Assembly (NCBI GenBank): GCA_040877415.1
Contig: JBBDNV010000128.1
Location: 14,953-78,952 of the forward strand
Length of the DNA stretch: 64,000 bases
Reading direction: 5' to 3'
Source of the DNA: Pirellulales bacterium
GTDB taxonomy: Bacteria > Planctomycetota > Planctomycetia > Pirellulales > PALSA-1355
Shown: positions 1 through 64,000 of the stretch, in pieces
Layout: each line of letters opens with the position of its first letter
Numbering within the stretch: position 1 is the stretch's first letter
The notes under the pieces: generated by a model
Told to the model about the DNA's origin: nothing
What the model saw: only the letters and a program-made list of their open reading frames with translations
Database searches by the model: none
Translations under genes and position numbers: made by a program

Positions 1-1741
1 GGCCGTTGATGATAAAGGAGTTGGCGGCAACCGGCGTGCCGACGTTGTTGGTAACCGTGAAGTCACTCGCGTCGACCGTCGTGGTTTTGATGTCGTCAGA
101 AAAGTTCGCGACGTAGTCAACCGGCACCGTGCTAACGACGGAGCCAACCGCCGGAACGGTGGTCGTTACCGTCAGGCCCAGCTCGATCTTCTTATAGTAA
201 ACGTTGGGATCCTTGCGCGGGGCTCCCCCGGGCAGGTCGGAACGGTTGTCGGACCAGACGACGTGGAAAGCGCCCGGCGTTGCGGCCGCATGGTTATAGT
301 CACCCATATAGACAGGGTTGATCCTCGTGTCGCGGCCGAACTCCGGCAGCGATGCAACGTTACTGACCGCGAAACTGGGCTCGAACGTGACCGTCGGGCC
401 GGAGATGCTGCCGACTCGTCCGTAGTACTTGAACAGGTTGTTGCTGACCGCGTCTTCCTGCCGGCTGTAATAGAAAATCCCCAGCTTGTCGCCACCCGGC
501 GAAACGGTGATCGTAGGAAACCATTGGTCCGTGGTGGTCGCGTCGTCGTTGACGCGGACGCGCGGACTCCAAGTGGCGCCGCCGTTGGTCGACATCACCA
601 TGAAGGCGTCACCCTTATCCACGCCGGCCGGATTGTCGTTAAAGGAGACGTAGACGTGGCCGTTGACGGGGTTGACGGCGGCGTGTGGAAACGCATTGCT
701 TCGGAAGCCGCTCGGGCTGCCTGTTCCCTGGCGAACGCCGGTCAGGCCCATGTCGCCGTTGGTTCCGACCGTGGCCAGCGAGGCGACCGTGACCTCGGGA
801 CCAAAGGTCACCCCGAAATCGATGGACTTTCGCATCTTGATCGTTTGCGGCGAGGACCGCTGATCGAAGAAGAACGTGTACACGTCGTGATTGGGGGCGA
901 CGGCCACATAAGCGCCCTGCACGTTGCCGCCCGAGCCCGAGGCAATCAGCGTGCCACCGTTGGGACCGAAGGTGTTTCCGTTGTCGGTCGAGCGGTAGAA
1001 GATCATCGAGTTGGCGGCGCCGAAGTCGCGCACGATGTGGTACACGTTCCCGTTTCCAGGGCCGGCGAAGTTGTCGACCGCGATCCACTGTTTGTCCGAG
1101 CTGCCGGCGCCCGGGGCGCCTTCGACCGGAGCCAACCACGACGCGCCGCCGGTGTCGGAGCGGAATATTCGGATGCCGCTGCCGCCGAACTCGAGGGTGG
1201 AAAAAAAGAGGCGACCGGTGGTGTCATTGCGCGCGAGCACGGGATCGCCCGCGTCGCCGAGCGAGTTTGTCGGAAGTTCGCCGCCGTCGGTGAAAGTGAG
1301 CCCACCGTCGATGGAGCGGGAAAAGCCGGTGAACTTGTTGCTAGCGACCGCGTTAGACCCCGAGTCATTGTAACCGACCACGACCGTGTTGCCGAATGCC
1401 AGGATCGTGGTCTCGCTCTGCGTGAAGAAGCCGGTGCCGGCGTTGCCCACGTTGTTGTTGGTCAGGATGTCCGGTTCGTCGCCCGGCGCGGCGGCCGGGT
1501 TGCTACTCACATTTCCCTCGTCGAGCGTCCCCGGATCGATCGTCGCGACCGTGTTGACGTTGGAAAGCGGGTTGATCAATTCCAGCATGCCGTCCGGCGA
1601 TGTCTTATCAGGCGATAACGACAAGGCCGCGCTCATGCTCAACACGACGCGCTCTTCCAAAAACTCCGTCATCAAGCGGGCATGGCCCGGCTGGCGTCTC
1701 AGGTCGTGTGGTCGTCGAGCGCGTGAACGGGTCTTTCGCAT
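1..1741 (-). CDS. BNR/Asp-box repeat glycosyl hydrolase (sialidase-like), partial. The N-terminus is at 1741 and the C-terminus lies beyond the window start.
   Basis: Manual minus-strand translation from ATG at 1741..1739 reads without a stop to position 1. It is absent from the ORF track because the stop codon lies outside the window. There are four Asp-box motifs (RSIDGGLTF, RSDTGGASW, RSTDNGNTF, MSTNGGATW). An in-frame stop lies immediately upstream of the ATG. The plus-strand 451-aa ORF 263..1618 is its antisense shadow. Confidence 0.6.
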   Translation of the reverse strand, partial: MRKTRSRARRPHDLRRQPGHARLMTEFLEERVVLSMSAALSLSPDKTSPDGMLELINPLSNVNTVATIDPGTLDEGNVSSNPAAAPGDEPDILTNNNVGNAGTGFFTQSETTILAFGNTVVVGYNDSGSNAVASNKFTGFSRSIDGGLTFTDGGELPTNSLGDAGDPVLARNDTTGRLFFSTLEFGGSGIRIFRSDTGGASWLAPVEGAPGAGSSDKQWIAVDNFAGPGNGNVYHIVRDFGAANSMIFYRSTDNGNTFGPNGGTLIASGSGGNVQGAYVAVAPNHDVYTFFFDQRSSPQTIKMRKSIDFGVTFGPEVTVASLATVGTNGDMGLTGVRQGTGSPSGFRSNAFPHAAVNPVNGHVYVSFNDNPAGVDKGDAFMVMSTNGGATWSPRVRVNDDATTTDQWFPTITVSPGGDKLGIFYYSRQEDAVSNNLFKYYGRVGSISGPTVTFEPSFAVSNVASLPEFGRDTRINPVYMGDYNHAAATPGAFHVVWSDNRSDLPGGAPRKDPNVYYKKIELGLTVTTTVPAVGSVVSTVPVDYVANFSDDIKTTTVDASDFTVTNNVGTPVAANSFIING

Positions 1742-1860
1742 GGCAGGGTTTCTCCAAGTAGTCTGTCAAAGCGGAAACGGCAGGTGGAGGGCGCGGAAGC
1801 TAGCGGTTGAGGAGCAGGGTCAAAGTACGGTCTCCTAATATAGATGGAGCGTTGTCACAA

Positions 1861-1895
1861 GCAACAAAAATGTACGATTTCCAGGATTTTTTTGG
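1861..1895. promoter_or_regulatory. Variant copy of the AAAAAT..ATTTTT palindromic motif upstream of DUF1501 gene 1
   Basis: The sequence acaaaaatgtacgatttccaggattttttt lies about 170 nt upstream of the DUF1501 start. It has the same AAAAAT/ATTTTT arms as the four consensus copies at 22580, 24075, 29945 and 29973. Confidence 0.3.
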
Positions 1896-2058
1896 CGCAG
1901 GGCCTGCCCCTTGCGCCCGGCCCGGCGACGTGATTCGAGCGATTTCGTTTCTCACACCGGCCCCACCACGGCAAAGCCCGAAGATTTGCCGGCGGCGATC
2001 CAATGTTGTAGGCTGGCGGCCGGAATCCGCCGCTTCGAGATCAAGCTTTCGCCAGCCG

Positions 2059-3444
2059 ATGCCCGCCCAACCTCAGCATGCCCCAGCAGTCTCAACTGGC
2101 CGCGTCAACCGCCGCCAACTGCTGCGCGCCGGCGGCCTCGGCTTTCTGGGCCTCAACCTGGCACATTTGTTCGAGGCCGAAGCGCGGGCCGGCATGATCG
2201 GCGGCGCCGCGCTGGCGAAGAACCCGATCGAGTCGTGCATCTTGATGTTCTACTACGGCGGGCCGAGTCATCACGACACGTGGGACATGAAGCCACTGGC
2301 GCCGGCCGAAGTGCGGGGCGAATTCAAACCGATCGCCACCAGCGTGCCCGGCGTGCGCATCAGCGAACATCTGCCGCGGTCGTCACAGATCGTCGATCGC
2401 CTGGCCGTCGTTCGCGGCATGCACCACACGATGAGCAACCACAATGCGGCGGCCGTCGAGGCGCTGTGCGGCCGCACGCCGCTGAAGGGCGATCTCGAGC
2501 TATTGTCCAACGACCCGACGACCGACTTTCCGTGTTACGGCTCGGCGCTGACCTATTTGAAAGGCGGCACGCCGTCGGTCCCGCCGCACGTGGCGTTGCC
2601 GCACGTGATGTACAACGTTGTCAAACTCCCCGGGCAGACGGCCGGTTTCCTGGGCGCCGCCTATGAGCCGCTGCAAGTGACCAAGGACCCCAACGCGCCC
2701 GATTTCCGCGTCGCCGAAATCGAGCTGCCCTCCGGCCTCTCGCTGGGGGAATTGGAGAACCGCCGGGCCCTGCTGTCGCGCATCAACGCCCGGATGCCGG
2801 ACGACAGGGCGCAGGGCAACATGAACGCCTTTTACCGGCGGGCGTTCGACCTGTTGCGCTCCGACGCCGTGCGGCGGGCCTTCGACATCGGCCGGGAAAA
2901 CGTCCGTACGCGCGAGCGCTATGGCCGCAACATCCACGGGCAAAGCGCGCTCTTGGCCCGGCGACTAGTCGAATCCGGCGTCCGGTTCGTCAGCATATTC
3001 GACCGCGTGCGCAACGGGCCGAACAACTGGGACACCCACGACAACAACTTCGGACGCCTGAAAGACGATTTGCTGCCGCCGTGCGACACGGCCTTTTCGG
3101 CGCTTGTCGAAGATCTCGAGGCCCGCGGGCTGCTGGATTCGACGCTCGTCGTCATGCTGGGCGAATTCGGCCGCACGCCCAAGATCAACGGCGCGGGCGG
3201 CCGCGATCACTGGCCCAACTGTTATAGCGTCGTACTGGCAGGGGGCGGAATCGCGGGCGGGACGATGTACGGCGCCAGCGACAAATTGGGCGCTTACCCC
3301 GAAACCAATCCGGTCACCCCGGGCGATCTGGCCGCCACTATTTTCTGGCGATTCGGGCTCGATCCGGCCACCGAATTGCACGATCCGGCCGGCCGGCCAT
3401 TCCGCCTGGCGGTCGGCGAGCCGATTCACGGGCTGTTCGGCTAG
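2059..3444 (+). CDS. DUF1501 family protein (sulfatase-like fold) with a twin-arginine signal
   Basis: An internal ATG at 2059 gives MPAQPQHAPAVSTGRVNRRQLLRAGGLGFLGLNLA, with an RR motif and a hydrophobic stretch. The body matches DUF1501 (GGPSHHDTWDMKP, GEFGRTP, GRDHW). The ORF-track start at 1807 is a TTG extension. Confidence 0.85.
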   Translation: MPAQPQHAPAVSTGRVNRRQLLRAGGLGFLGLNLAHLFEAEARAGMIGGAALAKNPIESCILMFYYGGPSHHDTWDMKPLAPAEVRGEFKPIATSVPGVRISEHLPRSSQIVDRLAVVRGMHHTMSNHNAAAVEALCGRTPLKGDLELLSNDPTTDFPCYGSALTYLKGGTPSVPPHVALPHVMYNVVKLPGQTAGFLGAAYEPLQVTKDPNAPDFRVAEIELPSGLSLGELENRRALLSRINARMPDDRAQGNMNAFYRRAFDLLRSDAVRRAFDIGRENVRTRERYGRNIHGQSALLARRLVESGVRFVSIFDRVRNGPNNWDTHDNNFGRLKDDLLPPCDTAFSALVEDLEARGLLDSTLVVMLGEFGRTPKINGAGGRDHWPNCYSVVLAGGGIAGGTMYGASDKLGAYPETNPVTPGDLAATIFWRFGLDPATELHDPAGRPFRLAVGEPIHGLFG

Positions 3445-3504
3445 CGCCGCAAAGACACCAGCCCGAAGCGGCAGTTCTAACAACTTTTTTGAAGGAGCTT
3501 TTAT

Positions 3505-4185
3505 ATGTTTCGCCCTTGGTTGGTGGCCGGCTCGGCGGTGGCTCTGGCCGTCTCGGTGGCTGCTTCGGCACAAGCGCAGTTTCCGCGCGGGATGCGCTTT
3601 CCCGCGTCGTTGCAGGACGTCTTCATGCTGCGCAACGAAGCCGTGCGAAAGGAGCTCAACGTCAACGACGAGCAGCAGGCGGTGCTTGCCAGTCTGGCGG
3701 CAAAGTTGCAGCAGGACGCCTTCGAGATCATTTCCGGATTGCAGGATCTCACGCCCGAGGAGCAAAAGGAGGCGATGGCCGACGTGATGAAGATGGTCGC
3801 CGAAAAGGGCAAGGAAGTGAAGCAACAGGTCGATGGGATCCTGGACAAAACGCAAATCGAGCGGTTCAAAGAGCTGTCGCTCCAGTCCCGGGGCGCACAG
3901 GCGCTCGAGGACGACGAAATGGTCGCCGCTCTCGAAATCACCGACGAGCAAAAGAAGCAATTGGCCGGCATCCGCGAAGACGGTATGCAGGCCGTCCAGG
4001 AGGCGTTTCAAAAATTGCGGGGCGGCGGCAGCGACCAGGGAGACATCCGCAAGAAGATAATGGAAATGCGCAACCGGTTGTCCGACAAAGCCTTAACGGT
4101 GCTCACTCCCGAACAGCGCGAGCAATTCGAGAAAATGAAGGGAGCTAAATTCGACTTTCCGGCTGGACGTGGCTTCCCTTTTTAG
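3505..4185 (+). CDS. Secreted LTXXQ-motif (Spy/CpxP-like) periplasmic protein
   Basis: There is a strong SD (GAAGGAG) 7 nt upstream and a signal peptide MFRPWLVAGSAVALAVSVAASAQA. LTPEEQ and LTPEQREQFEKM motifs sit within a charged helical sequence. Confidence 0.6.
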   Translation: MFRPWLVAGSAVALAVSVAASAQAQFPRGMRFPASLQDVFMLRNEAVRKELNVNDEQQAVLASLAAKLQQDAFEIISGLQDLTPEEQKEAMADVMKMVAEKGKEVKQQVDGILDKTQIERFKELSLQSRGAQALEDDEMVAALEITDEQKKQLAGIREDGMQAVQEAFQKLRGGGSDQGDIRKKIMEMRNRLSDKALTVLTPEQREQFEKMKGAKFDFPAGRGFPF

Positions 4186-4315
4186 AACCGATATTCTATT
4201 TTACGAAACACGCCACTTGCCACTCGGGTAGTATTGATATCCCGCGCTACCCGACTCTCATGCACAAAGGGATTCCAGCGCACGTTCACTCGAGTAGATT
4301 AACCGAGGTGTTAAG

Positions 4316-6133
4316 ATGGGCAAATTTCGGCATCTAGCATTGATTGCGGCGATTGTCGGCTGCGCTTCGATCTCGATCGCTGCCGACTCTCCGATCGGCA
4401 AGAAGATCGACAGTTTTTCGCTGCCCGATTTTCACGGCAACAAGCATTCGCTGAACGACTACGAGGGAAAGCCGGTGGTCATAGCGTTTGTCGGCACCGA
4501 ATGTCCCCTGGCGAAGAACTACGCGCCGCGGCTCACGAGCCTGGCGGCCGAATTCTCGGAAAAGGGCGTGGCCTTCCTGGCCGTTAACGCCAATGTGCAG
4601 GATTCCCTGATCGAGGTCGGCAACTATGCCCGGGACTACAAGATCCCCTTCCCGCTGCTGAAGGACAACAACAACGTCGTGGCCGACACGATGGGCGCGG
4701 TGCGCACTCCGGAAGTCTTTCTATTGGACAAGGACCGGGTGGTGCGCTACTGGGGCCGCATTGACGATCAATACGGCTTCAAAACCGGCGCCGGCTACGT
4801 CAAGCCCAAGCTGAAAGAACGGTACCTCGCTGACGCCATCACCGAGGTGCTCGCCGGCAAGGAAGTCAGCCGGCCGGAGGTCGCGTCGGTGGGCTGTTTC
4901 ATCGGCCGCGCCACAAAGACCGAGCCCAAGGGCGAGGTGACCTACTCCAACCAAATCGCCCGCATCATCCAGAACAACTGCGTGGAATGTCACCGCGCGG
5001 GCGAAGTCGCTCCGTTTACGCTTCTGTCGTACGACGACGTGTCGGCCTGGGCCGATACGATTCGCGAAGTGGTCAGCGAGGGACGCATGCCCCCCTGGTT
5101 TGCCGATCCGCGCTTCGGCCACTTTATCAACGACGCCCGGCTGAGCGATGAGGACAAACAGCAGATTTTCGCCTGGATCGACAACGGCTGCCCGGAGGGC
5201 GATCCGAAAGATCTGCCCGAGCCGCGCAAATTCGTCGAAGGCTGGCAGATCGGCAAGCCCGACCAGATCGTCTACATGCGCGACGAACCCTTCGCGGTTC
5301 CGGCCGAAGGGGTGGTCGACTATCAGTACTTTTCGGTCGATCCGGGCTGGACCGAAGACAAGTGGATTGCTGCCACGGAATGCCGCCCCGGCAATCGTTC
5401 GGTGGTGCACCACATCATCGCGTTTTTGCAGCCGCCCGGTGACAAGGACGTGGGAGATCGCGGTGGGATCGGCGGTTATGCCCCGGGCATGACGCCCAAC
5501 GTTCCCCCGCCCGGCACGGCGATCTTCGTGCCGGCCGGCTCGAAGCTGGTCTTCCAGTTGCACTACACGCCCAACGGCGTCGAGCAGACCGATCGCAGCA
5601 TGGTCGGCATCAAGTTCGCCGATCGCAAGACGGTCAAGCAAATCGTCCGCGGCGGCCTGGTGGGCGACACCGGCTTCCGGATTCCGGCGGGCGACGCGAA
5701 CTACGAAGTCACGGCCCGGCACTTGTTCCTCAAAGACACGCTGCTGTTGAACCTGACGCCCCACATGCACCTGCGCGGCAAGGATTTCAAGTTCGAAGCC
5801 GAGTATCCCGACGGTAGGCGCGAAGTGCTGCTCGACGTGCCGAAGTACGACTTCAACTGGCAGCTTCGCTACATGCTGGTCGAGCCGAAGCTGATGCCCA
5901 AGGGCACCCGGTTGCACTGCACGGCCCACTTCGACAATTCGGCCGACAACCAGGCCAATCCCGATCCCACCGACACGGTCACCTTCGGCGATCAGACGTG
6001 GAACGAGATGATGTTCGGGTTTTACAGTTCGATCGATCCCAAGCAGGATCTGACCCAGGGCCTGGCCGACCGCGGCTCGGGTGACGACAAGGTTGCCGGC
6101 CAGACCGCGACCGAAACGACCGCCAAGAACTGA
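4316..6133 (+). CDS. Secreted three-domain protein: redoxin/AhpC-TSA thioredoxin fold, c-type cytochrome (CxxCH), and a PHM/DBH-like copper type II monooxygenase domain
   Basis: RBS GAGGTG and a signal peptide are present. The N-terminal domain has the redoxin signature VVIAFVGTECPLAKNY...FLLDKDRVV. The heme motif is CVECH. The C-terminal domain carries the histidines HH (NRSVVHHIIAF), H (QLHYTPNG), HxH (TPHMHLRGK) and Met (NEMMFGF), with spacing like the CuH/CuM sites of peptidylglycine monooxygenase. Confidence 0.7.
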   Translation: MGKFRHLALIAAIVGCASISIAADSPIGKKIDSFSLPDFHGNKHSLNDYEGKPVVIAFVGTECPLAKNYAPRLTSLAAEFSEKGVAFLAVNANVQDSLIEVGNYARDYKIPFPLLKDNNNVVADTMGAVRTPEVFLLDKDRVVRYWGRIDDQYGFKTGAGYVKPKLKERYLADAITEVLAGKEVSRPEVASVGCFIGRATKTEPKGEVTYSNQIARIIQNNCVECHRAGEVAPFTLLSYDDVSAWADTIREVVSEGRMPPWFADPRFGHFINDARLSDEDKQQIFAWIDNGCPEGDPKDLPEPRKFVEGWQIGKPDQIVYMRDEPFAVPAEGVVDYQYFSVDPGWTEDKWIAATECRPGNRSVVHHIIAFLQPPGDKDVGDRGGIGGYAPGMTPNVPPPGTAIFVPAGSKLVFQLHYTPNGVEQTDRSMVGIKFADRKTVKQIVRGGLVGDTGFRIPAGDANYEVTARHLFLKDTLLLNLTPHMHLRGKDFKFEAEYPDGRREVLLDVPKYDFNWQLRYMLVEPKLMPKGTRLHCTAHFDNSADNQANPDPTDTVTFGDQTWNEMMFGFYSSIDPKQDLTQGLADRGSGDDKVAGQTATETTAKN

Positions 6134-6152
6134 TCGCTAGGGGGCAAGGTGA

Positions 6153-6200
6153 TCGTTCTTACGAGAGAGGCCGTCCGGGATTTCGGGCGGCCTCTCTCTT
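6153..6200 (+). terminator. Rho-independent terminator after the redoxin/cyt c/monooxygenase gene
   Basis: GC-rich hairpin gagagaggccg-tccgggatttcggg-cggcctctctc followed by ttttgcgcttt. Confidence 0.6.
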
Positions 6201-6323
6201 TTGCGCTTTCGGAGTCGCAGCTTCGCTTGACCTCCCGAGCGGGGATTTGTGTTGACTTTTCGCCCAAAATAGGGGCACAATAGCCTTCGGCGACTACTGG
6301 AACACGGAATGGAGGCTGGGGAC

Positions 6324-8222
6324 ATGCGATCTATCATGCGCGCTGTTGCCGTCTTCGCTTGCGTCGCCGTGAGTTTTCTTTACGGCCCCCCACTCGCTCG
6401 CGCCACAGAACCCACGTCCGCCGACACGCCCGAACAATTGGTGCGTGCGGCTCTCGAGTCGGAAGTTACAGGCGCCTCCGACGAGCGAGCGCGACTGCTG
6501 GCCGAAGCCCTTGCGCGCGATCCCAACTTCGCGCCGGCCCGCTGGCACTCGGGCTTCGTGCGCATCGGCGACGAGTGGATCCAGATCGACGACGTGCCCG
6601 GCCGCGTCGGCAACGACCCGCCACTGGCCGTCTATCGCCAGAAGCGCGACGCGCTGGTGGACACGGCCGACAATCACCGCGAGCTGGCCCGCTGGTGCCG
6701 CAAGAACCGCTTGAACGACGAAGAGCGCGTTCATTGGGCGAAGGTGCTGGAGTTCAACTCACAAGACGCCGAGGCACTTGCGGCGCTCGGATTGCAACTG
6801 TACGAAGGCCGCTTGATGACTCGGGCGCAGATTGAGAAGGCAAAGGTCGCGGCCGGCGAGCGGATGCGCGCCATGCGCAAGTGGCAGCCGCAACTGCTCA
6901 AGTGGCGCGCGGCCATCGAGCGCGGCGTTCCGAAGCGATTGGACGAGGCGCTGCGCGGCCTGAACGAACTGTCAGATCCCGAAGCCCTCGGGGCCTTGGA
7001 AACTGTGTTCGGCATGAGCGCCGACTCAGAAAGAACCAATCGGTTGAATTTGCTGTTGATTGAAGTTGCCGATCGGATTCACCACCCCGAGACAACGCAG
7101 GTGTTGTTGCGCCGGGCGGTCAATGCCGATTCGACGGACGTGCGTCTGGCAGCGTGCGAGGCGCTCAAAAGGCGACCGATGCACGCCTACGTGCCGCTGT
7201 TGATCGAGGCCATGCCCGGCTCGCTGTCGACGAAATTTCACATTTACACGCTGCCCAACGGCACCGTGATGCACGAGCACGAAATCCAGCTCAAGAACCG
7301 GCAAGGCACGGTTTCGATCACGTATGACTGGACGATTCATCCGACTGATCTGAGAGTGGCATCGGCCATTACTCCGCTGGCACTGGCCGGCGAATTGAAC
7401 AAGGCCGCGTCCATTGAAGCCGCTGCCCAAACCAGCGAGCAGCCGAATGGGCGGCTGCGCGAGCGGCTGCAATTCGTGCTGAAGTACACGACCGGTTTCG
7501 AAAGCGCCGACGACCCCGAGCTATGGCTCCGCCAATACAGCGAATACTACGGCTGGGGCATGCCCGATCAAGCGAAGAAAGACGTGCGCGTGTATGCCTG
7601 GCAATACGAAACTTATTTTCCGCTGCGGTCGCCCGAGGAGCAATCCAGCTCCAGCGGAACAGGGTTGACGGTCGCCCCGCGCAGCGAAAGTCCTCTGACG
7701 AGTCCCGGCTCTCGGCCCGTGTTTACGGCAATCTCGGGACCTGCGCTTACGCTTCGCGGCGAGTGCTTTCCGGCCGGAACGACCGTGCTGTCAATCAGCG
7801 GTCCGAAACCGATTGAGACCCTAAAGCCGGGCGATCGTGTACTGGCGCAGGATATCGCCACCGGCGAGCTCGCCTATAAGACCGTGCAACAGCGTACGCT
7901 GCGCCGCAGCGTCAAGCTCATGAATATCCGCTGCGGTCCGCGGACGATTTCCGCGACCCCAGGACATCCGTTTTGGGTCGTTGGCCACGGCTGGCAAGTG
8001 GCAAAACACCTCCAGATCGGCGCGCGTTTGCGCGGACTCGAGGAGGACACGGTGGTCGACAAGATCGAAGAACTTCCACCGCAGGAGGTTTACAACCTGA
8101 TCGTCAGCGACTTTGCCACCTTTTTTGTTGGCCCCCAGCGGCTGTTCGTGCACGACGATTCGCTGTTGAGTGAAACTTCGGTCCTGGTGCCGGGGCTCGC
8201 CGTGCAAACCGAGGCTCCTTGA
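6324..8222 (+). CDS. Secreted HEAT/PBS-lyase-like repeat protein with a C-terminal Hint (bacterial intein-like, BIL) domain
   Basis: A second ATG at 6324 has GGAGG 8 nt upstream. The signal peptide is MRSIMRAVAVFACVAVSFLYGPPLARA. The C-terminal roughly 150 aa start at Cys (GECFPAGTTVLSISGPKPIETLKPGDRVLA) and end with the Hint block VYNLIVSDFATFFVGPQRLFVHDDS. Confidence 0.7.
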   Translation: MRSIMRAVAVFACVAVSFLYGPPLARATEPTSADTPEQLVRAALESEVTGASDERARLLAEALARDPNFAPARWHSGFVRIGDEWIQIDDVPGRVGNDPPLAVYRQKRDALVDTADNHRELARWCRKNRLNDEERVHWAKVLEFNSQDAEALAALGLQLYEGRLMTRAQIEKAKVAAGERMRAMRKWQPQLLKWRAAIERGVPKRLDEALRGLNELSDPEALGALETVFGMSADSERTNRLNLLLIEVADRIHHPETTQVLLRRAVNADSTDVRLAACEALKRRPMHAYVPLLIEAMPGSLSTKFHIYTLPNGTVMHEHEIQLKNRQGTVSITYDWTIHPTDLRVASAITPLALAGELNKAASIEAAAQTSEQPNGRLRERLQFVLKYTTGFESADDPELWLRQYSEYYGWGMPDQAKKDVRVYAWQYETYFPLRSPEEQSSSSGTGLTVAPRSESPLTSPGSRPVFTAISGPALTLRGECFPAGTTVLSISGPKPIETLKPGDRVLAQDIATGELAYKTVQQRTLRRSVKLMNIRCGPRTISATPGHPFWVVGHGWQVAKHLQIGARLRGLEEDTVVDKIEELPPQEVYNLIVSDFATFFVGPQRLFVHDDSLLSETSVLVPGLAVQTEAP

Positions 8223-8239
8223 AACCGGCCCGCGATTCC

Positions 8240-9472
8240 ATGATCTTCTTCCGGGCATGCGTCGTCGCTGTAATCGTCTCGCTGGCCGCCGTTGCGCGGG
8301 CCGGACAGGGCGACGCGAGGGATGGCGCGGCGCGGCTGCTGGAGATGGCCGAAAAGAACACGCCGCCGGCCGTCGCCGCGGCCCGCGCCCGGTACGAACA
8401 GCTTAAGAAGGCAAATCCCGACGACGCGCGGATCGACTACGTTTACGGCGTCGCGCTGGTGAACCAGCACCTCTACGGCGAAGCGCTGCCGCTTGTGGCG
8501 CGATACCTGGCCCGCCACGCGGACGACGGCAACGCTATCCGCACGAAGATCTGGATCGAGCTTCACGATCGCCAATATGCGCCGGCCCTCAAAGACGCCG
8601 TCAGCCTGAGCCGGCTATTTCCCAAACGTTCCGGCGCGAAGCCGAATCCCGATTTCGAAGAGGCCGCGCGTTTCCTGGGAGCGGTTTTCGGCTACCTGGA
8701 GCTGGCCAGGCCCGAAGCCGTCGACGAGAAGCTCCGCGCGGCGGGCAAGAACCAGGTGTTGTCGGCGCTCGGCGATGCGTATCTGAGCCCGTTCGAAGAG
8801 GGGCGCCAAAAGGTCTCCGGCCGGCTGGCCGAGCTCGACAAAGAGCAAAAGGAGAAGCAAGACCAGGCGGCCGAGACGCTTGACGAGCGCCAAGGCAAAG
8901 TGAAAGAGGCGATTGCCGACGATCAACAGAAAATCGCCGCGGGCACTGAGACCATCCAGGCCAGCGCCGAGCAACTGCGCGACGCCCAGCGGCAGTTCGC
9001 CGTGCTGAGCACGCAGCTAAATTCGCTCGAAAAGGATCGCGCTCGATTGAGTGCGCAAATCGTGACGGTCCAAACACAACTGCTCGATCTTCAGAAGGAC
9101 GTCAAGCTCGATGCCAAACGCAGCCCGACCGTTTCCATCGACACGGCCGCGAAACTCGCGCAACTGAGCGTGATACTGGCCGGCCTCGACCGACAAGCTT
9201 TCGCGATGGACGAGAAGATCCTCGCCCTGCGGACTCAAGCGACCCAATTGGGCGCCAAGGGCAACAAGGAATCGCAAACGCTGGCCGCAAACCGGGCCGC
9301 GGTCGGGCAGGTCGAGCGGCGCGCCAAGGCGCTGGAAAACCAGGTCCGCCGGCTCGAGGCCAAACGGCCCGTGCGCCGCGCGCCGACGGCCGAAATGAAG
9401 AAGTTTTCCACCTACCTGTCCTTCCCGTTCGAGGAAGAGAAACAGCGCGTCCTCGGCTGGTTCGAAGAGTAG
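8240..9472 (+). CDS. Secreted or membrane-anchored coiled-coil protein with an N-terminal TPR-like segment
   Basis: The ATG at 8240 gives MIFFRACVVAVIVSLAAVARA. The track start TTG 8219 overlaps the upstream stop. A long heptad-like Q/E/K/A/L-rich region follows (LDKEQKEKQDQAAETLDERQGKVKEAIADDQQKIAAG...). It is translationally coupled to the upstream Hint gene. Confidence 0.55.
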   Translation: MIFFRACVVAVIVSLAAVARAGQGDARDGAARLLEMAEKNTPPAVAAARARYEQLKKANPDDARIDYVYGVALVNQHLYGEALPLVARYLARHADDGNAIRTKIWIELHDRQYAPALKDAVSLSRLFPKRSGAKPNPDFEEAARFLGAVFGYLELARPEAVDEKLRAAGKNQVLSALGDAYLSPFEEGRQKVSGRLAELDKEQKEKQDQAAETLDERQGKVKEAIADDQQKIAAGTETIQASAEQLRDAQRQFAVLSTQLNSLEKDRARLSAQIVTVQTQLLDLQKDVKLDAKRSPTVSIDTAAKLAQLSVILAGLDRQAFAMDEKILALRTQATQLGAKGNKESQTLAANRAAVGQVERRAKALENQVRRLEAKRPVRRAPTAEMKKFSTYLSFPFEEEKQRVLGWFEE

Positions 9473-9655
9473 CGATCTGTCGTTTGTGCTAAACCGCATG
9501 CGCGGCGGTGAGCCGCGGCGTTTGCTCACGCCGGCGGCGCGTGTTGCTTGCTCCGGTGGGGCGGGGTACAGTCAAGGTTTCGGTTGTCACGAGCGGGAAA
9601 CTCCCGCGCCGAAGTGAATCTTGTTACCGATTTGCCCAGCCTCGCCGTACGCTCG

Positions 9656-11551
9656 ATGCCGCCCAGCCGTGCCGTTGGAATCGATTTGGGGACGACCCGC
9701 GCCGCCCTGGCTCGCATCGACGAGCCGGCCCGAAGCGCGATGATTCGCGACGCCCAGGGCGACCTGTTGATTCCCAGCGTCGTATTCTTCGAAGACGACG
9801 AGCTGGTTTGCGGCCGCGCCGCCAAACTGGCCGCGGTCGCGCGGCCGGACCGGGCGGCGGAGTTCTTCAAACGCGATTTGGGCCAGGCCGCGTACTCTCG
9901 GGCCATCGGCGGCGAGCTGCTGTCGGCCGAGCTGATCGAAGCCTGCCTGCTCAAAAAGCTCGAAGCCGAGTTGGCCGACCAGGGCATTGCAAAACCGGCC
10001 GTCGCGCTCTCCATGCCCGCCAGCTTCAATCAAGCACAGCGCCGGGCCCGGCTCGATGCCGCCAAGATCGCGCGCGTCGAGCTGTTGGGCACGATCAACG
10101 ACCCGCTGGCCGCGGCCCTGAGCTACGCCGAAAGCCAGGGCTATTTGCACCCATCGACGCCCGACAAGCCGGGCTGCCGCGTGCTGGTATTCGACCTGGG
10201 CGGCGGCAAGCTGGACGTGGCCATCGTGGAAATCAAGCCGGGCCGGCTGCGCACCATGGCCGTCGGCGGCAACGCGAAGCTGGGTGGCCGCGATTGGGAC
10301 CTCCGGCTCGCCGAACATCTGGCCGAGCAGTTTGCCAAGGAATTCGGCCAGGATCCGCGCCACGACATGACCAGCGTGCGGCGGCTGTTGGAAAGCGCCG
10401 AAGAAGCCAAACAATCGCTCTCGGCCCGGCAACAGGCGCGCGTGCAGGTCGAGCGCGGCAAGAGCGCGGCCGCCATCGTCGTCACGCGGCAGGCCTTCGA
10501 GGAGATGACCGCCGACTTGCTCGACGAGGCTGCCGCGATCACCGAAGGCATCGTGGCCCGGGCCGGAATGGCCTGGCGCGACGTGTCCGGGTTGCTGTTG
10601 GTCGGAGCCGCCACGCGGATGCCGATCGTGGCCAAACGGCTCGAAGAGCTGACCGGGCTGGTGCCGGCTGCCGCCGTCCATGCCGACGAAGCCGTGGCTC
10701 GCGGCGCGGCACTGTATGCCGAATGTCTGCTCGCGGCGCGCGAAGGCCGCCAAACGGACCTGCACGTGGCGATCACCGACCTGACGGTCCATAGCCTGGG
10801 CTTGGAGTGGAATGACCCGCGCACCGGACGCGTCGAAAACGTGGTCTTGATCGCGCGCGGCTCGGAGCTGCCGTGCGGCACCGTCGCCGCAGCCACGACC
10901 GACACGGCCGGCCAGTCGTCCCTGGTGATTCAACTCTTGGAGGGCGAAAGCCGCGCCGCCGACCAGTGCGCGCGAATCGCGCTGTTGACGGTCCGCGATC
11001 TGCCCGACGGGCTGCCCAAGGGAACTCAGATCGACGTGCACTATCAATTCACCGCCGAGGGCCGGCTGCAAGTGAGAGCCCGGCTGCCGCGGAGCGGACA
11101 ATCGCTGCCGATCAGCGTGCGGCGCGAACAGGGCTTGACCGAAAGCCAGATTTCCGATTGGCAACAGCTCATCGCGCGCGGCCAGGGGCTGCGGGCCATC
11201 CACGCGCTGTTGCCCGAGCACCGGCGACAGCGCGAGGCCCTGGCGGCGGCTCAGCCCCCTGGGCCGCGCGCGGCGAGCTCGGCCGGGCCGCCGGCCTTGC
11301 CGAACGAGACGCCCGCCGACGAGGAATTTACTCTGGAGACCGGCAGCGACGCGACCGCCCGGCGCCTGAAGAAACGCAGAATGACGCCGCGCCGATTGGC
11401 CATCATGCTCGGCGGATACGTCGTCTCCGCCTTGGTCGGCACGGCCATAGGCTACTATATATTGATGAGGATCGATCCCAGCTACAACTGGTGGCACCTG
11501 CGGCTGCCCGGGCTGCGCGACGCGCCGGCCTCGAGCGCCGACGTTCATTGA
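9656..11551 (+). CDS. Hsp70-family (DnaK-like) ATPase with a divergent C-terminal region and a C-terminal transmembrane anchor
   Basis: The ATG at 9656 gives MPPSRAVGIDLGTT (phosphate-1 motif). It also has DLGGGKLDVAIV (phosphate-2) and GAATRMPIV (adenosine motif). The C-terminal hydrophobic helix is LAIMLGGYVVSALVGTAIGYYILM. The track ORF start at 9548 is an upstream extension. Confidence 0.75.
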   Translation: MPPSRAVGIDLGTTRAALARIDEPARSAMIRDAQGDLLIPSVVFFEDDELVCGRAAKLAAVARPDRAAEFFKRDLGQAAYSRAIGGELLSAELIEACLLKKLEAELADQGIAKPAVALSMPASFNQAQRRARLDAAKIARVELLGTINDPLAAALSYAESQGYLHPSTPDKPGCRVLVFDLGGGKLDVAIVEIKPGRLRTMAVGGNAKLGGRDWDLRLAEHLAEQFAKEFGQDPRHDMTSVRRLLESAEEAKQSLSARQQARVQVERGKSAAAIVVTRQAFEEMTADLLDEAAAITEGIVARAGMAWRDVSGLLLVGAATRMPIVAKRLEELTGLVPAAAVHADEAVARGAALYAECLLAAREGRQTDLHVAITDLTVHSLGLEWNDPRTGRVENVVLIARGSELPCGTVAAATTDTAGQSSLVIQLLEGESRAADQCARIALLTVRDLPDGLPKGTQIDVHYQFTAEGRLQVRARLPRSGQSLPISVRREQGLTESQISDWQQLIARGQGLRAIHALLPEHRRQREALAAAQPPGPRAASSAGPPALPNETPADEEFTLETGSDATARRLKKRRMTPRRLAIMLGGYVVSALVGTAIGYYILMRIDPSYNWWHLRLPGLRDAPASSADVH

Positions 11552-11594
11552 CCCGCGCAAGCTCTCAAGCGCCAAGGCCCTTCGTTGGACCGAT

Positions 11595-13187
11595 ATGACG
11601 AACGAATCACCGCCCGCGGTCGGAATTGATCTGGGCACCACCTATACGGCCGTGGCGTATATCGACGATACGGGCAGGCCGATTACGCTGGTGAACGCCG
11701 AAGGCGACCTGGTGACGCCCAGCGCGGTATTGTTCGAGGGCGATACGGCGATCGTGGGCAAGGAGGCGCTCAAGGCGATTGCCACGGAAGCGGATCACGT
11801 GGCGCAATGCGCGAAGCGCGAGTTGGGCGAGCGGGCATTCCACAAAGTATTCGACGGCCGCCGCTTTCCGCCCGAGGCTCTGGAAGCGTTCATTCTCAAC
11901 AAGGTGCGTCAGGACGCCATCCGCCACATCGGCGACTTCCGCAAAGTGGTGATCACCGTGCCGGCCTATTTCGATGAAGTGCGCCGCAAGGCCACGCAAG
12001 ACGCGGGGCACATGGCCGGCTTCGAAGTGCTCGACATCATCAACGAGCCGACTGCCGCGGCCATTGCCCACGGCTTTTTGAAAGGATTTCTCAACCGCGA
12101 CGGCGCCGCCAACGAGCCGCGCAAGCTGCTGGTCTACGACCTGGGCGGCGGCACGTTCGACGTGACGGTGATGGAGATTCGCGGGCACGACTTTGCGGCC
12201 TTGGCCACCGACGGCGATGTGCAGCTCGGCGGCCAGGACTGGGATCAAAGGCTCGTGGACTACGTGGCCGAGGAGTTCAAGCTGACCTACAAGCTCGACC
12301 CGCGCGAGGAGTCCAATACGGCCGGCCGGCTGTGGCGCGAATGCGAAGACGCCAAGCGCACGCTGTCGGCCCGCAGCAAGGTGTCGATCAGTTGCGATTA
12401 CAGGAGCCAGGCGCTGCGCGTCGAGGTGACGCGCGAAAAATTCGAGGAAATCACCCAGGATCTGCTGGACCGCACGAGATTCACCACCAGGCAGACGCTG
12501 CAGGCGGCCGGGATGACCTGGTCCGATCTGGACTACGTGCTGATGGTCGGCGGCTCCACGCGCATGCCGATGGTTGCCCGAATGCTCCGCGAGCTGACGC
12601 GCAAGGAGCCCGATGCGTCGGTCTCGGTCGACGAAGCCGTGGCTCACGGCGCGGCGCTGCACGCCGCGATCATCCTGGCCCGCACGCGCGGCGAAACTCC
12701 CGTCCTGAACATCAAGAACGTCAATTCGCACAGCCTGGGCGTGGTGGCCAGCGATCCGCGCACCGATCGCCGCCGCAACGCCATCCTGATTCCGCGCAAC
12801 ACTACGCTGCCGGTGACCGCCAAGCGCGTGTTTCGCACGCAGAAGGCCAACCAGAAATCGATTCTCGTGCAGATCGTCGAAGGCGAGAGCGCCTCTCCCG
12901 AGGATTGCTCGCAAATCGGCAAGTGCGTGGTCCGCGATCTCCCGCCCGACCTGCCGGCCCAGACGCCGATCGAAGTCTGGTTCGAGTATCAGGAGAACGG
13001 CCGCTTGAACGTGCGCGTGATCGTCGCCGGCACGGGCCGCGAGCTCCAGCACGAGATCGCGCGCGAGAACAGCATGACGACCGAACAGCTCGACGCCTGG
13101 CGTCTGTTTATCGGCGGCCAGTCGATGATCAGCCACTCGCAACTTCAACCCGACGACGATGATCTGACGATCGTCGACGAGCTGTAG
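11595..13187 (+). CDS. Hsp70-family ATPase paralog (short, about 530 aa, lid-less)
   Basis: It carries VGIDLGTTYTAVAY, NEPTAAAIAHGF, YDLGGGTFDV and VGGSTRMPMV. It starts 43 nt after the previous Hsp70-like gene. Its antisense shadow is the 945-aa ORF 11607..14444. Confidence 0.8.
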   Translation: MTNESPPAVGIDLGTTYTAVAYIDDTGRPITLVNAEGDLVTPSAVLFEGDTAIVGKEALKAIATEADHVAQCAKRELGERAFHKVFDGRRFPPEALEAFILNKVRQDAIRHIGDFRKVVITVPAYFDEVRRKATQDAGHMAGFEVLDIINEPTAAAIAHGFLKGFLNRDGAANEPRKLLVYDLGGGTFDVTVMEIRGHDFAALATDGDVQLGGQDWDQRLVDYVAEEFKLTYKLDPREESNTAGRLWRECEDAKRTLSARSKVSISCDYRSQALRVEVTREKFEEITQDLLDRTRFTTRQTLQAAGMTWSDLDYVLMVGGSTRMPMVARMLRELTRKEPDASVSVDEAVAHGAALHAAIILARTRGETPVLNIKNVNSHSLGVVASDPRTDRRRNAILIPRNTTLPVTAKRVFRTQKANQKSILVQIVEGESASPEDCSQIGKCVVRDLPPDLPAQTPIEVWFEYQENGRLNVRVIVAGTGRELQHEIARENSMTTEQLDAWRLFIGGQSMISHSQLQPDDDDLTIVDEL

Positions 13188-13283
13188 GCGGGCCCACGGC
13201 ACCGGGCGCGATTGCACCTGCCGGCTGGGGCGATTTATACTAACCGGGTCGCTGCGTGCTCGTTCCGCCAGGGAATTCCCTCC

Positions 13284-16280
13284 ATGAAAATCTTTCCCCG
13301 CGGCACCGCGATCGCCGCATGGGGCTTTTGCGTGCTGGCGGCGTGGGCCGCGCCCGCTTGCGCCCAATTGCCGCCGGATAAAGAGCTGGCGACGCTGCGT
13401 GCCGCGCCCCAGTTCGAGGTCTCGCTGTTTGCGTCCGAGCCCCTGATCACCAACCCCGCGGCCATCGACGTCGATACGCAGGGCCGCTTGTGGGTGGCTG
13501 AAATCCAGTGGTATCGCGGAGCCGCCAAGAGCCTGCCCGCCGACAAGATCAAGGTGCTGGAAGATACCGACGGCGACGGCGTGGCCGACAAAGCCACCGT
13601 TTTTGCCGACGACGTTTTCGCCCCGATGAGCATTTGCGTGGCCGGCGAGCGGGTGTTCGTCGCCACGAGTCCCGACCTGTGGGTCTATGAAGACAAGAAT
13701 GGCGACCTGGTGGCCGACGGCCCGCCCCAAAAGCTGCTCACCGGCTTCGGCGGCAAGAACCACGATCACGGCGCGCACAGCCTCGTGCTCGGGCCCGACC
13801 ACAAGTGGTGGATGTCGCACGGCGACCGGGGCTTTGACGTCCGTGGCACCGACGGCTCGCGCATCAAGTATCAGTGGGGCGCCGTCGTGCGCGGCGAATT
13901 GGACGGCAGCCGGCTCGAAACCGTGGCGGTCAATTTCCGCAATCCGTACGAAGTCTGCGTCAGCTCGTTCGGCGAAGCATTCGTAAGCGACAACGACAAC
14001 GACGGCAACGAAAGCGTGCGCATCTGCTGGATTCTCGAAGGGGGCAACTACGGCTGGTTCGGCGGCCCGCCGTTTGGAAAGCAAGAACTCGACGATCAAC
14101 TCCCCGCCGATACGCCGTTCCGCCGGCATTGGCACTTCCGCGGCCACGTGCCGGGCTTCGTGCCGGCCACGCTGGTCACCGGCTTCGGCTCGCCCTCGGG
14201 CATATGCTTTTACGAGAGCGACGCCTTTGGGCCGAAGTACAAAAACGTTCCGCTGCACGCCGACGCCGGCCCGCGCGAATGTCGCGTCTATCGCCACGAG
14301 CCGGCCGGCTTCGGCATGAAAGCCACGAGCGAAATATTCCTCGGCAACCAGGGGGACGATTACTTTCGACCCGACGACGTTTGCGCGGCGCCCGACGGAC
14401 GGCTGTACGTCGCCGACTGGTACGACGGCGGAGTCGGCGGACACGCTTACAACAATCCCGACCAGGGCCGCATCTTCGTGCTTGCGCCCAAGGGGAAAAA
14501 ACTTTCACGCCGCGAAAAACCGGGGCCGTACGCAAGCATCGCCGATGCCGTCGAAGGCCTCAAAAGCCCCAACCTGGCCACGCAATATCTCGCCCGCGAG
14601 CGGCTGCTGGCCGAAGGTCCTGCGAGCGTGCCGGCACTCGGCGAATTGTTGGCCGGCCCCGAACCGAACCATCGGGCCCGGGCCTTGTGGCTGCTGGACC
14701 GCATCGGGGACGGCGCGCGCGAATCGGTCGAGAGGCAACTAAAATCTCCGGAACCGGCGTTTCGCGCATTGGCGGTGCGCATCTTGCGCCGACACGGAAA
14801 CCAGCACGGCGATGCAATCCTGGCACTGGCCGGTGACTCGTCAGACGAAGTGCGCCGCGAAGTACTGTTGGCCACGCGCTGGCTCGACGGCGAGAAGGCC
14901 GAAGCGGCGCTGGCCCAATTCGCCGCCGACTACGACGGGACCGACCGTTATCTGCTGGAAGCCGTCAACATTGCCGCGGGCGATCGCCGCGAAGCGCTCC
15001 TGGCCCGATTGGAAGCACAAGGCCCGCTGTCGATCGAGCAATTTCCGCTGTTGCAACTGCTCAGTCCTAAGCGGGCGGCCGCCCAACTGGTCGATCGGCT
15101 CCGAGCGGACCATCTCGACGAAAAGACGGCCCGCGCGCTCATCGAAACCGCGGTGAACATTCCGGCGCCCGAGGTCGGCTGGGGTCTGTTGAAGCTGGCC
15201 GAGAATCGGGAACTTTCGGCCGCGCTGCGCCGCGCGGCGCTCGGCAAGGTGGCCGCGGGCGCCAGCCGCGGCGGCGTTTGGGGAGCCATGTCGCGCGATC
15301 CAAAGCTCACGGCCGCGCTAGGTGCCCTATTGGCCGACGACGAGCTGCGCACCACGGCATTGGCAGCCGTGGACGCGCTGCGATTGCGGAAGCTCTGCGA
15401 CAACGTGCTGGCGATCGCGCGCTCGGCCAATCTCGACCCGGCCCAGCGCGAACAAGCCATCGACGTGGCCGCGAACCTCAAGCCCTCGGGCATCGCGCCG
15501 GCCTTGCGCGAGCTTTTGTCCGATCCCGAGCCGGCGGTTTCCGGCGCCGCCTTGCGACGGCTGGTCGATTTGCAAGACATCAAGAGCTTGCGCGAAATAC
15601 TGGCAAGCGACAAATTCTCCGCCGACGCGCGCCGGCGAGCCGTTGACCAGGCCGTCGAAACCACGGCCGGAGCGATCCTGCTCGTGCGGCTGATCGACGA
15701 AGACCGCCTTTCGGACGAATTGAAACGAGCCGTGTTGACCAAGGCCGCCTCGCACGCCGATTCGAACGTCCGCGGGCTGTACGAAAAATTCATCCCCGAA
15801 GACCAGCGGTCGAAGAAACTGGGCAGCGCCATTTCGGCCGACGAGATCCTGGCCCTTGCGGGCGACGCGAACCGCGGGCGGCTGATCTTCTACCAGAGCT
15901 CGGCTGCGGGGTGCCAGCAGTGTCACGCCGTGCAGGGGTTCGGCGGAACGACCGGGCCCGAGCTATCGAATATCGGCAAGAAGTACGAACGAGGGGCGCT
16001 GTTGGAGACCATTCTCGATCCGTCCAAGGCCATCGCCCCGGAATACATACCGTACTTGCTCGAAACGAAAGGCGGCCAGGTGTACGCCGGCTTTCTGGTG
16101 GAGCGCCGGGACGACCGGGTCGTGCTGCGGGACGTCAAGAACAAGACCTGGCGCGTGGCGACCGACGAGGTCGAAGCCCTCGTTGGGCAGCAAAAATCGC
16201 TGATGCCGGAGTTGATATTAAGCGAAGTGACAGCACAGGACGCGGCAGACCTCTTGGCATTTCTCGCAAGCCTCAAGTAA
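13284..16280 (+). CDS. PVC-type membrane-bound dehydrogenase domain / HEAT repeat / c-type cytochrome (CxxCH) protein
   Basis: The ATG at 13284 gives the signal peptide MKIFPRGTAIAAWGFCVLAAWAAPACA. A beta-propeller-like N-terminus (LWVAEIQWY, DTDGDGVADK) is followed by HEAT-like repeats. The C-terminal heme motif is CQQCHAVQGFGGTTGPEL. Confidence 0.8.
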   Translation: MKIFPRGTAIAAWGFCVLAAWAAPACAQLPPDKELATLRAAPQFEVSLFASEPLITNPAAIDVDTQGRLWVAEIQWYRGAAKSLPADKIKVLEDTDGDGVADKATVFADDVFAPMSICVAGERVFVATSPDLWVYEDKNGDLVADGPPQKLLTGFGGKNHDHGAHSLVLGPDHKWWMSHGDRGFDVRGTDGSRIKYQWGAVVRGELDGSRLETVAVNFRNPYEVCVSSFGEAFVSDNDNDGNESVRICWILEGGNYGWFGGPPFGKQELDDQLPADTPFRRHWHFRGHVPGFVPATLVTGFGSPSGICFYESDAFGPKYKNVPLHADAGPRECRVYRHEPAGFGMKATSEIFLGNQGDDYFRPDDVCAAPDGRLYVADWYDGGVGGHAYNNPDQGRIFVLAPKGKKLSRREKPGPYASIADAVEGLKSPNLATQYLARERLLAEGPASVPALGELLAGPEPNHRARALWLLDRIGDGARESVERQLKSPEPAFRALAVRILRRHGNQHGDAILALAGDSSDEVRREVLLATRWLDGEKAEAALAQFAADYDGTDRYLLEAVNIAAGDRREALLARLEAQGPLSIEQFPLLQLLSPKRAAAQLVDRLRADHLDEKTARALIETAVNIPAPEVGWGLLKLAENRELSAALRRAALGKVAAGASRGGVWGAMSRDPKLTAALGALLADDELRTTALAAVDALRLRKLCDNVLAIARSANLDPAQREQAIDVAANLKPSGIAPALRELLSDPEPAVSGAALRRLVDLQDIKSLREILASDKFSADARRRAVDQAVETTAGAILLVRLIDEDRLSDELKRAVLTKAASHADSNVRGLYEKFIPEDQRSKKLGSAISADEILALAGDANRGRLIFYQSSAAGCQQCHAVQGFGGTTGPELSNIGKKYERGALLETILDPSKAIAPEYIPYLLETKGGQVYAGFLVERRDDRVVLRDVKNKTWRVATDEVEALVGQQKSLMPELILSEVTAQDAADLLAFLASLK

Positions 16281-16321
16281 ACTTCCCACCCGAGGCCCTC
16301 CTGTTCCAAGGTAACCCGATC

Positions 16322-19300
16322 GTGCAAACGCGGAAGCGAACAATTCGGCACGTCGTCCGAATCGGCCTGTTGCTTTTGGCGCTGGGCCCCGGCGTGCTCC
16401 CCGCCCAGCCGGCCTCGGCTCAAGCACTGACGCCCGAAGAAGCGCTCAAGCGCTTCAAGCTGGCCGACGGCTTCGACGTCGAGCTCTACGCCAGCGAGCC
16501 GCTGGTGCGGCAGCCGGTGACTATGACGTTCGACGATCGCGGGCGGATGTGGGTGATCCAGTATCTTCAGTATCCCAATCCCGCGGGGCTCAAGCCCCTC
16601 GAGGTCGACCGCTACCTGCGCACCAAGTACGATCGCGTGCCCGCGCCGCCGCCGCTGGGGCCGAAAGGGAACGACAAGATCACGATCCTGGAAGACACCA
16701 ATGGCGACGGCCGCGTCGACCGGGTTAAGGATTTTGTCACCGGACTGAACCTGGCTTCCGCCCTGGCGCTGGGGAACGGCGGAGTCTACGTCGGCCAGGC
16801 GCCCTATTTGTTGTTCTACCCCGATCGCAACGGCGACGACGTGCCCGACGGCGACCCGCAGGTGGTGCTCGATGGTTTTGGCATGGAAGACGCCCACGCG
16901 GTGATCAACTCGATCCAGTGGGGACCCGACGGCTGGCTGTACGGCGCGCAGGGCAGCACGGTGACGGCCGACGTCCGCGGCATCGGCTTTCAGCAGGGCA
17001 TTTGGCGCTATCATCCCCGCACGAAGCGTTTTGAATTGTTTTCCGAGGGGGGCGGCAACACCTGGGGCCTCGATTTCGACCGCCACGGAAACGCCATTGC
17101 CGGCACGAACTACTCGAATGCGGTTTGCCTGCACCAGGTCCAAGGCGGCTACTACGTCAAAGGATTTTCCAAGCACGGTCCGCTGCACAATCCGTACACG
17201 TTCGGCTACTTCGAGCACGTCACGCACCAGGGGCACAACGGCGGGCACGTCACCTGCGGCGGCATCGTCTATCAGGGCGGAGACTGGCCCGAAGAGTTCA
17301 CTGGCGCCTACATCGGCGCGAACCTGCTTTCGAACGCCGTTTACTTTAGCGCGCTGGAGCCGGCGGGTTCCACGTTCAGGACGCGCTACGTCGGCACGCT
17401 GCTGGAGACCGACGACGTCTGGTTCCGCCCGATCGATTGCCTCTGGGGCCCCGACGGCTCGGTGTTCGTCGCCGATTGGTACGACAAGCGGGCCAATCAC
17501 GTGATTCCCGAAGACACGTGGGACAAGACCAACGGCCGGATCTGGAAGATCGTCAAGCGCGGCACGCGGCGGGCCGAACCACTGGCCCTCTCCAAGCTTC
17601 CCAGCGACGAGCTGGTGGATTTGCTCGAGCACGCGAACGCCTGGTATCGGCGCGAGGCGCGGCGCATCTTGTCCGAAAGGCGCGACCTGACGGTGTTGCC
17701 GCGGCTGCGAAGGATGATTGCCACCGGCCGCGAAGCCGTGGCGCTCGAGGCCTTGTGGGCCCTCTATGCGAGCGGCGGCTGGGACGAGGAAACATCGCTG
17801 AGCCTGTTGGATCACGCCAGCGCCGACGTACGCGCCTGGAGCGTGCGCTTCATCGGCGACGACATGCCGCCGCTCGCGCCGGAGCTGCGAAAACGGCTCG
17901 TGCAAATGGCGGAAAAAGAAACCAGCCTTCAGGTGCGCAGCCAACTGGCCTCGACCGCGAAGCGGCTGCGCGCAGCCGACGGGCTGGCCATCGTCGAGAA
18001 ATTCCTGCGCCGCGCCCAAGACAACTCCGACCCCCACATTCCGCTCTTGGTGTGGTGGGCCATCGAGGACAAGGCGATTTCCGACTCCGATCGCGTTTTG
18101 AAAATCCTCGCCGACCCCCAGATCTGGCTGCTGCCGCTGGTTGAGAACACGATCGCCCCGCGGCTCGCGCGGCGCTACCTGGCCGAAGAAACGGACGCCA
18201 GCTTCAGCGCGTGCGCGCGGCTGTTGTCACTGGCCCCGCGCAGCGAAGACGTGCTGCGGCTCATCGCGGCCATGGACCAGGATTTTTCCGGCCGGCCGTT
18301 CGACGAGGTGCCGGCGCCGCTCGCCTCCCTGCTCGCGCGGCTCTGGGAAAGCGCCGATTCGGATCCGATCGTCACCCGGTTCGCCATGCGCATGGGAAAC
18401 CGCGCGGCATACCAGCGGGCGGTCGAGCGCATGATCGACCGCAACGAGCCGCTTAAAGCGCGGCTGGCGCTGGTGTCCGCCGTCGGCCAGGCCGCGCGGG
18501 CCGATGCGCTGCCGCGGTTGCTCAAACTGCTCGACGAGTCGTCATCCAAGGGCGACGCGGTGCGCATGGCGGCGCTGGCGGCGCTCGAACATTATCCGTC
18601 CCAATCGATCGCCCGCGAAGTGCTGGACCGCTACGGGCAGTTCACTCCCGAGCTGCGCAGCCGCGCGATCGGGCTTTTGGCGAGCCGCGCAACGTGGTCA
18701 CAGGCCCTGGTCGAGGAGGTCGCCGCCGGCAAGATCGAAGCGGCCGACGTTTCGGTCGATCAGCTTCGCCAGATGCTGGCGCTGGGCGATCCGGCGCTCG
18801 ATCGATCGATCGAAGCCCGCTGGGGCAAGGTTCGCCCCACCACCCCCGGCGAGAAAATGTCGTACGTCCCGGTGCTCGGCCGCGTGCTGAGCGCGGGACA
18901 GGGCGATCTGGATAGCGGCCACAAGCTGTACATGAAGCATTGCGGCACCTGCCACACGCTGCACGGCGAGGGAATCAAGATCGGGCCCGACCTGACCACC
19001 GCCGACCGCAAGAATCGCGACGCCCTGCTGCTCAGCATTCTCGATCCCAGCGGCTATATCCGCCCCGAGTTCGTCTCGCAAACCGCGCTGTTGAACGACG
19101 GCCGCCTGCTCACGGGGCTCGTGACCGAGTCGAGCCCCCGCGAGATCACGATTGTGGACGCCAAACAGCAGAAGACCACGCTTGCCCGCGACGAGATCGA
19201 CCAGATTCATCCATCGACCACGTCGCTGATGCCGGAGCGTCTGTTGGAAACGCTTGCAGAACAGGAGCTGCGCGACCTGTTCAGCTATCTGCAATCCGAC

Positions 19301-19333
19301 GCCCCGCAGATCCGCTCCGCGGCGAAGCCATAG
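16322..19333 (+). CDS. Second PVC-type membrane-bound dehydrogenase domain / HEAT / c-type cytochrome paralog
   Basis: An in-frame GTG at 16322 gives MQTRKRTIRHVVRIGLLLLALGPGVLPAQPASAQA (signal peptide). The track ORF start at 15911 overlaps the upstream gene. The architecture matches the upstream gene (RMWVIQYLQY, DTNGDGRVDR, HEAT repeats, CGTCHTLHGEG). Confidence 0.8.
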   Translation: MQTRKRTIRHVVRIGLLLLALGPGVLPAQPASAQALTPEEALKRFKLADGFDVELYASEPLVRQPVTMTFDDRGRMWVIQYLQYPNPAGLKPLEVDRYLRTKYDRVPAPPPLGPKGNDKITILEDTNGDGRVDRVKDFVTGLNLASALALGNGGVYVGQAPYLLFYPDRNGDDVPDGDPQVVLDGFGMEDAHAVINSIQWGPDGWLYGAQGSTVTADVRGIGFQQGIWRYHPRTKRFELFSEGGGNTWGLDFDRHGNAIAGTNYSNAVCLHQVQGGYYVKGFSKHGPLHNPYTFGYFEHVTHQGHNGGHVTCGGIVYQGGDWPEEFTGAYIGANLLSNAVYFSALEPAGSTFRTRYVGTLLETDDVWFRPIDCLWGPDGSVFVADWYDKRANHVIPEDTWDKTNGRIWKIVKRGTRRAEPLALSKLPSDELVDLLEHANAWYRREARRILSERRDLTVLPRLRRMIATGREAVALEALWALYASGGWDEETSLSLLDHASADVRAWSVRFIGDDMPPLAPELRKRLVQMAEKETSLQVRSQLASTAKRLRAADGLAIVEKFLRRAQDNSDPHIPLLVWWAIEDKAISDSDRVLKILADPQIWLLPLVENTIAPRLARRYLAEETDASFSACARLLSLAPRSEDVLRLIAAMDQDFSGRPFDEVPAPLASLLARLWESADSDPIVTRFAMRMGNRAAYQRAVERMIDRNEPLKARLALVSAVGQAARADALPRLLKLLDESSSKGDAVRMAALAALEHYPSQSIAREVLDRYGQFTPELRSRAIGLLASRATWSQALVEEVAAGKIEAADVSVDQLRQMLALGDPALDRSIEARWGKVRPTTPGEKMSYVPVLGRVLSAGQGDLDSGHKLYMKHCGTCHTLHGEGIKIGPDLTTADRKNRDALLLSILDPSGYIRPEFVSQTALLNDGRLLTGLVTESSPREITIVDAKQQKTTLARDEIDQIHPSTTSLMPERLLETLAEQELRDLFSYLQSDAPQIRSAAKP

Positions 19334-19438
19334 CTTTCGCGACGGGTCACGTTTCCCCCGGACCCACGCGTAGTTTCCCCAGGGCACTTCCGTCTGGTTC
19401 AGGCCGGCGGATGCCGCTCAATCATGGGAGTTCCGGCG

Positions 19439-19460
19439 GTTCAAATCCAGTTGCCCCGAC
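19439..19460. repeat. Direct repeat copy A (GTTCAAATCCAGTTGCCCCGAC) with a tRNA T-loop-like core; left boundary of the low-GC islet
   Basis: It shares GTTCAAATCCAGT with copy B and TCCAGTyGCCyCGACTyT with copy C. It cannot be folded into a full tRNA. Confidence 0.4.
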
Positions 19461-19616
19461 TTTTGGCCGCGACAGCGGCCAAAAATAGAGCAGGAGAGCT
19501 GTAGAGAGGAGAAAGGAGAGCCAAAAGACGAAGAACGTGCGGTCAACCGTTGAAGCACGGCAGGCCCCTCCTGCGGTCTCCTTTCTACTCTCTACTCTCT
19601 CGTCTTTAGGCACCCG

Positions 19617-19979
19617 ATGCCGTTCGCCTTCGAGAAGTTACAGGTCTATCAGAAGGCGATTTCATTCGCCGATGAAATCTGCACTCTCACGCGCGACCTG
19701 CCGCGAGGATACTTCTTTTTGGCCGACCAGCATAACCGCGCCGCGCTCTCCATCGCCGCCAACATCGCCGAAGGCAACGGCCGCTTCACCAAAGCCGATC
19801 GACGCAACTTTTTCGGCATCGCGCGTGGGTCAGTGCAAGAATGTGTGCCGCCGCTTGAATTGGCCGCGCGGCGGGGCTTGATCAAGACCACGCAGCATGC
19901 TCAATTCAAGTCTCAGCTCGAAGAGATTTCAATGATGCTCTCCGGCCTCATCAAGGGGCTGGACAATCGGGAGATCTGA
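19617..19979 (+). CDS. Four-helix-bundle protein (TIGR02436 / 23S rRNA intervening-sequence protein family)
   Basis: The 120-aa protein MPFAFEKLQVYQKAISFADEICTLTRDLPRGY...AANIAEGNGRF...GSVQEC is typical of the family. It lies in a lower-GC stretch. Confidence 0.7.
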   Translation: MPFAFEKLQVYQKAISFADEICTLTRDLPRGYFFLADQHNRAALSIAANIAEGNGRFTKADRRNFFGIARGSVQECVPPLELAARRGLIKTTQHAQFKSQLEEISMMLSGLIKGLDNREI

Positions 19980-20110
19980 CATGAGCGACTGGACGCCGGC
20001 CAGAAAAGTTCAATAACTGTCCGATTGCCGAGATTCTTGATGATGGGAATGTAATACGTTCCCACTAAGGTACATATAGCCGAGTCGCGACGGGTATTAG
20101 ACAAGACTAT

Positions 20111-20614
20111 GTGCCGAAGGACAACCGCGTGGACGAGACGTTCGCGGATTGCTGGAACCGCAAGCGGTCAAATCTCGGTTTTAAGGATATCGAGACCGAG
20201 TTCATCGATTGCGGTGGGCATGTGCTCCCAAGAGACGCCGCGCCGTGTCTCGTTTTCGATATGGCGGCCCGCCCAGCACCGATCTGGGAAGTGTTCGGCA
20301 TTCCGTCCGACTGGTCGCCGGCGGATCGCGAGCGGCTGGCGGCGTGCCGGATGATTGGCTCGGACGGTGCCGGCAATCCAATCTGCGTGGAGCTGGGCAC
20401 CGGGGTAGTCGTACTCCTCGATCACGAGGACTGGTTTCGCACTCGTCAGTTCGTGAATACGAGCGTCCAGAAACTCGCCGAGTGCTTGTTGGCGTACATT
20501 GGTCAGCAAGAGTCGGAGCGGTTCCGCTCAGCCGCGCAGGCCATCGATCCGGCAGCGTTTGCGGTGGGATCGTTCTGGTGGCACGATGCCGCTTGCTTGG
20601 ACACAGACGCCTGA
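20111..20614 (+). CDS. SMI1/KNR4 (SUKH-1) family protein, putative polymorphic-toxin immunity protein
   Basis: The SUKH core signature is present as IGSDGAGNPICVELGTGVVVLLDHEDW (compare IGxDGxGNxLCLDL...V..DHE). The local GC content is lower than in the surrounding genes. Confidence 0.6.
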   Translation: MPKDNRVDETFADCWNRKRSNLGFKDIETEFIDCGGHVLPRDAAPCLVFDMAARPAPIWEVFGIPSDWSPADRERLAACRMIGSDGAGNPICVELGTGVVVLLDHEDWFRTRQFVNTSVQKLAECLLAYIGQQESERFRSAAQAIDPAAFAVGSFWWHDAACLDTDA

Positions 20615-20662
20615 CGGAGCCCCCTTCACCACAGGCCCGGCGAAGGATTGCCCAGGGTGACC

Positions 20663-20686
20663 GTTCAAATCCAGTCGCCTCTCGCC
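20663..20686. repeat. Direct repeat copy B (GTTCAAATCCAGTCGCCTCTCGCC)
   Basis: It shares 13/13 nt with copy A (GTTCAAATCCAGT) and 12/12 nt with copy C (TCCAGTCGCCTC). It sits between the plus-strand gene pair and the minus-strand module. Confidence 0.4.
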
Positions 20687-20812
20687 GCACAGGCGAGGTT
20701 ACGCCGTGAGCTTCACGACCCTTGTCGCGATTTGGACTTCCGGCCCGGAATGCAGGAAGCTTGCCACGTAGTCGTGGACAAACGGTTCAAACGAGCGACA
20801 GTCGCCCCGATC

Positions 20813-21160
20813 TTATCGTAACGTCAAATCCCGTCGTCGGTTGCTACAGCGACTGGGGACCGGATTTGAACTTTTCTGAGCAATCATGCTCCAAATGGCT
20901 TTTGGCTTTCGTCGTCTCGACGGGGCACCTTGGCACTTCGACCTTTCTTGCTCCTGACGAAGTGCATAGCCATCGAGTCCTGAGTTTCGCTTCGTGGGGA
21001 AGACTCGACCGCCAGACTGCTGGTATCCTCCCGGCTGTGTAGCCCACCCCTGTTCTTTCTTCTTCCTCGCAAAGTACACCGCCTCAGCCTTACCTAAATT
21101 TAATTTACCGCACGCTGACGCGCAATCGATTCTTCCCGATACCGAAGATATTCCTTCCAC
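20813..21160 (-). pseudogene. Orphan-like gene fragment created by a ~135 bp duplication of the 3' region of the 270-aa gene
   Basis: The aa stretch GKAEAVYFARKKKEQGWATQPGGYQQSGGRVFPTKRNSGLDGYALRQEQE is about 90% identical to the C-terminal region of the 21530..22342 product. The flanking sequence is unrelated. It overlaps the 151-aa gene by 61 nt. Confidence 0.4.
20937..21072. repeat. ~135 bp direct DNA repeat, copy 1 (about 90% identical to 21719..21855)
   Basis: The near-identical string acgaagtgcatagccatcgagtcctgagtttcgctt.gtggggaagac...ctgttctttcttcttcctcgcaaagta occurs in both copies. Confidence 0.7.
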
Positions 21161-21555
21161 AACTTCAGCATTTGCACAACTTCATCGACGAGTTCAAGGC
21201 AATCGGTGTTGCCGCATTGTGCTGCCGCGTGAGCGCATTCGTCCATGAGCGCGTGAAACCGAGGCAATTGTTCGAGCGCCCACGTTTCCGACGCCGTCCA
21301 TTGAGGTGCGCTCGTGATAAAACCATCGAGCTGGATGTCAAACGCGAGGTACGTGTAGACAAACGCCGAGAATTTCCAAACCTTGCTGTCTGTCGCCGAT
21401 CTCCACTCCTGGTCGATAGGAGTTTCGTAAAGCCCCAGTTCGCACCCTCCGCAATTGAGTAAGCATTCGTCGAACGCGCACAGAAATCTTTTTGCGGGAT
21501 GCGTGTCCTCCAACGACATGACTGGACGATTAATGGTCTTGCGGCGATGTCTCAT
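21100..21555 (-). CDS. Hypothetical Cys-rich cytoplasmic protein, candidate immunity/partner protein of the upstream 270-aa gene
   Basis: The 151-aa ORF has diverse, non-GC-biased composition (ECLLNCGGCELGLYETPIDQEW...). It overlaps the upstream gene by 26 nt (translational coupling). No family was recognised. Confidence 0.45.
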   Translation of the reverse strand: MRHRRKTINRPVMSLEDTHPAKRFLCAFDECLLNCGGCELGLYETPIDQEWRSATDSKVWKFSAFVYTYLAFDIQLDGFITSAPQWTASETWALEQLPRFHALMDECAHAAAQCGNTDCLELVDEVVQMLKLWKEYLRYREESIARQRAVN

Positions 21556-22342
21556 TTTGTCGATTTTTTGCCTGTTTGATCGCGCGCTGTAACGCAGCTT
21601 CCAGCTCAGGATCGTCTAGCCGATCCGGGTGTCCTGTCCGCCCTTCCCCGGCTACACTAGCCTGCCCGCGTAAGTATTCAGGATCGTGCCCTTGCGCTAG
21701 TCCTCGCCTGAAGAAGTCTTCTTGCTCTTTACGAAGTGCATAGCCATCGAGTCCTGAGTTTCGCTTAGTGGGGAAGACGCGCCCGCCAGACTGCTGGTAA
21801 CCTCTCGGCTGTACTGCCCACCCTTGTTCTTTCTTCTTCCTCGCAAAGTATACCGCTTCCGCCTTGCCAAGAAAATCCATGGCAGACTTGTGAACGAGCG
21901 ACATCCGGTCGCCGGTCGGCTTAAAGCCTTGCGCCTCGGCGCCGAGCACGGCGGTGTTGAAGATCTGCACGGCATCGTCACGCGAGAGAGTTCCAGCTCG
22001 AACCCGTTTCTCAAGCTCGTAGACCCAGATCTGTGGCATCGCCTGAACGCCGGGCACGCGAGCCCAATAGGCCCCCAGGATGGCATTGCGAAGGCCACCT
22101 ATGAATGCGCCGGCTCCGATACCCGCCCCCACCGCTGCGCCAGCGCCGGCCCCGCTTCCGACTTTGGGAAGCCAAGAGCTCGTCGGCCCCGTCGTTGGCC
22201 AAGTCGACGATTGTGCGCCGCTGAAAGAAACGAGCTGCGCGGTTGTTTGGTCCCGTTGAAACGCCGCAGTTTGAATCGGATTGGATTCGGCGCCGCTTAC
22301 TTCGCAAAGCAACGCCAACAGCCGGTCACTCCAGACAGCCAA
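21530..22342 (-). CDS. Hypothetical protein with a glycine-zipper segment (GSGAGAGAAVGAGIGAGAFIGG); its C-terminal portion is duplicated downstream
   Basis: The 270-aa ORF is in the low-GC islet. It has a Gly/Ala zipper typical of membrane-inserting peptides or toxins. Its C-terminal 110 aa contain the duplicated module. Confidence 0.5.
   Translation of the reverse strand: MAVWSDRLLALLCEVSGAESNPIQTAAFQRDQTTAQLVSFSGAQSSTWPTTGPTSSWLPKVGSGAGAGAAVGAGIGAGAFIGGLRNAILGAYWARVPGVQAMPQIWVYELEKRVRAGTLSRDDAVQIFNTAVLGAEAQGFKPTGDRMSLVHKSAMDFLGKAEAVYFARKKKEQGWAVQPRGYQQSGGRVFPTKRNSGLDGYALRKEQEDFFRRGLAQGHDPEYLRGQASVAGEGRTGHPDRLDDPELEAALQRAIKQAKNRQNETSPQDH
21719..21855. repeat. ~135 bp direct DNA repeat, copy 2
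   Basis: See copy 1 at 20937..21072. Confidence 0.7.
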
Positions 22343-22358
22343 CTCTCGGTAAAAAAGT

Positions 22359-22376
22359 TCTAACGGTATCCAGTCG
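22359..22376. repeat. Direct repeat copy C (TCCAGTCGCCTCGACTCT); right boundary of the low-GC islet
   Basis: It shares 12/12 nt with copy B and 15/18 nt with copy A. Confidence 0.4.
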
Positions 22377-22579
22377 CCTCGACTCTGAAATCGAACAGCC
22401 CTTCATCGATCACGGTGCAGGGCTGTTCGTCGTTTCAGGAATGCGACTTACGGCGAATGCCAAATAAGTGGGCTGGGTTCAAATCAAGCGCGAGAAAGAC
22501 CGGGCGACGTCCAAAGTTTCCTACTGTTGGCTTTGGCGAGTTCAAACATCCCGTCGCCCCGCAACAAGATGATCGTGCC

Positions 22580-22602
22580 AGAAAATCGGTCGTTTTTCGA
22601 GA
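22580..22602. promoter_or_regulatory. 21-bp palindromic motif, copy 1 (agaaaatcggtcgtttttcgaga)
   Basis: Consensus cAAAAATCGGTCnTTTTTCGA with AAAAAT/ATTTTT arms. It lies immediately 3' of the DUF1501 gene 2 stop. Confidence 0.45.
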
Positions 22603-22617
22603 TCACTGAACGCGGCA

Positions 22618-24015
22618 TCACCCGATGATCTCCTTCACCACTTCGCCGCGGGAGATGGGGAACGGACGTCCGAGCGCGTCGTGCAGTTCGGCCGTCGGAG
22701 AATAGCCCAGGCAATGGTAAAGGGTGGCCAGCAGGTCCGGTGGGCGGACCAGTCCTTCCATCGGTTCGCCGCCGATCGCGTCGGACGCGCCGTGCACGTG
22801 TCCCCCACGGATGCCGCCTCCGGCCATGGCCACCGAAAACACATTTCCCCAATGATCGCGGCCGCCCGCCGCGTTGATTTTTGGAGTGCGACCGAACTCC
22901 GCCAGACAAACGACCAACGTGTCGTCGAGCATGCCGCGATCGACCAAATCGCCGAGCAAGGCCGAATACGCCTGGTCGAACTGCGGCAGCAGCACGCTGC
23001 GCAGCCGCTGGATCTCCCGGGTGTGTGAATCCCAGCACGGGGTATCTGAAGGCTCGTCGGGAGAGCGAAACCAATTGACTTGAACTAAGCTCACGCCCGC
23101 TTCCACCAACCGGCGAGCCAAGAGCACGCTCTGACCGAACTGCGTGCGCCCGTAACGATCGCGGGCGGCGGCTGGCTCAGCTTCGAGCTGGAAGGCGGCT
23201 CGCGAACGTGGCGACGTGAGCAGATCGAACGCCTGCCGCGTGGCGGCGTCGAACGGCGCCAGCGCTCCGCCGCGCTCGACGGCCGCGCGGTGCCCGTTCA
23301 TCACGGACAAAAGGGACCGTCGCCCTTCGAGCCTGGTCAGCGGCAAGTCAGTCGGCAGCGTAAATTCCGGAATCCTGAAGTTGGCCGACGCCGGCTCGCA
23401 GCGGAACATCCACGGGTCGAACGCACGACCGAGGAACCCGGCGTCTTGCCCCGGCCAAATGGAACCATCCGTATTGAAGATCTGGTGCGGCAATCGCACG
23501 GCCGAGGGCAGTGACGTAGCGCCGTCACGGAGGCGGCGAATCATCGAACCGAAACTCGGCCAGTTGTTGGGCGCGCCCGGATTGGCATTCTCCATGTTCA
23601 TCGGCGCATGGGGCTGACCGGTCAACATGTAGTAGCCGCTCGATGAATGGGCGTTGTCGCCCGTTCGCACGGCGCGCAACAGGCACAGGTGCCTGGCCAA
23701 CAAGGATGTCTTGGGCAGCAATTCGGCCACGTTCAGGCCGGGTACCGTCGTGGCAATGGACTTGAGTTCGCCGCGGACCTCGATGGGAGCGTCGGGCTTG
23801 GGGTCCCAGGTGGAATGCTGGGCGGGCCCCCCGAACAGAAACAGAACGATGCATGACTTGGCGCGCCCGCGACGAGGCGCGGCGTCTTCGGCGGCCGCCT
23901 GCCGCAACAAGTCGGGCAATGTCAAACCGGCCACGCCAAGCGACCCAATTCGCAGCATCTCTCGTCGCGAAATTCCATCGCACAATCGCACCGGCTGCGA
24001 CTCAATCGTGAACAT
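22618..24015 (-). CDS. DUF1501 family protein with a twin-arginine signal (second copy)
   Basis: The ATG at 24015 gives MFTIESQPVRLCDGISRREMLRIGSLGVAGLTLPDLLRQAAA. It carries DUF1501 motifs (GGPAQHSTWDPKP, AEFGRTP, GRDHW). The track ORF start at 24126 is an extension. Confidence 0.85.
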   Translation of the reverse strand: MFTIESQPVRLCDGISRREMLRIGSLGVAGLTLPDLLRQAAAEDAAPRRGRAKSCIVLFLFGGPAQHSTWDPKPDAPIEVRGELKSIATTVPGLNVAELLPKTSLLARHLCLLRAVRTGDNAHSSSGYYMLTGQPHAPMNMENANPGAPNNWPSFGSMIRRLRDGATSLPSAVRLPHQIFNTDGSIWPGQDAGFLGRAFDPWMFRCEPASANFRIPEFTLPTDLPLTRLEGRRSLLSVMNGHRAAVERGGALAPFDAATRQAFDLLTSPRSRAAFQLEAEPAAARDRYGRTQFGQSVLLARRLVEAGVSLVQVNWFRSPDEPSDTPCWDSHTREIQRLRSVLLPQFDQAYSALLGDLVDRGMLDDTLVVCLAEFGRTPKINAAGGRDHWGNVFSVAMAGGGIRGGHVHGASDAIGGEPMEGLVRPPDLLATLYHCLGYSPTAELHDALGRPFPISRGEVVKEIIG

Positions 24016-24074
24016 GGTTGTGATCTGTCGGACGGTGCGACCATCGCTGCACCCCGGCAGCGTCAGATTCTGGC

Positions 24075-24098
24075 CGCTCCTGGTCAAAAATCGGTCAT
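24075..24098. promoter_or_regulatory. 21-bp palindromic motif, copy 2 (tcaaaaatcggtcatttttcgaca), about 60 nt upstream of the DUF1501 gene 2 start
   Basis: This is the best palindrome of the family. Its position is consistent with an operator or promoter element. Confidence 0.5.
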
Positions 24099-24137
24099 TT
24101 TTCGACACGGCAAGGGGAACAAGCAAAGGACCGTAAT

Positions 24138-25283
24138 CTAATGCGGCGATCGAAGTTCACCACACGCAAAAAGCGCGAGGACGGCATACGCGGTCCCCGC
24201 GTTGGAGATGAGATGCCGCGTGTGCCACGCTTGGGACGGAGTGAACCACCGACCGCTTTCACGCTGATTACTTTTCAGCCACGTAAGGCCTCGCTGCAGA
24301 CGAGGATCGCCAGCTGACAGGCCTGCCTGACGAGCCACGAAGATAACGAAGCCTGTAGCGTATCCGTCACTCGAGAGAGAACTCTTGTAGGCGTCCTCAC
24401 GCCCAATGTAGGGAAGGAACTGGGTCCCGTACCCCTTTTCAGCCTTTGCTTTGGTCACTCGATCAGTCTCCAGCGACGGATCGTTGGCGTTGTCAACGAG
24501 GTTGGCCATGGACCAACCGCCATCGGGCCGCTGGACGTCCATCAGATTTGCCAGAATCTCTGCCTTGGCCTCAGCCGGCAGCAGGTCGTCAACGTAAATC
24601 GACGCCCAGAGCAACATCGCTTTCTGGTGAAGACTGACTGCCGTCGTTCTTCTCAAGAATCGACGAACGCCCTCGATTCCCGCTTTGGCTGTCGGGGTGT
24701 TGGCATAATCGCCCGGAGCCATTCCGGTTCCGACGGCAGCCAAGGTGACTCCGTAATGTTCATCAATCTTCAAGGGCGGTGTATCTCTGAACGGCCAGGC
24801 CCAGCCTCCGTCTGAGCGCTGAAGCGTCCACATGTGGTCGAGCGCTTGGCGGGTAAGCGGATGCAACTTGCCGGTCAGCCAGCGGTCGTTGAGGGCCATT
24901 GCCGAGGCCACGCCAATGGCAACGGCTCCGTCGACATCCTTGCACGAATAGTCGGGCATCGCCTCCCGCTTCCCTGCGACAATTTCCTCGAAGAATTGCC
25001 GAACTTCTGCTGATTGTGGCGAGACACTACCCAGTGTCGGCCGGGCCATCAAGTATGGGAACATCGTGTGGCACGCCGTGCAGGCATGAGTTTTCTGCCA
25101 GTCCAGCGCGGCGCTGTCGAGGTAGCGAGCCGCTCGCTCCAGGGAGAATTCCTTCGCGTGAGGCTCGTTTGGTGCAATGTCCGCAGGCGATTCGACAGAT
25201 TCCGGAGTTATTGGTTCCGTGGCTTTCGACACGGACGCGATGCAAGCGGTGACAATAAGGATTGGCCCGGCGAGTTTTCTCAT
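24138..25283 (-). CDS. Secreted c-type heme (CxxCH) protein with prenyltransferase/squalene-oxidase-like repeats
   Basis: A signal peptide is present. The heme motif is HACTACH. QW-type repeats are QRSDGGWAW, QRPDGGWS and NQRESGRWF. Confidence 0.6.
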   Translation of the reverse strand: MRKLAGPILIVTACIASVSKATEPITPESVESPADIAPNEPHAKEFSLERAARYLDSAALDWQKTHACTACHTMFPYLMARPTLGSVSPQSAEVRQFFEEIVAGKREAMPDYSCKDVDGAVAIGVASAMALNDRWLTGKLHPLTRQALDHMWTLQRSDGGWAWPFRDTPPLKIDEHYGVTLAAVGTGMAPGDYANTPTAKAGIEGVRRFLRRTTAVSLHQKAMLLWASIYVDDLLPAEAKAEILANLMDVQRPDGGWSMANLVDNANDPSLETDRVTKAKAEKGYGTQFLPYIGREDAYKSSLSSDGYATGFVIFVARQAGLSAGDPRLQRGLTWLKSNQRESGRWFTPSQAWHTRHLISNAGTAYAVLALFACGELRSPH

Positions 25284-25545
25284 GGCGTAAGCATACCGCT
25301 TGGAGGATTCGAACGAAAGTTAAAAACGTTGGTTTGCTGCGGCTCGCAGCAGGGCCAAATCGGCGCGAACTCGCAGCCGCGCGTCCTTCCGACAATACGC
25401 GTGAATTCTCGGGACGCTAAGACGGTCCTGTAAAACGGATGAGTTTTTGACACAGTCGGCGAGACGCGTCATCAAACGGTGGTTATTCGGCGCGTCGCAA
25501 GCAAGTCATGAGTTGACGCCGAGTGGAGCGGCAAGATGACGTAAG

Positions 25546-27960
25546 TCATTGATTTGGCCCAGCCGACCAATGGTTGCCCCAGCCAGAGTAGAGGTCATGA
25601 AGAAAGGCTCGCCATTCTTCAGTGGAACGGGAAGGCGGATAGGGAATAGGTGGTTCCGGCTTGGCGGCGGTCCAGACGACTTCGAATTGGCCGTCCGCTA
25701 GTACTCGGCCGATACGCGGAGTCTTGAATGTATGCTGGGTTGCGGGGTCGATGCGAACGTCGCCTCCCGGAGAACGAATTCTTTGGTTGAGCATGGCGCG
25801 GCGAATCTCTGACACGTCAGTGCTCTGCGCGTCAGCAACCGCTTTTGCCCAGAGCTTCACGCCGAAATAGGCGGCTTCCATCGGATCGGTCACTACTCGT
25901 TGAGGTCCGTATTTCGCGCGAAAGCTGGAAACGAATTTGTGATTCTCGGGCGACTCCACGCTTTGAAAGTAATTCCACGCCGCGTAGTCACCCACCATCG
26001 CCGAAACATCCAATTGTCTTAGCGTTTCCTCTTCGACGCTGAACGAGATTGTTGGCACTGACTGGGGCGTGATTCCTGCCTTCCGTAGGTCGGTGAAGAA
26101 CGCCAGGTTGGAATCGCCGTTTATCGAGTTGAGGATGACATCCGGTTTTGCGCTCCTGATCTTTTCAATAATGGGCTGAACGACAGTGCTTCCGAGCGGC
26201 AAATACTCCTCCCCGACCAATTCCGCGCCCAACTCTTTCAGTTGGTCTTTGATAATTGCGTGTGCCACGCGAGGAAAGACATAGTCGGAACCCACAAGAA
26301 AGAATCGCCGTTTGTTTTCGAACGCATACGCCCACTTAACAGCGGGGATGATTTGCTGATTCGGTGCAGCCCCCGTGTAAATCACGTTCGGCGATTCTTC
26401 GATTCCTTCGTACTGCACGGGATATACCAACAGATGATTGTGCTCTTCAAAGATCGGCACGACCGTTTTGCGACTTGCCGAGGTCCAACAGCCGAAGACC
26501 GTGCAAACATGCTCTTTGTTGATCAGCCGTTCAGCTTCGCGGGCGAACGTGGTGGAATCGGATCGGCCGTCTGCCACGACACCCTCGATGGGGCGTCCCA
26601 AGAGACCGCCATCGCGGTTTAGCTCGTGGATTGCCAATAACGTGGCATCGGCGACCGCCGATTCGTTGTGCGCCATAGTCCCCGTCAGCGAATGCAATAT
26701 TCCGACTCGGATCGGTTCACCGGTTGGAGGCGTGATCAAAGTTGGCGAGAGATTGTTCTTATTGGCTCCCGTATTGATTGCCTCCTTCGTGCCACCGTCG
26801 CGCGAGCCAAGACCAAACATGAAGAAAGCAGCAGCCGCGGCGGCTACCAGCGTCATTGCCGTCCCTGCAACCGCTGCCCAGCGAAACCGGCTCTGACTGA
26901 CTGGGGTCGGGGCGGCGGGCGGCCGTGACAGGTTTGTCGCGGATTGGCTGGGTAGCGTAATTCCGGCGCCGGACATCGCCGCCAAAAGGGCTTCCAAATC
27001 CGCACGCATTTCGTCCATCGACTGGTACCTTTGCTCTGGCTTAGTCGCCATCGCACGCTGGACGATCTGCGCACATACTGCGGGGACGGTCGCACTGACT
27101 TCGCGCGGATCTGGTGGGCCCGCGTTGCAGTGCGCGTACATCACTTGAATGATGCTAGCGCTGTCCTGGAATGGGCTCTTACCGGTCAGCAAACTGTAAT
27201 AGGTGCCTCCCAGAGAGTAGATGTCGCTCCGCGCATCAACTTCGCGCGATTCGCATTGCTCCGGGCTCATGTAGTACGGTGTACCGACAATGTGCCCGGC
27301 CTGAGTCATCAGCATTGTCTGGCTCTGCGTTCGTTTCGCCAATCCAAAATCAGAAACTTTGACGGTCCCGTTTTGCGTAAGCAAGAGATTGGCTGGCTTA
27401 ATGTCGCGATGGACCAGCCCTACCTCGTGCGCTGCAGACAGCCCCTTACACGCTTCAATGGCAATGCGAGTTGCTTCGCCGACAGAGTACGCGCCGGCTT
27501 GCTCTAAGTGTTCCGCGGCGCTTCCGGCTGATACGATTTCCATCACCAAGTAATGTGCGGGGCCTTCCTGGGCTACTTCATAAATCGTCACGGCGTTGGG
27601 ATGGTTGAGTTTGCCGGCGCTTTTGGCTTCGGCCAGGAAGCGGTGCAAACTGGCCTCATCCGCCGACAGATCGGCTGGCAAGACCTTGATAGCGACATCG
27701 CGTTCGATGGACGGATCGTGCCCCTTAAGCACCACGCCCATTCCACCAACGCCCAGGAGTGCCGTAATCTCGTACTTCCCCAATCGGCGTCCCACCCACT
27801 GTTCGGGGGCGCTCTGTAATCCGCTTTGCGACAAGGACGCGGTATCGCCGCTAAAGTTCATGGTTTCGCCAAATGAACTAGCCTTATCGCAGTCGACGCC
27901 TTTTTTCTCAGCGTCCGCGGCTCGTTCGGGCACCTGAGAATTCACGGTGAACCTTGGCAA
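25546..27960 (-). CDS. Ser/Thr protein kinase fused through a TM helix to a periplasmic-binding-protein (Leu/Ile/Val-binding, ANF-receptor-like) domain
   Basis: Kinase motifs are GVGGMGVVLKG, AIKVL, HRDIKPANLLL and DFGLA. The TM helix is AAVAGTAMTLVAAAAAAFFMFGL. The C-terminal type I PBP-like domain is ...VVADGRSDSTTFA...PVQYEG.... The true start may be an internal ATG (MNFSGD). Confidence 0.85.
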   Translation of the reverse strand: MPRFTVNSQVPERAADAEKKGVDCDKASSFGETMNFSGDTASLSQSGLQSAPEQWVGRRLGKYEITALLGVGGMGVVLKGHDPSIERDVAIKVLPADLSADEASLHRFLAEAKSAGKLNHPNAVTIYEVAQEGPAHYLVMEIVSAGSAAEHLEQAGAYSVGEATRIAIEACKGLSAAHEVGLVHRDIKPANLLLTQNGTVKVSDFGLAKRTQSQTMLMTQAGHIVGTPYYMSPEQCESREVDARSDIYSLGGTYYSLLTGKSPFQDSASIIQVMYAHCNAGPPDPREVSATVPAVCAQIVQRAMATKPEQRYQSMDEMRADLEALLAAMSGAGITLPSQSATNLSRPPAAPTPVSQSRFRWAAVAGTAMTLVAAAAAAFFMFGLGSRDGGTKEAINTGANKNNLSPTLITPPTGEPIRVGILHSLTGTMAHNESAVADATLLAIHELNRDGGLLGRPIEGVVADGRSDSTTFAREAERLINKEHVCTVFGCWTSASRKTVVPIFEEHNHLLVYPVQYEGIEESPNVIYTGAAPNQQIIPAVKWAYAFENKRRFFLVGSDYVFPRVAHAIIKDQLKELGAELVGEEYLPLGSTVVQPIIEKIRSAKPDVILNSINGDSNLAFFTDLRKAGITPQSVPTISFSVEEETLRQLDVSAMVGDYAAWNYFQSVESPENHKFVSSFRAKYGPQRVVTDPMEAAYFGVKLWAKAVADAQSTDVSEIRRAMLNQRIRSPGGDVRIDPATQHTFKTPRIGRVLADGQFEVVWTAAKPEPPIPYPPSRSTEEWRAFLHDLYSGWGNHWSAGPNQ

Positions 27961-28301
27961 ATTGTGGACTTCGGGCAGCAGCCCCGCAGCTGAAGCTTAG
28001 GAGTTTTTATTCTACCATGAGTTCTGAGTCACGACACAAGTGCTTAAGCGGTGCCCTAAAGATCGCCAATCGTGCGGTAGCCGGTCGTCAGACGGAGTGC
28101 AATTACGCATCACGGCAGAAAACCAAGTATCGTTGGGTTCTCGGCACGTCTCATAAAACCCCACATCGGCCGTTTCTCGGGACACCGGCTGGAGGTGCGT
28201 AAGAGAGGAGGCGTTTTTCGAGGCGAGCAGCGTCAACTTCCGGATTACAATGCGTGGCCGAGGGCACATCCATACGATGCTAGATTGTCGAGGCCCCAGC
28301 G

Positions 28302-29816
28302 ATGAACCGGGCGTCCGCAAGCGAACTCATTCCCCTTGTTGCGCAAGCGGCTGCACACGCAGGGCAGTTGGCGCTGGTGACAACCGAAGGGCGCTTCAGC
28401 TACGAGCAACTGCTGGACGCTTCGGCGCGCGGCGCATCGGTCCTTCTCGACGGACGTAAAGATCTCCGCGAGGCGCGGGTCGCATTCTTGCACCCGCCCG
28501 GCTTTGGCTACGCGACAACCCAATGGGCAATCTGGCGGGCGGGAGGCGTCGCCGTGCCCTTGGCCGTGATGCACCCACCCGCGGAGTTGGCCTACGTAAT
28601 CGAAGATTCGCAGGCTTCCACCGTGGTGGCCGACCCGGATTTACGGTCCATCGTGCAACCGCTGGCTGAAAAGTCCGGTTTACGGTTTGTCCTTAGCTCA
28701 CATGTCACCACGGGGCCGGCCAAATCACTGCCCCAGGTCGATCCGGCACGACGGGCGATGATCCTTTACACCAGCGGCACGACCAGCCGGCCCAAAGGTG
28801 TTGTTTCGACTCACGAAATGATTGCCGCTCAGATTGGCTCGCTGGTCGAAGCATGGGAGTGGACGGCAAACGATCACATTCTCCACGTGCTGCCATTACA
28901 CCACGTCCACGGAATCATCAATGCCTTGAGCTGCGCGCTGTGGTGTGGTGCAACCTGCCAGATGCTGCCGAAGTTCGATGCCCGGGAAGTCTGGCAGCGG
29001 ATCTGTCGGTCACACGAGCTGACCTTGTTCATGGCAGTCCCGACGATCTACGCGAAATTGATCGCCGAGTGGGAAACGGCATCGCCCGAAGATAAGAAAA
29101 TGATGTCTCAGGGCTGCAAGCGGCTCCGGTTGATGGTCTCTGGCTCGGCTGCCCTGCCTGTCAGTATGTTCGAAAAGTGGCAGTCAATCAGCGGTCACGC
29201 GCTCCTGGAGCGCTACGGCATGACCGAGATCGGCATGGCACTCTCGAATCCCCTCCGCGGCAAGCGGAAGCCTGGATACGTTGGCTTGCCGTTGCCGGGA
29301 GTCGAGGTCCGGTTGGTCGGCGACGACGGCCGACCGCCGGACGATGGATGTCCCGGCGAGATTCAAGTCAGGGGTCCGAACGTCTTTAAGGAATACTGGC
29401 GGCGCCCGGAGGCCACCCGTGCGGCGTTTACCGACGACGGTTGGTTCAGGACCGGCGACATCGCGGTGCGCGAAAGCGGAGTTTTTCGCATCCTGGGAAG
29501 GAATTCAGTCGACATCATCAAGACCGGTGGATACAAAGTATCGGCATTAGAGATCGAGGAAGTGCTGCTCGAACACGAGGCCGTCCGGCAATGCGCCGTG
29601 GTCGCTATCGAGGACCCCGAGTGGGGAGAGCGGGTTGGCGCAGCCGTTGTGCTTAGGCCCGGGCAGGATCTCACCTTAAGCCAGTTGCGCGCCTGGGCGA
29701 AGCGGCGCTTGGCCCCGTACAAGGTTCCAAGCAAATTGATTACGCTCGATGAGCTTCCGCGCAACACCATGGGGAAAGTGACCAAGCCCAAGGTCGTCGA
29801 ACTCTTTGACCGCTGA
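28302..29816 (+). CDS. AMP-dependent synthetase/ligase (acyl-CoA synthetase family)
   Basis: The AMP-binding motif is YTSGTTSRPKGV. Also present are GYGMTE, TGDIAV, and a C-terminal K in GKVTKPKV. Confidence 0.85.
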   Translation: MNRASASELIPLVAQAAAHAGQLALVTTEGRFSYEQLLDASARGASVLLDGRKDLREARVAFLHPPGFGYATTQWAIWRAGGVAVPLAVMHPPAELAYVIEDSQASTVVADPDLRSIVQPLAEKSGLRFVLSSHVTTGPAKSLPQVDPARRAMILYTSGTTSRPKGVVSTHEMIAAQIGSLVEAWEWTANDHILHVLPLHHVHGIINALSCALWCGATCQMLPKFDAREVWQRICRSHELTLFMAVPTIYAKLIAEWETASPEDKKMMSQGCKRLRLMVSGSAALPVSMFEKWQSISGHALLERYGMTEIGMALSNPLRGKRKPGYVGLPLPGVEVRLVGDDGRPPDDGCPGEIQVRGPNVFKEYWRRPEATRAAFTDDGWFRTGDIAVRESGVFRILGRNSVDIIKTGGYKVSALEIEEVLLEHEAVRQCAVVAIEDPEWGERVGAAVVLRPGQDLTLSQLRAWAKRRLAPYKVPSKLITLDELPRNTMGKVTKPKVVELFDR

Positions 29817-29944
29817 AGAGAACCGTTCAGCGCAACGACCAACGGAACGAGACTCTGCCTTCGAATCGCAATGGCCAAAGGGCAACTCACCGGACTAGGA
29901 ATCAGTCTGTCGATGGCGAACCGTGGCAGACAAATGCCCCGCCG

Positions 29945-29999
29945 GCTCAAAAATCGGTCTTATTTCAGGACGTTCCAAAAATCGGTCGGGTTTGATTGG
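29945..29999. promoter_or_regulatory. 21-bp palindromic motif, copies 3 and 4 in tandem (ctcaaaaatcggtcttatttcagga / tccaaaaatcggtcgggtttgattgga)
   Basis: Two adjacent copies sit 150-200 nt upstream of the small lysine-rich ORF. Confidence 0.45.
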
Positions 30000-30147
30000 A
30001 CAACGCAGAATCGAACTGCGACGATGTGGCGTTGGGGATGCGACCCTACCCTGGCAGGGAAAAATGCTGCGCGGGCGAACTTGAACAGCAGAAGCGAAAA
30101 CGTCGGGCTCACTTGAACGATGACTGACAATAGGAAAGGATCACGCG

Positions 30148-30255
30148 ATGGGAGACAAAGGCGGCAAGAAAGGCAAGGACAAGAGCAAGAAACAGAAGGC
30201 GATGAAACAGGAACAAACGATGAAAGGGAAGCAGGATAAGAACCGGCCGAAGTGA
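30148..30255 (+). CDS. Small lysine-rich protein, 35 aa (MGDKGGKKGKDKSKKQKAMKQEQTMKGKQDKNRPK)
   Basis: It lies in a 1.3 kb stretch without larger credible ORFs. GGAAAGGA is 7 nt upstream of the ATG. It is below the ORF-track size cutoff. Confidence 0.35.
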   Translation: MGDKGGKKGKDKSKKQKAMKQEQTMKGKQDKNRPK

Positions 30256-30569
30256 GGTCGACGCCCGATTGCTGGCCACGAGCGTGGTCCTCTATGCGAG
30301 AAGCCTGGCGGCCGTGCTGAGCCAGAGTCTGTCGGTCGAGGTCTAGCTCTGCGCTCTGCCGAGCGACATGCGGCGCAGCTTCGACGGGTTGATGCGAATG
30401 GCCGAAGAGCACCTCGAGCGGAACGTGCTGAAGGGAGGGCTGTTCGTGTTTGTCAACCGGCACCGCGACCGGGTGAGGCGAGCGTCCGAAACGCCGGTGT
30501 CATCTATCGGTCGTAATTCAGGGATCCGAAGAAACCGATGGATTTCTGGCACTGAAGCCGGGCTGGATG

Positions 30570-31007
30570 TCATGTCAACAGACGAGCGGCACTTCGGGCG
30601 TTCGACCGGAACTGGCGGCGAAGCAATGGCCTGCTGAAGAATTCGATCGTGCGACCGAGCCATCCCCACGGCGTGTCCCATTCGACCTCCACGGTGACGC
30701 GCGTGATTCCGTCAGCTTCTTGGAATCGGTCCTGTCCACGAAACGGCACGCCAAACGGCATTGTGCCCGCGATCTGACGTGAAACGCCTGGCTCACAGGC
30801 CATCACTTCCCAACGCCCCAGCCACTCGCGGCCGAGCAAGCGGATCACTTGTGTGTATCCGGCACCTGTGTGGTCGAACGGTCCGCGGACATCCCGGATC
30901 GAACTCCACTCCTTATTCCATTTCGTCCAGTCCTCAGGATCTGTGAACAGTTTCCAAACCCGGTCCAGCGGCGCCGCGAACTCAGCGGTTTCGATGATGC
31001 GGCCCAT
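30570..31007 (-). CDS. SRPBCC (Bet v1-like, polyketide cyclase/dehydrase fold) family protein
   Basis: The internal ATG at 31007 gives MGRIIETAEFAAPLDRVWKLFTDPEDWTKWN..., typical of the SRPBCC N-terminus. The track ORF extends implausibly upstream. Confidence 0.6.
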   Translation of the reverse strand: MGRIIETAEFAAPLDRVWKLFTDPEDWTKWNKEWSSIRDVRGPFDHTGAGYTQVIRLLGREWLGRWEVMACEPGVSRQIAGTMPFGVPFRGQDRFQEADGITRVTVEVEWDTPWGWLGRTIEFFSRPLLRRQFRSNARSAARLLT

Positions 31008-31099
31008 CGCCACTCGTTTATCAGAGAATCGGTATCGAACGAAGATTTTAGCGCAGACTTTCCTCAAGTCTTCGCCGCCTCGGCGGATACACGACACGG

Positions 31100-31243
31100 C
31101 TACTTCTTTGCCTTGTCCGAGTGCCGTTTGGTTTGCGCCACTTCTTGCTTCCGGTAATCGCCGATGACGCCTTTCAGGGGGCAGACTGAGAATGCCGGAC
31201 ACTTCTTGCAGCCGACTACTAGAGCGATTGGGCATAACGTCAT
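31100..31243 (-). CDS. Small Cys-rich protein, 47 aa (C-x7-C-x2-C-x5-C)
   Basis: MTLCPIALVVGCKKCPAFSVCPLKGVIGDYRKQEVAQTKRHSDKAKK. GGGAGA is 6 nt upstream of the ATG. It is immediately upstream of the SRPBCC gene and co-oriented with it. Confidence 0.35.
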   Translation of the reverse strand: MTLCPIALVVGCKKCPAFSVCPLKGVIGDYRKQEVAQTKRHSDKAKK

Positions 31244-31753
31244 CTCATTTCTCCCTTTTTGTTTGTGTGCGCTGCGGGCGGACAAGGGCTCGGAGTCGAA
31301 TTTACCCCACGGAAACCGGCCCCGATCCCCCTTATCCGTGCTCTAACGACTGAGTTCAGCCGCGTGCCGACCATTGGGTGGCGGCTGTGAACATTCTACC
31401 AGTTTTCCGGCACCACCGCGCTACGCCGGTCGCGCGCGTCATCAATCGGTGGAATGATGGCACGTTCGAGAAATCGTGTGAGATCATGACAAAGCGGACT
31501 GCCGGCGGAAAAATATCATTGGCATTCCAACGAGTGCTTGGCCGCGATCACCGAGACGCGTAAGCGTAACGTGGTGGACGTGGCAAAGCACCTTGTACGA
31601 ACTGAGGAACCGGGGCCGCCCGGAAAAACAGAGGAGAATTCACGATGCGCTAGATGCGAGGGGGGGTGGCGCGATGCTAAGATAGCGAGCATTCCTAGCC
31701 TGGATCGGTTTCGGGCTCAGTTCAAATGGGAAATTTCTGCCAGGAGGCGCATC

Positions 31754-32674
31754 ATGGTCACAGAACACGACATCGGCGCTGCGGCCCGACAGGCCGGTCG
31801 TGAATTGCGTCAACTACGGTCGAGTATGCCGAGCTTTGTCGAGTTGGCTACCTTGCTCGTCCTCCTCGCTATCAGTCTAGGACTCGCAATGTCTGTGGGT
31901 CAGACGAGTGTCGACTGGGGTATTTTCATTGGCCTGGCAGGTGCGATTGTTTCGGCACTCGTGGCCGCATCGATCAAAATCGCCAATCAATGGGAGCGGG
32001 GCCTTGTGCTCCGACTCGGCGAGTTCCAGTCGATCCGCGGGCCCGGGATGTTCTTCGTCGTGCCAATCATTGATCGGGTGCGGATGGTTGACACCCGGGT
32101 GCTCGCAGTAGACATTCCTCGACAAGAGGCCATCACCAGGGACAACGTTCCCGTGTCGATCAACGGAGCGCTGTTCTTCAAGGTGACGAGCGCCGAAGAT
32201 GCGGTGATGAAGATTCAGGACTATGTTTACGGCATTTCCTTGTTGGCCCAAACGGCGCTACGCGACGTGGTGGGCGGGATGCTGCTCGACGAACTACTGT
32301 CGGAGCGCGAACGGATCGGCAAGCAGGTTGTGCAAGCGGTCGAGACCGACTCGAAAGAGTGGGGATTGCACGTTACCGGCATTCGTCTGATGGACATCGA
32401 TATGCCGGAGGACCTGAAGCGGATTATGTCGCGACAGGCGGGCGCGGAGCGGGAAAAGCGGGCAACGATTACGAAGGCGGAGGGCGATAGGCTCGCAGCG
32501 GAGAATTTAGCGGCCGCCGCGGCAACGATGCTTGCCAGCCCCGGTGCCATGCAACTGCGCACATTACAGACGCTTGACGGACTTGGTCCCACTGCCTCCA
32601 ACACGGTCGTATTGGCCATTCCTGTCGAGGTCATGCAGTTGGCCGCGCGGCTCAGCCGGCCAGCGGGCACCTAA
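31754..32674 (+). CDS. SPFH/band-7 (stomatin/prohibitin-like) membrane protein
   Basis: The ATG at 31754 has CAGGAGG upstream. An N-terminal TM helix is followed by the SPFH core (RLGEFQSIRGPGMFFVVPIIDRV...DNVPVSINGALFFKV). Confidence 0.8.
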   Translation: MVTEHDIGAAARQAGRELRQLRSSMPSFVELATLLVLLAISLGLAMSVGQTSVDWGIFIGLAGAIVSALVAASIKIANQWERGLVLRLGEFQSIRGPGMFFVVPIIDRVRMVDTRVLAVDIPRQEAITRDNVPVSINGALFFKVTSAEDAVMKIQDYVYGISLLAQTALRDVVGGMLLDELLSERERIGKQVVQAVETDSKEWGLHVTGIRLMDIDMPEDLKRIMSRQAGAEREKRATITKAEGDRLAAENLAAAAATMLASPGAMQLRTLQTLDGLGPTASNTVVLAIPVEVMQLAARLSRPAGT

Positions 32675-32991
32675 AGTTTGGAGAACACTAAAAATCTTAA
32701 TCCCACGAATCGGCCTGCATCGGTTAGATCAAGCCGGAGGCCGAAACGGATGCCCAAAAACGTTCGGTTCTCAACACACTCGACCCACATGGCGGCCGCA
32801 GCGATCTGAAGACGACGCCGGGAACCGATGGAGCTGATGGCCGGGATGGGCAAGTTGACCGTGGAAATGATGGGAGGCGTCGGTTTCGCAAGCGAAAGCC
32901 GGACCGAGTGCTGACCGCCAGCTCGCGGAGGGTGAGGAATAGAACGAGCTTAAGGGCGCGGAGCATCGGAACCGCGCCCTTCGAGAGAGCG

Positions 32992-34755
32992 TCAGGGCGT
33001 GTCACCCGCCGTGCCGAGTACCCGCGGCGGGAAACGACGATCGATCAATTGCCGCGCTTTGTCCAGGAAAGTGGACCACGGACTACCGAGATCGGGCGCC
33101 ACGTGATCCCACTCATGGCTGACGTACGAAATATAGAAACCGCGATAGACGACGTAGTGATAGTAGCTTGAGCCGTCACGTCCGGAATTGCCGGTGAAAT
33201 CCGAGTCGTGGTCTTGAATGCCCTCGAGCGGAGTCGCCGAGTAGGACCGGATCGTGACCGTCAAGCCGGGACCGCTCTGAGGTTTTGCGGTCGGCCAGGT
33301 CTGTTGATGACTTTGCAAGATTGCTGCCGCGTCGGGAATCGACAGCGAGCCGATGAAGACTGACGTGTAACCGCTCGCGCGGCCGAACGTACCGCCGATC
33401 GTCCGCCCGTCGAAATAGATCCGTTCTTGTCCGCGGTCGGATCCTTCGAGGAGCGTTGCCAAATCGCCGATCTGGAAGCCGGTCGGTGCGGCCGGCGCGG
33501 CGGAGTGATCTTGCTGGAGGTCGTTGCCCCTGGCAGGACCCGCCGTCGAATTAGCGGCCGGCGTCGACGTCGTGTCACCGCCCGGATCGCTGTCGTGGGG
33601 GTTCGCGCCGCCTTGAACCCGCGGCGTGGCGGCGTCGGCCGCGTCGCGCGGCGAACTGCTGTAGAACCGCACCTGGATTCGACCGTCGGGCAGCACCGTA
33701 ATGCCCGTCACCAGCTCGGCCTGCGAGGGATCCGGGGGCGGACCGAGGTTGACGAACGAATCGGGATTCAGACCACGACCCCAGAGCGTCGAGAGCGCCT
33801 CGTCGAGCGAACGGCCGACGACGTCGGTCGGCTGCGGCGGATCGACCGAGCGCGGCATCGGCGGATTGAGCGGCGGGCCTGTTGGCTTTGCGGGCGTCGG
33901 CGTCGACCCCGCCGAATTCGTACTCGCCGAGGAGGGCCCGGCCGCGGTCGTGCGGCCCGTCGGTTGCCGGGTCGGCGATGTCCAGGCGCCGAACGTGCGA
34001 CCAGGCCATCCGCCCGCCGCGTCCATCACGATCAACAGATTCTCGACGTAGTCGTCCGCTAAAGGACCGGATTTCGAGTACCCGTTTGCGGTCGGTCTCG
34101 GCGAAGAGGTTCCAGATCGGTTGCCGTTGCTTGCGGGCGGGGTATTGCCGGAGGTCGCGGGCGGAGTCGATTCGCTTCGCCCCAAAGTTGGTCCGTGCTC
34201 CGCATGAACCGCCGTTACGAATGCGATTATCTGCATCAAGTCCAAGCCCGGATTGGACGCGGCTCTGCCAGCCGTTTGTGCATTCGGGTCCTTCTTGGCG
34301 GCCGCGGCGTTCGGGCGGACCGCGCCGACCATGTGATTGGGCGAAACCTGCAGTTGCAATTCGTCGCTCGCCGCGTCGTAGCGGCCGACCCAGGGCAAGG
34401 TCTGTGGCTGGGTCATTCGCTTGCCGTCGGGCCGAACTAGCAGCGTGCCCCGAATCGTAAACTCATTGCTGGCTCGACCGAGACCCTGCATCTCGACCGT
34501 CAACTCCGTCGGATCGTCGGCCGAGTAAGCAATGCGACCCAGGCCGCGGACGAGATACAGGTCGGGCGTCTGGGCCTCGATCAGCAGGGCGAACGGAAAC
34601 CGCTGGTCGTCGCTGACAAACAGCCCCTGCGACTGCGGCGGGGAAGAAACCGCAGCAGTCGTGTGCTCGACGGCCAAGCCCGCGCCGGCTTCGAGCAAGA
34701 GGACGCACACTGCGAGCAACGACGCGGCACGACGCCAGATTGCACAAGACATCAT
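32992..34755 (-). CDS. Secreted hypothetical protein with Pro/Thr/Ser-rich low-complexity linkers
   Basis: The signal peptide is MMSCAIWRRAASLLAVCVLLLEAGAGLA. Long PT-rich segments are present. No family was recognised. Confidence 0.55.
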   Translation of the reverse strand: MMSCAIWRRAASLLAVCVLLLEAGAGLAVEHTTAAVSSPPQSQGLFVSDDQRFPFALLIEAQTPDLYLVRGLGRIAYSADDPTELTVEMQGLGRASNEFTIRGTLLVRPDGKRMTQPQTLPWVGRYDAASDELQLQVSPNHMVGAVRPNAAAAKKDPNAQTAGRAASNPGLDLMQIIAFVTAVHAEHGPTLGRSESTPPATSGNTPPASNGNRSGTSSPRPTANGYSKSGPLADDYVENLLIVMDAAGGWPGRTFGAWTSPTRQPTGRTTAAGPSSASTNSAGSTPTPAKPTGPPLNPPMPRSVDPPQPTDVVGRSLDEALSTLWGRGLNPDSFVNLGPPPDPSQAELVTGITVLPDGRIQVRFYSSSPRDAADAATPRVQGGANPHDSDPGGDTTSTPAANSTAGPARGNDLQQDHSAAPAAPTGFQIGDLATLLEGSDRGQERIYFDGRTIGGTFGRASGYTSVFIGSLSIPDAAAILQSHQQTWPTAKPQSGPGLTVTIRSYSATPLEGIQDHDSDFTGNSGRDGSSYYHYVVYRGFYISYVSHEWDHVAPDLGSPWSTFLDKARQLIDRRFPPRVLGTAGDTP

Positions 34756-35254
34756 GAGGACTCCCTGCTAACAAAAGTCTCGATCCAATGGCAAGCAAGC
34801 CTAGTTCGCACAAAGGGGGGAAGGACGCGGTTTCCATCGGGTTTTTCTGCCGGTTTTGGTCGCAGCCGGTTGGCTGTGCTGGCGGCGGCGGTTAGTTAGA
34901 TAATGACGAGCACCAGCGCCAAACTAAGGATGCGGCGCGCACCTGAAGTGATGAACGAAAGGCCCCGGGCGTGAGCCGGCGAGAGCAGTCACCTTCGCAC
35001 CTAGCCGCGTGACGACGTGGCGTTCCTGGTTTTCAGACCCATTGCCGACGATTACAAATACTTTCGAAAAAAGATGCTGAACCTGTCGATCTCGCTGTCC
35101 CTCGTTTATCAAAGCGGGTATCGCGGAAGTCGAGATGGAGCTTCGCCAGCTGTTCGATCCGGCGGACTTCGGACCCGAGGGGGCGCAGGGGTAGACGCGG
35201 CGAGTGGCCGCCGCGGCGGATGTTCCACGCTACAAACATGAGGAGGAAGAATTC

Positions 35255-35659
35255 ATGCAATCGACTGCGCAAACCGCCGGGATCTCGAAGGCGAGCCTGT
35301 TGGCCGGACGGACGATCAGCACGCTCGCCGTGCTGTTCCTGCTTTTCGATGGCGTCACGAAAGTGCTGAAGGTGGCACCCGTCATGGAGGCCTGCGCTCA
35401 GCTCGGGATTCCCGAAAGCGTCGTCCCCGGGATTGGGATCGTCTTGCTCATCTGTACGGTCGTGTATGTGAATCCGCGGACATCCGTGCTGGGCGCGATC
35501 CTGCTGACCGGCTATCTCGGCGGCGCAACGGCGACGCACGTGCGCGTCGGCGGTCCCGTCTTTCCCGTCGTCTTCGCGGTCGTTTTCGGCGCGTTGGTCT
35601 GGCTGGGGCTGTTCTTGCGCGATGATCGGCTGCGCACACTCATCCCCCTGCGAAGATAG
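35255..35659 (+). CDS. DoxX family membrane protein
   Basis: The ATG at 35255 has GAGGAGG upstream. The roughly 135-aa product is four-TM (LLAGRTISTLAVLFLLFDGVTK...ILLTGYLGGATATH). Confidence 0.7.
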   Translation: MQSTAQTAGISKASLLAGRTISTLAVLFLLFDGVTKVLKVAPVMEACAQLGIPESVVPGIGIVLLICTVVYVNPRTSVLGAILLTGYLGGATATHVRVGGPVFPVVFAVVFGALVWLGLFLRDDRLRTLIPLRR

Positions 35660-35982
35660 GGCGGGCGGATCGTGCGCGACGTCGGCCTGGCTGAGGAGCT
35701 GGCGCAGGACGCTCTGGCGGCCGCGCTCGAGCAGTGGCTGCCCCTCCCGGCAGCAGGGCCGCCCGCGTTAGATCATCGCCAAAGGAACACTCGTCGAATC
35801 TCTCGCACGGTCTCAAACGCCATTTGTTCAAGCACTTGCGGCGCAAGCCCGGATTCGATTCGAACGATCCCCCCGCCGGCGTGTCGATCGGCTTTGGTTT
35901 TTATGTCGCAATTTCGATCGCTCGCGGCACATAACTAGTGGCGGCGAGCGAGCGGCCGGCACAAAGGCTTGAGAGACCCGTC

Positions 35983-36510
35983 ATGCAGAGCGACGCGGAG
36001 ATTGTCCGCCAGGTGCGCAACGGAAATCGCCAGGCATACGGCGTCCTCATCGAGCGCTACCAGCGGCTGGTGCAGGCAACGGCCATGCGGTTCACCGGCG
36101 ATCGGCACGCCGCGGAAGACGTCTCGCAGGAAACGTTCATTTTCGGCCTGAGGCAGCTCGGCTCGCTGCGCACGCCGGCGAAATTCGGCGGCTGGCTATT
36201 GGCCATTACCCGACGAACGGCGGCCCGGTCGAAAACCCGCAGGCTGCGCGCGCCGGTTTCCATCGGCGATCCCGATGCGCTGCCGGCTGGCGACGGCGAA
36301 GCGCTTTCCGCCCAGTCGCAAGAGCTGATGGAGCTTATGGACCGTTTGCCCCAACACGAGCAAGCGGTGGTGGCGCTGCGGTATTTGAACGGCCACTCGG
36401 TCCAGGAAATCGCTGACATGACGGGGCGGCCTGTAGGCACAGTCACCAAACAACTTTCGCGCGGTTGCCAGCGCCTGCGAAATTGGCTCGATAAGGAGGA
36501 CGCACGATGA
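35983..36510 (+). CDS. ECF (sigma-70 family group 4) RNA polymerase sigma factor
   Basis: Region 2 is YQRLVQATAMRFTGDRHAAEDVSQETFIF. Region 4 is LRYLNGHSVQEIADMTGRPVGTVTKQLSRG. Confidence 0.8.
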   Translation: MQSDAEIVRQVRNGNRQAYGVLIERYQRLVQATAMRFTGDRHAAEDVSQETFIFGLRQLGSLRTPAKFGGWLLAITRRTAARSKTRRLRAPVSIGDPDALPAGDGEALSAQSQELMELMDRLPQHEQAVVALRYLNGHSVQEIADMTGRPVGTVTKQLSRGCQRLRNWLDKEDAR

Positions 36511-38183
36511 ATCGCCAGATCGACATCGAAGAACGGTTTGCGCAGCTTGCCCGCGAAGTCGGCTCTCGACCGGAGCTGGCCCAAATCGTGTTGCAACAAG
36601 CGGACGAACTATTTCGAGCGCAGCCGGCGCCGAGATTGCTGGGGCGAGTTCCCGTGGGGTGGCGATGGGCTTCGGCTTGTGCGGCGGCATCGCTGATTGG
36701 GGTTTCCATTTGGCTGTTTTGGACGCCGCGGCCGCTCTCCGCGCAGATTCTCACGGCGCTTGCGCGCGTCGAAACCGTGCACGTGACGGGATCCACGAAC
36801 CGCATCGTTCGCAAATGGCCGCTGGAAGATCCCGCCGGCGCGCGTGCTGATGGCACGGAACTGGTGCCGCTGGAGGCCTGGTATTGGACCGACGGGCACG
36901 GGGTCGCCCGGTCGTATGAGCGACAAGGTCCCGTCACGCTCACCCGCACGGGCGGCGAACAGCGCGAATACCAAAAAGACGTCGATCTGCTCTACGTCCG
37001 CCAAGGCGGATACTCGAAAGACCGCGTGCAACAGATTTCCAGGCTGGCGGAATACTTGGAGGCGCTCGAACGTCCAGGCATGATCAAACGGAATCTGGGA
37101 ACCCGCAAAGAGGGCGATTCGGTCCTTGCAGGACTGGAGCTGCGGCACCGCGGGCGCGTGCAAACCGTCTGGTGGAACGCCGAAACTTTCCTGCCGGTGC
37201 GGATGTCGGAGCTAGGAACCACGGGCGAGGGAAAAACGGTTGAGTCGCATCTCGCCTTTACCTATAACCAGCCGGTTCCCGCGCAGGTCGCCAGCTACCA
37301 GGCTCCCAAGGCCAGGCAGGTGCGATACGGCGGATCGGACAAAGCGTCCTTGGCATGGCGCCAGCACGTCGAGGAAATCGAAAGGCGGCTCGCCGAACAA
37401 CCGCTCGCGGGTCGCGTCGAGGTTTTGCCACGCAAGAACGGCCGATTGTTTTCGATTTCCTGGACGTTGGCCACGCCCGACGGCAAATACGTGGTCACTC
37501 CGCTGTGCGGGCGAGCGGAAGACCTCTCGACGCTGGCGGATTTCATTCGCCTGCGGGTCGCAACCGGCGGTCCCGGGCGTTACCTCGCCTCGTGGCGCGT
37601 GCCCGAAGAGCTGCGCGAGTTGACCCTGCGGCACGACGTCGTGTACGAAGCAACGGTTCCGTGGCAAGAATGGATCCAAGTCGTGCTGGGCCATTTCGGC
37701 CTCGAGTACGTCGACGTCGCGGGGACGCAAACCGTGTGGGTCGCCCGTCACGACGAGCATTCGCACAAGCCAACCGGGCCGGTATCGCCACCGGTCCCCT
37801 ACATTGTCGAAGGGGGAATCGAGAAACGGGGTTATGTCAAGCCCGGCGTGGGGATGCGCCTCGCGCCCGTCACCCTCGAGACGCTGTTTCACGACTTCAA
37901 TGAGCGGCAAGCCATGGATTTTGACGGCGATTCGATCATCATCGAAGACCAGACCGGTTTGCCGCGGCCGCCGGCATTCGACAAAGAGGTTCACGGCACC
38001 TGGGAAGACTACTGGAAGAACGTCGTCGAACCGAAGTACCCGATGGCGACCGACAGCCCCTACTTTCGCGGCCCCGAATCGCTCGACATGGCCAGGAAGT
38101 GGTACCACGACCAGTTCGGTATCGCCTTCACCGAAGAGACGCGGCCGACGACGGTCCACGTGGTGCGGCGCAAGCAGCCGTAA
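36507..38183 (+). CDS. Putative anti-sigma factor: short cytoplasmic N-terminus, single TM, and a large periplasmic domain
   Basis: Its start overlaps the sigma-factor stop (ATGA). The TM helix is WRWASACAAASLIGVSIWLFW. There are 440 aa of extracytoplasmic sequence. Confidence 0.55.
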   Translation: MNRQIDIEERFAQLAREVGSRPELAQIVLQQADELFRAQPAPRLLGRVPVGWRWASACAAASLIGVSIWLFWTPRPLSAQILTALARVETVHVTGSTNRIVRKWPLEDPAGARADGTELVPLEAWYWTDGHGVARSYERQGPVTLTRTGGEQREYQKDVDLLYVRQGGYSKDRVQQISRLAEYLEALERPGMIKRNLGTRKEGDSVLAGLELRHRGRVQTVWWNAETFLPVRMSELGTTGEGKTVESHLAFTYNQPVPAQVASYQAPKARQVRYGGSDKASLAWRQHVEEIERRLAEQPLAGRVEVLPRKNGRLFSISWTLATPDGKYVVTPLCGRAEDLSTLADFIRLRVATGGPGRYLASWRVPEELRELTLRHDVVYEATVPWQEWIQVVLGHFGLEYVDVAGTQTVWVARHDEHSHKPTGPVSPPVPYIVEGGIEKRGYVKPGVGMRLAPVTLETLFHDFNERQAMDFDGDSIIIEDQTGLPRPPAFDKEVHGTWEDYWKNVVEPKYPMATDSPYFRGPESLDMARKWYHDQFGIAFTEETRPTTVHVVRRKQP

Positions 38184-38239
38184 AGCCGCATTGGGCATCC
38201 ATTGCCATCCCGTCGACGCCGCATTCGACGCGTCCGTCC

Positions 38240-39271
38240 TCACGCCGAAAACCAAAGCCGCCTGGCCGTTTCACCGAGAACCTGGCGCTGGGTGGCGGCG
38301 TCGAGGCCCAGCTCGTGCGTGAACACGCGAAGGTGCTCGGCATAGGTCGCCTTCGGGCACCACAGCTCGCAGGGGAAATCGCTTCCCCACACGCACCGCC
38401 CCGGGCCGTAAGCCTTGATGATCTCCCGGCACGACTCGTGCATGTCGCGAAAGGGATACTCCAGGGCGCTGCCGGTCACGACGTACGACAGCTTCGCGTG
38501 CAGGTTCGGAGTCTTGGCCAGGCCGATCATGTCGCCAAGAATCGCGTCGTAACTCTCACCGGCCGCCAGGTTCAGACAGTGGTCGATCACGATGGGCAAT
38601 TTCGGATAGCGGGCGGCGAGCGCTTCGAGCTCGGTCCGCTTGTCGCGATTCACGAGCACGCAGACGACAATCCCCAGCCGCGCGGCCGTCGACCACAGGT
38701 CGCGAACTTTCGGGTCGTCGAGCCGCCCGCTTTCCGCCGGAATGCTGCGCAGCCCGCGGATGTTCGACTCCTTGACGTACCGTTCCAGCACGCCCGGGCT
38801 CTCGGGATCGTCGGGATTAAGCAGGCACACGCCGGCCAGCAGATCGCGATTGTCCCGCGACGCATCGGCCACGAAGCGGTTGTCCCAGCGGTAGAACGTG
38901 AACGTATGAACGGCGGTGGCATGACGCACGCCGTTGGATTGCAACGTCTTTCGCAGGTGCTCGATGGTTCCACTGCCCGCCGGCGGCCGATAAGGCTTTT
39001 CGATGGGCGGATACGTTCGCTCGTCTTCGCTGTAAACGTGCGCGTGGCAATCGATGTAGAGCGGGAGAGCTTCGGCCGGATCGGCCTCGGCCGCCGTCGC
39101 CAAGGCCGGCATTCCCGCGGCCGCCGCGCCCGAGGCGGCCAGGAATTCACGTCGAGACAGATATTGGCCGGACACGGGGCGCGTCTCCGCTGCACGTTTG
39201 TCGGTGTGAAGGGGCAGGTTCATTGATAGGCGATATTTCCGTCGCGGTCCAACATCAGCTCGCGCCGCCAT
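38240..39271 (-). CDS. Amidohydrolase-2 family (TIM-barrel metal-dependent hydrolase) with a TAT signal
   Basis: The TAT signal is RREFLAASGAAAAGMPALATAAEA. The metal-binding motif is IDCHAHVYSED. Confidence 0.75.
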   Translation of the reverse strand: MAARADVGPRRKYRLSMNLPLHTDKRAAETRPVSGQYLSRREFLAASGAAAAGMPALATAAEADPAEALPLYIDCHAHVYSEDERTYPPIEKPYRPPAGSGTIEHLRKTLQSNGVRHATAVHTFTFYRWDNRFVADASRDNRDLLAGVCLLNPDDPESPGVLERYVKESNIRGLRSIPAESGRLDDPKVRDLWSTAARLGIVVCVLVNRDKRTELEALAARYPKLPIVIDHCLNLAAGESYDAILGDMIGLAKTPNLHAKLSYVVTGSALEYPFRDMHESCREIIKAYGPGRCVWGSDFPCELWCPKATYAEHLRVFTHELGLDAATQRQVLGETARRLWFSA

Positions 39272-40362
39272 TTCTGGAGCGGTTTGCCCGCGAACGCTTT
39301 TTCGTTCAGCTCGATCCCCAGGCCCGGCGTGTCGGGAACTTCGAGCCAGCCCTCGGAATACTTAAACGGTTTTTGAATCAAGTCGCGCGAGGGGGGCTCG
39401 TCGTCGGGCACGTATTCGAGGATCAGGAAGTTCGGCGTGCTGATGGCGAAGTGGGCCGAAACGGCCGTCGAGATCGGTCCCATCGGGTTGTGAGGCGCGA
39501 CGGTGAGATACTCCGCCTCGGCCATCGCCGCGATTTTCTTGGCCTCGAGCAACCCGCCGCACAAGAGCAGGTCGGGCTGCAGGATGTCGGCGGCATTGGC
39601 GGCGATCAGGTCGCGGAACTGGTATTTCGTGACGAGCATTTCGCCGGTCGCCAGCGGAATATCGATGTTTTGATGCAGCCGCGCAAGCGCGGCGATGTTC
39701 TCCGGCCGCAGCGGCTCTTCGTAGAACAGGGGCCGGAACGGTTTGACGACCTCGGCCAGCTCCTGCGCGCGGATCGGCTCGAAAATCTGGGCGTGCGGGT
39801 CGAGCGCAATGTCGACGTCTTCGCCGACCGCCCTGCGCAGGATTTCCATCCGCGTGCGCGTCTCGCGCAGGACCTGGCCCCACGGCAATTGCTGGTAGTG
39901 GGCAGGCTGCGGAGACACCTTGATGGCGGTGAAGCCCTGCTTCTTGACGACCCGGGCGACTTCGTCCTCGACTTGTTTCCGTGTGTCCCCGCCGCCGGCT
40001 GAGCGGTACACGCGAATTCGATCGCGGCAGCGGCCCCCGCAAAGCTGATACACGGGGACCCCGTAGGCCTTCCCCTTCAGATCCCAAAGCGCGATTTCGA
40101 TGCCGCTGATCGCCGCGTTGACCATCGAGCCGCCGGGAAACCGCGACCCGTTGTACAAGAGCCGCCACAAATGTTCGATGCGCGTCGGGTCCTGGCCCAC
40201 GAGCCAGTCCTTGAAGTAATGGATGATCTGCTCGACGGCCGCGTCGGGCCCGACTCGATACGCCTCGCCGATCCCGTACAGATGTTCGTCCGTCACCACC
40301 TTCACGAAAACATGGTTTCCGCCAAGGTGCACCGGATAGGTGAGAATGTCGATGATTTTCAT
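39220..40362 (-). CDS. Enolase-superfamily enzyme (mandelate racemase / muconate lactonizing / galactonate dehydratase-like)
   Basis: The N-terminus is MKIIDILTYPVHLGGNHVFVKVVTDEHLYGIGEAY. The typical MR/MLE capping and barrel domains are present. Confidence 0.8.
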   Translation of the reverse strand: MKIIDILTYPVHLGGNHVFVKVVTDEHLYGIGEAYRVGPDAAVEQIIHYFKDWLVGQDPTRIEHLWRLLYNGSRFPGGSMVNAAISGIEIALWDLKGKAYGVPVYQLCGGRCRDRIRVYRSAGGGDTRKQVEDEVARVVKKQGFTAIKVSPQPAHYQQLPWGQVLRETRTRMEILRRAVGEDVDIALDPHAQIFEPIRAQELAEVVKPFRPLFYEEPLRPENIAALARLHQNIDIPLATGEMLVTKYQFRDLIAANAADILQPDLLLCGGLLEAKKIAAMAEAEYLTVAPHNPMGPISTAVSAHFAISTPNFLILEYVPDDEPPSRDLIQKPFKYSEGWLEVPDTPGLGIELNEKAFAGKPLQKWRRELMLDRDGNIAYQ

Positions 40363-40410
40363 GCCGTGTTCCTCCTGGGTTGGGCGTCACGCGGCGACCA
40401 ACCGACTTCG

Positions 40411-41382
40411 TTAGAGGTGCTTTTCGATCCAGCCGACGGCGTGCCCAACGTAGTCGAGGGGCAATCGGTGGCCGGCCTCGAAAAACACCTGGTCGTTCGC
40501 TTTGCCGTCAAAGAGCGACTGGCGCTCCCGTGCGTGCTCGACGGGGCACATTTCGTCGTTGCGCCCCATGATCGCCAGAAACGGCCGATCGCCGATGGCT
40601 CGCACGAAGTTTTGCGGCGCGACCAGGGACCACTTCGACTTTTCGGCCGGGGCCGCGACCGCGACGGCAGCCTTGATCCGCGGTTCGACGCCGGCGAGCA
40701 GAAACGTTTGCGTCCCGCCCATGCTGTATCCGACGAGGCCCATCCGCGCCTTGTCGATCTCGGGCCGCGTTTCGAGATAGTCGATTGCCCGCCGGTAGTC
40801 GCGCGTCGTCTGGATGTAGATATCGGCGAGCGTGAAGTATCCCTTGCGCGGCATGCTGGCCGCGTTTTCAGCGACGTAATGATTCACCGGCGCGAAGTCG
40901 TTTTGCGCGATGCGGTCGCCGTGACACTGGGCGTCGAGAGCCAATACGGCGAATCCGGCCGCCAAGAGGGCCCGGCGCACGTTGCCGCCGCTGATGTAGT
41001 TGCCGTCCTGCCACCAGTTTTCCTTGGATCCCGACCATCCGTGCAGCAAGAGCACGCACGGATACGGGCCCGCGCCGCTGGCGGGAAACTGCAGATACCC
41101 CGGCACGAGAAACCCCTGGGCGCCGCGAAAGACGATCTTCTCGCGCACGAGTCCGTCTTTCTCGACCTTCTCGACGGTGCGAGCCTCGATCGGAATTGTG
41201 GCGTCGTACTCATAGAGCTCGGCGACGGCGCGGCTTGCCTCTTCGCCGAGCCTTTCGACCGCGGGCGCCTTCGCACCCGCGCTGGCGGTCGGCGAACTGG
41301 CCGGTTCATCGGCCCGGGCCGCCGCGACAGCGAAGAGCAAAATCACGGATAGTCCCATGCGCGGGCGACGACGGTCAATCAT
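40411..41382 (-). CDS. Secreted alpha/beta hydrolase (dienelactone hydrolase / acetyl-xylan-esterase-like)
   Basis: The ATG at 41382 has GGGGGAGG upstream. The signal peptide is MIDRRRPRMGLSVILLFAVAAARA. The nucleophile elbow is GYSMGG. LLLHGWSGSKENW is also present. Confidence 0.7.
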   Translation of the reverse strand: MIDRRRPRMGLSVILLFAVAAARADEPASSPTASAGAKAPAVERLGEEASRAVAELYEYDATIPIEARTVEKVEKDGLVREKIVFRGAQGFLVPGYLQFPASGAGPYPCVLLLHGWSGSKENWWQDGNYISGGNVRRALLAAGFAVLALDAQCHGDRIAQNDFAPVNHYVAENAASMPRKGYFTLADIYIQTTRDYRRAIDYLETRPEIDKARMGLVGYSMGGTQTFLLAGVEPRIKAAVAVAAPAEKSKWSLVAPQNFVRAIGDRPFLAIMGRNDEMCPVEHARERQSLFDGKANDQVFFEAGHRLPLDYVGHAVGWIEKHL

Positions 41383-41511
41383 CGGCAACCTCCCCCAAAG
41401 AAGAATCCGCCTGGCATTATCCTCAGAATCCTCTGGCGGCTGCAAATCCGCGTGACTATAGTCCTGGCTCGTGGAGCACTATGTGGACGGGCGTGGACGG
41501 GCGACAACCGC

Positions 41512-42648
41512 ATGACCGGGGATCGGCTCTATTTCGGCCTGGCGATCGCGCTGGTCGCGTTTTGCGCGGCGAGCCCCTGCCCGGGCGAAGTGGTTGTCGG
41601 AGCGTATTATTATCCCTGGTACGGGCCGTTCGCCGGCGGGCATGATCTGAACCAGAGCGTTCGCGGGCACCTGGTGCCGCCGCAGCCGCCGGCCATCGGT
41701 GCGTACAGCAGCCGCGATCCGAAGACCATTTCCGCGCACATCGACCAGAGTCACTGGGGCAACATTTCCTTCTGGGCCGTCAGTTGGTGGGGGCCGAATT
41801 CGGCCGAAGACGCCACGTTTCGCGACGCGATTCTGGCCCATCCGCGCCACGCGGAGCTCAAATATGCCGTGCATTACGAATCGACCGGACGACTGGGTTC
41901 GATCGACAATCCCGACTTCACCAATCTCGTACCCGATTTCCGGCACCTGGCGAACAACTATTTCGCCAATCCCAGCTACCTGCGCGTCGACGGCCGGCCC
42001 GTGGTTTTCATGTACGTGACGCGGGCCTATTTCAACAGCCAGGCCGCGCGCGACGCGGTGGCCGAGCTGCGCACGCTCATGAAATCCAAGTTCCAATTGA
42101 ATCCGTACCTGGTCGGCGACGATCTGTTCATCGGCGGAGTCGACCGGGGGCGGGCAAAACTCTGGGACGCGATCACCGATTTCGACGTCTACGGCACCGT
42201 GCTCCAACAAAAAGGATCCACGGCGGCCGCTCTCGTCGAATTGGCCAAGGTCTACGATGACGCGCGCGCGGCGATCGCTCCGCTGGGAATCGCGTTTGTG
42301 CCGACAGCTTCGCCCGGATTCAACGACAAAGGCGTGCGCGGCGGTCATCCGGCGGCGCCCCGATACCTGGTCGACGGGCCAAAATCAAGACCGGGCGACT
42401 TGTTCGCGCGCATGCTGACAAACGTGGCAGTGCCGCGCACCGATCCGGCGGCCGGCAATATCCTCATGATCAACTCGTTCAACGAGTGGCACGAAGACAC
42501 GCAAATCGAAGCCTCGGGAATCGCTCCGCCGACCAACGTCGACGACTCGGGCAAGGACCGATTCACGGAGGGGCACTACTACGAGGGCTATGGCGAGAAG
42601 TATCTAAAAATCCTGCGCGCGGCGACGGTGCGCAGCCCGGACAACTGA
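41512..42648 (+). CDS. Secreted glycoside hydrolase, GH99-like (endo-alpha-mannosidase family)
   Basis: The ATG at 41512 gives a signal peptide. YYYPWYG and SFNEWHEDTQIE resemble the GH99 signatures, including the catalytic Glu pair. Confidence 0.55.
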   Translation: MTGDRLYFGLAIALVAFCAASPCPGEVVVGAYYYPWYGPFAGGHDLNQSVRGHLVPPQPPAIGAYSSRDPKTISAHIDQSHWGNISFWAVSWWGPNSAEDATFRDAILAHPRHAELKYAVHYESTGRLGSIDNPDFTNLVPDFRHLANNYFANPSYLRVDGRPVVFMYVTRAYFNSQAARDAVAELRTLMKSKFQLNPYLVGDDLFIGGVDRGRAKLWDAITDFDVYGTVLQQKGSTAAALVELAKVYDDARAAIAPLGIAFVPTASPGFNDKGVRGGHPAAPRYLVDGPKSRPGDLFARMLTNVAVPRTDPAAGNILMINSFNEWHEDTQIEASGIAPPTNVDDSGKDRFTEGHYYEGYGEKYLKILRAATVRSPDN

Positions 42649-42718
42649 TGCGCGACAAGCTCGGGTGCAATTCCAGAACATGCTCACGCCGGGCGTGAGC
42701 ACGGCACGCGGTCCCGCG

Positions 42719-43738
42719 CTACAGCACTTCGCGGCGGAGCTGCGGAAACACCTTGGAAACCTTGTTCAACAGGTATTCGCCGTAGGTGGCGCCGATTTCG
42801 TGAACGCTCGCGCGGTCCCACCGCTCGTGGCTGTCGTCCTCGATGGCGTGGCCGGACAGCTCTGCGATCGGCCGCACCTCGGCATCGAAGTTGGGATCGA
42901 AGAAGAACGGGAAGGAAAGACGGTCGCGGCCGGCCGTATTGAGCACGCGATGCGGCGTGGAACGGTAAATGCCCCGCGTCAGGCGATCGAGCATGTCACC
43001 GATATTGCAGATGAACGAACCCTTAACCGGCGGCGCGTCGATCCAGCGCGATCGGCTCTTCACCTGCAACCCGCGCGTGTCGTCCTGCTTGAGGATCGTC
43101 AGCAATCCGTAGTCGGTGTGCTCGCCCACGCCCCAAGCGGGGTCTTTCTCATCAGGTGCGCCGGGCGAAGCGGGGTAGTTGAAAATGCGAAACAACACCA
43201 GCGGGTCGCCCGTGTAACGGTCGGCAAAATACGACTCGGCGAGTCCCAGGCTCAGCGCCAGTCCGGCCATCAGATGGTGGCCCAACTGCGTCAGTGCCGC
43301 CATGTACTGGAGCACGACTTCGCGGAACCCGGGGATCTCGGGAAAAAGGTTTTGGCCGAAAAGCGGCCTGCCGGCCACGACGGCCGGATGATCGAGGGGC
43401 AGTTCCGCGCCGAAGTAGATCCCCTCCTTGCGATCGGGCTTGCCCGAGGTCAGCTCGTCGCCGACGCGAAAATATCCCCGCCAGGCCCGGCCGCCGCGCG
43501 CCATGCCGATGCGCATTTTGTCCGCGGTGCTCAGGGCGAAGAATTGCCGGCTGAGCTCCGCCAGCCGCGCGGGCAATGGCTCGTCGACGCCGTGTCCGAC
43601 AACGTAGAAGAACCCGCATTCCCGGCACGCCCGGCCAAGCTGCCGCGCCACGTCGCCGCGCCCGCTGCTGCCGGCCACGAGCGGGCCGACGTCCACGAGC
43701 GGGATTTCGGCAAATTCAGCCGGGCCTTGGGGGGTCAT
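42719..43738 (-). CDS. 2-oxoglutarate/Fe(II)-dependent oxygenase (isopenicillin-N-synthase-like)
   Basis: The ATG at 43738 has GAAGGA upstream. The HxD...H facial triad is HTDYGLLTIL...TPHRV. The RxS motif is RLSFPFF. Confidence 0.8.
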   Translation of the reverse strand: MTPQGPAEFAEIPLVDVGPLVAGSSGRGDVARQLGRACRECGFFYVVGHGVDEPLPARLAELSRQFFALSTADKMRIGMARGGRAWRGYFRVGDELTSGKPDRKEGIYFGAELPLDHPAVVAGRPLFGQNLFPEIPGFREVVLQYMAALTQLGHHLMAGLALSLGLAESYFADRYTGDPLVLFRIFNYPASPGAPDEKDPAWGVGEHTDYGLLTILKQDDTRGLQVKSRSRWIDAPPVKGSFICNIGDMLDRLTRGIYRSTPHRVLNTAGRDRLSFPFFFDPNFDAEVRPIAELSGHAIEDDSHERWDRASVHEIGATYGEYLLNKVSKVFPQLRREVL

Positions 43739-43776
43739 CGAAATCCTTCGCCGGCGCGCTTCGCCCACGGGACGTT

Positions 43777-44163
43777 TTAGTCGCCCCAATTATAGACGCG
43801 GCGCATGGCGGCTTCGACCGTGCTGGTCAAGTCGCGGCGGCTGACGGGCTTGGACAACACGGAAAACGCCTGGGCCAGCTCGGCCTGGCGCACCAGCGCC
43901 TCGTCCAGTCCGGCGGAGATCAAGATGCACGGCAGGCGCGATTTGAACCGCTTCACCTGCCGCAGCGTTTCCAGACCCGTGAGCTTGGGCATGTGCATGT
44001 CCAACAGCACCAGGTGCACCTCCTGGCTGCGGACGATGTCGAGCGCCTCCTGGCCGTCGCCGGCCAGGATCGTGCGGAAGCGCGACTCGAAAACAGTGCG
44101 CACCGTCTCACGAAAGTCGTGATCATCGTCGGTGATCAACAGCGATGGCAATTCCAAACGCAT
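43777..44163 (-). CDS. Stand-alone response-regulator receiver (CheY-like) protein
   Basis: The start is MRLELPSLLITDDDHDFRE... An acidic pocket (DDD), the phospho-acceptor LDMHMP and a conserved K are present. Confidence 0.7.
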   Translation of the reverse strand: MRLELPSLLITDDDHDFRETVRTVFESRFRTILAGDGQEALDIVRSQEVHLVLLDMHMPKLTGLETLRQVKRFKSRLPCILISAGLDEALVRQAELAQAFSVLSKPVSRRDLTSTVEAAMRRVYNWGD

Positions 44164-44526
44164 GGCGCTATTACCCGTCGCACCAAAGCGGGCACGCAAG
44201 AACTCGAATTTGACGTGCCGCGTGAGCGAATCCCCCTAATGCAAGTTGAGTACCATTTCTCGCCGGGCCAACGTGCCAGACTGTGGCTCCGGACACGGTG
44301 CTCGGCGATAAGGCATTAATCGGTCGGTACTTATATAATAGTTCGGCTGGCTGGAAAAGATAAGTTGCGGAAGATGAGGGAAACAGAGACGCCATAAGCT
44401 CTGCCATTTAGGCAGTTTCCGCCGAATAAGACGGCCGCTGCTTCAGGGGCTCTTTTGGCTGCCCGGACGAACCCGTCGCTTCGCCCGAATCACAAAGTTC
44501 GAGCTGCTTGGATCGCAGGCTGAACG

Positions 44527-44560
44527 GTGCCACGGGTGGCTCGTTCCGCCCGTGCCGGCG
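44527..44560. repeat. REP-like palindromic element, degenerate copy
   Basis: ggtgccacgggtggctcgttccgcccgtgccgg shares ccacgggtggctcgt with the copies at 51731 and 52393. Confidence 0.4.
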
Positions 44561-44652
44561 ACCTTTTGGACCGGCGCGCGAGAGCGTTTGATCGCGGCTT
44601 GTCACCCGCACGAGCGCCCCTATACTGAATCGAAGTACTGAAGATTTTTCGC

Positions 44653-45513
44653 TTGCGATGCCGGTCCGCCCCCCTTGCCGGGCTCGAGGCGCTCAAGAGC
44701 CGAAAGACCACCCGCGTGGACAGCCCGTCCGTTTCCGCCGCTTCGACCACCGCCCTCCAGCCCTCGTTCCTCGTTCGCCACCAGTTTGTGATCTACCGCC
44801 TGTTCTCTTTAAGCGGGCTGATCCCGGTGGGGGCGTACCTGGTGGTCCACCTGGCGACCAATGCCTCGATCATTAACGGCCCGATGACCTTTCAGGAGCA
44901 GGTCGAGAGGATTCAGGCGCTCGGCGTGGTGCTGCCGTTTGTCGAGTGGACGTTTATCTTTATCCCGATTTTTTTTCACGCCGCCGTCGGTTGGCTGATC
45001 ATCGCGGGCGCTGTCCCCAACGCGATCACCTATCCCTACGCGAGCAATATCCGCTACACCCTGCAGCGGGCCAGCGGGATTATCGCGTTTGCATTCATAT
45101 TGTTTCACCTGGTGCAACTGCACCATTTTTTCGGCGCCCCGTTCAAGGATATCGAGGGCATGAAATTCGGCGCGCAGTTCGATCCCCAACATGCCGCCAG
45201 CAGCGCGGCACTCGCCTTGCAGCCGATGTGGATCAAGGTGATCTACGCGGTCGGCGTGCTGGCGGTCGTATACCACTTTGCCAACGGGCTGTGGACGCAG
45301 GGAATCACCTGGGGATTGTGGACCAGCGCGGCTGCGCAGCGTCGGGCCGGTTGGGTAAGCGTCGTCGTGGGCGTCGCCTTGACGGTCGTGGCCACTAGCG
45401 CGCTCGTGGGCATGTGGACCGTCGACGTCGACAAAGCCGTGCGGATCGAAAACGCCATGCAATCCGAGCGCTCGGCCGTGCTCCAATTGGACGAAGGGCG
45501 TGGAGAACGATAA
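44653..45513 (+). CDS. sdhC: Succinate dehydrogenase/fumarate reductase cytochrome b membrane subunit (Bacteroidetes-type)
   Basis: Five TM helices with conserved His residues (LVVHLATNA, FFHAAVGW). It is followed directly by sdhA and sdhB. The start is uncertain: TTG at 44653 or GTG at 44713. Confidence 0.7.
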   Translation: MRCRSAPLAGLEALKSRKTTRVDSPSVSAASTTALQPSFLVRHQFVIYRLFSLSGLIPVGAYLVVHLATNASIINGPMTFQEQVERIQALGVVLPFVEWTFIFIPIFFHAAVGWLIIAGAVPNAITYPYASNIRYTLQRASGIIAFAFILFHLVQLHHFFGAPFKDIEGMKFGAQFDPQHAASSAALALQPMWIKVIYAVGVLAVVYHFANGLWTQGITWGLWTSAAAQRRAGWVSVVVGVALTVVATSALVGMWTVDVDKAVRIENAMQSERSAVLQLDEGRGER

Positions 45514-47536
45514 CCCGATGACATGCAAGCGCGTCATGATCGTCGGAGGCGGCCTGGCCGGCCTTTCGGCCGCCATGAAACTGGCAGAGCTGGGCACGAG
45601 CGTCGACCTGATGAGCCTCACGCCGGTCAAACGATCGCACAGCGTCTGCGCCCAAGGCGGCATCAACAGCGTCAACCAGGCCACCCGCGAGCAAGGCGAC
45701 AGCGAATGGCTCCACTTCGACGACACCGTCTATGGCGGCGACTTCCTGCAGCATCAGCCGCCGGTCAAGGAAATGGCCGAGTGGGCCCCCAGGATCATCG
45801 ACCTGATGGACCGCCTGGGCGTGCCTTTCAATCGCACGCCCGAGGGCTTTCGCGATCAGCGGCGTTTCGGCGGCACGCTCTATAGGCGCACCGCGTTTGC
45901 CGGCGCCACCACGGGCCAGCAGTTGCTCTACGCGCTGGACGACCAGGTGCGCCGCTTTTGCGTGGCGGGCAAGGTCAAAATCTACGAAGCGTGGGATTAC
46001 CTCGGTCCGGTGATCGACGCGGGCGGCGTTTGCCGCGGCGTCGTGGGGCAGGATCTCGTGACGATGGAGATTCGCGCCTTCCCGGCCGACGCGGTGGTGA
46101 TCGCGTCGGGCGGCTGCGGGCTGATTTACGGGCGCTCGACGATGTCGATGGTCTGCACCGGCAGCGCCGCCAGCCGCACGTTCCAGGCGGGGGCCAAATA
46201 CGGCAATCCCGAATTCATCCAGGTCCACCCCACGGCCATCCCCGGCGCCGACAAGCTGCGCTTGATGAGCGAAAGCGCCCGCGGCGAGGGCGGACGCCTG
46301 TGGGTGCCGCGCAAACCGCAGGATCCGCGCCCGGCCGCCGAGATTCCTGAAAACGAGCGCTTCTATTTCCTTGAGGAGCGCTATCCGAAGTACGGCAACC
46401 TGGTGCCGCGCGACATCGCCACGCGCGAAATCTTCAACATTTGCAGCGCCGAAGGGCTGAGCGTCGAGAAAGACCGCCTGTGCGTGTACCTCGATCTGAC
46501 GCACATCCCGGCGCGAACGCTCGAGTTGAAGCTCGGCGGCATCCTGGAGATCTACGAAAAATTCCAGGGCGTCGATCCGCGGCGCGTGCCGATGAAAATC
46601 TTCCCCGCCGTGCACTACTCAATGGGCGGGCTGTGGGTCGACTATGAAAAGAGCGCCGGGGGCGGACTGGCCGTCGGCTCGCCGCGCAACCAGCGCACGA
46701 ACATTCCAAACCTGTACGCCATCGGCGAGTGCGACTATCAGTATCACGGCGCCAATCGGCTGGGCGCCAATTCGCTGTTAAGCTGCATCTTCAGCGGATT
46801 GATCGTCGCGCCGGGCATCGTCAACTTGCTCAAAGGGGCGAAGGGCCGGGCGGCCGAACAGCCCGCCGCGCTATTCCAGTCGGCCCGAGCCCGGCATCAG
46901 GCGGCTCACGACCAGTTGCTCGGGCGTCCCTCGGGGGGCGAAAACCCGTACTTGCTGCACCAGGAGCTGGGAGCCGTGATGACCAAGGCCGCCACCGTCG
47001 TGCGTCACAATGACACGCTGCGCGAAGCGCTCGAAAAAGTGAACGACATGGCCGTGCGCGTGAAGCGCTCGTCGCTTTCCGACACCGGCAACTGGACGAA
47101 CCAGAACGTCGTGTTCACCAAGTCGCTGGCCGACATGTTTCCGCTGGCCAAGGCGATCCTGGCCGGCGCGATTGCCCGCGACGAGTGCCGCGGCGCGCAT
47201 TATAAGCCCGAGTTCGCCATGCCGGGCCTGGAGGCGACCGATCCGGCCGACCGGCGCCGCGCCGCCGAACGTTGGTGCGACCGGTTCGAAGCCAACACGG
47301 CCCGCTGGCTGAAAACGACGATCGCCACGCCGGGGGCCGACGGCGAGCCCGTGTTGAGCTACGAAGAGGTCGACCTTTCGCTCATTCCGCCGCGGCCGCG
47401 CCTTTACGGCCTGGCGGGCGCCGAAATCATCGAGGAAGTCTGGAAGCTGCGCCAAGCCGGCAGGCTGGCCGGCGCGAGGGGAGATTCAAGCGGGCCGCAA
47501 AAAACGCCCGCCGACAGGCCGGCGACGGTGCGCTAA
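45500..47536 (+). CDS. sdhA: Succinate dehydrogenase/fumarate reductase flavoprotein subunit
   Basis: FAD motifs are MIVGGGLAGLSAA and HSVCAQGGIN (covalent-FAD His). The full FrdA/SdhA domain order is present. Confidence 0.9.
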   Translation: MENDNPMTCKRVMIVGGGLAGLSAAMKLAELGTSVDLMSLTPVKRSHSVCAQGGINSVNQATREQGDSEWLHFDDTVYGGDFLQHQPPVKEMAEWAPRIIDLMDRLGVPFNRTPEGFRDQRRFGGTLYRRTAFAGATTGQQLLYALDDQVRRFCVAGKVKIYEAWDYLGPVIDAGGVCRGVVGQDLVTMEIRAFPADAVVIASGGCGLIYGRSTMSMVCTGSAASRTFQAGAKYGNPEFIQVHPTAIPGADKLRLMSESARGEGGRLWVPRKPQDPRPAAEIPENERFYFLEERYPKYGNLVPRDIATREIFNICSAEGLSVEKDRLCVYLDLTHIPARTLELKLGGILEIYEKFQGVDPRRVPMKIFPAVHYSMGGLWVDYEKSAGGGLAVGSPRNQRTNIPNLYAIGECDYQYHGANRLGANSLLSCIFSGLIVAPGIVNLLKGAKGRAAEQPAALFQSARARHQAAHDQLLGRPSGGENPYLLHQELGAVMTKAATVVRHNDTLREALEKVNDMAVRVKRSSLSDTGNWTNQNVVFTKSLADMFPLAKAILAGAIARDECRGAHYKPEFAMPGLEATDPADRRRAAERWCDRFEANTARWLKTTIATPGADGEPVLSYEEVDLSLIPPRPRLYGLAGAEIIEEVWKLRQAGRLAGARGDSSGPQKTPADRPATVR

Positions 47537-47542
47537 CACACA

Positions 47543-48400
47543 ATGAGCAATTCTCAACCAAACGAGCACGCGCAGGCCCGGCGAACCTTCGAAGTGCGCG
47601 TTCTGCGCCAGGACGATCCGGGCTCGCCCAGCTATTGGGAACGCCATCGCGTCGAGCACGAGCCCGACATGAACGTCACCAGCGTGCTCGAGCGCATCGC
47701 CGCGGTGGCCGAAACGATCGACGGGCTGAAGGTGGCGCCGGTCGCTTACGAGGCGAACTGTCTGGAAGAAGTTTGCGGAGCCTGCACCATGATCGTCAAC
47801 GGCCGCGTGCGGCAGGCCTGCTCGGCGCTGGTCGACAAGCTGTTGGCTGAGCAGCCCCAGGAGATCGAGCTAGAGCCGATGGCCAAGTTCCCCGTGATCC
47901 GCGATCTCGTCGTCGATCGCCGGCGGCTGTTTCGCGCGTTGGAAAAGGTGAACGCCTGGCTGCCGGTCGACGGTTATTACGACATGGGCCCGGGCGAGCG
48001 CCAATCGCAGGACGAGCAAGAGCGGGCTTACCCGCTTAGCCAGTGCATGAGCTGCGGCTGTTGTCTGGATGCCTGTCCGCAGTACGCGCGGATCGAAGTC
48101 GCGCGCCGCGAAGGCGAGACCGGCGAGCCGTTCGCGGCCCGCGAGAATGCCACGTTCGACTTGCATTTCATCGGAGCGCACGCCATCAGCCAGGCGATTT
48201 ATTACAACTCGCATCCGACCGGCAAGCTGAACGCCGGCCCTCGGGTCGACGCCCTGATGGCCCCCGGCGGGATCCAGGTTTGCGGCAACGCGCAGAACTG
48301 CGTGGCCGTGTGCCCCAAGGAGATTCCGCTGACCACCTCCATCGGCCGCGCCGGCCGCGAGACGACCAAGCGGATGTTTACGAAGTGGTTCGACCGATAG
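47543..48400 (+). CDS. sdhB: Succinate dehydrogenase/fumarate reductase iron-sulfur subunit
   Basis: Cys clusters are CGACTMIVNG...C (2Fe-2S), CMSCGCCLDACP and CGNAQNCVAVCP (4Fe-4S / 3Fe-4S). Confidence 0.9.
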   Translation: MSNSQPNEHAQARRTFEVRVLRQDDPGSPSYWERHRVEHEPDMNVTSVLERIAAVAETIDGLKVAPVAYEANCLEEVCGACTMIVNGRVRQACSALVDKLLAEQPQEIELEPMAKFPVIRDLVVDRRRLFRALEKVNAWLPVDGYYDMGPGERQSQDEQERAYPLSQCMSCGCCLDACPQYARIEVARREGETGEPFAARENATFDLHFIGAHAISQAIYYNSHPTGKLNAGPRVDALMAPGGIQVCGNAQNCVAVCPKEIPLTTSIGRAGRETTKRMFTKWFDR

Positions 48401-48436
48401 GTCGGCGAGCTGTTGCTACGCGGCCGGCGCCGGCCG

Positions 48437-49240
48437 TTACAGAAAATACCAGTCGCCGCTGAGCACGACCCAGATTCCCAACAGCAGATTCGTCACCGCG
48501 TGGGCCACGACGCAGTCCCAGATGCTTCGGGTCTGGTACATCAGCCAGGTGACCAGCGTAAACCAGACGGCCGCCGCGAACAGTTCGGCCGGATGCATGA
48601 GCACCGGAACCAGCGTGCCGGCGGCAATGGCGGCGGGCGTGAGCGTGCCGAAGGGGACTTTCCACCAGTCGGCGCCGATGACGAAGCGCATCACGAAGGC
48701 GCGTATGAAAAACTCCTCGACAAACGGCACCACCGCCACCAGGCCCCAGAACCGTACGGCCAGAAACCCATAGGCCCAAAGCGGCCGATCCGATAATTCC
48801 TCGAAGGGATTAAACGCGCTGCGCGTGCCCAGACCCAAAAGCGACTCCAGGCCCAACGGCCCCAGCAGCGTCGATTCCAATTCCAGCTTGCAGATGCCGA
48901 TCCACAACAGCACTCCCACGGCGCCCACGAAGGGCGCCAAGAGCGTCACGCGAAACGGAAACTGCCGATAGCCGGGCCAGACCGCACCAATCGCGGCCAT
49001 CGTCAAGAGAATCTTGACGGTGTAGACCACCGGATACGCCGAATACTCGATGACGAATCCCAACAGCCGAAACGGCTTTTCCTCGGTCGGCTCAAAGGCC
49101 CCGCACAGCATGTACACGGCAAACGGCAACACCAGCGGAATCCACGGATAGCGCGCCGGCCACTCGGAATCGCCGGGCTGCGCGCTCGTTAGCGGCTTGT
49201 TAGCCCCCGAGGTATCGCCGTTTTGCACGTGTCTGGCCAT
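48437..49240 (-). CDS. CPBP-family (CAAX) intramembrane metalloprotease
   Basis: The product is multi-TM. Motifs are EEFFIRAF and HAVTNLLL. Confidence 0.75.
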   Translation of the reverse strand: MARHVQNGDTSGANKPLTSAQPGDSEWPARYPWIPLVLPFAVYMLCGAFEPTEEKPFRLLGFVIEYSAYPVVYTVKILLTMAAIGAVWPGYRQFPFRVTLLAPFVGAVGVLLWIGICKLELESTLLGPLGLESLLGLGTRSAFNPFEELSDRPLWAYGFLAVRFWGLVAVVPFVEEFFIRAFVMRFVIGADWWKVPFGTLTPAAIAAGTLVPVLMHPAELFAAAVWFTLVTWLMYQTRSIWDCVVAHAVTNLLLGIWVVLSGDWYFL

Positions 49241-49572
49241 TGGTGTGAAAAGCTAATTTCGCCAATGAGATATGTCGAACTGACAGCGGGTCGCTCGCGG
49301 CCGTCCGGGCGAACCGAAGGGTCAGGAATCGGGTCGTTTTTCACGCCGCCACGGGGCCGTTTGACTAGTTTTGCTATATGCCGCCGGCCGATCCCTGCGT
49401 AATATATTTAGTCTACGCTGCCCAGTACAGCCAACTCCCCCTGGCAACGCCTAGGCGGACAATCGGGACCGCCCCGGCGGTATGGTTCCCTTGAGCGATT
49501 GACGCGGCTGGCACACCTTTTGCGCCGGCCTGTTCGACGGTCTCTTTTGACGGTGAGGCGCCGAGGTTCCCC

Positions 49573-51660
<2,088 letters not shown>

Positions 51661-51677
51661 CGCCCGTTTCCAGTCGG

Positions 51678-51708
51678 CCCAGGGAAGGCCTTCCCTGGGC
51701 TTTTTTAT
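51678..51708 (+). terminator. Rho-independent terminator after EF-G
   Basis: cccagggaagg-cc-ttccctggg followed by cttttttat. Confidence 0.75.
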
Positions 51709-51730
51709 GCGCGCGCTGTTTTTTGACCGG

Positions 51731-51759
51731 TGCCACGGGTGGCTCGTCCACCCGTGGTG
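51731..51759. repeat. REP-like palindromic element (CCACGGGTGG-ctcgt-CCACCCGTGG)
   Basis: A perfect 10-bp stem with a 5-nt loop. It lies between the EF-G terminator and the DUF421 gene. Confidence 0.55.
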
Positions 51760-51783
51760 CGTGCAACCCCCGCTCGCGAGCGC

Positions 51784-52359
51784 TCACGCGCGTCCGGCCA
51801 GCGCCCGTTCGACGTCGGCCAGTTGACGGCTGATCGCGTCGAGGCGGCTCGTCAACTCGCCGCGGAGCACCTCAGCCGGCGGGGGCTCTTTGCCCACGAA
51901 CGAAATCACGCCGCTCGGCTCGAGCACAGCCTTGTCGATCTCGTCGAGCGAGGCGAAACCCTGCCGGTGAGCGGCAATCTCCAGTTCGAATTTCGTGATC
52001 AGCTCGCGCTGCATTCGATCGCGCTGCATGGTGCCGTGCTGCACCAGCGGCGTCGGCTCGCCTTCCACCAGCCGGTCGAACCTCGGATGCGCAAACAGAT
52101 ACCGCACGACGGCGTAGTTGAGCGCCAACAGCGTGGCGGCCCCGATCAAACCGCCGGTCACGCTGTTGTCGTTGCCGATGATCGCGTTTTGCACCGTGTT
52201 GGCGATCACGAGCAGCACGACCAGGTCCATGGCGTTCAACTGCGCCAGCTCGCGCTTACCCGCCAGCCGGAACCCGACAATTAGAAACGCGTACACAATC
52301 ACCGGCCGGATGATTTTTTCCAGCATGCTCAGGTCGAGATCGAACATATTGGCCCACAT
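51784..52359 (-). CDS. DUF421 (YetF-like) membrane protein
   Basis: The N-terminal TM helices and C-terminal soluble domain (MWANMFDLDLSMLEKIIRPVIVYAFLIVGFRL...) are typical of DUF421. Confidence 0.7.
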   Translation of the reverse strand: MWANMFDLDLSMLEKIIRPVIVYAFLIVGFRLAGKRELAQLNAMDLVVLLVIANTVQNAIIGNDNSVTGGLIGAATLLALNYAVVRYLFAHPRFDRLVEGEPTPLVQHGTMQRDRMQRELITKFELEIAAHRQGFASLDEIDKAVLEPSGVISFVGKEPPPAEVLRGELTSRLDAISRQLADVERALAGRA

Positions 52360-52392
52360 GGTTGCTGCCTTTCCTTTCGATTGAGGGGCATT

Positions 52393-52419
52393 GCACGGGT
52401 GGACGAGCCACCCGTGGCA
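52393..52419. repeat. REP-like palindromic element, inverted copy (CACGGGTGG-acgag-CCACCCGTG)
   Basis: Same stem as 51731..51759 with the reverse-complement loop. The two copies bracket the DUF421 gene in inverted orientation. Confidence 0.55.
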
Positions 52420-52425
52420 CCGTGG

Positions 52426-53502
<1,077 letters not shown>

Positions 53503-54072
53503 CCGCGGGCGGATATCGAGCTCGACGGCCAGGTTGTCATGACTGGCGTTTGCCATGGGCGTTGGGCAGCCGGTCGAAATGGTAAAGGTCAGTTGCTAGC
53601 AGGCCCCACGCACGCCGCATAGTTTACCGAGAACGTACACGTGGACCACCGCGACTCGAAGCGAACCCGTTCCTCGCAATCCCGGCGGAACCTGGGAAAA
53701 CTTGACCGCATCTGCCGGTTTTGTCACGACCCGATTTCCTTTTGCAGCGGCCGGGGCGTTGGGTCGATGACTGTTGTGCGGGCTGTTCGCCTGGTGAGGT
53801 TCGAACCGATTAAAGTCGACTCATCGCACCAGGCACGATGTGCCGCGGGCAATCCGACTCGGAGCTTGCGGCGCGCAACGTCCCGCAAGCGGTACCACAG
53901 ACTCCGCGTTCCTCGACAGTCGCGCTCGAGCCGGCCGGCTAGCGTCCTATCAAGACTTCCGCAACGTCACCACTCCTCGCCAAGACTCCCACCCCGGCCG
54001 CGTCTGAGCTCCCCACTCAGGCGCGGCTATTTTTTGCGCGCTAAGGGTGGCTCGCAAGCGGGCCGTTTCGCG

Positions 54073-55599
54073 TCACACCGGCCGCACCCGTCGCTTGCGG
54101 AACACTTCCTTGAGAGACGCGCGGTTTGCACCGCCGTTGAGGTTCTCATCGGCGTCGAGAATGGCGCGTGCGCCCCGGGGAAACGTGGTGAATCCGTCGA
54201 GCTGGAAGTGGCTTTCCAGGATGAGGCGGTCGGCTTCCTCGCGCCCCATCTTCCCGCGCACGTCCCATAGCGTTGCGGACCAGATCTCGCCGTTGTCGTG
54301 CTCGTCGTCACCCTCGATGAAATCGTCATAGGTCCAGTCCTCGTCGACGCGCCGAAGCCCGGGAGGATCGAGCCCTCTTTCCAGGCCGATCAGCAGCCCA
54401 TCCCACGTCATCACGGTTGACCTGTATCGCGCGGGCTTGGTTTCGGCGAAGAAGCTGGCGGCGAAATAGTCGCCAAAGCCCTCGCCCATTGCCGCCGCCT
54501 CTTCCGACTGGCCAAAGTCCGGGACGATCGCGTCCTGGATCGCATGCCCGAATTCGTGGAGGATCGTTTCACCGTCTTCGGCGTCGTCGATCGCGCCGAT
54601 GCCAAACGTCAGGAGCTTTTCCGCCGGGCTGTACCAGGAGTTGTCCTCGCGGGTCCCATTGACGTCGACGCGGACGGGCGCGCCAAAAATCGCCCGCGAG
54701 CCGCGAAAGCCGAGGCGCTCGATGTAACGGATGGCCCGGTCGATGTGATGGTAGACCATCACTTCCTCGAACCCCTTCTCCCTGGAAGTAAAAAGGAAGC
54801 TGCGGTCACGGCGCCGCACCCGCCTGCCCGCGCGGGTCGGCTGCGTAGTGACCCACTTGCCTTCGAGGCGCCCGTTGGTTTTGAGATCGCGCAGCGTGAC
54901 GGTCGCATAGGCCGGCGCGGGCGGTATCCGGTGGTTTCCTTTGGCCGTCAGCAGGGCGTCGTGGTCACCCAGGGCCGTCACCGGACTGGGGTCGAAGACA
55001 CGACCCCGACCGGTCGCCTTCGAGAGATTGTCATAGCGACTCAAGAACCCGCCGGTCCGCGCATTGATGTACACAATCCACTCCTCGCGAGGACTCGTTC
55101 GAGCGAGTCGTATGCGCCAGGCCGGAACGAGACGCTCTTCCTTCGGGAACCACAGTTCCTCTGTGCCTTGCTCGGTTGCTCGGCGTCCCGCGCTCGGCAA
55201 CCTGCGCCGCGCGCGGCGCACGGCTTCGTTGACGCCCAAGCGGAACTCCGCTTTGCTCGGCAGCAGCGGCCGCGGCACCGCGCGGTTTTTCGCCAGGTAG
55301 ATCTGCCCTCGATTGCCAACGTGGACGGTGACGTACGCCCGATGGACCCGACGCCCGGCGTGCATCTGCTGCCAAATGACGTGCCTGGCGCCGAGACTCA
55401 AAATCGTCTTCTGATGCACCAGCTCGCCGAGGTCCGACTCGAGGCCGAGCAACGCCGAATTGGCGATTAGAAACTCCTTCGCGATTCCCTCCGGCCGACC
55501 TTTTTGGCGCGACGTCCGAAACCCCCAAAGCTCCTTCGGGGTCCCATAGAACTCTCCCGGCTCCGTACGATAGGCCCCCTTTTCCAGCGGCTTCATCAC
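54073..55599 (-). CDS. Zinc metalloprotease, HEXXH gluzincin (thermolysin M4 / M36-like)
   Basis: The motif is ILHEFGHAIQD followed by GEGFGDYFA, a third Glu ligand in a thermolysin-like arrangement. No obvious signal peptide is present. Confidence 0.65.
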   Translation of the reverse strand: MMKPLEKGAYRTEPGEFYGTPKELWGFRTSRQKGRPEGIAKEFLIANSALLGLESDLGELVHQKTILSLGARHVIWQQMHAGRRVHRAYVTVHVGNRGQIYLAKNRAVPRPLLPSKAEFRLGVNEAVRRARRRLPSAGRRATEQGTEELWFPKEERLVPAWRIRLARTSPREEWIVYINARTGGFLSRYDNLSKATGRGRVFDPSPVTALGDHDALLTAKGNHRIPPAPAYATVTLRDLKTNGRLEGKWVTTQPTRAGRRVRRRDRSFLFTSREKGFEEVMVYHHIDRAIRYIERLGFRGSRAIFGAPVRVDVNGTREDNSWYSPAEKLLTFGIGAIDDAEDGETILHEFGHAIQDAIVPDFGQSEEAAAMGEGFGDYFAASFFAETKPARYRSTVMTWDGLLIGLERGLDPPGLRRVDEDWTYDDFIEGDDEHDNGEIWSATLWDVRGKMGREEADRLILESHFQLDGFTTFPRGARAILDADENLNGGANRASLKEVFRKRRVRPV

Positions 55600-55968
55600 A
55601 GGGCTCCTGGGTAACGGGCTTTGATTTTTTTACACCGCCGATCATCGACGTTTCGCTGGCGTGGTTCCGTCGCACGCTGCGGACAGGCGCAGGGCGCCGA
55701 TTATCTCAGCTTTCGGCGTGCTTCGCGACGCCCGACGGCCAGCCTCAAACGGGGGTCGTTTCTCGGCGCCGTAGCCGCCGCCGAGCGGCTACTGGGAAGG
55801 CGCGATTGCGGGCCCGTCGCGGAGGTGCGATTTTGGCCGTGTTTTTGGGGCTTTTTTCGGCGCCAGCCGGCGGCCGGGAACCCTCCTTGACCACCTCCCC
55901 CGGCGGCCCGGAAAAGGGTACAATTCACGCTGCTCGATTGACCGATTTTTGGCTTAAACGGCACCCTC

Positions 55969-57057
55969 TTGTTGGACGGAACCACAGTGGTTAACGGCGT
56001 CTTGACGATCCCCTTATCGGGGATAAGTTTCGGCTCGTCGCAGGCGGCCGATGCGCGCGCGATCCGCTTGTCGCAGTTCGTCGCCGGACCGGAAAACGCG
56101 CTTGTAGCCGCCGCGCTTGGCCCCTTTCTCGATTCAAGGGCGACCTGCTACAGCCCGCTTGTGTTGTGCGGCCCGCACGGCAGCGGAAAGTCGCACCTGG
56201 CGTGTGGTTTGGCCGATTGGTGGCGCCGGCATTTCCCCGACGCTTCGCTCGTGTGCCTCACTGGCTCGGAGTTTGCCCGGGAGCATACGGCCGCGATGGC
56301 CGAAGGCCGACTGGAAGCGTGGCGCGCGGAAGTGCGCGGGGCGGGGTTATTCGTCCTCGACGATCTCGGCGAGTTGGTCGACAAGCGCTCGGCGCAGCGG
56401 GAACTGCTGCACGCGCTGGATGCGTTGTCCGACAGCGGGGGGCTGGTGGTCGTGACGGCTCGAACGTTGCCGGGCCATTGGCCCGTTTTGCTGCCGGCGC
56501 TCGGCGGGCGTTTGTCGGCCGGATTGGCGGTGTCGCTGGCGTTTCCGGCGCGTCCCGCGCGGCGAGTCCTTCTTCAGCAGCTCGCGGCGGGGCGGGGCGT
56601 TTCGCTGCGACCCGAAGCGCTCGACGGCCTGGCCGCCGGGCTCGAGGGTGGCGTGCCGACGTTGATTTCGGCGATTCTCGAATTGGAACTGGCCGCTTGC
56701 GCCCAAGGACAGTCGATCGATTCCGAGCGCGTACGGCAATTCGTTTCCGAGCGGGACGGCGCCGCAAAGCCCACGCTGCGCCAGATCGCCGGGCTGACGG
56801 CGAAGTACTTCGGCTTGAAAGTTTCGGAGCTAAAAGGCCCGGCGCGGCGAAGGTCGCTGGCCGCCGGCCGCGGAGTGGCCATGTACCTGGCGCGGCAATT
56901 GACCAACAGCAGCCTGGGCCAAATCGGCAGCTATTTCGGTGGTCGCGACCACACGACCGTCCTGTACGGGTGCCGCCGGACCGAAAAGCTCTTACACCGC
57001 GATCGGGCGACCCGGCAGGCCGTCACCGAATTGAAAAAACTGCTGGCGTCCTCATGA
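55969..57057 (+). CDS. dnaA: Chromosomal replication initiator DnaA, short form (AAA+ domain III plus DNA-binding domain IV, minimal N-terminus)
   Basis: Walker A is CGPHGSGKSHL. The domain IV signature is LTAKYFGLKVSELKGPARRRSLAAGRGVAMYLARQLTNSSLGQIGSYFGGRDHTTVLYG. The dnaA-dnaN-dciA-gyrB synteny supports the call. The start is TTG 55969 or GTG 55987. Confidence 0.8.
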   Translation: MLDGTTVVNGVLTIPLSGISFGSSQAADARAIRLSQFVAGPENALVAAALGPFLDSRATCYSPLVLCGPHGSGKSHLACGLADWWRRHFPDASLVCLTGSEFAREHTAAMAEGRLEAWRAEVRGAGLFVLDDLGELVDKRSAQRELLHALDALSDSGGLVVVTARTLPGHWPVLLPALGGRLSAGLAVSLAFPARPARRVLLQQLAAGRGVSLRPEALDGLAAGLEGGVPTLISAILELELAACAQGQSIDSERVRQFVSERDGAAKPTLRQIAGLTAKYFGLKVSELKGPARRRSLAAGRGVAMYLARQLTNSSLGQIGSYFGGRDHTTVLYGCRRTEKLLHRDRATRQAVTELKKLLASS

Positions 57058-57400
57058 CGGGGCAAGGTGAACGAATTGTCGTTGCGTTGTTCGATCCACC
57101 ATCGACCCACCAACGTCCACCGACACGACGCGCAGACCCCGGCTCAAAGGACATGACGACAACGGCAGACTGCCGACCGAGGCCCAACACGATGGCGACA
57201 GGTTACTCACCACGCTCGGGCGGCCGCGAGCCGTTCGCAAGTCGTGACGGCGCGGTGCTTAGCGTTGGGCCGCGACGCTGCTTTCGACAGCCGGGTAGCG
57301 CCGTATTACTATTACTTCTGAATACTCAAATATTGAAGAAGAACCAGGCATCATCCGCGTCGAAGCACTCGCACCGTCGAGTCGAAGAAAGGCACCTGGC
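57058..57400. other. Putative oriC (dnaA-dnaN intergenic region): DnaA-box-like array and AT-rich DNA unwinding element
   Basis: Three boxes, gaTCCACCat, gaCCCACCaa and cgTCCACCga, occur at 57095, 57106 and 57116 with 10-11 bp spacing. A roughly 40 bp AT-rich stretch (attactattacttctgaatactcaaatattgaagaagaa) lies at 57304..57343 in an otherwise 67% GC region. Confidence 0.5.
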
Positions 57401-58516
57401 ATGAAAGTCACCTGCGACCGCGAGGCATTGTTGGCGGCATTCCAGACTGCGGCGGCCGTCGTGCCCTCGCGCAGTCCCAAGCCGATCCTGCAAAACATCA
57501 AGCTCGAAGTCAGCGACGCGGGAGCGATCTTGCTGGCGACGGATTTGGAAGTCGGCATCCGCCTTCAGGTCGCGGGAATCCAGCCCGAAGTCCCCGGCAG
57601 CGCCATTTTGCCGCTTTCGCGGTTTGGCTCGATATTGCGCGAAAACTCCGACGCGACGTTGCGCCTCGAAGCCGACGGCGAGGCAACGATCGTGCGCGGC
57701 GACCGCAGCGAATTCAGGCTGCCGGCGGAAAACCCGCAAGAGTTCCCCACCGTGGCCGATTTCACCGACAAGGCGTTTCACGAACTTTCTGCGCGCCTAT
57801 TGCGCGAATTGATCCGCCGCACGATTTTCGCCACCGACAACGAAAGCAGCCGCTACGCGCTCGGCGGAGTGCTCTTGGAAATGGGTCCCGAGAAGATCAT
57901 CGGCGTGGGCACCGACGGCCGGCGGCTGGCCAAGATGGAAGTCCCGGCCAGAAGCGAGGGCGGACACCAATCAGGCGATAGCATGACGATCGTGCCGACC
58001 AAGGCGATGCAGCTCATCGAACGGGCACTCTCGGACGGCGACGCCGAAATCCAACTGGCCGCCCGCACCAACGAGATCCTGGTCCGCAGCCCGCGGGCGA
58101 CGATTTATTCCCGCCTGGTCGAGGGCCGGTTTCCCAAGTGGCGCGACGTGTTTCCCCAGCGCACCGGGGTCTCGCGCATCGAATTGACGGTCGGGCCGCT
58201 GCACTCGGCGGTGCGCCAGGCGGCCATCGTCACCAGCGAGGAGAGCCGCGGCGTCGACTTCAGCTTTGAAGCGGGCCTGCTCGTGCTCAGCGGCCGGGTG
58301 GCCGACGTCGGCCAGTCGCGCGTCGAGCTGCCGATCGCTTACGACGGGCCGACCATATCCATCACGCTCGACCCCCGCTACGTCAGCGACTTTCTCAAAG
58401 TGCTCGATCCGGAAAAGGTCGTAACCATAGAGTTGAAAGACACCGAAAGCGCCGCCGTGTGTACGACCGACGACGGTTATGGATACGTGATCATGCCCCT
58501 GGCCCGCGACCATTAA
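57401..58516 (+). CDS. dnaN: DNA polymerase III beta subunit (sliding clamp)
   Basis: The N-terminus MKVTCDREALLAAFQTAAAVVPSRSPKPILQNIKLEV is typical. The length is 371 aa. It lies directly downstream of dnaA. Confidence 0.9.
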   Translation: MKVTCDREALLAAFQTAAAVVPSRSPKPILQNIKLEVSDAGAILLATDLEVGIRLQVAGIQPEVPGSAILPLSRFGSILRENSDATLRLEADGEATIVRGDRSEFRLPAENPQEFPTVADFTDKAFHELSARLLRELIRRTIFATDNESSRYALGGVLLEMGPEKIIGVGTDGRRLAKMEVPARSEGGHQSGDSMTIVPTKAMQLIERALSDGDAEIQLAARTNEILVRSPRATIYSRLVEGRFPKWRDVFPQRTGVSRIELTVGPLHSAVRQAAIVTSEESRGVDFSFEAGLLVLSGRVADVGQSRVELPIAYDGPTISITLDPRYVSDFLKVLDPEKVVTIELKDTESAAVCTTDDGYGYVIMPLARDH

Positions 58517-58585
58517 GGAGGTTTTTGCGTTGCGGTCCGGGCGGCGCCGGCCTGGCGCTGCCGCATCGCACGGCTTTTTCCAGCC

Positions 58586-58891
58586 ATGACCCACGGCCAA
58601 CCTCAACGGATCGGCGACGTGCTCGCGCAACTGCTGGCCCGCCGGGGCTATGCCCGCGTGCGATCGGGTGGCGCCTGCGCGGAGGCGTGGCGCCAGGCGG
58701 CGGGCGAGCGGCGGGCTTCGTCCACGCGGGCCACGGGGGTTCGCCGCGGCGTGCTGGAAGTGCTGGTCGAGAATTCGACGTTGGTCCAGGAAATGAATTT
58801 TGAAAAGAGAGCGTTGATCAGCCGGCTGGCGGAACTGCTGCCGGATGAGAACATACGCGACGTGAGGTTTCGCGTTGGCCCTGTGACGTGA
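58586..58891 (+). CDS. dciA: DUF721 / DciA-like protein (helicase-loading factor family)
   Basis: The roughly 100-aa ORF lies between dnaN and gyrB. The C-terminal motif IRDVRFRVGP and the GVLEVLVENSTLVQEMNF pattern are DUF721-typical. Confidence 0.65.
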   Translation: MTHGQPQRIGDVLAQLLARRGYARVRSGGACAEAWRQAAGERRASSTRATGVRRGVLEVLVENSTLVQEMNFEKRALISRLAELLPDENIRDVRFRVGPVT

Positions 58892-58978
58892 CGCGAAACG
58901 CCGGCGGCCGGCGCGCTGGAGCGCTCCGCACGGCTTTGCGGGACGCGCGCAAGCGGTCCCGGCCAGGATGGCGAGTAA

Positions 58979-61552
<2,574 letters not shown>

Positions 61553-61662
61553 GCGCGCGCCGGCCGGCTCGCGATTTCGTCGCGGTGGTTTGCGCATTGC
61601 GAATCGTCCGGTATCATGCAGGGCAACGGACGCCCTCCCTTGAGAAACCGGAGTTCTCCCGC

Positions 61663-63510
61663 ATGACCACTAAGAACCCCGCCCAAACGGCCAATACGAT
61701 TCTCTGCGGCGACTGCATCGAGGGCATGAACGGGCTGGCCGCCGGCGGCGTCGATCTGGCGTTTGCCGATCCGCCGTTCAATATCGGATACGACTACGAT
61801 GTCTACGACGATCGGCAAGAGCGCGACAAATACCTGGCCTGGTCGCGCGATTGGATTGCGGCCGTTTACCGGGTGCTCAAGCCCGATGGGGCGTTCTGGC
61901 TGGCCATCGGCGACGAATACGCGGCCGAGCTGAAAATCGAGAGTCAGAAAATCGGCTTTCACTGCCGCAGTTGGGTCGTCTGGTACTACACGTTCGGCGT
62001 CAACTGCGACAGGAAGTTCACCCGCTCCCACGCCCACCTGTTCCACTTCGTCAAGAACCCGAAAGAATTCACCTTTCGGGCCGACGCCCTGGAAAACCGC
62101 ATCCCGTCGGCGCGGCAACTGGTCTACAACGACAAGCGCGCCAATTCCACCGGGCGGCTGCCCGACGACACGTGGATCATTCGCCCCGCGGAATTCGCCG
62201 GGCTGGTGGACGACGACGGCGCCTGGCCGCCGGCGAAACTGCCGGCGCCGGCGGATCAAGACCAATCCTGGACGCTGCGGCCGCAAGATCTCGGCGAATG
62301 TTTTGGGCCGGCCGAAAACACCTGGTACTTTCCCCGCGTGGCCGGCACGTTCAAGGAACGGGCCGGCTTTCATGGCTGCCAGATGCCCGAGCAGCTATTG
62401 GCGCGAATCATTCGCGCGTGCTCCGAGGAAGGGGAGCTCGTGCTGGACCCGTTTTCCGGCAGTGCCACGACCGCGGCGGTCGCCAAGAAGCTCGGCCGGC
62501 GCTACCTGGCGTTCGACGTTTCGGCCGATTATGTAAAGCTGGGGCTGGCGCGCCTCGAGCGCACGCGCGTCGGCGATCGATTGGACGGGTCGGCCGAACC
62601 GCTTATGTCAGCTCCCAGAACGGACAAGCCGCGATCGCGTTCCCGATCCGTCAAAGGCGCGCGAAAATCGACCGCGATTGCAGTTCAACCGGACTATCGA
62701 CAAACCGAAGAGTGTTACGACCTGGTTCAACTTGAGATGACGCTGCGCGGCATCGTCGAGGCGTTTCGCCTCGTGCACGACGGGTTTTCGGCCGATCGCG
62801 TGGTGACGGATCCGAGCCTCGACAACCGCTTCGTGGAACAATGCCGAAAGTTGGGCCTGATGGGCGACGCCCGCACCTGGAACATCCTCTTGTTTCGGCT
62901 GCGAAAAGCCGGCAAGCTCGCGCACCTGCCGACCCGGGAGCGAACCGCAATCTCCTGGGAAGCGTGCGACGACTATTTCTTTGCCAGTGAGATCGCGCTT
63001 GAGCTCGTGCTCGCTTCGGGCAAGGCCGAGAGCCTCGACGAGATTCTGTGCGATCCCGACCTGGCCGGCGAGTTCGACAAGCTGGCCGCCGATTTCGCGC
63101 CGGGGCGGCAGTCGTTCGAGTACCGCTGGGCGGCGCTGAAGCTTCGCAAGCAGGCGAAAATTGCGCGCAGCCGCGGCGCCGTGCTGGTGCCGCCCGCGCG
63201 CTTGAGCCGCGAAACGCCTGTTGATCAGCTCGACGTGCGCGGGATTCCGCCGCGGCCGGGAGTCTATTTGCTCAGTGGAAACAAGTCGCAAAAGCTGTAC
63301 GCGGGCGAGGCGCTGAATCTGCGGAGCCGGCTGGAAACGCAGTTTGAATCCGGCCGGCGCGTAGTTTTGGGCCGTTTCCCCGGGCCGCTCTCCTTGCGGA
63401 CCTTCCTGACGCACACGCTACCTGCCGAAATGCTTGCGTGGCAGAGTTGTCTGGTGCGAAAATACAAGCCTCGGCTTAACTATCGGGAGCTGCGCGCGGT
63501 AGGGTCCTGA
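61663..63510 (+). CDS. Beta-class DNA methyltransferase (N6-adenine or N4-cytosine) fused to a C-terminal GIY-YIG (UvrC-like) nuclease domain
   Basis: Motif IV is [12 protein letters not shown]. It precedes motif [16 protein letters not shown], which is the beta-class order. The C-terminus [30 protein letters not shown]...[11 protein letters not shown] matches the UvrC/I-TevI GIY-YIG consensus. The single in-frame ORF of 616 aa is embedded in the artefactual 1405-aa track ORF 59293..63510. Confidence 0.75.
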
Positions 63511-63544
63511 CGGCGTGTCGCCGGAGGAACGGGCTTGATCTCCT

Positions 63545-63892
63545 TCAAAGAATCCTGGCTTGACAATGGGGGCAGGAAGCAGCGTCGTCCCGGATTCGCA
63601 TGCGACGTGGCTTGAAGTTCCCTGAGCCGCATTTCCATAGACTGCCTCGGCAGTGTGGGCACGTGACCATGCTTCTGCACAGCACCGAGGTCGCGGCCCA
63701 ACAGACCAATCCAGGCACGCCCAAGAATAGGATGAGTGCGAGCCAGGATTGTTGGAACCTTGCCGGAAGGGCGACGAGCAGGAACAGCGCGGCCGGTACG
63801 CCGAAGAGTAGCGTTATAGCAGATCGCGCTTGGGCGGCTCTCAACAGTGCCTTGTGGAGTGCCATCCGGCTGATTGTGCGATCATCTCCCAT
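63545..63892 (-). CDS. Small membrane protein with a C-terminal zinc-ribbon (CPHC...CPHC)
   Basis: Two TM helices are followed by TCPHCRGSLWKCG...SCPHCQARIL. It is convergent with the MTase gene. Confidence 0.4.
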   Translation of the reverse strand: MGDDRTISRMALHKALLRAAQARSAITLLFGVPAALFLLVALPARFQQSWLALILFLGVPGLVCWAATSVLCRSMVTCPHCRGSLWKCGSGNFKPRRMRIRDDAASCPHCQARIL

Positions 63893-64000
63893 GTGCGAAT
63901 TCTAGTACCGCCGATTCCAAAAAAGTTCCAAAAAAGGGGACGCAGCCAATCCTGTTCGGCACTGAGATTGCTGCGGGGATTGTAGCATGGATTCTGGAGC

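Follow-up and report, generated by a model that had tools for sequence, protein, structure and literature searches.

The gene at 4316-6133 on the + strand of the window (the whole stretch of 64,000 nucleotides of Pirellulales DNA that was analysed) starts with an ATG and encodes a protein of 605 residues followed by a stop codon. Reading of this frame together with domain matches indicated that a signal-like N-terminus, a redoxin, a c-type cytochrome and a PHM-like domain are fused in a single ORF, and the three domain assignments proposed by a first-pass annotation of the same DNA all held. A Shine-Dalgarno-like GAGG, read from the sequence, lies 7 nt before the ATG (4305-4308, + strand), as this annotation had indicated. 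It had also given the gene its own terminator hairpin. Folding of the downstream sequence revealed a terminator-like structure on the + strand (6163-6202), made of a 16-bp G+C-rich stem and a 4-nt loop followed by UUUU, and an 82-nt stretch with the 6163-6198 hairpin had a folding energy of -41.7 kcal/mol (z = -4.15). This part of the claim was therefore upheld for the hairpin itself but not by a consensus terminator scan, which passed over it on account of the short U-run (4 U). Based on the ribosome-binding site, the terminator-like hairpin and the fact that the neighbouring genes were not conserved in 80 loci, we propose that the gene is transcribed on its own.

The GC-rich sequence (63% GC) explains an antisense ORF of 402 aa (4721-5929), which was rejected as a shadow. 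The real gene is the + strand ORF; searches with its C-terminal domain as a query returned more than 7,600 proteins with a best E of 3.5e-166. No second copy of the gene was found in the window by tblastn. The full-length AF2 model of the protein had a mean pLDDT of 91.9 and a pTM of 0.86, the latter value suggesting that the predicted modules have a fixed arrangement relative to each other. The C-terminal tail (aa 581-605; 6056-6130, + strand) was modelled with low confidence (pLDDT <50 at aa 599-605) and is not conserved.

The annotation had described the product as a signal-peptide protein, and the N-terminus, MGKFRHLALIAAIVGCASISIAADSP, does resemble an export signal. This putative signal covers aa 1-23 (4316-4384, + strand) and its residues 2-15 form a low-pLDDT helix in the model. 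Cleavage by SPase I probably occurs after SIA22, as judged by the residues at this site; IVGC16 also fits a lipobox, and C16 varies among the aligned relatives. We propose that this three-part redox protein is exported and periplasmic.

Predicted copper ligands and fold of the C-terminal domain

The N-terminal PHM/DBH-like beta-sandwich corresponds to aa ~301-440 (5216-5635, + strand) and contains the CuH-type residues H365, H366 and H416. The C-terminal sandwich, assigned by HMMER, hhalign, fold comparison and conservation, corresponds to aa ~441-580 (5636-6055, + strand); it contains the CuM-type residues H483, H485 and M565, together with a set of family-specific invariant residues (R487-G488, W515-Q516, D540-N541-S542 and N548-P549). 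The HH...H...HxH...M pattern of peptidylglycine/dopamine-beta monooxygenases recognised by the first-pass annotation is thus made of H365/H366, H416, H483/H485 and M565. These residues were invariant in a 52-sequence alignment, and each of the six was present in at least 190 of the 191 domain sequences taken from genomes and from 50%-identity representatives. Such a conservation indicates that the pattern is not due to chance.

The first-pass annotation had named a mismatch between this pattern and the CuH and CuM ligands in a profile alignment as what would refute its claim, and the alignments did not refute it. When the family profile was compared with rat PHM 36-356, hhalign paired all six residues with the PHM ligands (probability 86%, E 5e-6, 251 aligned columns). 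At the CuH site, VVHHII was aligned with TVHHML (PHM H107/H108) and FQLHYT with LQVHYG (H172); at the CuM site, PHMHLRGK was aligned with VHTHHLGK (H242/H244) and NEMMF with DEMCN (M314). An independent HMMER profile produced the same alignment at PHM H172 and at the HxH motif, and matched the family VHH and the histidine of the HY motif with the CuH ligands of DBH. The comparison with PHM structures, also suggested by the annotation, agreed with the profile alignments: two consecutive beta-sandwich domains with PHM topology were found, and the top 31 PDB matches returned by Foldseek were all PHM or DBH, with E values of about 1e-12 and TM scores of about 0.6.

Profile searches recommended at the same time recovered the redoxin and the cytochrome but not the copper domain. 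No match to the Cu-monooxygenase models PF01082 and PF03712 was found in the 605-aa protein even at E <= 10, the domain alone (aa ~301-590) gave zero matches against Pfam and NCBIfam, and phmmer searches of the PDB with the C-terminal domain returned none. Sub-threshold Pfam matches were detected among 52 relatives, 23 of which matched PF03712 (best 4.5e-4) and 8 PF01082 (best 5.2e-3). PHM and DBH were reached by profile and fold methods only.

The residues that bind the substrate in PHM are replaced. PHM R240 corresponds to T481 (M, F, T or S in relatives) and N316 to F567 (I, V, N or F); the equivalent of Y318 is F569, a position that stays aromatic (Y, F or W). These replacements indicate that the substrate is not a peptide with a C-terminal glycine and, since the positions of T481 and F567 vary, the chemistry could differ from hydroxylation.

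The heme domain and the distribution of the family

Immediately upstream, aa 206-300 (4931-5215, + strand) form a mono-heme c-type cytochrome domain matched by Pfam Haem_bd and Cytochrome_CBB3. The Haem_bd model (PF14376) spans C222-V-E-C225-H226 with 28.9 bits for a cut-off of 27, and the Cytochrome_CBB3 match extends around the same motif (aa 213-288). C222, C225, H226 and M258 were conserved in 52/52 aligned sequences; M258 is part of an invariant RMPPW motif and is the probable distal axial heme ligand. No significant PDB match was found for this domain. A CxxCH motif preceded HH at a fixed distance, 140-147 aa upstream, in 88 of the 89 diverse 50%-identity representatives and in 77 of 80 genome loci. 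Judged by these sequences, the heme and copper domains are an obligate core.

The family is very large (about 10,000 clusters when grouped at 50% identity), and its nearest sampled relative is encoded by a Planctomycetia MAG (79% identity over the Cu domain). The fusion of signal, redoxin, cytochrome c and Cu domains is its standard planctomycete architecture and is not confined to the source genome. Many paralogues are found per genome, and some are organised in tandem arrays. At the position of the C-terminal tail, relatives carry extensions with EF-hand, GAF-like, CBM48, TPR, GDSL or beta-propeller domains. The redoxin module is an optional, mostly planctomycete addition: it is missing from acidobacterial short forms, a redoxin-less heme-Cu core is also found in Gemmataceae, and this core is equally conserved in the short forms. 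The module is therefore dispensable for the core and, with about 30% of relatives being devoid of it, is not a general electron source.

Clustering of all neighbouring genes across 80 loci identified no operon partner conserved in more than 10 loci, and no stand-alone redoxin was found adjoining the short-form loci. In one relative, a region homologous to the gene at 8219-9472 follows the Cu domain in frame. This Rosetta-stone link was not relied on; the region opens with what seems to be the signal peptide of the neighbour itself, so the apparent fusion may reflect adjacency and a lost stop codon, or an assembly error. Many family members are currently named "alkyl hydroperoxide reductase", "thiol-disulfide isomerase" or "redoxin domain-containing protein" in databases, and no account of PHM-like or cytochrome-fused enzymes from bacteria was found in the literature searched. 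To our knowledge, and in agreement with this literature, PHM/DBH-type enzymes have been studied in animals only, as ascorbate-dependent enzymes.

Possible electron flow and proposed role of the redoxin module

We consider, with a confidence slightly better than even, that the protein is an exported three-module enzyme in which a PHM-like, ascorbate-independent copper monooxygenase is fed by the fused cytochrome c and accompanied by an accessory redoxin. The two-sandwich domain would bind two separate coppers, one transferring electrons at CuH (H365, H366, H416) and the other activating O2 at CuM (H483, H485, M565), where O2 would be reduced and a substrate oxidised, most likely via C-H hydroxylation. 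The two electrons needed per turnover would arrive one at a time via the fused His/Met mono-heme cytochrome c and not from ascorbate; with a cytochrome fused to the enzyme and a predicted periplasmic location, dependence on ascorbate appears unlikely. The self-contained electron relay put forward by the first-pass annotation is, from the domain content, a reasonable inference. Conserved partner genes provided no pathway hint in the 80 loci, which we count against this explanation, together with the failure of the Pfam and NCBIfam copper-domain models to recognise this protein.

The lack of conserved biosynthetic or catabolic neighbours is equally what would be expected if no organic substrate were hydroxylated at all. 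As in copper nitrite reductases fused to a cytochrome c, the heme, CuH and CuM could pass electrons from the respiratory chain to O2, superoxide, H2O2, nitrite or NO, making the protein a copper oxidase or reductase. The loss of the PHM substrate-binding residues points in this direction, the fixed heme-Cu pairing suits a pure electron-transfer enzyme just as well, and the fold matches include PHM crystals with nitrite, azide or CO at copper. However, the CuM-type His2Met site and the cleft between the two sandwiches are retained exactly, and the paralogues, tandem arrays and varied accessory binding domains (CBM48, TPR, beta-propeller, GDSL) better fit a diversification of substrates. We therefore regard a copper oxidase or reductase as unlikely.

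In Planctomycetes, the monooxygenase proposed above has a further module directly before its heme domain. This thioredoxin-fold redoxin (aa 24-205; 4385-4930, + strand) was identified by Pfam, PDB and alignment searches and contains C63 (in GTEC63PLA), C194 (in VGC194FIGR) and R130-T131-P132, all invariant; both cysteines were kept in 52/52 aligned sequences. Its label as an AhpC/TSA-type domain in the first-pass annotation is true only at the Pfam level, where AhpC-TSA matched aa 27-145 (E 2e-24, 86.3 bits for a cut-off of 26) and Redoxin gave an E of 1.4e-16. The closest PDB sequences were 3u5r (3.5e-21), 2cvb (8.7e-19) and 2ywi (1.1e-15), which share the CP...GC.I cysteine pair with the module and superimpose on it with Foldseek TM scores of 0.80-0.82. 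Like the proteins of this group, the module has a single CP motif and a distal GC.I cysteine carried by a C-terminal extension of ~60 residues. The title of entry 2ywo, "reduced", implies that the cysteine pair is redox-active. For the PDB codes of these redoxins, literature searches yielded no more than a methods paper and a study that took 2YWI as a modelling template. When the module alone was used as a query, mostly short or truncated gene calls were recovered and other fusion partners were not established.

Two better known assignments were rejected. The module is not a canonical peroxiredoxin: C63 (GTEC63P) sits at the position of the first Cys of the ResA CxxC instead of in a PxxxT/SxxC context, and scores for the NCBIfam Prx equivalogs were far under their cut-offs for the 605-aa protein. 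In 3u5r and 2ywi a Cys occupies the position of the invariant R130, indicating that the peroxiredoxin Arg does not characterise the family. Membership of the ResA/CcmG group was rejected on the active site, which is CPLA (C63-P-L-A66) and not CxxC; the second ResA Cys aligned with A66, a position occupied by A, V or G in relatives. The ResA model NF002854 was nevertheless the best named match (68.7 bits for a cut-off of 170, E 5.8e-19), and ResA entries in the PDB matched the module at 1e-12 to 1e-15.

The C63/C194 module is most likely an accessory two-electron input, which would link a periplasmic thiol-reducing pathway to the heme. Direct electron transfer from a dithiol to a heme in the absence of a flavin is unusual, and counts against this role. 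A second possibility is that the redoxin provides peroxide or thiol protection in a class of enzymes that leaks H2O2. In its full form, this alternative describes a thiol peroxidase that clears the H2O2 produced by uncoupled copper turnover and takes no part in the electron supply. The Pfam matches to AhpC-TSA and Redoxin agree with such an activity, an optional module is what would be expected of accessory protection, and 2ywi has been handled in the literature as a peroxiredoxin-like protein whose resolving Cys is C-terminal (PMC3091736). Against it stand the position of C63, which is that of the first thioredoxin CxxC cysteine and not that of a peroxidatic Cys, the Cys found in place of R130 in 3u5r and 2ywi, and the lack of an evident reductant for the resulting disulfide. 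These observations make a protective peroxidase rather improbable.

Electrons could also flow through the whole protein from thiols, C63/C194 oxidising substrate thiols as in QSOX and the heme and two coppers acting as an electron sink to O2. The Cys pair is kept without exception wherever the redoxin is present, only 28 residues separate C194 from the heme motif, a very short linker, and the model is compact across its domains (pTM as above). The domain order also resembles fusions of thioredoxin to an oxidase such as QSOX. However, the redoxin-less core of Acidobacteria and Gemmataceae is just as conserved, so the function of the core cannot depend on thiol chemistry, and the short-form loci have no neighbouring stand-alone redoxin. 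A thiol oxidase is accordingly a reading to which we give little credence. That the redoxin only keeps the adjacent CxxCH reduced for heme attachment, as a built-in apocytochrome reductase of the ResA/CcmG type, is highly improbable despite ResA being its best named match, since CPLA lacks a CxxC, short forms mature without the redoxin and it would be wasteful for thousands of proteins to keep a domain that is used a single time, for maturation.

Returning to the cytochrome-fed monooxygenase, we tentatively extend it to the family as a whole, a generalisation to which we assign somewhat less than an even chance. The proteins would form a large, undescribed bacterial branch of PHM/DBH in which ascorbate is replaced by a hard-wired cytochrome c, with the addition of a dithiol module in Planctomycetes. 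Periplasmic thiol or respiratory electrons would drive the O2-dependent hydroxylation of extracytoplasmic substrates, specific to each paralogue by means of accessory domains (CBM48, TPR, EF-hand, GAF-like, GDSL or beta-propeller). If correct, this would provide a tractable model, free of ascorbate, in which to study the long-debated transfer of electrons from CuH to CuM, and would add periplasmic oxygenases of a new class to Planctomycetota and Acidobacteriota, phyla that are abundant in soil and water. It would also correct database names that overlook the probable catalytic domain, and give the 2CVB/3U5R/2YWI redoxin group its first functional context.

Comparison with known systems

The animal relatives of the copper domain make amidated peptide hormones and noradrenaline. 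With PHM, the core of PAM (1PHM, 1OPM, 1SDW), the 3-His CuH and His2Met CuM sets align residue for residue, and the spacing of the ligands is similar (50/67/80 residues here and 64/70/70 in PHM), at a sequence identity of about 16%. The two differ in the triad R240/N316/Y318, which is T481/F567/F569 here, and in their cysteines: PHM has five disulfides, whereas the Cu domain described here has only two Cys, which are not conserved. Unlike PHM, the protein is bacterial, predicted to be exported, and fused to a c-type cytochrome that presumably replaces ascorbate. DBH (4ZEL), tyramine beta-monooxygenase and MOXD1 are also among the closest known enzymes, and the VHH and HY motifs of the family match the CuH ligands of DBH. 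DBH also has an extra N-terminal domain ahead of its copper core. This domain, DOMON, is a heme-binding fold in other proteins; in contrast, the N-terminal partner found here is a class-I-like cytochrome c with a covalent heme, and there is no dimerisation domain.

The redoxin module is about 30% identical over its whole length to TTHA0593 (2CVB/2YWO), SMc02350 (3U5R) and the GK protein 2YWI, with the same CP...GC.I pair and C-terminal extension. Those are stand-alone, single-domain proteins from structural genomics, whereas the module described here is joined to a cytochrome c. With ResA, TlpA and CcmG it has in common the thioredoxin fold, the position of the nucleophilic Cys (C63) and the cis-Pro TP motif, but Ala or Val stands in place of the second Cys of their CxxC, and C63 has its partner Cys 131 residues further downstream. 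The delivery of single electrons by a heme domain to an exported copper site is known from cytochrome-c-fused copper nitrite reductases and from the cytochrome domain of cellobiose dehydrogenase, which serves LPMOs. The copper folds of these enzymes (cupredoxin and LPMO) are unrelated to the present family, and the likeness is a functional analogy only, without homology.

Gene structure and genomic context

The gene under study is an ATG-initiated ORF (4316..6133, +) encoding a protein of 605 aa. The first-pass annotation had proposed a Shine-Dalgarno sequence and a terminator hairpin of its own, and both were recovered: GAGG lies 7 nt before the ATG (4305-4308, +), and a hairpin with a 16-bp G+C-rich stem followed by UUUU (6163-6198) starts 30 bases past the stop codon. 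The 82-nt stretch containing this hairpin folded at -41.7 kcal/mol (z = -4.15), a value equalled by none of 200 shuffles; a simple consensus terminator scan missed the hairpin because its U-run is short. The gene looks monocistronic, since the preceding gene stops at 4185 and the following one begins at 6309. An antisense ORF (4721..5929) was rejected as a gene; with a window GC content of 63%, it is an ordinary shadow of the + strand ORF, which is real by homology. The signal sequence contains a lipobox-like IVGC ending at C16 (aa 13-16, window 4352-4363). The closest homologue (P0064) has IVSC, and this cysteine is replaced by A, V, G, I or L across the family; lipoprotein status appears doubtful because C16 varies.

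The neighbours encode a DUF1501 protein (1807-3444, +), an LTXXQ-motif protein (3505-4185), a HEAT/HINT-domain protein (6309-8222, +), a TPR-like secreted protein (8219-9472, +), two Hsp70-like proteins (9548-11551 and 11595-13187, +) and a DUF7133-HEAT-cytochrome c protein (13212-16280, +), a typical planctomycete set. Among the relatives, only L001, the nearest at 75% identity across its whole length, showed this gene order, and no neighbour family was present in more than 10 of the 80 genome loci compared, indicating that there is no conserved operon.

The HEAT-repeat protein has a pretoxin-HINT domain at its C-terminus; the stop codon of its gene and the start of the following one (8219) overlap, and in L001 the protein is represented by two paralogues in tandem. 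The TPR-like/coiled-coil protein encoded 2 kb downstream of the gene under study has an orthologue at the equivalent relative position in L001 (8538-9845) and is 40% identical to an in-frame region directly after the Cu domain in another relative (L004 441-3056, 877-aa ORF). As that region opens with an apparent signal peptide of the neighbour itself, the L004 arrangement may reflect adjacency and a lost stop, not a true fusion. The Hsp70/MreB-like genes are adjacent and divergent, 3' of the TPR-like gene; this pair was not conserved beside relatives of the gene under study. A second large DUF7133-HEAT-cytochrome c ORF (15911-19333, +) probably starts further downstream than 15911, because as listed it overlaps the first by ~370 nt. 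The window also holds a second DUF1501 protein (22618-24126, -) and a Ser/Thr protein kinase fused with a periplasmic-binding-protein (Peripla_BP_5/6) domain (25546-27960, -).

The C-terminal PHM-like domain

Pfam searches identified AhpC-TSA (aa 27-145, 2e-24) and Redoxin (1.4e-16), with Haem_bd and Cytochrome_CBB3 matches around C222-V-E-C225-H226. No Pfam or NCBIfam match covered aa ~300-605, and a phmmer search of the PDB with the C-terminal part was empty. Searched alone, this part retrieved >7,600 proteins from a 90%-clustered collection (best E 3.5e-166) and, from a 50%-clustered library, 10,090 representative clusters at E <= 1e-3, 5,968 at <= 1e-10 and 1,528 at <= 1e-30. Source names of the relatives ('alkyl hydroperoxide reductase', 'thiol-disulfide isomerase', 'redoxin domain-containing protein', 'mono/diheme cytochrome c family protein', 'hypothetical') overlook the C-terminal domain.

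An AlphaFold2 model of aa 291-605 (pLDDT 90.7, pTM 0.82) was compared with the PDB using Foldseek; the best 31 matches were all PHM or DBH (E ~1e-12), and the modest TM of ~0.6 is what a protein with two domains and a hinge should give. H365, H366, H416, H483, H485 and M565 were invariant in a 52-sequence alignment and kept in at least 190 of 191 domain sequences (the 80 genome loci plus 50%-identity representatives). For ligand alignment, the rat PHM catalytic-core sequence was reconstructed and then verified against PDB entries. Using hhalign, the family profile matched PHM 36-356 over 251 columns (probability 86%, E 5.2e-6). All six ligands paired: VVHHII with TVHHML (H107/H108) and FQLHYT with LQVHYG (H172) at CuH, the electron-transfer copper; PHMHLRGK with VHTHHLGK (H242/H244) and NEMMF with DEMCN (M314) at CuM, the O2-activating copper. 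An hmmsearch against PHM paired H172 and the HxH positions identically (E 1.8e-5, one target), a PDB profile search aligned VHH and HY of DBH in a weak match (E 0.92 database-wide), and sub-threshold matches to PF03712 and PF01082 occurred in 23/52 and 8/52 relatives. The failure of the His/Met pattern to align, which the first-pass annotation had named as refuting evidence, was thus not observed; the PHM-like assignment stands, and the redoxin, heme and PHM-like domains were rightly read in the first-pass annotation.

PHM R240 anchors the substrate carboxylate. Its equivalent is T481, variable among relatives (M/F/T/S); the N316 equivalent also varies (I/V/N/F), and that of Y318 is aromatic. 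The family has invariant motifs of its own (HxHxRGK, FNWQ, DNSxxNxxNP). Because these substrate-residue equivalents differ, the substrate is predicted to be other than peptidyl-glycine. Accessory modules in relatives comprise EF-hand pairs, a GAF-like domain (~180 aa), CBM48/AMPK1_CBM, TPR arrays, a GDSL/SGNH hydrolase, a BamB-like beta-propeller and an N-terminal BlaR1-type M56 membrane domain. This variety fits a diversified enzyme family with differing targets or localisations better than a single housekeeping function. A pure oxidase or reductase acting on a small acceptor is a minor possibility, as the Cu site, the cleft and the range of accessory domains all favour organic substrates.

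Several paralogues per genome are frequent. Acidobacterial and other MAGs contain tandem arrays of 3-5 short-form paralogues, which have the heme and PHM-like domains without the redoxin (five copies in L076 323-7879, four in L051 12-7909, both from Acidobacteria, and L006 2386-7113); these arrays suggest a lineage-specific expansion of short forms. In P0241, a metagenomic representative of 1251 aa, the whole redoxin-heme-Cu unit is duplicated head-to-tail in one polypeptide.

An obligate heme domain and an optional redoxin

In 77/80 loci the HH motif is preceded by CxxCH at a distance of 141-145 residues (of the remaining three, two were truncated or without the upstream part and one had a variant HH context) and at 140-147 residues in 88 of the 89 50%-identity representatives whose upstream part was long enough to judge. 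Judged from these sequences, the pairing of the PHM-like domain with the heme domain is obligate. C222, C225, H226 and M258 were invariant; M258, inside an RMPPW motif, is the likely sixth heme ligand. The domain had no close solved relative in the PDB. Its RMP and W..NGCP.G motifs (window 4931-5215) aligned weakly (family profile, E 0.044) with a C-terminal region, devoid of heme, in AsqI, a fungal tyrosinase-like protein (5yy2/5yy3); this region may be a degenerate version of the domain in another copper oxidase, only a curiosity here. The full-length AlphaFold2 model (605 residues, pLDDT 91.9, pTM 0.86) was confident as a whole, which suggests a defined inter-domain packing.

The redoxin was present in 54/80 loci, essentially Planctomycetota, and in 62/89 representatives; in ~24/80 loci (Acidobacteriota and one Gemmataceae MAG) the signal peptide runs straight into the heme domain. 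C63 (GTEC-P), C194 (GC-IGR) and R130-T131-P132 were invariant in every redoxin-bearing member. C194 is missing from the short forms and thus belongs to the redoxin module. As only 28 residues lie between C194 and C222, the Cys pair should be tethered near the heme domain. The closest solved structures, SMc02350 (3u5r, 3.5e-21), TTHA0593 (2cvb/2ywo, 8.7e-19) and a Geobacillus protein (2ywi, 1.1e-15), share both cysteines and a ~60-residue C-terminal extension with the window redoxin (TM 0.80-0.82). All are uncharacterised structural-genomics proteins, for which no functional study was found in the literature searched. Of the two entries for TTHA0593, one bears the title 'reduced', which implies a redox-active pair. 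In one paper (PMC3091736), 2ywi served as a peroxiredoxin-like template in which the C-terminal cysteine was the 'resolving' one.

Aligned with ResA, C63 occupies the first (nucleophilic) cysteine of CxxC and A66 the second, which sets the module apart from canonical peroxiredoxins and CxxC oxidoreductases alike. With C63 away from the peroxidatic position, a protective thiol peroxidase module seems unlikely. We give less credence to a QSOX-like thiol oxidase, since redoxin-less forms exist, and a ResA-like helper maturing the heme in cis is very improbable, CxxC being absent and the short forms maturing without a redoxin.

Proposed mechanism and relation to PHM and DBH

The best-supported reading, which we hold at somewhat better than even, is an exported, ascorbate-independent copper monooxygenase of the PHM/DBH type. 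Electrons would enter at the fused His/Met heme c, which would hand them on to CuH, and CuM (His2Met) would activate O2 for oxidation of the substrate. The planctomycete redoxin would be an accessory, most plausibly a two-electron input from a periplasmic thiol-reducing system, because a dithiol gives exactly two electrons, the need of one monooxygenase turnover; protection against peroxide would be its alternative role. The sequence and model comparisons establish the fold, the match and conservation of the ligands, the constant pairing with heme, the optional redoxin with its invariant Cys pair and the autonomy of the gene, whereas metal occupancy, the chemistry, the direction in which electrons flow and the part played by the redoxin are inferred.

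The window protein is an ordinary family member and its fusion the standard planctomycete architecture, so the interest rests with the family and not with this locus. A full-text literature search of incomplete coverage found no description of a bacterial PHM-like or cytochrome-fused enzyme; superfamily-level database assignments may exist. The C-terminal domain shares its fold and Cu ligands with PHM and DBH. It scores below the curated sequence thresholds, and the residues with which PHM binds its substrate are missing. We therefore place it within the PHM/DBH superfamily as a distant bacterial branch and regard it as an orthologue of neither PHM nor DBH.

Follow-up and report, generated by a model that had tools for sequence, protein, structure and literature searches.

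The four co-oriented genes analysed here probably constitute two separate two-gene modules, each conserved independently of the other and found side by side in only one sub-lineage of Pirellulales. One module encodes an exported protein with a C-terminal Hint domain (Hint) and an exported coiled-coil protein (CC), the other a membrane-anchored Hsp70 (Hsp70TM) and a short soluble Hsp70 (Hsp70s). An earlier note on the window, that is, the whole 64-kb stretch of DNA, had joined them in a single system, a proposal that we do not uphold since all four genes are syntenic in one sub-lineage only. Conserved gene order in one lineage can mimic an operon, and an unsupported "four-gene machine" is removed from consideration.

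Organization and boundaries of the genes

All four ORFs were confirmed, each on the forward strand: Hint at 6324..8222 (ORF 6309/6324-8222, with 632 aa from the ATG at 6324), CC at 8219..9472 (417 aa), Hsp70TM at 9656..11551 (ORF 9548/9656-11551, with 631 aa from the ATG at 9656, a start that agrees with that in orthologues) and Hsp70s at 11595..13187 (530 aa). The 632-aa Hint product is identical to a protein of an NCBI Pirellulales MAG (P0001). The tight packing that had been claimed for all four genes holds within the pairs and not between them. The start of CC overlaps the Hint stop, as had been noted, by 4 nt at a TTG codon, with an ATG of CC 18 nt further on, and 43 nt separate Hsp70TM from Hsp70s, whereas 183 nt lie between CC and Hsp70TM. 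The downstream gap, previously put at roughly 100 nt, measures about 96 nt from Hsp70s to the next gene. An Rfam search of positions 3000-17000 gave no matches, and the window is free of tRNAs.

An intrinsic terminator on the forward strand at 6163..6203, that of the upstream AhpC/redoxin-cytochrome c gene, bounds the Hint-CC unit on its 5' side. As the earlier note had it, there is a terminator upstream of the cluster, consisting of a hairpin with 16 bp and no mismatch and then UUUU; it was missed by a consensus scanner, found by eye and confirmed by RNA folding (dG -33.4 kcal/mol, z -4.7, 0/200 shuffles as stable). A consensus scan also gave, as a pattern match only, a sigma-70-like promoter candidate for Hint-CC at 6252..6281 on the forward strand (TTGACT-18-CACAAT). 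The upstream neighbours encode envelope proteins, a LTXXQ/CpxP-like protein and a periplasmic redoxin.

The Hsp70 pair has a promoter-like element of its own at 9544..9583 on the forward strand, in which TTGCTT and a 17-nt spacer are followed by TACAGTCAAGGTTTCGG. In 11 loci this element could be aligned upstream of Hsp70TM with its spacing unchanged, both after CC and after unrelated genes, giving the consensus TTGCyN-17 nt-TAsAGTCAAGGTTT. The sequence GKTANAGTCARSGWTT occurs once in the 64-kb window, against 0.02 expected occurrences, and in a set of 91 loci it is found only in the 11 with Hsp70TM, once in each. The 183-nt CC-Hsp70 gap folds no more stably than shuffled sequence (z -1.4) and contains no clear terminator, and transcription may read through from CC into the Hsp70 genes. 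The pair's own cis-element argues for a separate transcription unit.

Conservation of the two gene pairs

We surveyed synteny by tblastn in 88 loci, 21 of them close-clade Hint loci, with genes in the fetched loci called by a home-made GC3 heuristic. The Hsp70 pair lies 199-263 nt downstream of Hint-CC in 7 of these 21 loci. Downstream sequence is readable in 17 distinct close-clade Hint loci. The Hsp70 pair is adjacent in seven of them (six if L006 and L090 represent one organism) and absent in the other ten, each of which has at least 2 kb of sequence downstream. The four-gene arrangement is confined to the window and to L006/L090, L009, L013, L017, L019 and L091. None of the 61 distant Hint loci, 47 of which have at least 4 kb of downstream sequence, has an adjacent Hsp70; the sole distant locus with any Hsp70, L062, carries it 9.5 kb away on the opposite strand. 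Conversely, six loci of the Hsp70TM type (L081-L083 and L087-L089), whose Hsp70 pair is orthologous or related to that of the window, are without Hint-CC, and each has the second, short Hsp70. Two of the surveyed loci, L081 and L004, are on the same 230-kb contig, where about 24 kb separate one module from the other. In the sub-lineage that shows adjacency the entire nine-gene region is syntenic, and the adjacency is therefore explained by descent.

Each pair is by itself more constant. In the close clade CC adjoins Hint in all loci except L015 and L016, the latter on a contig that ends at the Hint gene, and may stand either after or before the Hint gene or genes, which are often present as two or three tandem copies with paralogues at only 40-50% identity. 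CC is also found beside Hint in five distant loci; next to most distant Hint genes a CC HMM detected no partner, and clustering of the distant neighbourhoods revealed no other universal neighbour. Wherever the anchored Hsp70 was examined, Hsp70s came immediately after it. The earlier note had considered that the Hsp70 genes might belong to a generic planctomycete expansion with random neighbours. Hsp70TM does belong to such a family, widespread in planctomycetes, whose members are anchored at the C-terminus and differ in their neighbours; it is always paired with a short Hsp70. The genes also differ in divergence, identity to orthologues being 40-53% for Hint, 30-48% for CC, 62-73% for Hsp70TM and about 80-86% for Hsp70s.

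The Hint protein and its coiled-coil partner

The Hint protein starts with a putative signal peptide (roughly residues 1-27) and an N-domain of helical repeats (roughly 36-440). A linker that is disordered and hypervariable (445-480) adjoins the predicted cleavage site, the Hint domain reaches from C481 (codon 7764-7766) as far as H610-D611 (8151-8156), and a tail of 21 residues follows. The Hint/BIL domain proposed from the sequence at the C-terminus was strongly confirmed by the profile search that might have failed it, the Pfam PT-HINT match (residues 493-610 of the 637-aa ORF) scoring 64.2 bits against a cut-off of 27.7. The domain has the HINT fold, the N-terminal Cys nucleophile and the block-B Thr-x-x-His of BIL/PT-HINT domains (PF07591), and matches the Clostridium thermocellum BIL domain (PDB 2LWY) with a phmmer E-value of 8.6e-19. 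Across 41 homologues there is no variation at C481 or H548, conservation of T545 is at least 90% and 39 keep His610. The position aligned to the terminal Asn of 2LWY is Asp611, an Asp in 40 of the 41, and the residue that follows is Asn in 28 of them and Asp in the window protein. The tail is conserved in the family, including the motif VPGL, and packs partly as a strand on the Hint domain.

The N-domain, which is the conserved part of the protein, is an alpha-solenoid in the AF2 model. Structure searches with it returned generic HEAT/TPR repeats only, and HEAT_2 in Pfam stays below its cut-off (22.2 vs 27.7). The family is large: clustering at 50% identity gives 2,151 clusters, and the full-length matches are almost without exception 570-650 aa long. 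This is, then, a large and uncharacterised planctomycete family with an exported solenoid cargo and a terminal, Hedgehog-like BIL domain, on which we found nothing specific in the literature.

The signal peptides suggested earlier for both proteins of this module agree with hydropathy, in which the only hydrophobic segment of either protein is N-terminal and precedes ARA|T or ARA|G. That CC is a coiled-coil protein was likewise borne out, by weak Pfam matches to coiled coils, accompanied by equally weak matches to TPRs, and by an AF2 model (pLDDT 86.8, built from 16 database homologues) with TPR-like helices at 49-184 and an antiparallel helix hairpin at 186-293 / 307-381. Foldseek gave generic TPR matches only. 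The C-terminal motif LSTYxPFPYEEExxRVLGWF is conserved. We suggest that CC is translationally coupled to the Hint gene and exported, and that this TPR/coiled-coil protein may bind one of the Hint cleavage products, as a partner or as a scaffold.

Possible reactions of the Hint domain

After export of the Hint protein, presumably by Sec, Cys481 would make an N-to-S acyl shift, helped by the block-B Thr-x-x-His, and the thioester would be resolved through hydrolysis or transfer to another nucleophile. Cleavage would free a solenoid of about 50 kDa from a Hint domain of about 17 kDa. BIL domains mainly give cleaved products, and the Hh-C domain carries out the N-S acyl shift only (PMC7664689). 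Because Asp occupies the position of the terminal Asn and a mere 21 residues follow, Hedgehog-type N-terminal cleavage, and not toxin release, is expected to be the main reaction. The change from Asn to Asp could also mean that the C-terminal step is altered or inactive.

The domain shares with BIL/PT-HINT domains (PF07591; 2LWY) the Cys at position 1, the block-B T-x-x-H and the penultimate His, as well as its place within a secreted protein beside a variable region. It differs from them in lying at the extreme C-terminus, since a BIL domain usually precedes a toxin or variable C-terminal domain, and in the near-invariant Asp at the terminal Asn position. With Hedgehog/Hog proteins (PDB 1AT0) it has in common the signal peptide, the N-terminal cargo and a terminal Hint domain with predicted X-Cys cleavage, and the expected chemistry is also the same, an N-S acyl shift alone with release of the N-terminal product. 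The window protein, in contrast, has no sterol- or adduct-recognition region, only the 21-residue tail, its alpha-solenoid cargo is unrelated to Hh-N, and by sequence its Hint domain is nearer to BIL than to Hog domains.

A bolder suggestion, to which we give little credence, is that the terminal BIL is a bacterial Hedgehog-type ligase. The Cys481 thioester would then escape hydrolysis and react with a defined nucleophile, for instance in a lipid of the envelope, in a stem peptide of peptidoglycan or in CC, so that the solenoid becomes covalently anchored in the envelope, and linker and tandem paralogues would provide differently tethered scaffolds. That the thioester passes to any acceptor, a lipid included, is pure conjecture; if true, it would amount to a widespread, unrecognised protein-anchoring chemistry in Planctomycetota, with about 2,150 sequence clusters. 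More generally, this family, with its terminal Asn replaced by Asp, could show the use of Hint chemistry by bacteria outside toxins and inteins.

The Hsp70 pair

The earlier description of two divergent Hsp70s, one with a C-terminal TM helix in place of the lid and one of about 530 aa, is supported throughout. The Pfam HSP70 profile (PF00012) matches Hsp70TM with 282 bits and Hsp70s with 399 bits, and both matches end at profile position 509/599, indicating that the helical lid is missing in both proteins. Hsp70TM, in which the match covers profile positions 1-509 of 599, has an NBD, an SBD-beta and a low-complexity linker; hydropathy places a C-terminal TM helix at residues 581-603 (11396-11464, forward strand), beyond which an extracytoplasmic stub is conserved (RIDPSYNWWHLRLPGLR). 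Hsp70s has no TM segment by hydropathy. The ATPase motifs are diverged in Hsp70TM (INDPLAAA, DLGGGKLD) and canonical in Hsp70s (NEPTAAA, DLGGGTFD). That neither is a housekeeping DnaK also proved correct: they score 271 and 383 bits with the DnaK equivalogs NF001413 and TIGR02350, against a cut-off of 648, and the full SBD-alpha lid is absent. The best NCBIfam matches of Hsp70TM are DnaK/HscA models, and it is below all of their cut-offs.

We picture Hsp70TM as lying in the cytoplasm, fixed to the inner membrane by its C-terminal TM helix, where it may recruit or regulate the active, soluble Hsp70s, the two making up a dedicated membrane-proximal chaperone pair; the clients of such a pair we can only infer. 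Hsp110 acting on Hsp70 and Ssz1 in the ribosome-associated complex are atypical or regulatory Hsp70 partners in eukaryotes. They resemble the present case in that a paralogue with diverged motifs is paired with a canonical one, a likeness of analogy alone, heterodimerization here being something that we infer. A tail-anchored lid-less Hsp70 with a soluble lid-less paralogue would be a bacterial Hsp70 specialisation at the membrane, with diverged motifs in the clade of the window, and such pairs make up a second uncharacterised planctomycete family; a search for literature on tail-anchored bacterial Hsp70s found nothing specific.

Alternative interpretations

It could be argued that the Hsp70 genes encode chaperones of the HscC type whose partners, as in E. 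coli, are J-proteins anchored in the membrane. Both window Hsp70s have HscC-like indels, a deletion of the DnaK 76-101 region and an insertion of 4-5 residues in the SBD-beta loop L1,2, and these correspond to the NBD lobe-I deletion and L1,2 insertion described for HscC, although the lobe-I deletion is also seen in many non-proteobacterial DnaKs (PMC8215388). The E. coli partner DjlC is itself tail-anchored, which by analogy would make HscC/DjlC membrane-proximal, and a specialised, non-housekeeping Hsp70 at the inner membrane is common to both cases. Orthology to HscC was considered for these common indels and rejected on identity (25-31% to HscC, below the 33-37% to DnaK) and on the position of the window Hsp70s in an NJ distance tree, where they do not group with HscC; the best NCBIfam matches, to DnaK/HscA, are all far below cut-off. 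Unlike in E. coli, the window Hsp70 itself is anchored, there are two tandem paralogues and the lid is wholly absent. Moreover, tblastn with E. coli DnaJ, DjlC and HscB, a search less sensitive than one with profiles, found no J-domain gene in the 64-kb window or in any locus. We therefore consider the HscC reading unlikely. Hsp70-based conflict systems were also considered, in which Hsp70 is linked to DO- or GAP1-N2-type GTPases, tubulin, GrpE or DnaJ-fused components (Kaur et al. 2020, PMC7159879), and were set aside, none of these partners appearing in the Pfam-annotated contexts.

Two further readings involve the Hint-CC pair, and we regard both as very improbable. According to one, the pair acts in conflict, as a polymorphic toxin or otherwise; PT-HINT would free an effector, and an arms race would lie behind the fast divergence of the tandem copies. 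The model that scores best in Pfam is indeed a "pretoxin" HINT, the NCBI name is "polymorphic toxin-type HINT domain-containing protein", a second PDB relative, 8W20, is an "intein C-terminal splicing domain-containing protein" (1,368 aa, E 2e-9), and the divergent tandem paralogues and the hypervariable segment beside the cleavage site are such as an arms race might leave. However, the toxin domain expected C-terminal to PT-HINT is absent, its place being taken by the conserved tail; Pfam and structure searches found no RHS, filamentous or PAAR-type delivery domains, Pfam giving Hint-type matches alone apart from the sub-threshold HEAT; it is the N-domain that is conserved; and the adjacent CC, an exported coiled-coil protein of 417 aa, does not resemble a small immunity protein of the cytoplasm. 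The conflict role that the earlier note had also entertained gains nothing from PADLOC, which returned weak HEAT-repeat and coiled-coil (JetC) matches, none for the Hsp70s and no convincing defence model for the four proteins. According to the other reading the four genes form one dedicated envelope machine, in which the anchored Hsp70 pair aids export, folding or sorting of Hint and CC from the cytoplasm. In favour of it are the common orientation and the adjacency of the genes, seen in the window and 6-7 related loci, the conserved stub with which Hsp70TM could contact periplasmic proteins, and the envelope proteins that the upstream neighbours encode as well. Against this, each pair occurs without the other in most loci examined, in one genome at a distance of 24 kb, the Hsp70 pair keeps the same upstream element whatever its neighbour, and descent accounts for the adjacency. 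Within the favoured interpretation of two modules, the linkage in the sub-lineage of the window may nevertheless bring some functional benefit, since adjacency has persisted while Hsp70TM fell to 62% identity.

Gene organization

The best-supported interpretation of this region is that it comprises two independent modules, a Hint-domain gene (6324-8222) with a coiled-coil gene (CC, 8219-9472), and a membrane-anchored Hsp70 gene (Hsp70TM, 9656-11551) with a short Hsp70 gene (Hsp70s, 11595-13187). The four ORFs all lie on the forward strand. The Hint ORF runs from the ATG at 6324 and encodes 632 aa; its product is 100% identical to a Pirellulales MAG protein named by NCBI "polymorphic toxin-type HINT domain-containing protein". 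The CC ORF begins with a TTG, in a 4-nt overlap with the TGA of the Hint gene, and has an alternative ATG 18 nt further on; the spacing is -4 or +17 nt depending on the start. Gaps of 183 nt, 43 nt and about 96 nt follow the CC, Hsp70TM and Hsp70s genes, respectively; the ATG of Hsp70TM at 9656 was chosen from the N-termini of orthologues. Upstream of the Hint gene there is a hairpin with a U-run (6163-6203, forward strand; perfect 16-bp stem, dG -33.4, z -4.7), and 3' of it a promoter-like site, TTGACT-18-CACAAT, identified by pattern match. The co-oriented genes, upstream terminator and downstream gap described in the earlier note are thus present.

Linkage of the two gene pairs

Homologues of the window genes were located by tblastn in 78 loci around Hint homologues, two more found by protein look-up, and eight around Hsp70TM relatives. 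The Hint loci fall into two sets: 21 with a Hint identity of at least 40%, here called the close clade, and 61 distant ones (26-34%), of which 47 extend 4 kb or more downstream. The close-clade order is an LTXXQ protein, an AhpC/redoxin-cytochrome c protein, one to three Hint genes and CC, and some loci have an extra CC gene before or between the Hint genes. CC adjoins Hint in 19 of the 21 close-clade loci, the exceptions being L015 and L016, the latter on a contig that stops at the Hint gene. In L006, L009, L013, L017, L019, L090 and L091, as in the window, CC has the Hsp70 pair 199-263 nt 3' of it. At ten distinct close-clade loci where 2 kb or more of sequence follows (L001, L002, which equals L007, L003, L004, L008, L010, L012, L014, L015 and L018), unrelated genes are found there instead, in several cases a small ORF, a 380-400-aa ORF on the opposite strand and a PAS histidine kinase gene. 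None of the 61 distant loci has an Hsp70 gene adjacent to Hint; in L062 an Hsp70 gene is 9.5 kb away on the other strand.

The Hsp70 genes were also found together elsewhere. A short Hsp70 of 447-595 aa is encoded directly 3' of the Hsp70TM orthologues at 54-57% identity (L082, L083, L087, L088) and of a 42% relative (L089); in the nanopore assemblies apparent frameshifts divide the gene for this short protein. Upstream of the four orthologues lie GXGXG and NTP_transf_3 genes, never Hint-CC. On one 230-kb contig, which carries both L081 and L004, about 24 kb separates the two modules. Identity to orthologues is 62-86% for the Hsp70 genes and 30-53% for Hint and CC. In the sub-lineage with adjacency, gene order is collinear across the whole region bounded by the LTXXQ gene and the second DUF7133 gene, so that descent suffices to explain why Hint-CC and the Hsp70 genes are neighbours. 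The earlier note had proposed a single four-gene system and gene-neighbourhood conservation as its check. The domain identities stand, but the single system is not supported: the four genes are not generally syntenic, with an adjacent Hsp70 pair at 7 of 21 close and 0 of 61 distant Hint loci, and the pairs occur apart in most loci examined.

The genes flanking the interval also recur. In the window, the gene for an exported CpxP/Spy-like LTXXQ-motif protein (3505-4185, forward) precedes that for an exported fusion of AhpC/redoxin with a haem-binding cytochrome c domain (4316-6133, forward); the N-terminus of the fusion protein (…IVGC…) resembles a lipobox. This pair is 5' of Hint-CC in most close-clade loci, being missing in L001, L005, L012 and L015, and its linkage to Hint-CC is therefore steadier than that of the Hsp70 genes. 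Downstream, two tandem genes (13212/13284-16280 and about 16400-19333, forward) encode paralogous proteins of roughly 1,000 aa that combine DUF7133, HEAT repeats and cytochrome c. Of 13 contexts with the Hsp70 pair, 11 have genes of this family 3' of it, including L082, L083, L087 and L088, which are free of Hint-CC, and this arrangement is probably a conserved gene order.

Across six adjacent and five non-adjacent loci, the aligned 200 nt or so 5' of Hsp70TM share a block of fixed spacing, TTGC(C/T)N, 17 nt, TA(C/G)AGTCAAGGTTTCGG, located in the window at 9544-9583 (forward), about 75 nt 5' of the Hsp70TM ATG. It resembles -35 and -10 boxes with a conserved start region behind them. The 64-kb window has a single copy of the pattern GKTANAGTCARSGWTT (0.02 expected), as does each of 11 Hsp70TM loci, and the pattern is absent elsewhere in the 91 loci. 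L088 has a variant that differs at one base. As the block is kept at both adjacent and non-adjacent loci, the Hsp70 pair has its own conserved upstream signal regardless of the preceding gene. No convincing terminator was found in the CC-Hsp70TM gap, and given this there may be read-through from CC into the Hsp70 genes.

The Hint and coiled-coil proteins

The signal-peptide protein with a C-terminal Hint/bacterial intein-like (BIL) domain proposed earlier was recovered, with a PT-HINT match of 64 bits against a Pfam cut-off of 27.7; its HEAT match is below the Pfam threshold. By hydropathy the sole hydrophobic segments of Hint and CC are N-terminal and signal-peptide-like, ending ARA|T and ARA|G, respectively. 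An AF2 model of Hint built from 41 homologues (pLDDT 88, pTM 0.80) has helical repeats and two beta-hairpins (36-296), a three-stranded sheet and then a long helix (300-390), a disordered stretch (445-477) and a compact beta domain (481-625). Among these homologues C481, within S/E-CFPAGT, and H548 are invariant, T545, which with H548 lies in T-x-G-HPFW, is at least 90% conserved, and H610 is kept in 39. In a phmmer alignment the terminal "VHN" of 2LWY, a Clostridium thermocellum BIL-domain structure, pairs with "VHD"; the position of the intein Asn is Asp in 40 of 41 sequences, followed by Asn (28) or Asp (8) and next by Ser or Thr. There is no toxin domain C-terminal to the Hint domain, only a 21-residue tail that includes a conserved VPGL. 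Conservation is high in the N-domain (41-300) and the Hint domain, and lowest at 441-480, just before the predicted cleavage site.

A search of 1.84 billion representatives with the N-domain alone gave 2,151 clusters at E <=1e-3 and 1,358 at E <=1e-10. Nearly all full-length matches are 570-650 aa long and are matched at residues ~30-440, indicating that a solenoid plus terminal Hint is the family norm. In GTDB genomes, at least 515 loci encode members of the family; they belong to Pirellulales, Thermoguttaceae, Stieleria, Rhodopirellula, Aeoliella, Lacipirellula, Schlesneria and one Phycisphaera MAG, the members in Stieleria, Aeoliella and Rhodopirellula being distant ones. Hint genes occur as two or three tandem paralogues with mutual identity of just 40-50% in L001, L002, L003, L018, L056, L079 and others, and CC is duplicated at some loci (CC-Hint-Hint-CC, Hint-Hint-CC-Hint-CC).

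Pfam TPR and coiled-coil matches to CC are weak. Its AF2 model (pLDDT 86.8) has TPR-like helices at 49-184 and an antiparallel hairpin of a 108-residue and a 75-residue helix, in agreement with the signal-peptide coiled-coil protein, overlapping the Hint stop, that had been reported. In two alignments of homologues (A3, A4) a signal-peptide-like N-terminus, a TPR-like region and a C-terminal motif, LSTYxPFPYEEExxRVLGWF, are shared, while the central coiled coil varies, with indels. Foldseek matched generic peptide-binding TPR domains only (for example PEX5 and MamA), with no fold relatives at E <=1e-3. In the close clade, the TPR/coiled-coil protein is the conserved partner of the Hint protein.

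The Hsp70 pair

Both HSP70 matches (282 bits in Hsp70TM, 399 in Hsp70s) end at position 509 of the 599-position Pfam profile, so that both proteins consist of the NBD and SBD-beta without the helical lid. Both are far below the NCBIfam equivalog cut-offs for DnaK and HscA, and by hydropathy Hsp70TM has a lone C-terminal TM segment (581-603) and the short Hsp70 none, which bears out the two non-canonical Hsp70s, one anchored, of the earlier note. A C-terminal hydrophobic helix with the motif G-[HY]-x-[VI]-x-[SA]-x-x-G-L-x-[IL]-G-Y-[YL] is present in nearly all of the best 120 database relatives of Hsp70TM, so that tail-anchored Hsp70s form a broad planctomycete family. In the orthologue clade of the window protein (at least 54% identity) the short stub after the helix, RIDPSYNWWHLRLPGLR, is also conserved, INDPLAAA replaces NEPTAAA (DnaK E171D, T173L), and DLGGG[K/M/T]LD replaces DLGGGTFD, with Lys at the DnaK T199 position in the window copy. 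Canonical ATPase motifs are retained in ~40%-identical relatives and in the short partner.

Both window Hsp70s share with E. coli HscC a lobe-I deletion and an L1,2 insertion, described as HscC features (PMC8215388). Membership of HscC was rejected, as the two proteins show 25-31% identity with HscC against 33-37% with DnaK and group apart from HscC in a distance tree. In E. coli K-12 (679000-687000) hscC adjoins djlC, which encodes a protein with a hydrophobic tail anchor at its C-terminus, and also Sel1/TPR-repeat genes (ybeT and neighbours), a loose parallel to a membrane Hsp70 near TPR-type proteins. No J-protein gene was found in the window or loci by tblastn with E. coli J-domains.

The Hsp70 genes appear split into two or three ORFs in L081 (10001-13261), L087 (10188-11509) and L091 (10177-11607). 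These are long-read MAG assemblies from one project (samples ERZ250394xx-ERZ250395xx), and the splits are probably indel errors rather than pseudogenes. At its C-terminus the short Hsp70 has an acidic tail, …DDDDLTIVDEL (13140-13187), that is not conserved in the orthologues L082 and L083, making a TPR-binding EEVD-like role unlikely.

Possible functions of the two modules

BIL domains yield mainly cleaved products, and Hh-C is limited to an N-S acyl shift (PMC7664689). By analogy, the exported Hint precursor most likely cleaves itself between residue 480 and Cys481 in BIL/Hedgehog style. This would release an alpha-solenoid carrying a flexible tail, with the thioester either hydrolysed or transferred. 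The second module, from its predicted features, pairs a lid-less Hsp70 tethered to the membrane with a soluble paralogue whose catalytic motifs are canonical, and we infer by analogy that the anchored protein may recruit or regulate the soluble one. The alternative raised earlier, a conflict system, was rejected since the locus has no toxin domain, immunity-like neighbour or convincing PADLOC match. Hsp70-containing conflict systems are known, but they require GTPase, tubulin or GrpE partners (Kaur et al., PMC7159879), which are missing at this locus. What remains are two uncharacterised variants, a family of Hedgehog-like proteins with a terminal BIL domain, and tail-anchored Hsp70 pairs.

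SUKH/SMI1-KNR4 and Imm11-like proteins are typical polymorphic-toxin immunity families. In one genome (L088, 5336-7170, reverse) two SUKH/SMI1-KNR4 genes and an Imm11-like gene separate the GXGXG gene from the Hsp70 pair. Elsewhere in the window, one gene (25546-27960, reverse) encodes a Ser/Thr protein kinase joined to a periplasmic-binding-protein domain (Peripla_BP_5/6), and a 381-aa ORF (24138-25283, reverse), weakly matched by a squalene-hopene-cyclase C-terminal repeat, adjoins this fusion gene and a DUF1501 gene.

Follow-up and report, generated by a model that had tools for sequence, protein, structure and literature searches.

Integron cassettes, also when gathered in CALIN arrays, are small, mostly single-gene, promoter-less units that lie co-oriented beside a fixed platform. 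In their border sites, structure and length are better conserved than sequence. Their cargo is enriched in small genes of unknown function and in immunity- or toxin-type genes, and integrase-less arrays exist. In Dehalococcoides, tandem islands are bounded by 20-bp repeats of the ssrA 3' end, and a conserved, element-borne motif is positioned just upstream of each repeat; each island spans at least several kb, and in sixteen a serine-recombinase integration module is present beside attL (PMC3146451). Integrase-less att-flanked elements also occur in tandem accretion, and CIMEs are described as decay products of ICEs or IMEs (PMC5704250). [quoted passage not shown]

The locus described here is an islet (19337-22617) in the window, the stretch of 64,000 nucleotides that was analyzed (Table 1). 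The G+C content of the islet is 0.573, compared with 0.629 for the whole window, which places it in the lowest 2% of 3.3-kb windows. Another low-GC stretch of the window is located at 24-32 kb. ARAGORN detected no intact tRNA in the whole window, and the Rfam tRNA model gave zero matches in the region 19000-23000, even at E<=10. No integrase family was recognized among the scanned ORFs of the 15.9-36.5 kb region, those of the islet included. The preliminary description, which had reported a GC-poor segment lacking both an intact tRNA and an integrase, was right on all these points. As the probable explanation, we favor that the islet is what remains of an array of tiny integrase-less cassettes, which had a tRNA-Pro 3' end as its anchor and has lost the body of that tRNA.

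Table 1 Features of the islet and its flanks, in window coordinates.
Feature	Position	Strand	Description
Left flank	to 19333		DUF7133/HEAT/cytochrome-c protein gene
Copy a	19438..19460	+	GGTTCAAATCCAGTTGCCCCGAC; bare tRNA-Pro 3' fragment, true 21-nt T-loop type; alignment end 19459, score 40
Hairpin-1	19461..19484	+	Perfect; TTTTGGCCGC-GACA-GCGGCCAAAA
Conserved leader	19486..19610	+	About 125 nt; TAGAG, P2 5' strand GCAGGAGAG (19490-19498), purine tract (19501-19521), variable loop, P2 3' strand (19566-19574), pyrimidine tract (19577-19601)
Four-helix-bundle (4HB) gene	19617..19979	+	23S_rRNA_IVP/TIGR02436 family; intact, 120 aa
SUKH-4 gene	20111..20614	+	Immunity-type, cargo of cassette 1; Pfam PF14435, E 1.4e-11
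Copy c	20662..20683	+	CGTTCAAATCCAGTCGCCTCTC; tRNA-Pro 3' fragment, 21-nt type, acceptor part diverged; alignment end 20685, score 30
Copy d	20784..20810	+	GGTTCAAACGAGCGACAGTCGCCCCGA; 26-nt pseudo-T-arm repeat; alignment end 20810, score 31
Pseudogene remnant	20945..21094	-	Inside ORF 20813-21160; 150 nt, 90% identical to an internal segment of the toxin-like gene
Partner gene	21100..21555	-	151 aa, putative immunity; no family match
Toxin-like gene	21530..22342	-	5'-truncated member of a ~400-aa family; homology only up to ~22296
Copy g	22356..22382	+	AGTTCTAACGGTATCCAGTCGCCTCGA; 26-nt pseudo-T-arm repeat, third copy of the preliminary description; alignment end 22382, score 27
G+C-rich hairpin	22392..22429	+	GAACAGCCCT...AGGGCTGTTC, then GTCGTTTC
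Copy h	22476..22493	+	GGTTCAAATCAAGCGCGA; weak T-loop-like remnant, borderline; alignment end 22493, score 24 (background best 23)
Copy i	22539..22562	+	AGTTCAAACATCCCGTCGCCCCGC; tRNA-Pro 3' fragment, loop 2 nt longer; alignment end 22563, score 30
Right flank	22618-24126	-	DUF1501 gene

Three direct repeats had been noticed before, at 19439, 20663, and 22359. The first two share the 19-mer GTTCAAATCCAGTYGCCYC exactly (19439-19457 and 20663-20681, both on the plus strand); it occurs twice in the window compared with 0.05 occurrences expected by chance, and has no further site in the 64 kb when three mismatches are allowed. The third (22357-22382, GTTCTAACGGTATCCAGTCGCCTCGA) is a gapped 26-nt variant, which has only the 13-mer ATCCAGTCGCCTC in common with the second, and the copies number at least five instead of three. 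When the 3'-terminal 22-mer of tRNA-Pro was aligned to both strands of the entire window, the top six alignments were all on the plus strand and all in the islet (19.4-22.6 kb), within 3.1 kb of each other. The top score outside the islet was 23. The islet contains at least five same-strand copies, and there are none elsewhere in the window. The copies are of two kinds: a 21-nt type with a true T-loop, and a 26-nt "pseudo-T-arm" that is kept in other genomes too. The G+C-rich hairpin downstream of copy g is possibly the original tRNA trailer or a terminator, a reading that is put forward tentatively because the hairpin failed the terminator scan.

A scan of contigs for the exact 19-mer returned at least 120 stretches with matches, whereas about 17 were expected by chance. 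Among the matches listed, 101 of 130 are located at the 3' end of tRNA-Pro genes called by ARAGORN, and these end 2-6 nt before the end of the gene. The remaining listed matches are mostly partial tRNA-Pro 3' fragments, of the type left at island borders. As judged from these matches, the 19-mer is demonstrably the 3' end of tRNA-Pro, composed of the T-loop, the 3' strand of the T-stem, the 3' strand of the acceptor, and the discriminator, and the islet repeats reproduce the 3'-terminal 21-26 nt of this tRNA. The T-arm-like core was thus correctly attributed to a tRNA 3' end in the preliminary description, and the tRNA is specifically tRNA-Pro. Copy a matches the consensus end at 21 of 22 bases, through the discriminator A (19459). 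The 62 nt on its 5' side bear no likeness to the 5' parts of tRNA-Pro and are not a decayed 5' part of the tRNA.

Cassette 1 (19461 to ~20810) is intact and belongs to a recurrent family linked to tRNA and tmRNA genes, not to a decayed element as had been proposed, and it retains the conserved hairpin and leader. The order of elements in the family is a hairpin at the tRNA discriminator, a TAGAGCAGGAGAG...CTCTCCTGCGG leader, the 4HB gene, an optional small cargo, and a 26-nt pseudo-T-arm repeat; copy d is the likely right border of cassette 1. Hairpin-1 starts one base past the discriminator and stops 2 nt short of TAGAG. In 41 of 47 distinct relatives, a perfect hairpin with a variable sequence fills the interval from discriminator to TAGAG from end to end, and the same hairpin types are found behind different tRNA species. 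An nhmmer profile of 46 leaders matched the window at 19453-19610 only (E 2.7e-32), and recognized 79 of the 80 closest 4HB loci and 0 of 126 control loci. The P2 stem of the leader has compensatory changes at eight of its nine pairs, with none of 500 shuffles as good, and is 86% paired, compared with 44-60% in slid controls. The leader fold has a z-score of -5.1 and the leader has no Rfam match. Folding also predicted a long purine/pyrimidine helix, which has no covariation support. The 4HB protein belongs to Pfam PF05635 (E 1e-29) and TIGR02436 (E 2e-28), and thousands of proteins from Planctomycetota and metagenomes are 72-84% identical to it. No SUKH-4 homolog is present in other 4HB loci; the analogous cargo of locus L178 is a Barstar protein.

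The relatives were analyzed in the 80 closest metagenomic 4HB loci, 67 of which were decidable. In 53 of the 67, an intact co-oriented tRNA ends 121-262 nt upstream (Pro 42, Arg 4, Gln 3, Glu 2, Ser 1, His 1), and eight have a tRNA 3' fragment only, as in the window. Additional loci contain tRNA-Ala (L208) or a complete tmRNA (L191, 147 bits). Most relatives have the unit right after an intact tRNA or tmRNA gene of the same orientation; the window keeps only the last 22 nt of the tRNA. At least 11 upstream tRNA species, plus tmRNA, are linked to proteins that are 72-84% identical and to near-identical hairpins; the hairpins of the window (Pro) and L208 (Ala) are almost the same. Tandem cassettes are present in L129, L171, L198, L154/L173, L135, and L200. 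In a control set, just one of eight tRNA-Pro loci of Planctomycetota had a 4HB remnant. The cassettes neighbor housekeeping genes. In L207 and L208, no recombinase gene lies less than 10 kb from the cassettes, a crude screen identified no integrase in the context of 30 loci, and viral contigs yielded no 4HB relatives. The 4HB cassette family is widespread in Planctomycetota and apparently undescribed so far, and has been named only in Planctomycetota to date.

The 26-nt repeat recurs downstream in at least 18 4HB loci, either 178-2048 nt past the 4HB stop codon or, in tandem arrays, directly before the next hairpin and leader. Twenty-two distinct non-tRNA copies measure exactly 26 nt, whereas the corresponding segment measures 21 nt in 39 true tRNA-Pro genes; the variant has a conserved length and a variable inner sequence. 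Copy d, one of these 22, shares 90-96% identity over 27-30 nt with sites in L130, L171, L132, and L177. Identity between a repeat and the resident tRNA is confined to the last 6-13 nt, and the T-stem or acceptor part of some repeats contains variants that this tRNA lacks. Such downstream repeats were found in only some of the Pro-linked loci and in none of those linked to other tRNA species.

Remnants of a toxin-like gene and of its partner gene, in inverted orientation, lie in the stretch that separates the 26-nt repeats at 20810 and 22357. Of the two sub-modules recognized previously, the plus-strand pair of 4HB and SUKH-4 genes stands, and the minus-strand module does have three ORFs, of which the third (20813-21160) partially duplicates the first. 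Because some relatives of the ~400-aa family have HNH or AHH nuclease C-termini, we regard the truncated gene as polymorphic-toxin-like. The segment 21122-22296 shares 82% nucleotide identity with L126. The 151-aa partner has no Pfam, NCBIfam, or PADLOC match, and a homologous ~150-aa gene follows the ~400-aa gene in L124, L125, and L126. Homologs of the module elsewhere have no tRNA-derived borders, which qualifies the earlier interpretation; "cassette 2" may thus be DNA with no relation to the array that became trapped between two repeats.

We propose that cassettes would enter and leave through site-specific recombination in the last 6-13 nt of the tRNA, which would create the tRNA-end repeats and let tandem arrays grow at their tRNA-proximal end. 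As neither the cassettes nor their surroundings encode a recombinase, the enzyme would be provided in trans, a conjecture given that no recombinase was identified anywhere. The 4HB gene may be expressed by read-through from the tRNA promoter, and RNase Z-like cleavage past the discriminator would generate an mRNA starting with a fully paired 5' hairpin. Fully paired 5' hairpins are known to stabilize mRNAs. The true T-loop in copies a and c is unexplained by a simple crossover in the last 13 nt. No intact tRNA-Pro is present at either end of the array. Neither an excision product nor an empty site was observed, and no single cassette showed presence/absence polymorphism. In L121, the closest relative, a segment of 16.5 kb (19337-35812) is missing and not the 3-kb islet, and the left flank of L121 cannot be aligned to the window, so that the comparison provides no clean empty site for the islet; the locus is a synteny breakpoint. 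Overall, the preliminary description was partly confirmed in its observations and partly supported in its interpretation.

The repeats could alternatively be ordinary scars, attR remnants of conventional integrase-bearing prophages or islands that integrated at tRNA-Pro and were deleted in succession, with the genes as unrelated leftovers and the 4HB link incidental. Other phyla commonly have arrays of tRNA-Pro 3' fragments beside a tRNA-Pro gene, for instance L088, L095, L103, and L109, each with two or three half-tRNA copies. Copies a and c start at the T-loop as do fragments in L084, L054, and L104, and the islet combines low GC with truncated genes. Nevertheless, we consider this origin unlikely, as copy a is joined base-for-base to the hairpin-leader-4HB unit in the same manner as the intact tRNAs of the 53 other loci, copies d and g belong to the fixed-length variant that recurs with 4HB cassettes, and the ORFs scanned contain no integrase remnant.

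It is less plausible still that an ancient co-transcribed unit of tRNA, hairpin, leader, and 4HB gene was inherited vertically as an immobile operon and is degenerating here, the extra tRNA ends having arisen by local duplication and decay. The co-orientation and tight spacing of all 53 units with an upstream tRNA, the housekeeping neighbors without a recombinase nearby, and the lack of relatives in viral contigs agree with such an operon, whereas the variety of tRNA species and tmRNA preceding similar cassettes, the tandem cassettes, the foreign T-stem and acceptor variants, and the rarity of 4HB remnants at control loci do not.

All robust copies are intergenic and share the strand of the 4HB and SUKH-4 genes, and the 26-nt variant keeps its length, as might be expected of tRNA-like RNase P/RNase Z processing signals that separate cassette mRNAs and are not recombination sites. 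Such a function is very improbable, since by inspection no copy has a complementary 5' acceptor or T-stem strand for a minihelix, the Rfam tRNA model finds nothing, and the genes between copies d and g run in the opposite direction. A generic dispersed, REP-like repeat or chance similarity, for which nothing but the shortness of the motif speaks, is effectively refuted within the window by the counts, the clustering, and the identity with the tRNA-Pro 3' end.

The relic cassette array that we favor has in common with the Dehalococcoides ssrA islands (PMC3146451) the t(m)RNA 3'-end direct repeats that delimit successive low-GC, strain-specific modules downstream, a motif directly upstream of the repeat (here GGTTCRAA+N, part of the 26-mer), and the existence of modules without integration genes. 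It differs in that the modules measure 0.6-2.6 kb, none carries a recombinase, and the anchoring tRNA is missing at the window locus. As in CIMEs and site-specific accretion (PMC5704250), attL and attR are kept without integration or transfer genes, in tandem at the 3' end of a target gene; however, the 4HB cassettes are conserved, compact, and intact-looking, have their own hairpin and leader, are not obvious decay products, and have no known helper element. The 4HB protein is distantly similar to Avd of diversity-generating retroelements (NF033474, E 2.5e-4, 21 bits compared with a cut-off of 80), and no reverse transcriptase or template/variable repeats were seen near its gene. With integron cassettes and CALIN, the array shares small co-oriented cassettes, a platform that could supply a promoter, length-conserved borders, and similar cargo. 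In contrast to integrons, IntI was not found, GTTCAAA as the border motif departs from the GTTRRRY core, a tRNA or tmRNA gene serves as the platform, and nearly every cassette carries the same 4HB gene. Like the 23S rRNA IVS of Coxiella (PMC4990558), the cassette places a PF05635 protein in a stable-RNA transcription unit beside strongly paired RNA. The IVS is located inside helix 45 of 23S rRNA with its ORF within the element, whereas the 4HB gene follows a tRNA or tmRNA and has a paired leader before it.

The low-GC islet of the window, at about 19.4-22.6 kb, carries a set of direct repeats derived from the 3' end of tRNA-Pro. Exact matches to the 19-mer GTTCAAATCCAGTYGCCYC start at 19439 and 20663 of the plus strand, and the 64-kb window has no third site even at up to 3 mismatches (0.05 matches expected). 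The preliminary description had claimed three copies; these two are borne out, and the third, at 22359, is not an ungapped copy. The site at 22357-22382 (copy g), GTTCTAACGGTATCCAGTCGCCTCGA, has an exact 13-mer in common with the second copy. We aligned the consensus tRNA-Pro 3' 22-mer with gaps to both strands of the entire window. The top six alignments all fall in the islet and on the plus strand (ends at 19459, 20810, 20685, 22563, 22382 and 22493), and the best score outside the islet is below those of all six. By this ranking, no fewer than five copies are robust and a further two are borderline, all within 3.1 kb. All robust copies being confined to this interval, the repeat does not behave as a generic REP element within the 64 kb. 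An imperfect 22-bp inverted repeat with the arms TCAAATCCCGTCG and CGACTGGGGACCGGATTTGA, followed by ACTTTTCTG, is also present; both of its arms resemble a T-loop and 3' T-stem, and their alignment score is at background level.

The origin of the repeat was determined by scanning one genome per species with the 19-mer, which matched at least 120 stretches, against an estimate of about 17 by chance. Among the matches listed, 101 of 130 are the 3' end of tRNA-Pro genes predicted by ARAGORN (anticodons GGG, CGG and UGG), in which the 19-mer spans the T-loop, the 3' strand of the T-stem and the 3' acceptor strand. The remaining matches listed are mostly partial tRNA-Pro 3' pieces, often several at one locus. 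The copy at 19439 (copy a, GGTTCAAATCCAGTTGCCCCGAC) agrees with the tRNA-Pro consensus through the discriminator A. The T-arm origin proposed earlier for the repeat core is therefore correct and can be specified: the islet repeats are tRNA-Pro 3' ends. A CRISPR-like repeat (the reverse complement GGATTTGAAC follows a hairpin) is excluded, as the copies stand 1.2-1.7 kb apart, are identified as tRNA ends and form no array. The anticodon arm of tRNA-Sec or tRNA-Leu was rejected as the source of TTCAAAT, since every tRNA match listed in the genome scan is a tRNA-Pro T-arm, and a promoter or terminator motif was rejected because a consensus scan gave no promoter-like sites and nothing at the repeats. 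In the Thermoleophilia/Solirubrobacterales, four comparison loci (L088, L095, L103 and L109) contain two to three tRNA-Pro 3' halves per 8 kb, from the anticodon stem onward, with similar left parts (GGGACGC...CATCGAC...). Their arrangement suggests tandem islands at tRNA-Pro that may belong to another integrase class.

The genes of the islet and its surroundings are those named in the preliminary description, which was also right that the islet is less GC-rich and lacks an intact tRNA and an integrase. The GC content of 19337-22617 is 0.573 versus 0.629 for the window, within the lowest 2% of same-size windows; a second low-GC stretch of the window, at 24-32 kb, is as GC-poor as the islet. 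ARAGORN predicted no tRNAs in the window, Rfam gave no tRNA match at E<=10 in 19-23 kb, and Pfam scans of the ORFs scanned at 15.9-36.5 kb gave no recombinase family. Only the last 22 nt are left of the tRNA at copy a. A decayed tRNA upstream of this copy was considered, as D-arm-like and anticodon-like pieces can be picked out by eye in the preceding 62 nt, but was rejected: this stretch aligns to 41 tRNA-Pro 5' parts no better than shuffles do, 223 of 300 of which align equally well. The islet locus lacks both the tRNA body and any recombinase. Rfam found no rRNA match in 19-23 kb, the flanking genes are protein-coding, and PADLOC found no defence-system match for the window proteins.

Features of the islet and of the adjoining segments of the window
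Feature	Position	Strand	Remark
DUF7133/HEAT/cytochrome-c protein	ends 19333		
Hairpin-1 (perfect hairpin after the discriminator base)	19461-19484		
Leader	19486-19610		about 125 nt
Hairpin-leader arrangement	19461-19616		
23S_rRNA_IVP/TIGR02436 four-helix-bundle protein	19617-19979		
SUKH-4 protein	20111-20614		
Copy d	20784-20810	plus	26-nt type
Inverted repeat	20822-20871		imperfect, 22 bp
Three ORFs		minus	between SUKH-4 and DUF1501
270-aa ORF	21530-22342	minus	
Copy g	22356-22382	plus	26-nt type
DUF1501	22618-24126		
Segment extra relative to closest relative (L121)	19337-35812		16.5 kb
Second segment extra relative to L121	38190-41539		about 3.3 kb

The four-helix-bundle (4HB) protein of the islet belongs to a unit that recurs behind stable-RNA genes. 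We fetched the 80 most similar loci from metagenomes using the 4HB protein alone as the selector (72-84% identity). Of these, 67 loci extend far enough upstream, and in 53 of the 67 a co-oriented tRNA ends 121-262 nt ahead of the 4HB start: tRNA-Pro in 42, tRNA-Arg in 4, tRNA-Gln in 3, tRNA-Glu in 2, and tRNA-Ser and tRNA-His in 1 each. Further loci have tRNA-Ala (L208, an NCBI Pirellulales assembly) and tRNA-Pro (L207). A complete tmRNA gene (Rfam 147 bits; 2045-2402) is followed directly by hairpin-1, the leader and the 4HB gene in the metagenomic locus L191, so that the unit rides behind ssrA too. In total, at least 11 tRNA species, plus tmRNA, precede the unit. Eight of the 67 relatives retain only a tRNA fragment, as in the window. 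The named close homologues of the 4HB protein come from Pirellulales, Planctomycetia, Brocadiia and Phycisphaerae. Carriage of the unit by phages was rejected, as the viral contigs of IMG/VR contain no relatives, and the literature searched contains no description of a tRNA-4HB linkage.

The order of elements from the tRNA to the ORF is constant: the discriminator (or an encoded CCA), a hairpin, TAGAG, the leader and the 4HB gene. The hairpin is variable in sequence and fills the whole interval between discriminator and TAGAG end to end in 41 of 47 distinct cases, the other six being about 1 base off at a boundary. The window hairpin misses these limits by 1 nt on its 5' side and by 2 nt on its 3' side. 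The same hairpin types stand behind different tRNA species, and the hairpin is therefore part of the unit and not of the tRNA gene. After TAGAG, the leader is composed of TAGAGCAGGAGAG, a purine tract, a variable loop, CTCTCCTGCGG and a pyrimidine tract, and the window shows the identical hairpin-leader arrangement. An nhmmer profile built from 46 leaders matched the window with an E-value of 2.7e-32 and detected 79 of the 80 4HB loci and none of 126 control loci, 120 of which are tRNA-Pro loci. A long-range stem of the leader, GCAGGAGAG/CTCTCCTGC (P2), has compensatory changes at 8 of its 9 pairs. None of 500 shuffles covaries as well, and pairing reaches 86% versus 44-60% in slid controls. 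Neither the leader nor the hairpin matched an Rfam family. The series from copy a through the hairpin and leader to the 4HB gene is an intact member of the recurrent t(m)RNA-linked unit.

The tracts of the leader (window and L127-L210) look like inverted heptamer arrays, GTAGARA and TYTCTAC, which are SD-like and anti-SD-like, lack covariation and give a very stable predicted hairpin (z = -5). A long purine/pyrimidine helix is predicted in 39 of 46 MFE folds, but gains no support from covariation as a conserved RNA stem: its variable positions do not covary, and the helix is incompatible with P2. Three further observations concern the 4HB cassettes. In L200 (69-1250), a 4HB cassette lies within the tRNA cluster Arg-His-[cassette]-Arg-Lys and a second, partial leader copy follows the ORF. 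In L049 (2196-2510), a locus of a Planctomycetota MAG, the remnant of a decayed 4HB pseudogene (KAVRRSFFGIARG...) lies about 170 nt behind an intact tRNA-Pro(GGG), evidence that cassettes decay in situ. Many contigs bearing the unit (L127-L206) are only 1-2 kb long, as would fit assembly breaks at a multi-copy element.

The downstream border of the unit is a repeat of fixed length. The stretch GTTCRA...CCCCGA is 21 nt long in 39 true tRNA-Pro genes; the non-tRNA copies from the 4HB loci and the window include 22 distinct copies of exactly 26 nt, which consist of GGTTCRAA, a variable insert and CAGTCRCCCCGA. The 26-nt site lies 178-2048 nt downstream of the 4HB stop in L130, L145, L178, L129, L171, L167, L168 and L189, and right before the next hairpin and leader in L132, L174, L184, L203 and other tandem arrays or tRNA-less loci. 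Copies d and g of the window belong to this type, the conserved 26-nt border site of the 4HB unit; the copies at 19439 (a) and 20663 (c) retain a true T-loop. With the sites of L130, L171, L132 and L177, copy d shares 90-96% identity, and nothing else in the islet beyond the 4HB unit resembles those loci at the nucleotide level. The identity between a resident tRNA and the downstream repeat is confined to the last 6-13 nt and never extends into the T-loop, and some downstream repeats have T-stem or acceptor variants foreign to the resident tRNA. A minihelix fold of the 26-mers, with acceptor and T-arm, was rejected as no consistent 5' partner strand was found by inspection.

Between the 4HB gene and the repeat lies small cargo of various kinds, with Barstar in L178, SUKH-4 in the window and unknowns elsewhere, and housekeeping genes neighbor the units. 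In L207 and L208, the units have no recombinase within 10 kb. No integrase was noted in 30 context loci by a crude screen with 25 listed Pfam families and a regular expression, in which absence is not rigorous.

The 270-aa ORF of the minus-strand module between SUKH-4 and DUF1501 is a 5'-truncated member of a family of about 400 aa, and its region (21122-22296) has 82% nucleotide identity to the comparison locus L126. Members of the family are always followed by a partner of about 150 aa. The relatives have residues ~20-170 in common, and some end in HNH (PF01844), AHH (PF14412) or PF21431 nuclease domains. The third minus-strand ORF of the window holds a 150-nt, 90% identical copy of an internal segment of the first. 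Judged by its sequence, the module looks like a polymorphic-toxin/immunity locus with an orphan fragment, and Pfam, NCBIfam and PADLOC assign no toxin or immunity family to the window's own module proteins. The full-length proteins P0121, P0122, P0128 and P0139 (~400 aa) have a coiled-coil N-terminus with the motif EGxWDPSxHP and a glycine-rich hydrophobic stretch, and are likewise without Pfam, NCBIfam or PADLOC assignment. L124 encodes two members of the family with SUKH-type neighbors. That the module forms a tRNA-bordered cassette elsewhere was rejected, as L124, L125 and L126 contain neither a tRNA nor fragments of one.

The closest relative found, L121 (protein identity 84%, nucleotide identity 85%), runs collinear to the window over 13562-19336, resumes at 35813 and, after a next gap, again at 41540. 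The first of the two window segments extra relative to L121 is larger than the islet alone, and contains, besides the islet and DUF1501, one gene each for a cytochrome/prenyltransferase-like protein, a Ser/Thr kinase that has a periplasmic binding domain, an AMP-binding enzyme, a polyketide-cyclase-like protein, SPFH, an unknown protein of 587 aa and DoxX. At the L121 junction, homology of the right flank begins at a TCAAAC motif, and the left flank past the stop codon cannot be aligned. A clean insertion of this segment at the L121 pseudo-att site GTTCAAACCC is not supported, as the left flank has no homology. Two HSP70-like genes and two tandem DUF7133/HEAT/cytochrome-c paralogues, at 13.5-19.3 kb, are present in all relatives examined (L121-L123). 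The more distant L122 and L123 keep this upstream HSP70-HSP70-DUF7133-DUF7133 block, followed by other genes downstream, and have no tRNA. The stop codon of the second DUF7133 paralogue is the exact synteny break; in these alignments the islet locus is a synteny breakpoint, and none of them displays a clean empty site of the islet.

We infer that an array of integrase-less cassettes, anchored at tRNA-Pro, left the islet as its relic. The preliminary description, which read it as a decayed integrative element or a tandem insertion scar, was right in kind; the islet itself is probably a decayed and immobile relic. The cassettes would be built by site-specific recombination confined to the terminal ~13 nt of the tRNA. 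Successive insertion at the tRNA-proximal end would then create internal junctions at which a 26-mer is joined to a hairpin and leader. The units are strictly co-oriented with the tRNAs and their hairpin begins right behind the discriminator base, which suggests that transcription from the tRNA promoter reads through into the 4HB gene. A cut behind the discriminator could release a transcript with a 5'-terminal hairpin. Hairpins at the 5' terminus are known to stabilize mRNAs.

A bolder proposal, to which we give rather less than even credence, is that Planctomycetota host miniature mobile cassettes, 0.6-2.6 kb long and of a class not yet described, that ride on t(m)RNA 3' ends. The parts of a cassette would be a 5'-terminal hairpin, a structured leader, a 4HB gene (23S-IVS/Avd-like), an optional immunity-type cargo and a 26-nt pseudo-T-arm site. 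Such cassettes would insert exactly at tRNA or tmRNA 3' ends by means of a recombinase supplied in trans, and form integron-like arrays at the tRNA-proximal end. They would be expressed by hitch-hiking on the tRNA transcript, from which RNase Z could free the cassette mRNA with the protective hairpin at its start.

Repeats of tRNA 3' ends bordering an accessory islet are of a known kind and ordinary. Less ordinary is a widespread conserved hairpin-leader-4HB unit at the 3' ends of at least 11 tRNA species and tmRNA, with its own border repeat of fixed length and without a recombinase. The 4HB units appear to be integrase-less, tRNA-3'-end-anchored cassettes and are candidates for mobility, as well as for cassette-style gene capture without an integrase outside integrons. 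Their leader represents a new conserved structured RNA element, absent from Rfam. For genome annotation, bare tRNA-Pro ends of 21-26 nt beside genes of a 'four helix bundle protein' are to be read as cassette borders, not as random scars.

Among known systems, the islet resembles CIMEs and accretion arrays, as it is likewise an att-flanked module without integration and transfer genes; no ICE or IME remnants were seen. Integrase-less elements flanked by att sites are known to occur in tandem accretion (PMC5704250). There is a resemblance, too, to the ssrA-anchored islands that stand in tandem in Dehalococcoides, where 20-bp repeats of the tmRNA 3' end each follow a conserved element-borne motif (PMC3146451). 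Compared with accretion elements and the Dehalococcoides islands, the 4HB cassettes are tiny, carry a constant 4HB gene and have no recombinase. The border repeats match those of a tRNA-targeted integrative element, of which the intact target tRNA (attL) and the element-encoded integrase are absent here. Integrons are characterized by IntI and by attC sites with RYYYAAC...GTTRRRY cores, whereas the islet has no recombinase and, by inspection, its GTTCAAA has a C where GTTRRRY requires a purine. A diversity-generating retroelement is not supported, as NF033474 (Avd) scored 21 bits against a cut-off of 80 and the neighboring ORFs include no RT. Proteins of the PF05635 family, for which we know of no established function, occur in 23S rRNA intervening sequences and are more distantly related to Avd of diversity-generating retroelements. 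The islet unit is not such an intervening sequence, as it does not lie inside a 23S rRNA gene. It adds a third stable-RNA context for PF05635, which suggests a common life-style. If the proposal is correct, PF05635 proteins would count as riders on the genes of stable RNAs, in rRNA intervening sequences as well as at tRNAs and tmRNA.

Follow-up and report, generated by a model that had tools for sequence, protein, structure and literature searches.

The window analysed here, a 64-kb stretch of DNA from a Pirellulales bacterium, carries two overlapping genes and a partial repeat on its minus strand. The first gene is an open reading frame for a 270-aa protein (21530..22342, minus strand) that starts with TTG, its frame being closed by TGA at 22405-22403. 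The second encodes a 151-aa protein, designated ImmA (21100..21555, minus strand). The two frames overlap by 26 nt, at 21530-21555, as the original prediction had it. The repeat of the 3' region of the 270-aa gene is likewise present, and spans 150 nt at 90% identity. A SUKH-family gene lies nearby on the opposite strand. The original prediction took this arrangement for an orphan-like module of a polymorphic toxin system, and most of that reading is sustained by the analysis that follows.

Homologues of the 270-aa protein number 64, most of them about 400 aa in length, and form a Pirellulales family. No housekeeping homologue with the same C-terminus was found among them, and no description of the family was found in the literature. 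The parts of the ~400-aa relatives occur in a fixed order: an N-terminal helical domain, the stretch 'WDxSxHPR...GGQW' with a Gly-rich linker, a glycine zipper, a core, the motif LGKAEAVYFARKK, and an exchangeable tip. The window's gene keeps the glycine zipper, the helical core, the junction motif and a tip of the class we call tail A, together with all 38 residues that are invariant in the family alignment, while the N-terminal domain of about 145 aa is gone. DNA homology to the full-length genes ends at about 22342, within 'GGQW' of the HPR motif, and no match to the N-terminal domain occurs anywhere in the 64-kb window. Judged by these alignments, 21530..22342 is a 5'-truncated polymorphic-toxin gene that has lost everything upstream of 'GGQW'.

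The glycine zipper that had been claimed for this protein is the hydrophobic segment VGSGAGAGAAVGAGIGAGAFIGGL at residues 61-84 (22091..22162, minus strand), read from the sequence and conserved in the family. It falls in a low-confidence, disordered region of the AF2 model. Gly-rich hydrophobic stretches are found upstream of tail A in other architectures too, including Rhs proteins, and the segment may act as a membrane-insertion or translocation element. The helical core, or pre-toxin region (21833..22081, minus strand; core HMM E 2e-50), is modelled as helices at pLDDT 72-84. It is common to members with any tip, preceding tail A, HNH, AHH and other tips among the homologues. The junction motif, which reads LGKAEAVYFARKKK in the window (21830..21871, minus strand), marks the point of tip exchange.

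Full-length relatives share a common sequence up to LGKAEAVYFARKK and have different tips thereafter, the tail classes diverging directly behind the motif. At least six classes follow this one motif among the 64 homologues, and a profile search agrees: tail A occurs in about 40, an HNH/Col-Pyo DNase in about 14, and AHH and at least three unnamed classes make up the others. The HNH tip of P0030 is recognized by PF01844 (E 3.8e-6) and the AHH tip of P0052 by PF14412 (E 1.1e-17). In four loci a SUKH gene (E 5e-20) comes immediately after the HNH tip, followed by a leftover ImmA gene; the SUKH genes behind the HNH tips of these sister toxins are of the SMI1_KNR4/SUKH_5/6 type. Comparison of the family members shows that the family is modular and switches its tips at the motif. 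The polymorphic-toxin reading is borne out in this respect, relatives of the 270-aa protein exchanging C-termini (HNH/colicin-DNase, AHH) after a common junction. The further claim of a conserved segment fused to alternative C-termini holds among the family homologues but not within the window, where the repeat carries the same type of tip, as a half-domain.

Tail A is an unnamed C-terminal domain of about 100 aa and a toxin candidate (21557..21868, minus strand; tail-A HMM E 2e-41), with residues of about 158-262 in the 270-aa ORF. Its conserved N-half (21719-21868, minus strand) carries SGGRVFPTxxNSGL, and its C-half (21557-21718, minus strand) is allele-specific. The original prediction suggested looking for the window's tip at the ends of large proteins. 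Tail A does occur there, at the extreme C-terminus of the RHS-repeat proteins P0203 (2154 aa, RHS E 6.5e-20), P0213 (2932 aa) and P0164, the last being an Rhs protein of cultured Blastopirellula sediminis whose tip is 55% identical to the window's tail A over 94 aa (E 1e-23). About 20 other protein clusters also end in tail A. A word-indexed homology search with the tail-A profile returned short proteins only. No enzymatic mechanism can be proposed for tail A, because its invariant residues include no His, Asp or Cys and it has no fold or sequence match to known toxins.

ImmA has 21 homologues. The claim that it is Cys-rich is correct, with seven Cys counted, three of them (C31, C35 and C107) conserved among the family members, and its AF2 model is a cytosolic four-helix bundle (pLDDT 92.6). 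Of the 12 distinct loci with a readable downstream gene, 11 have ImmA directly behind tail A. The twelfth is the Rhs locus L014, in which the ORF behind the largest Rhs protein is weakly ImmA-like (hhalign probability 32%). ImmA accompanies tail A behind an Rhs gene as well: the 11 loci include the Rhs locus L017, and in B. sediminis the ImmA homologue (42% identity, 136 aa, E 4e-37) overlaps the stop of the tail-A Rhs gene by 4 nt. Orphan ImmA genes have been kept in four loci (L002, L003, L006 and L013) where an HNH and SUKH module replaced tail A; in L013, and in copy 1 of L002, a C-terminal remnant of tail A has also been kept beside the HNH tip. Gene order across these loci establishes the linkage of tail A and ImmA, and suggests that ImmA is the cognate immunity protein of tail A, which it would neutralise.

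Across tail A, ImmA, the core and the N-terminal domain, scans with Pfam, NCBIfam and PHROGs and profile searches of the PDB produced no consistent match. Neither tail A nor ImmA nor the N-terminal domain matched Pfam, NCBIfam or the PDB; ImmA shows no SUKH identity, and the N-terminal domain matches no known trafficking domain. The suspicion that the toxin domains were unrecognised and perhaps new was well placed in the case of tail A. By the measure of these searches, tail A and ImmA match no described protein family and are a new toxin-immunity family within a known kind of system.

Toxin and immunity genes of the family usually overlap by 4 nt, as ATGA (L001, L016, L002, L017), unlike the 26 nt of the window. 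Alignment against L001 and L016, in both of which the ATGA stop/start overlap is preserved, reveals a 1-nt deletion in an A-run at 21569..21570 (minus strand) that throws the final codons of the toxin gene out of frame. The 26-nt overlap exists because this deletion, between 21570 and 21569, makes the toxin frame pass the old stop. The module is also a mosaic, with a break at about 21720, where the relic described below ends. The core is nearest to L002 and L016, and the C-half of the tail and ImmA are nearest to L001 and L016. Tail C-half and ImmA co-vary with a rho of 0.52, computed on six modules only.

The repeat (20945..21094, minus strand, against 21719-21868) is far beyond chance. It begins 5 nt past the stop codon of the 151-aa gene, exactly at the junction motif, and spans 50 codons with three amino-acid differences. 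It comprises the junction motif and the N-half of tail A, matching positions 5-53 only of the tail-A HMM, and is cut after '...LRQEQE'. Its nucleotide identity to the L002 allele is 91%. Relic and main copy differ at 11 synonymous and 4 non-synonymous positions (dS 0.42, dN 0.035, dN/dS 0.085), and these rates indicate that the two diverged as separate alleles under purifying selection. The same 11 synonymous against 4 non-synonymous differences speak against the repeat having arisen by tandem duplication in situ. The divergence between the copies shows the repeat to be of allelic origin, the remnant of a second tail-A cassette cut in the middle of its domain. The relic ORF (20813..21160) reads through into a basic, low-complexity tail of 43 codons (20813..20944, minus strand) for which neither blastx nor HMM comparison with the family's proteins and loci gave a match. 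Having no relatives in any frame, this tail was rejected as an alternative toxin tip. The description of the locus as orphan-like applies to the whole of it, since the 270-aa gene itself is without its N-terminal domain, but does not extend to an alternative functional tip on the relic.

The gene on the opposite strand, 199 nt away (20111..20614, plus strand), matches the SUKH-4 model PF14435 above its curated threshold (E 1.4e-11, 45.3 bits against a cut-off of 25.5). The SUKH gene that had been proposed at this position is real, but it has no match to SMI1/KNR4 (SUKH-1), the type named for it; SUKH-4 and SUKH-1 are members of one superfamily. As in described immunity systems of the SUKH superfamily (Zhang et al. 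2011, PMC3113570), the HNH tips of sister toxins have SUKH genes directly behind them. Unlike in those systems, the window's SUKH-4 gene is convergent with the array instead of downstream of a toxin tip and co-directional with it, no nuclease tip adjoins it, and ImmA is not a SUKH protein. No similarity was found between the SUKH-4 gene and the SUKH genes behind HNH tips in related loci. It is probably an orphan immunity gene of the same low-GC island, linked to the locus by proximity only. GC content falls from about 0.65 in the flanks to about 0.53-0.58 between 19800 and 22500. An origin of the island at a tRNA or att site was rejected, as neither ARAGORN nor Rfam detects a tRNA in the window. 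A 17-mer resembling a tRNA T-loop occurs in three copies around the SUKH-4 gene, with no tie to integration or inversion established.

The N-terminal domain that the window lacks occurs in well over 100 protein clusters. Elsewhere it is fused to a DddA-like deaminase (E 1.8e-16), WHH (E 5e-7), HNH and PT-HINT. Its AF2 model has helices at 39-54, 58-87 and 89-121, at pLDDT 76-94. The domain is common to many other Planctomycete toxins and may be an export or trafficking module. No conserved secretion genes adjoining the family loci were found across loci, and no signal peptide is evident on reading the family sequences.

The concept of Rhs-CT/RhsI and CdiA-CT/CdiI orphan modules is said to come from work by Poole and colleagues in 2011 and by Koskiniemi and colleagues in 2014. 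Like these modules, the family has a conserved body, exchangeable tips and a cognate immunity gene directly downstream; as with their orphans, a displaced tip fragment keeps a piece of the junction, and orphan immunity genes accumulate. L014 offers a textbook example, with an Rhs gene, then an orphan repeating 'NLYGYGGSSPFVFMDPWGLFQQAQDFVQQWG', then LHH, then SUKH. Unlike Rhs and CdiA proteins, the window protein has no RHS/YD repeats, DPxGL or VENN motif, PAAR, TPS or other known delivery domain; the junction is LGKAEAVYFARKK, only about 300 aa make up the body of the family, and the window's main gene is headless. Neither the 270-aa protein nor its ~400-aa relatives give an RHS_repeat match, and the tip alone is shared with the Rhs proteins.

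PrePAAR/Eag-dependent T6SS effectors carry N-terminal transmembrane or glycine-zipper segments, and Tse5 is an Rhs pore-former. The Gly-rich hydrophobic segment upstream of the tip in the present family resembles these and plausibly serves membrane entry or crossing. Its role would be translocation rather than pore formation, because the same segment carries nuclease tips. The family differs in that genes of the PAAR, prePAAR or Eag-like kind were not detected, and in that ImmA is predicted to be no membrane protein but a soluble bundle of helices. A likeness in shape only exists to LXG/WXG toxins of T7SS: the family's N-terminal helical hairpin is about 100-140 aa long, lacks a signal peptide and is followed by variable toxins. 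Mobile WXG systems have been noted in planctomycetes (Zhang et al. 2012, PMC3482391). Unlike LXG/WXG toxins, however, the N-terminal domain is not matched by Pfam WXG100 or LXG at E<=1 and is absent from the window, and the fetched flanks of the loci show no EssC/YueA-like ATPase.

Set against the general framework for polymorphic toxins (Zhang et al. 2012, PMC3482391), the family combines a common body with unrelated C-terminal domains. Some of its tips belong to recognised toxin families (HNH and AHH, with DddA-like and WHH domains on other proteins with the N-terminal domain). Tip-specific immunity genes lie immediately downstream, as judged by association, for tail A with ImmA and HNH with SUKH, and downstream orphan tips or immunity genes are represented by the window relic, the orphan ImmA genes and the tail-A remnants. 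A domain or signal for a secretion route is missing from the N-terminus of the window gene. The locus is very probably a decayed, orphan-type segment of a Pirellulales polymorphic toxin system, with ImmA cognate to tail A. An older tail-A allele was probably displaced through recombination by an incoming tail-A/ImmA cassette and then truncated to the 150-nt relic, in that presumed order. ImmA would give protection against tail-A toxins from neighbours, delivered on Rhs proteins or on proteins with the N-terminal domain. The headless toxin gene could probably not be delivered, and would serve at most as a reservoir for recombination. The glycine zipper and core most likely form a module for membrane translocation, since nuclease tips, which have to get into the target cytoplasm, are carried by it too.

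The 270-aa ORF, intact with all its invariant residues, might nevertheless be expressed and active, in which case a non-deliverable orphan would be the wrong description. It would then be a functional short toxin with its own start, inserted or exported through its glycine zipper and forming a working pair with ImmA. Its 270 codons are uninterrupted, its coupling to ImmA persists, though altered, and in L010 an ImmA gene is immediately followed by another core copy that has no N-terminal domain. All other family members with good coverage, however, have the N-terminal domain, in frame or frameshifted. P0003, considered as a second N-truncated form or a maintained short isoform, was rejected as such, since its N-terminal domain is encoded upstream in another frame of the same contig. 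The window gene abuts a hairpin downstream of a DUF1501 gene, no promoter-like site was found for it (a weak test for Planctomycetes), the NCBI annotation gives it only 169 aa starting at M102, and its 3' end is already altered by the 1-nt deletion. We regard a functional short toxin as unlikely on this balance.

An intracellular toxin-antitoxin pair, acting in addiction or abortive infection and never exported, with the repeat as an ordinary local duplication, would suit a small operon of two genes whose reading frames overlap, the lack of an evident signal peptide and of a conserved secretion gene nearby, and the HEPN_AbiU2 gene near one related locus. It is very improbable in view of the tip shared with RHS-repeat proteins, which are exported toxins, and of the sister HNH, AHH or deaminase tips followed by SUKH genes and orphan immunity arrays, which are marks typical of polymorphic toxins and not of type II toxin-antitoxin systems. 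The position of the protector gene is downstream, neither protein has a Pfam or NCBIfam toxin-antitoxin or DNA-binding domain, and the dN/dS of the repeat is unlike that of in-situ duplication followed by decay. Equally hard to credit is a phage association, in which the toxins would be packaged and delivered in the manner of polyvalent proteins or MuF-type polymorphic toxins, the locus being a prophage remnant: the 'WDxSxHPR...GGQW' stretch of the profile does match seven times in a 2245-aa protein with Phage_Mu_F, Acb1, PARP and Hint, and the locus lies within a low-GC island, but the family proteins have no PHROG matches, no phage genes occur near the locus in the window or in the fetched loci, and what is shared is no domain but a short linker motif, which the window copy does not even have.

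Beyond the decayed polymorphic-toxin segment, a more far-reaching proposal can be put forward tentatively, as something possible that we hold to be on the doubtful side. Tail A and ImmA would be a new, non-canonical pair, with an all-helical tip of about 100 aa that has the invariant motif SGGRVFPTxxNSGL...RGQA and is devoid of a catalytic His/Asp/Cys set. The glycine zipper would effect translocation into target cells, and the N-terminal domain with 'WDxSxHPR...GGQW' would direct an undescribed Planctomycete export. The boundary behind 'EQE' within tail A would be a recurrent recombination point at which the immunity-specifying half is swapped together with ImmA.

Proteobacteria, Firmicutes and Bacteroidetes are the groups in which polymorphic toxins have been studied best. 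To our knowledge very little has been worked out about them in Planctomycetota, a phylum with an unusual cell envelope and unusual secretion biology. As a case of cassette turnover the copy in the window, a decayed remnant, is ordinary. The locus does give access to three uncharacterised modules: tail A, found on both Rhs proteins and a Planctomycete-specific carrier; ImmA; and the N-terminal domain, which may mark an undescribed export route. One pair, of the tail-A Rhs protein WP_230217447.1 and ImmA, occurs in cultured Blastopirellula sediminis JC732, where toxicity, target and delivery are directly testable.

The 270-aa ORF (21530..22342, minus strand, TTG start), which NCBI annotates as a hypothetical protein of 169 aa in a Pirellulales MAG, has 64 relatives by homology search, all from Pirellulales/Planctomycetia metagenome assemblies and most about 400 aa in length. 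These were divided at the motif (F)LGKAEAVYFARKK, and the upstream and downstream parts compared. The upstream part is common to the relatives; the downstream part differs. About 40 of the 64 carry the C-terminal domain of about 100 residues seen in the window protein, here called tail A (...GGYQQSGGRVFPTKRNSGLDGYALRxEQExFFxRGL...LRGQA...EAALQRAI). An HNH/colicin-pyocin DNase tip occurs on about 14 (P0030, PF01844, E 3.8e-6) and an AHH tip on one (P0052, E 1.1e-17), while three more tip types among the 64 have no Pfam match. Polymorphic toxins are defined by just such a common body with differing tips (Zhang et al. 2012, PMC3482391). Sequence comparison thus places the 270-aa protein in a modular toxin family, and the alignments indicate that its tips are swapped at a fixed motif.

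When 1.84 billion cluster representatives were searched with the family profile (cut-off E<=0.001), 427 matches resulted, which sort into independent groups according to where on the profile they align. At profile positions 312-400, which represent tail A, the match is to the extreme C-terminal end of about 20 clusters that are otherwise built differently. Tail A ends P0203 (2154 aa; RHS_repeat, E 6.5e-20), P0213 (2932 aa; RHS repeats and DUF6531) and P0164 (784 aa; RHS repeats). The name 'RHS repeat-associated core domain-containing protein' is attached at source to P0213, P0164 and one member of the P0178 cluster, which come from a Planctomycetota MAG, Blastopirellula sediminis JC732 (WP_230217447.1) and a Thermoguttaceae MAG, respectively. 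The window protein and P0164 are alike in the tip only, with 55% identity over 94 residues (E 1e-23). The original prediction proposed a search for the variable tails on large Rhs proteins elsewhere in Planctomycetes, and tail A is such a tail. Among its polar residues, Thr, Asn, Ser, Gln, Arg and Gln are invariant and Tyr and Glu almost so; these do not suggest any known catalytic set, and fold comparison of tail A yielded no match.

The 151-aa ORF (21100..21555, minus strand), encoding the candidate immunity protein ImmA, lies 3' of the 270-aa ORF and overlaps it by 26 nt. ImmA has 21 relatives, several of which share contigs with tail-A toxins. Hidden Markov models were built for tail A, ImmA, the core (the helical pre-toxin region before the junction motif) and the N-domain (the N-terminal domain of the longer relatives), and the fetched loci were scanned. 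The gene directly behind tail A is readable in 12 distinct loci, and in 11 of them it is an ImmA gene. Ten of the 11 are toxin-family loci (the window, L001, the second copy in L002, L004, L007, L009, L010, L011, L012 (partial) and L016), and the eleventh is that of B. sediminis, where an ImmA homologue (42% identity over 136 residues, E 4e-37) overlaps the Rhs stop codon by 4 nt. In the exception, L014, the ORF behind the 2932-aa Rhs gene bears only a weak likeness to ImmA (hhalign probability 32%, 99 collinear columns). In four HNH-tip loci (the first copy in L002, L003, L006 and L013), the gene immediately after the tip is a SUKH gene (PF14567, E 5e-20), and behind it lies a leftover ImmA; in L013 and L002, C-terminal tail-A sequence survives ahead of that ImmA. 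This order argues that an HNH+SUKH module replaced tail A in all four and that the immunity gene stayed behind. L001 has two tandem ImmA paralogues. ImmA is confidently modeled as a soluble four-helix bundle (pLDDT 92.6), for which no specific structural or sequence relative was found. The gene orders show that tail A and ImmA are linked and move together between Rhs proteins and the ~400-aa toxin family. On one metagenome contig, L010, a second core sequence (1145-1267) sits directly behind the ImmA gene with no N-domain between; the contig stops before its structure is readable, and the arrangement suggests tandem arrays of headless toxin modules.

A second, partial copy of tail A, the relic, occupies 20945-21094 on the minus strand. 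It forms a 150-nt direct repeat (90% identity) with 21719-21868 in the 270-aa gene, begins 5 nt past the ImmA stop codon and encodes 50 residues with three substitutions; its ORF continues 43 codons beyond the repeat. The relic matches only tail-A HMM positions 5-53 and the last 13 positions of the core (the junction motif), and beyond 20942 there is no resemblance to any family protein in any frame. It differs from the main copy at 15 sites, and the split into 11 synonymous and 4 non-synonymous differences (dS 0.42, dN 0.035) disfavors a dead local duplicate. The ratio of 0.085 instead argues that the two copies diverged as alleles in different lineages, both under purifying selection. The relic is equally near to a foreign allele (91% to L002) and to the neighboring main copy (90%). 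The main gene itself reads as a mosaic in sliding comparison: its core is like L002/L016 (77-88%) and not L001 (51-71%), and the C-terminal half of tail A plus ImmA is like L001/L016 (76-91%) and not L002 (53-74%). The switch lies near 21720, the position corresponding to the end of the relic, and the remnant retained in L013 is the complementary piece of tail A (HMM 63-105). Because of this complementarity the boundary after 'EQE' may be a recurrent breakpoint, a lead drawn from two cases. Across six complete modules the most variable parts are the C-terminal half of tail A (64% mean identity) and ImmA (61%), whose pairwise identities are weakly correlated (rho 0.52); those of core and ImmA are uncorrelated (rho -0.11).

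Full-length relatives start with the N-domain, a helical region of about 145 aa that ends 'W(D/N)xSxHPRxxxGxxxGGQW' (AF2 helices 39-54, 58-87 and 89-121, pLDDT 76-94). Well over a hundred more clusters match profile positions 1-170 alone; their C-terminal parts differ and include a DddA-like deaminase (E 1.8e-16), WHH nuclease and PT-HINT. Given this spread, the N-domain behaves as the N-terminal module in a wider superfamily of Planctomycete toxins. Pfam, NCBIfam, PHROG and PDB contain no match to it, and a signal peptide is not evident by eye in proteins that carry it. DNA homology of the window gene to full-length genes stops at about 22342, within the 'GGQW' codons; the reading frame is closed 60 nt upstream of that end, and N-domain sequence is found nowhere in the 64-kb window. 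P0003, the one other member that seemed short, was rejected as such because its N-domain sits upstream in another frame. The window toxin has also lost 1 nt from an A-run, between 21570 and 21569, which shifts its last codons, so that an old ATGA stop/start overlap became the 26-nt overlap. Counting against decay, the 270-aa ORF has no other lesion, and every invariant residue is still present. The truncation falls exactly at the 'WDxSxHPR...GGQW' motif. That stretch also matches seven times in P0218, a 2245-aa metagenome protein with Phage_Mu_F, Acb1, PARP and Hint domains, and may serve generally, in such phage proteins too, as a linker between domains or a processing site.

The locus lies in a low-GC island (G+C about 0.53-0.58 over 19800-22500, versus about 0.65 in the flanks). 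The original prediction placed an SMI1/KNR4 (SUKH) gene beside the toxin; the gene at 20111..20614 (plus strand) is indeed SUKH, passing the Pfam SUKH-4 threshold (E 1.4e-11), with no match to the SMI1/KNR4 model. Its tie to the toxin array rests on proximity and the common island. Adjoining it in the island is the gene for a 120-aa 23S rRNA intervening-sequence protein (19617-19979, plus strand; PF05635, E 1e-29), of a four-helix-bundle family. Three copies of a 17-nt motif, GTTCAAATCCNGTYSCC, which resembles a tRNA T-loop plus 3' acceptor fragment, lie within a 1.45-kb stretch and are the only ones in the window (19439-19455 and 20663-20679, plus strand; 20855-20871, minus strand); shuffles gave an expectation of none, for a pattern picked after seeing the data. 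The two direct copies flank the genes for the intervening-sequence protein and SUKH-4, the inverted copy is 74 nt beyond the point where the relic loses homology, and the flanks of the three are unlike each other. None of the 17 fetched loci contains the motif, and scans of the window found no tRNA gene and no Rfam family. The pattern, chosen post hoc, may be an insertion or inversion mark.

Functional statements on these parts come from comparison. Tail A would be a toxin acting in the target cytoplasm, since its protector is cytosolic, and ImmA would neutralize it by binding. The Gly-zipper and core may assist the tip across the target membrane, given that nucleases are also carried by this module and that tail A in Rhs proteins likewise follows hydrophobic, Gly-rich stretches; the N-domain would specify an export route. 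The system retains orphan immunity genes and tip remnants. In the present genome its role is most likely immunity through ImmA, with the SUKH-4 gene perhaps giving immunity against other toxins and the headless toxin gene probably a silent remnant or recombination reservoir.

The system operates in the manner of Rhs-CT/CdiA-CT cassettes and their orphan modules. The window protein belongs to none of the Rhs, CdiA, LXG and MuF families, because the repeats and domains that define them are missing. A useful, textbook positive control for the cassette model is the orphan Rhs module at 13278-14650 of L014, behind the 2932-aa Rhs gene, where 32 residues around the DPWGL cleavage motif are repeated; in the orphan ORF this junction repeat leads into an LHH nuclease domain, and a SUKH gene follows. 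Systems of this kind are well known. For tail A, ImmA and the N-domain the literature searches gave nothing, and all three appear to be families not yet described. Wider value lies in the export route behind the N-domain and in a cultured strain with tail-A Rhs/ImmA at hand; the window's own copy, a decayed remnant, is of less interest.

The locus is flanked by ordinary planctomycete genes, DUF1501 (22618..24126, minus strand) and DUF7133/HEAT/cytochrome c (15911..19333, plus strand). A DUF1501 gene is immediately upstream of the toxin locus in three genomes (window 22618-24126, minus strand; L003 5474-7189; L006 4112-5638). The three are different paralogues (27-37% identity), so the adjacency is not simple synteny; it could reflect chance, DUF1501 being abundant in Planctomycetes, or an insertion preference. 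Elsewhere in the window, a 637-aa protein (6309-8222, plus strand) has a hydrophobic, signal-peptide-like N-terminus and a C-terminal pre-toxin HINT domain (PF07591, E 2e-17), and ends straight after that domain without a toxin tip; downstream is a coiled-coil-like 417-aa ORF (8219-9472). Tandem paralogues, all on the plus strand, are seen for Hsp70-like proteins (9548-11551 and 11595-13187) and for DUF7133/HEAT/cytochrome c proteins (13212-16280 and 15911-19333, the listed ORFs overlapping at 15911-16280).
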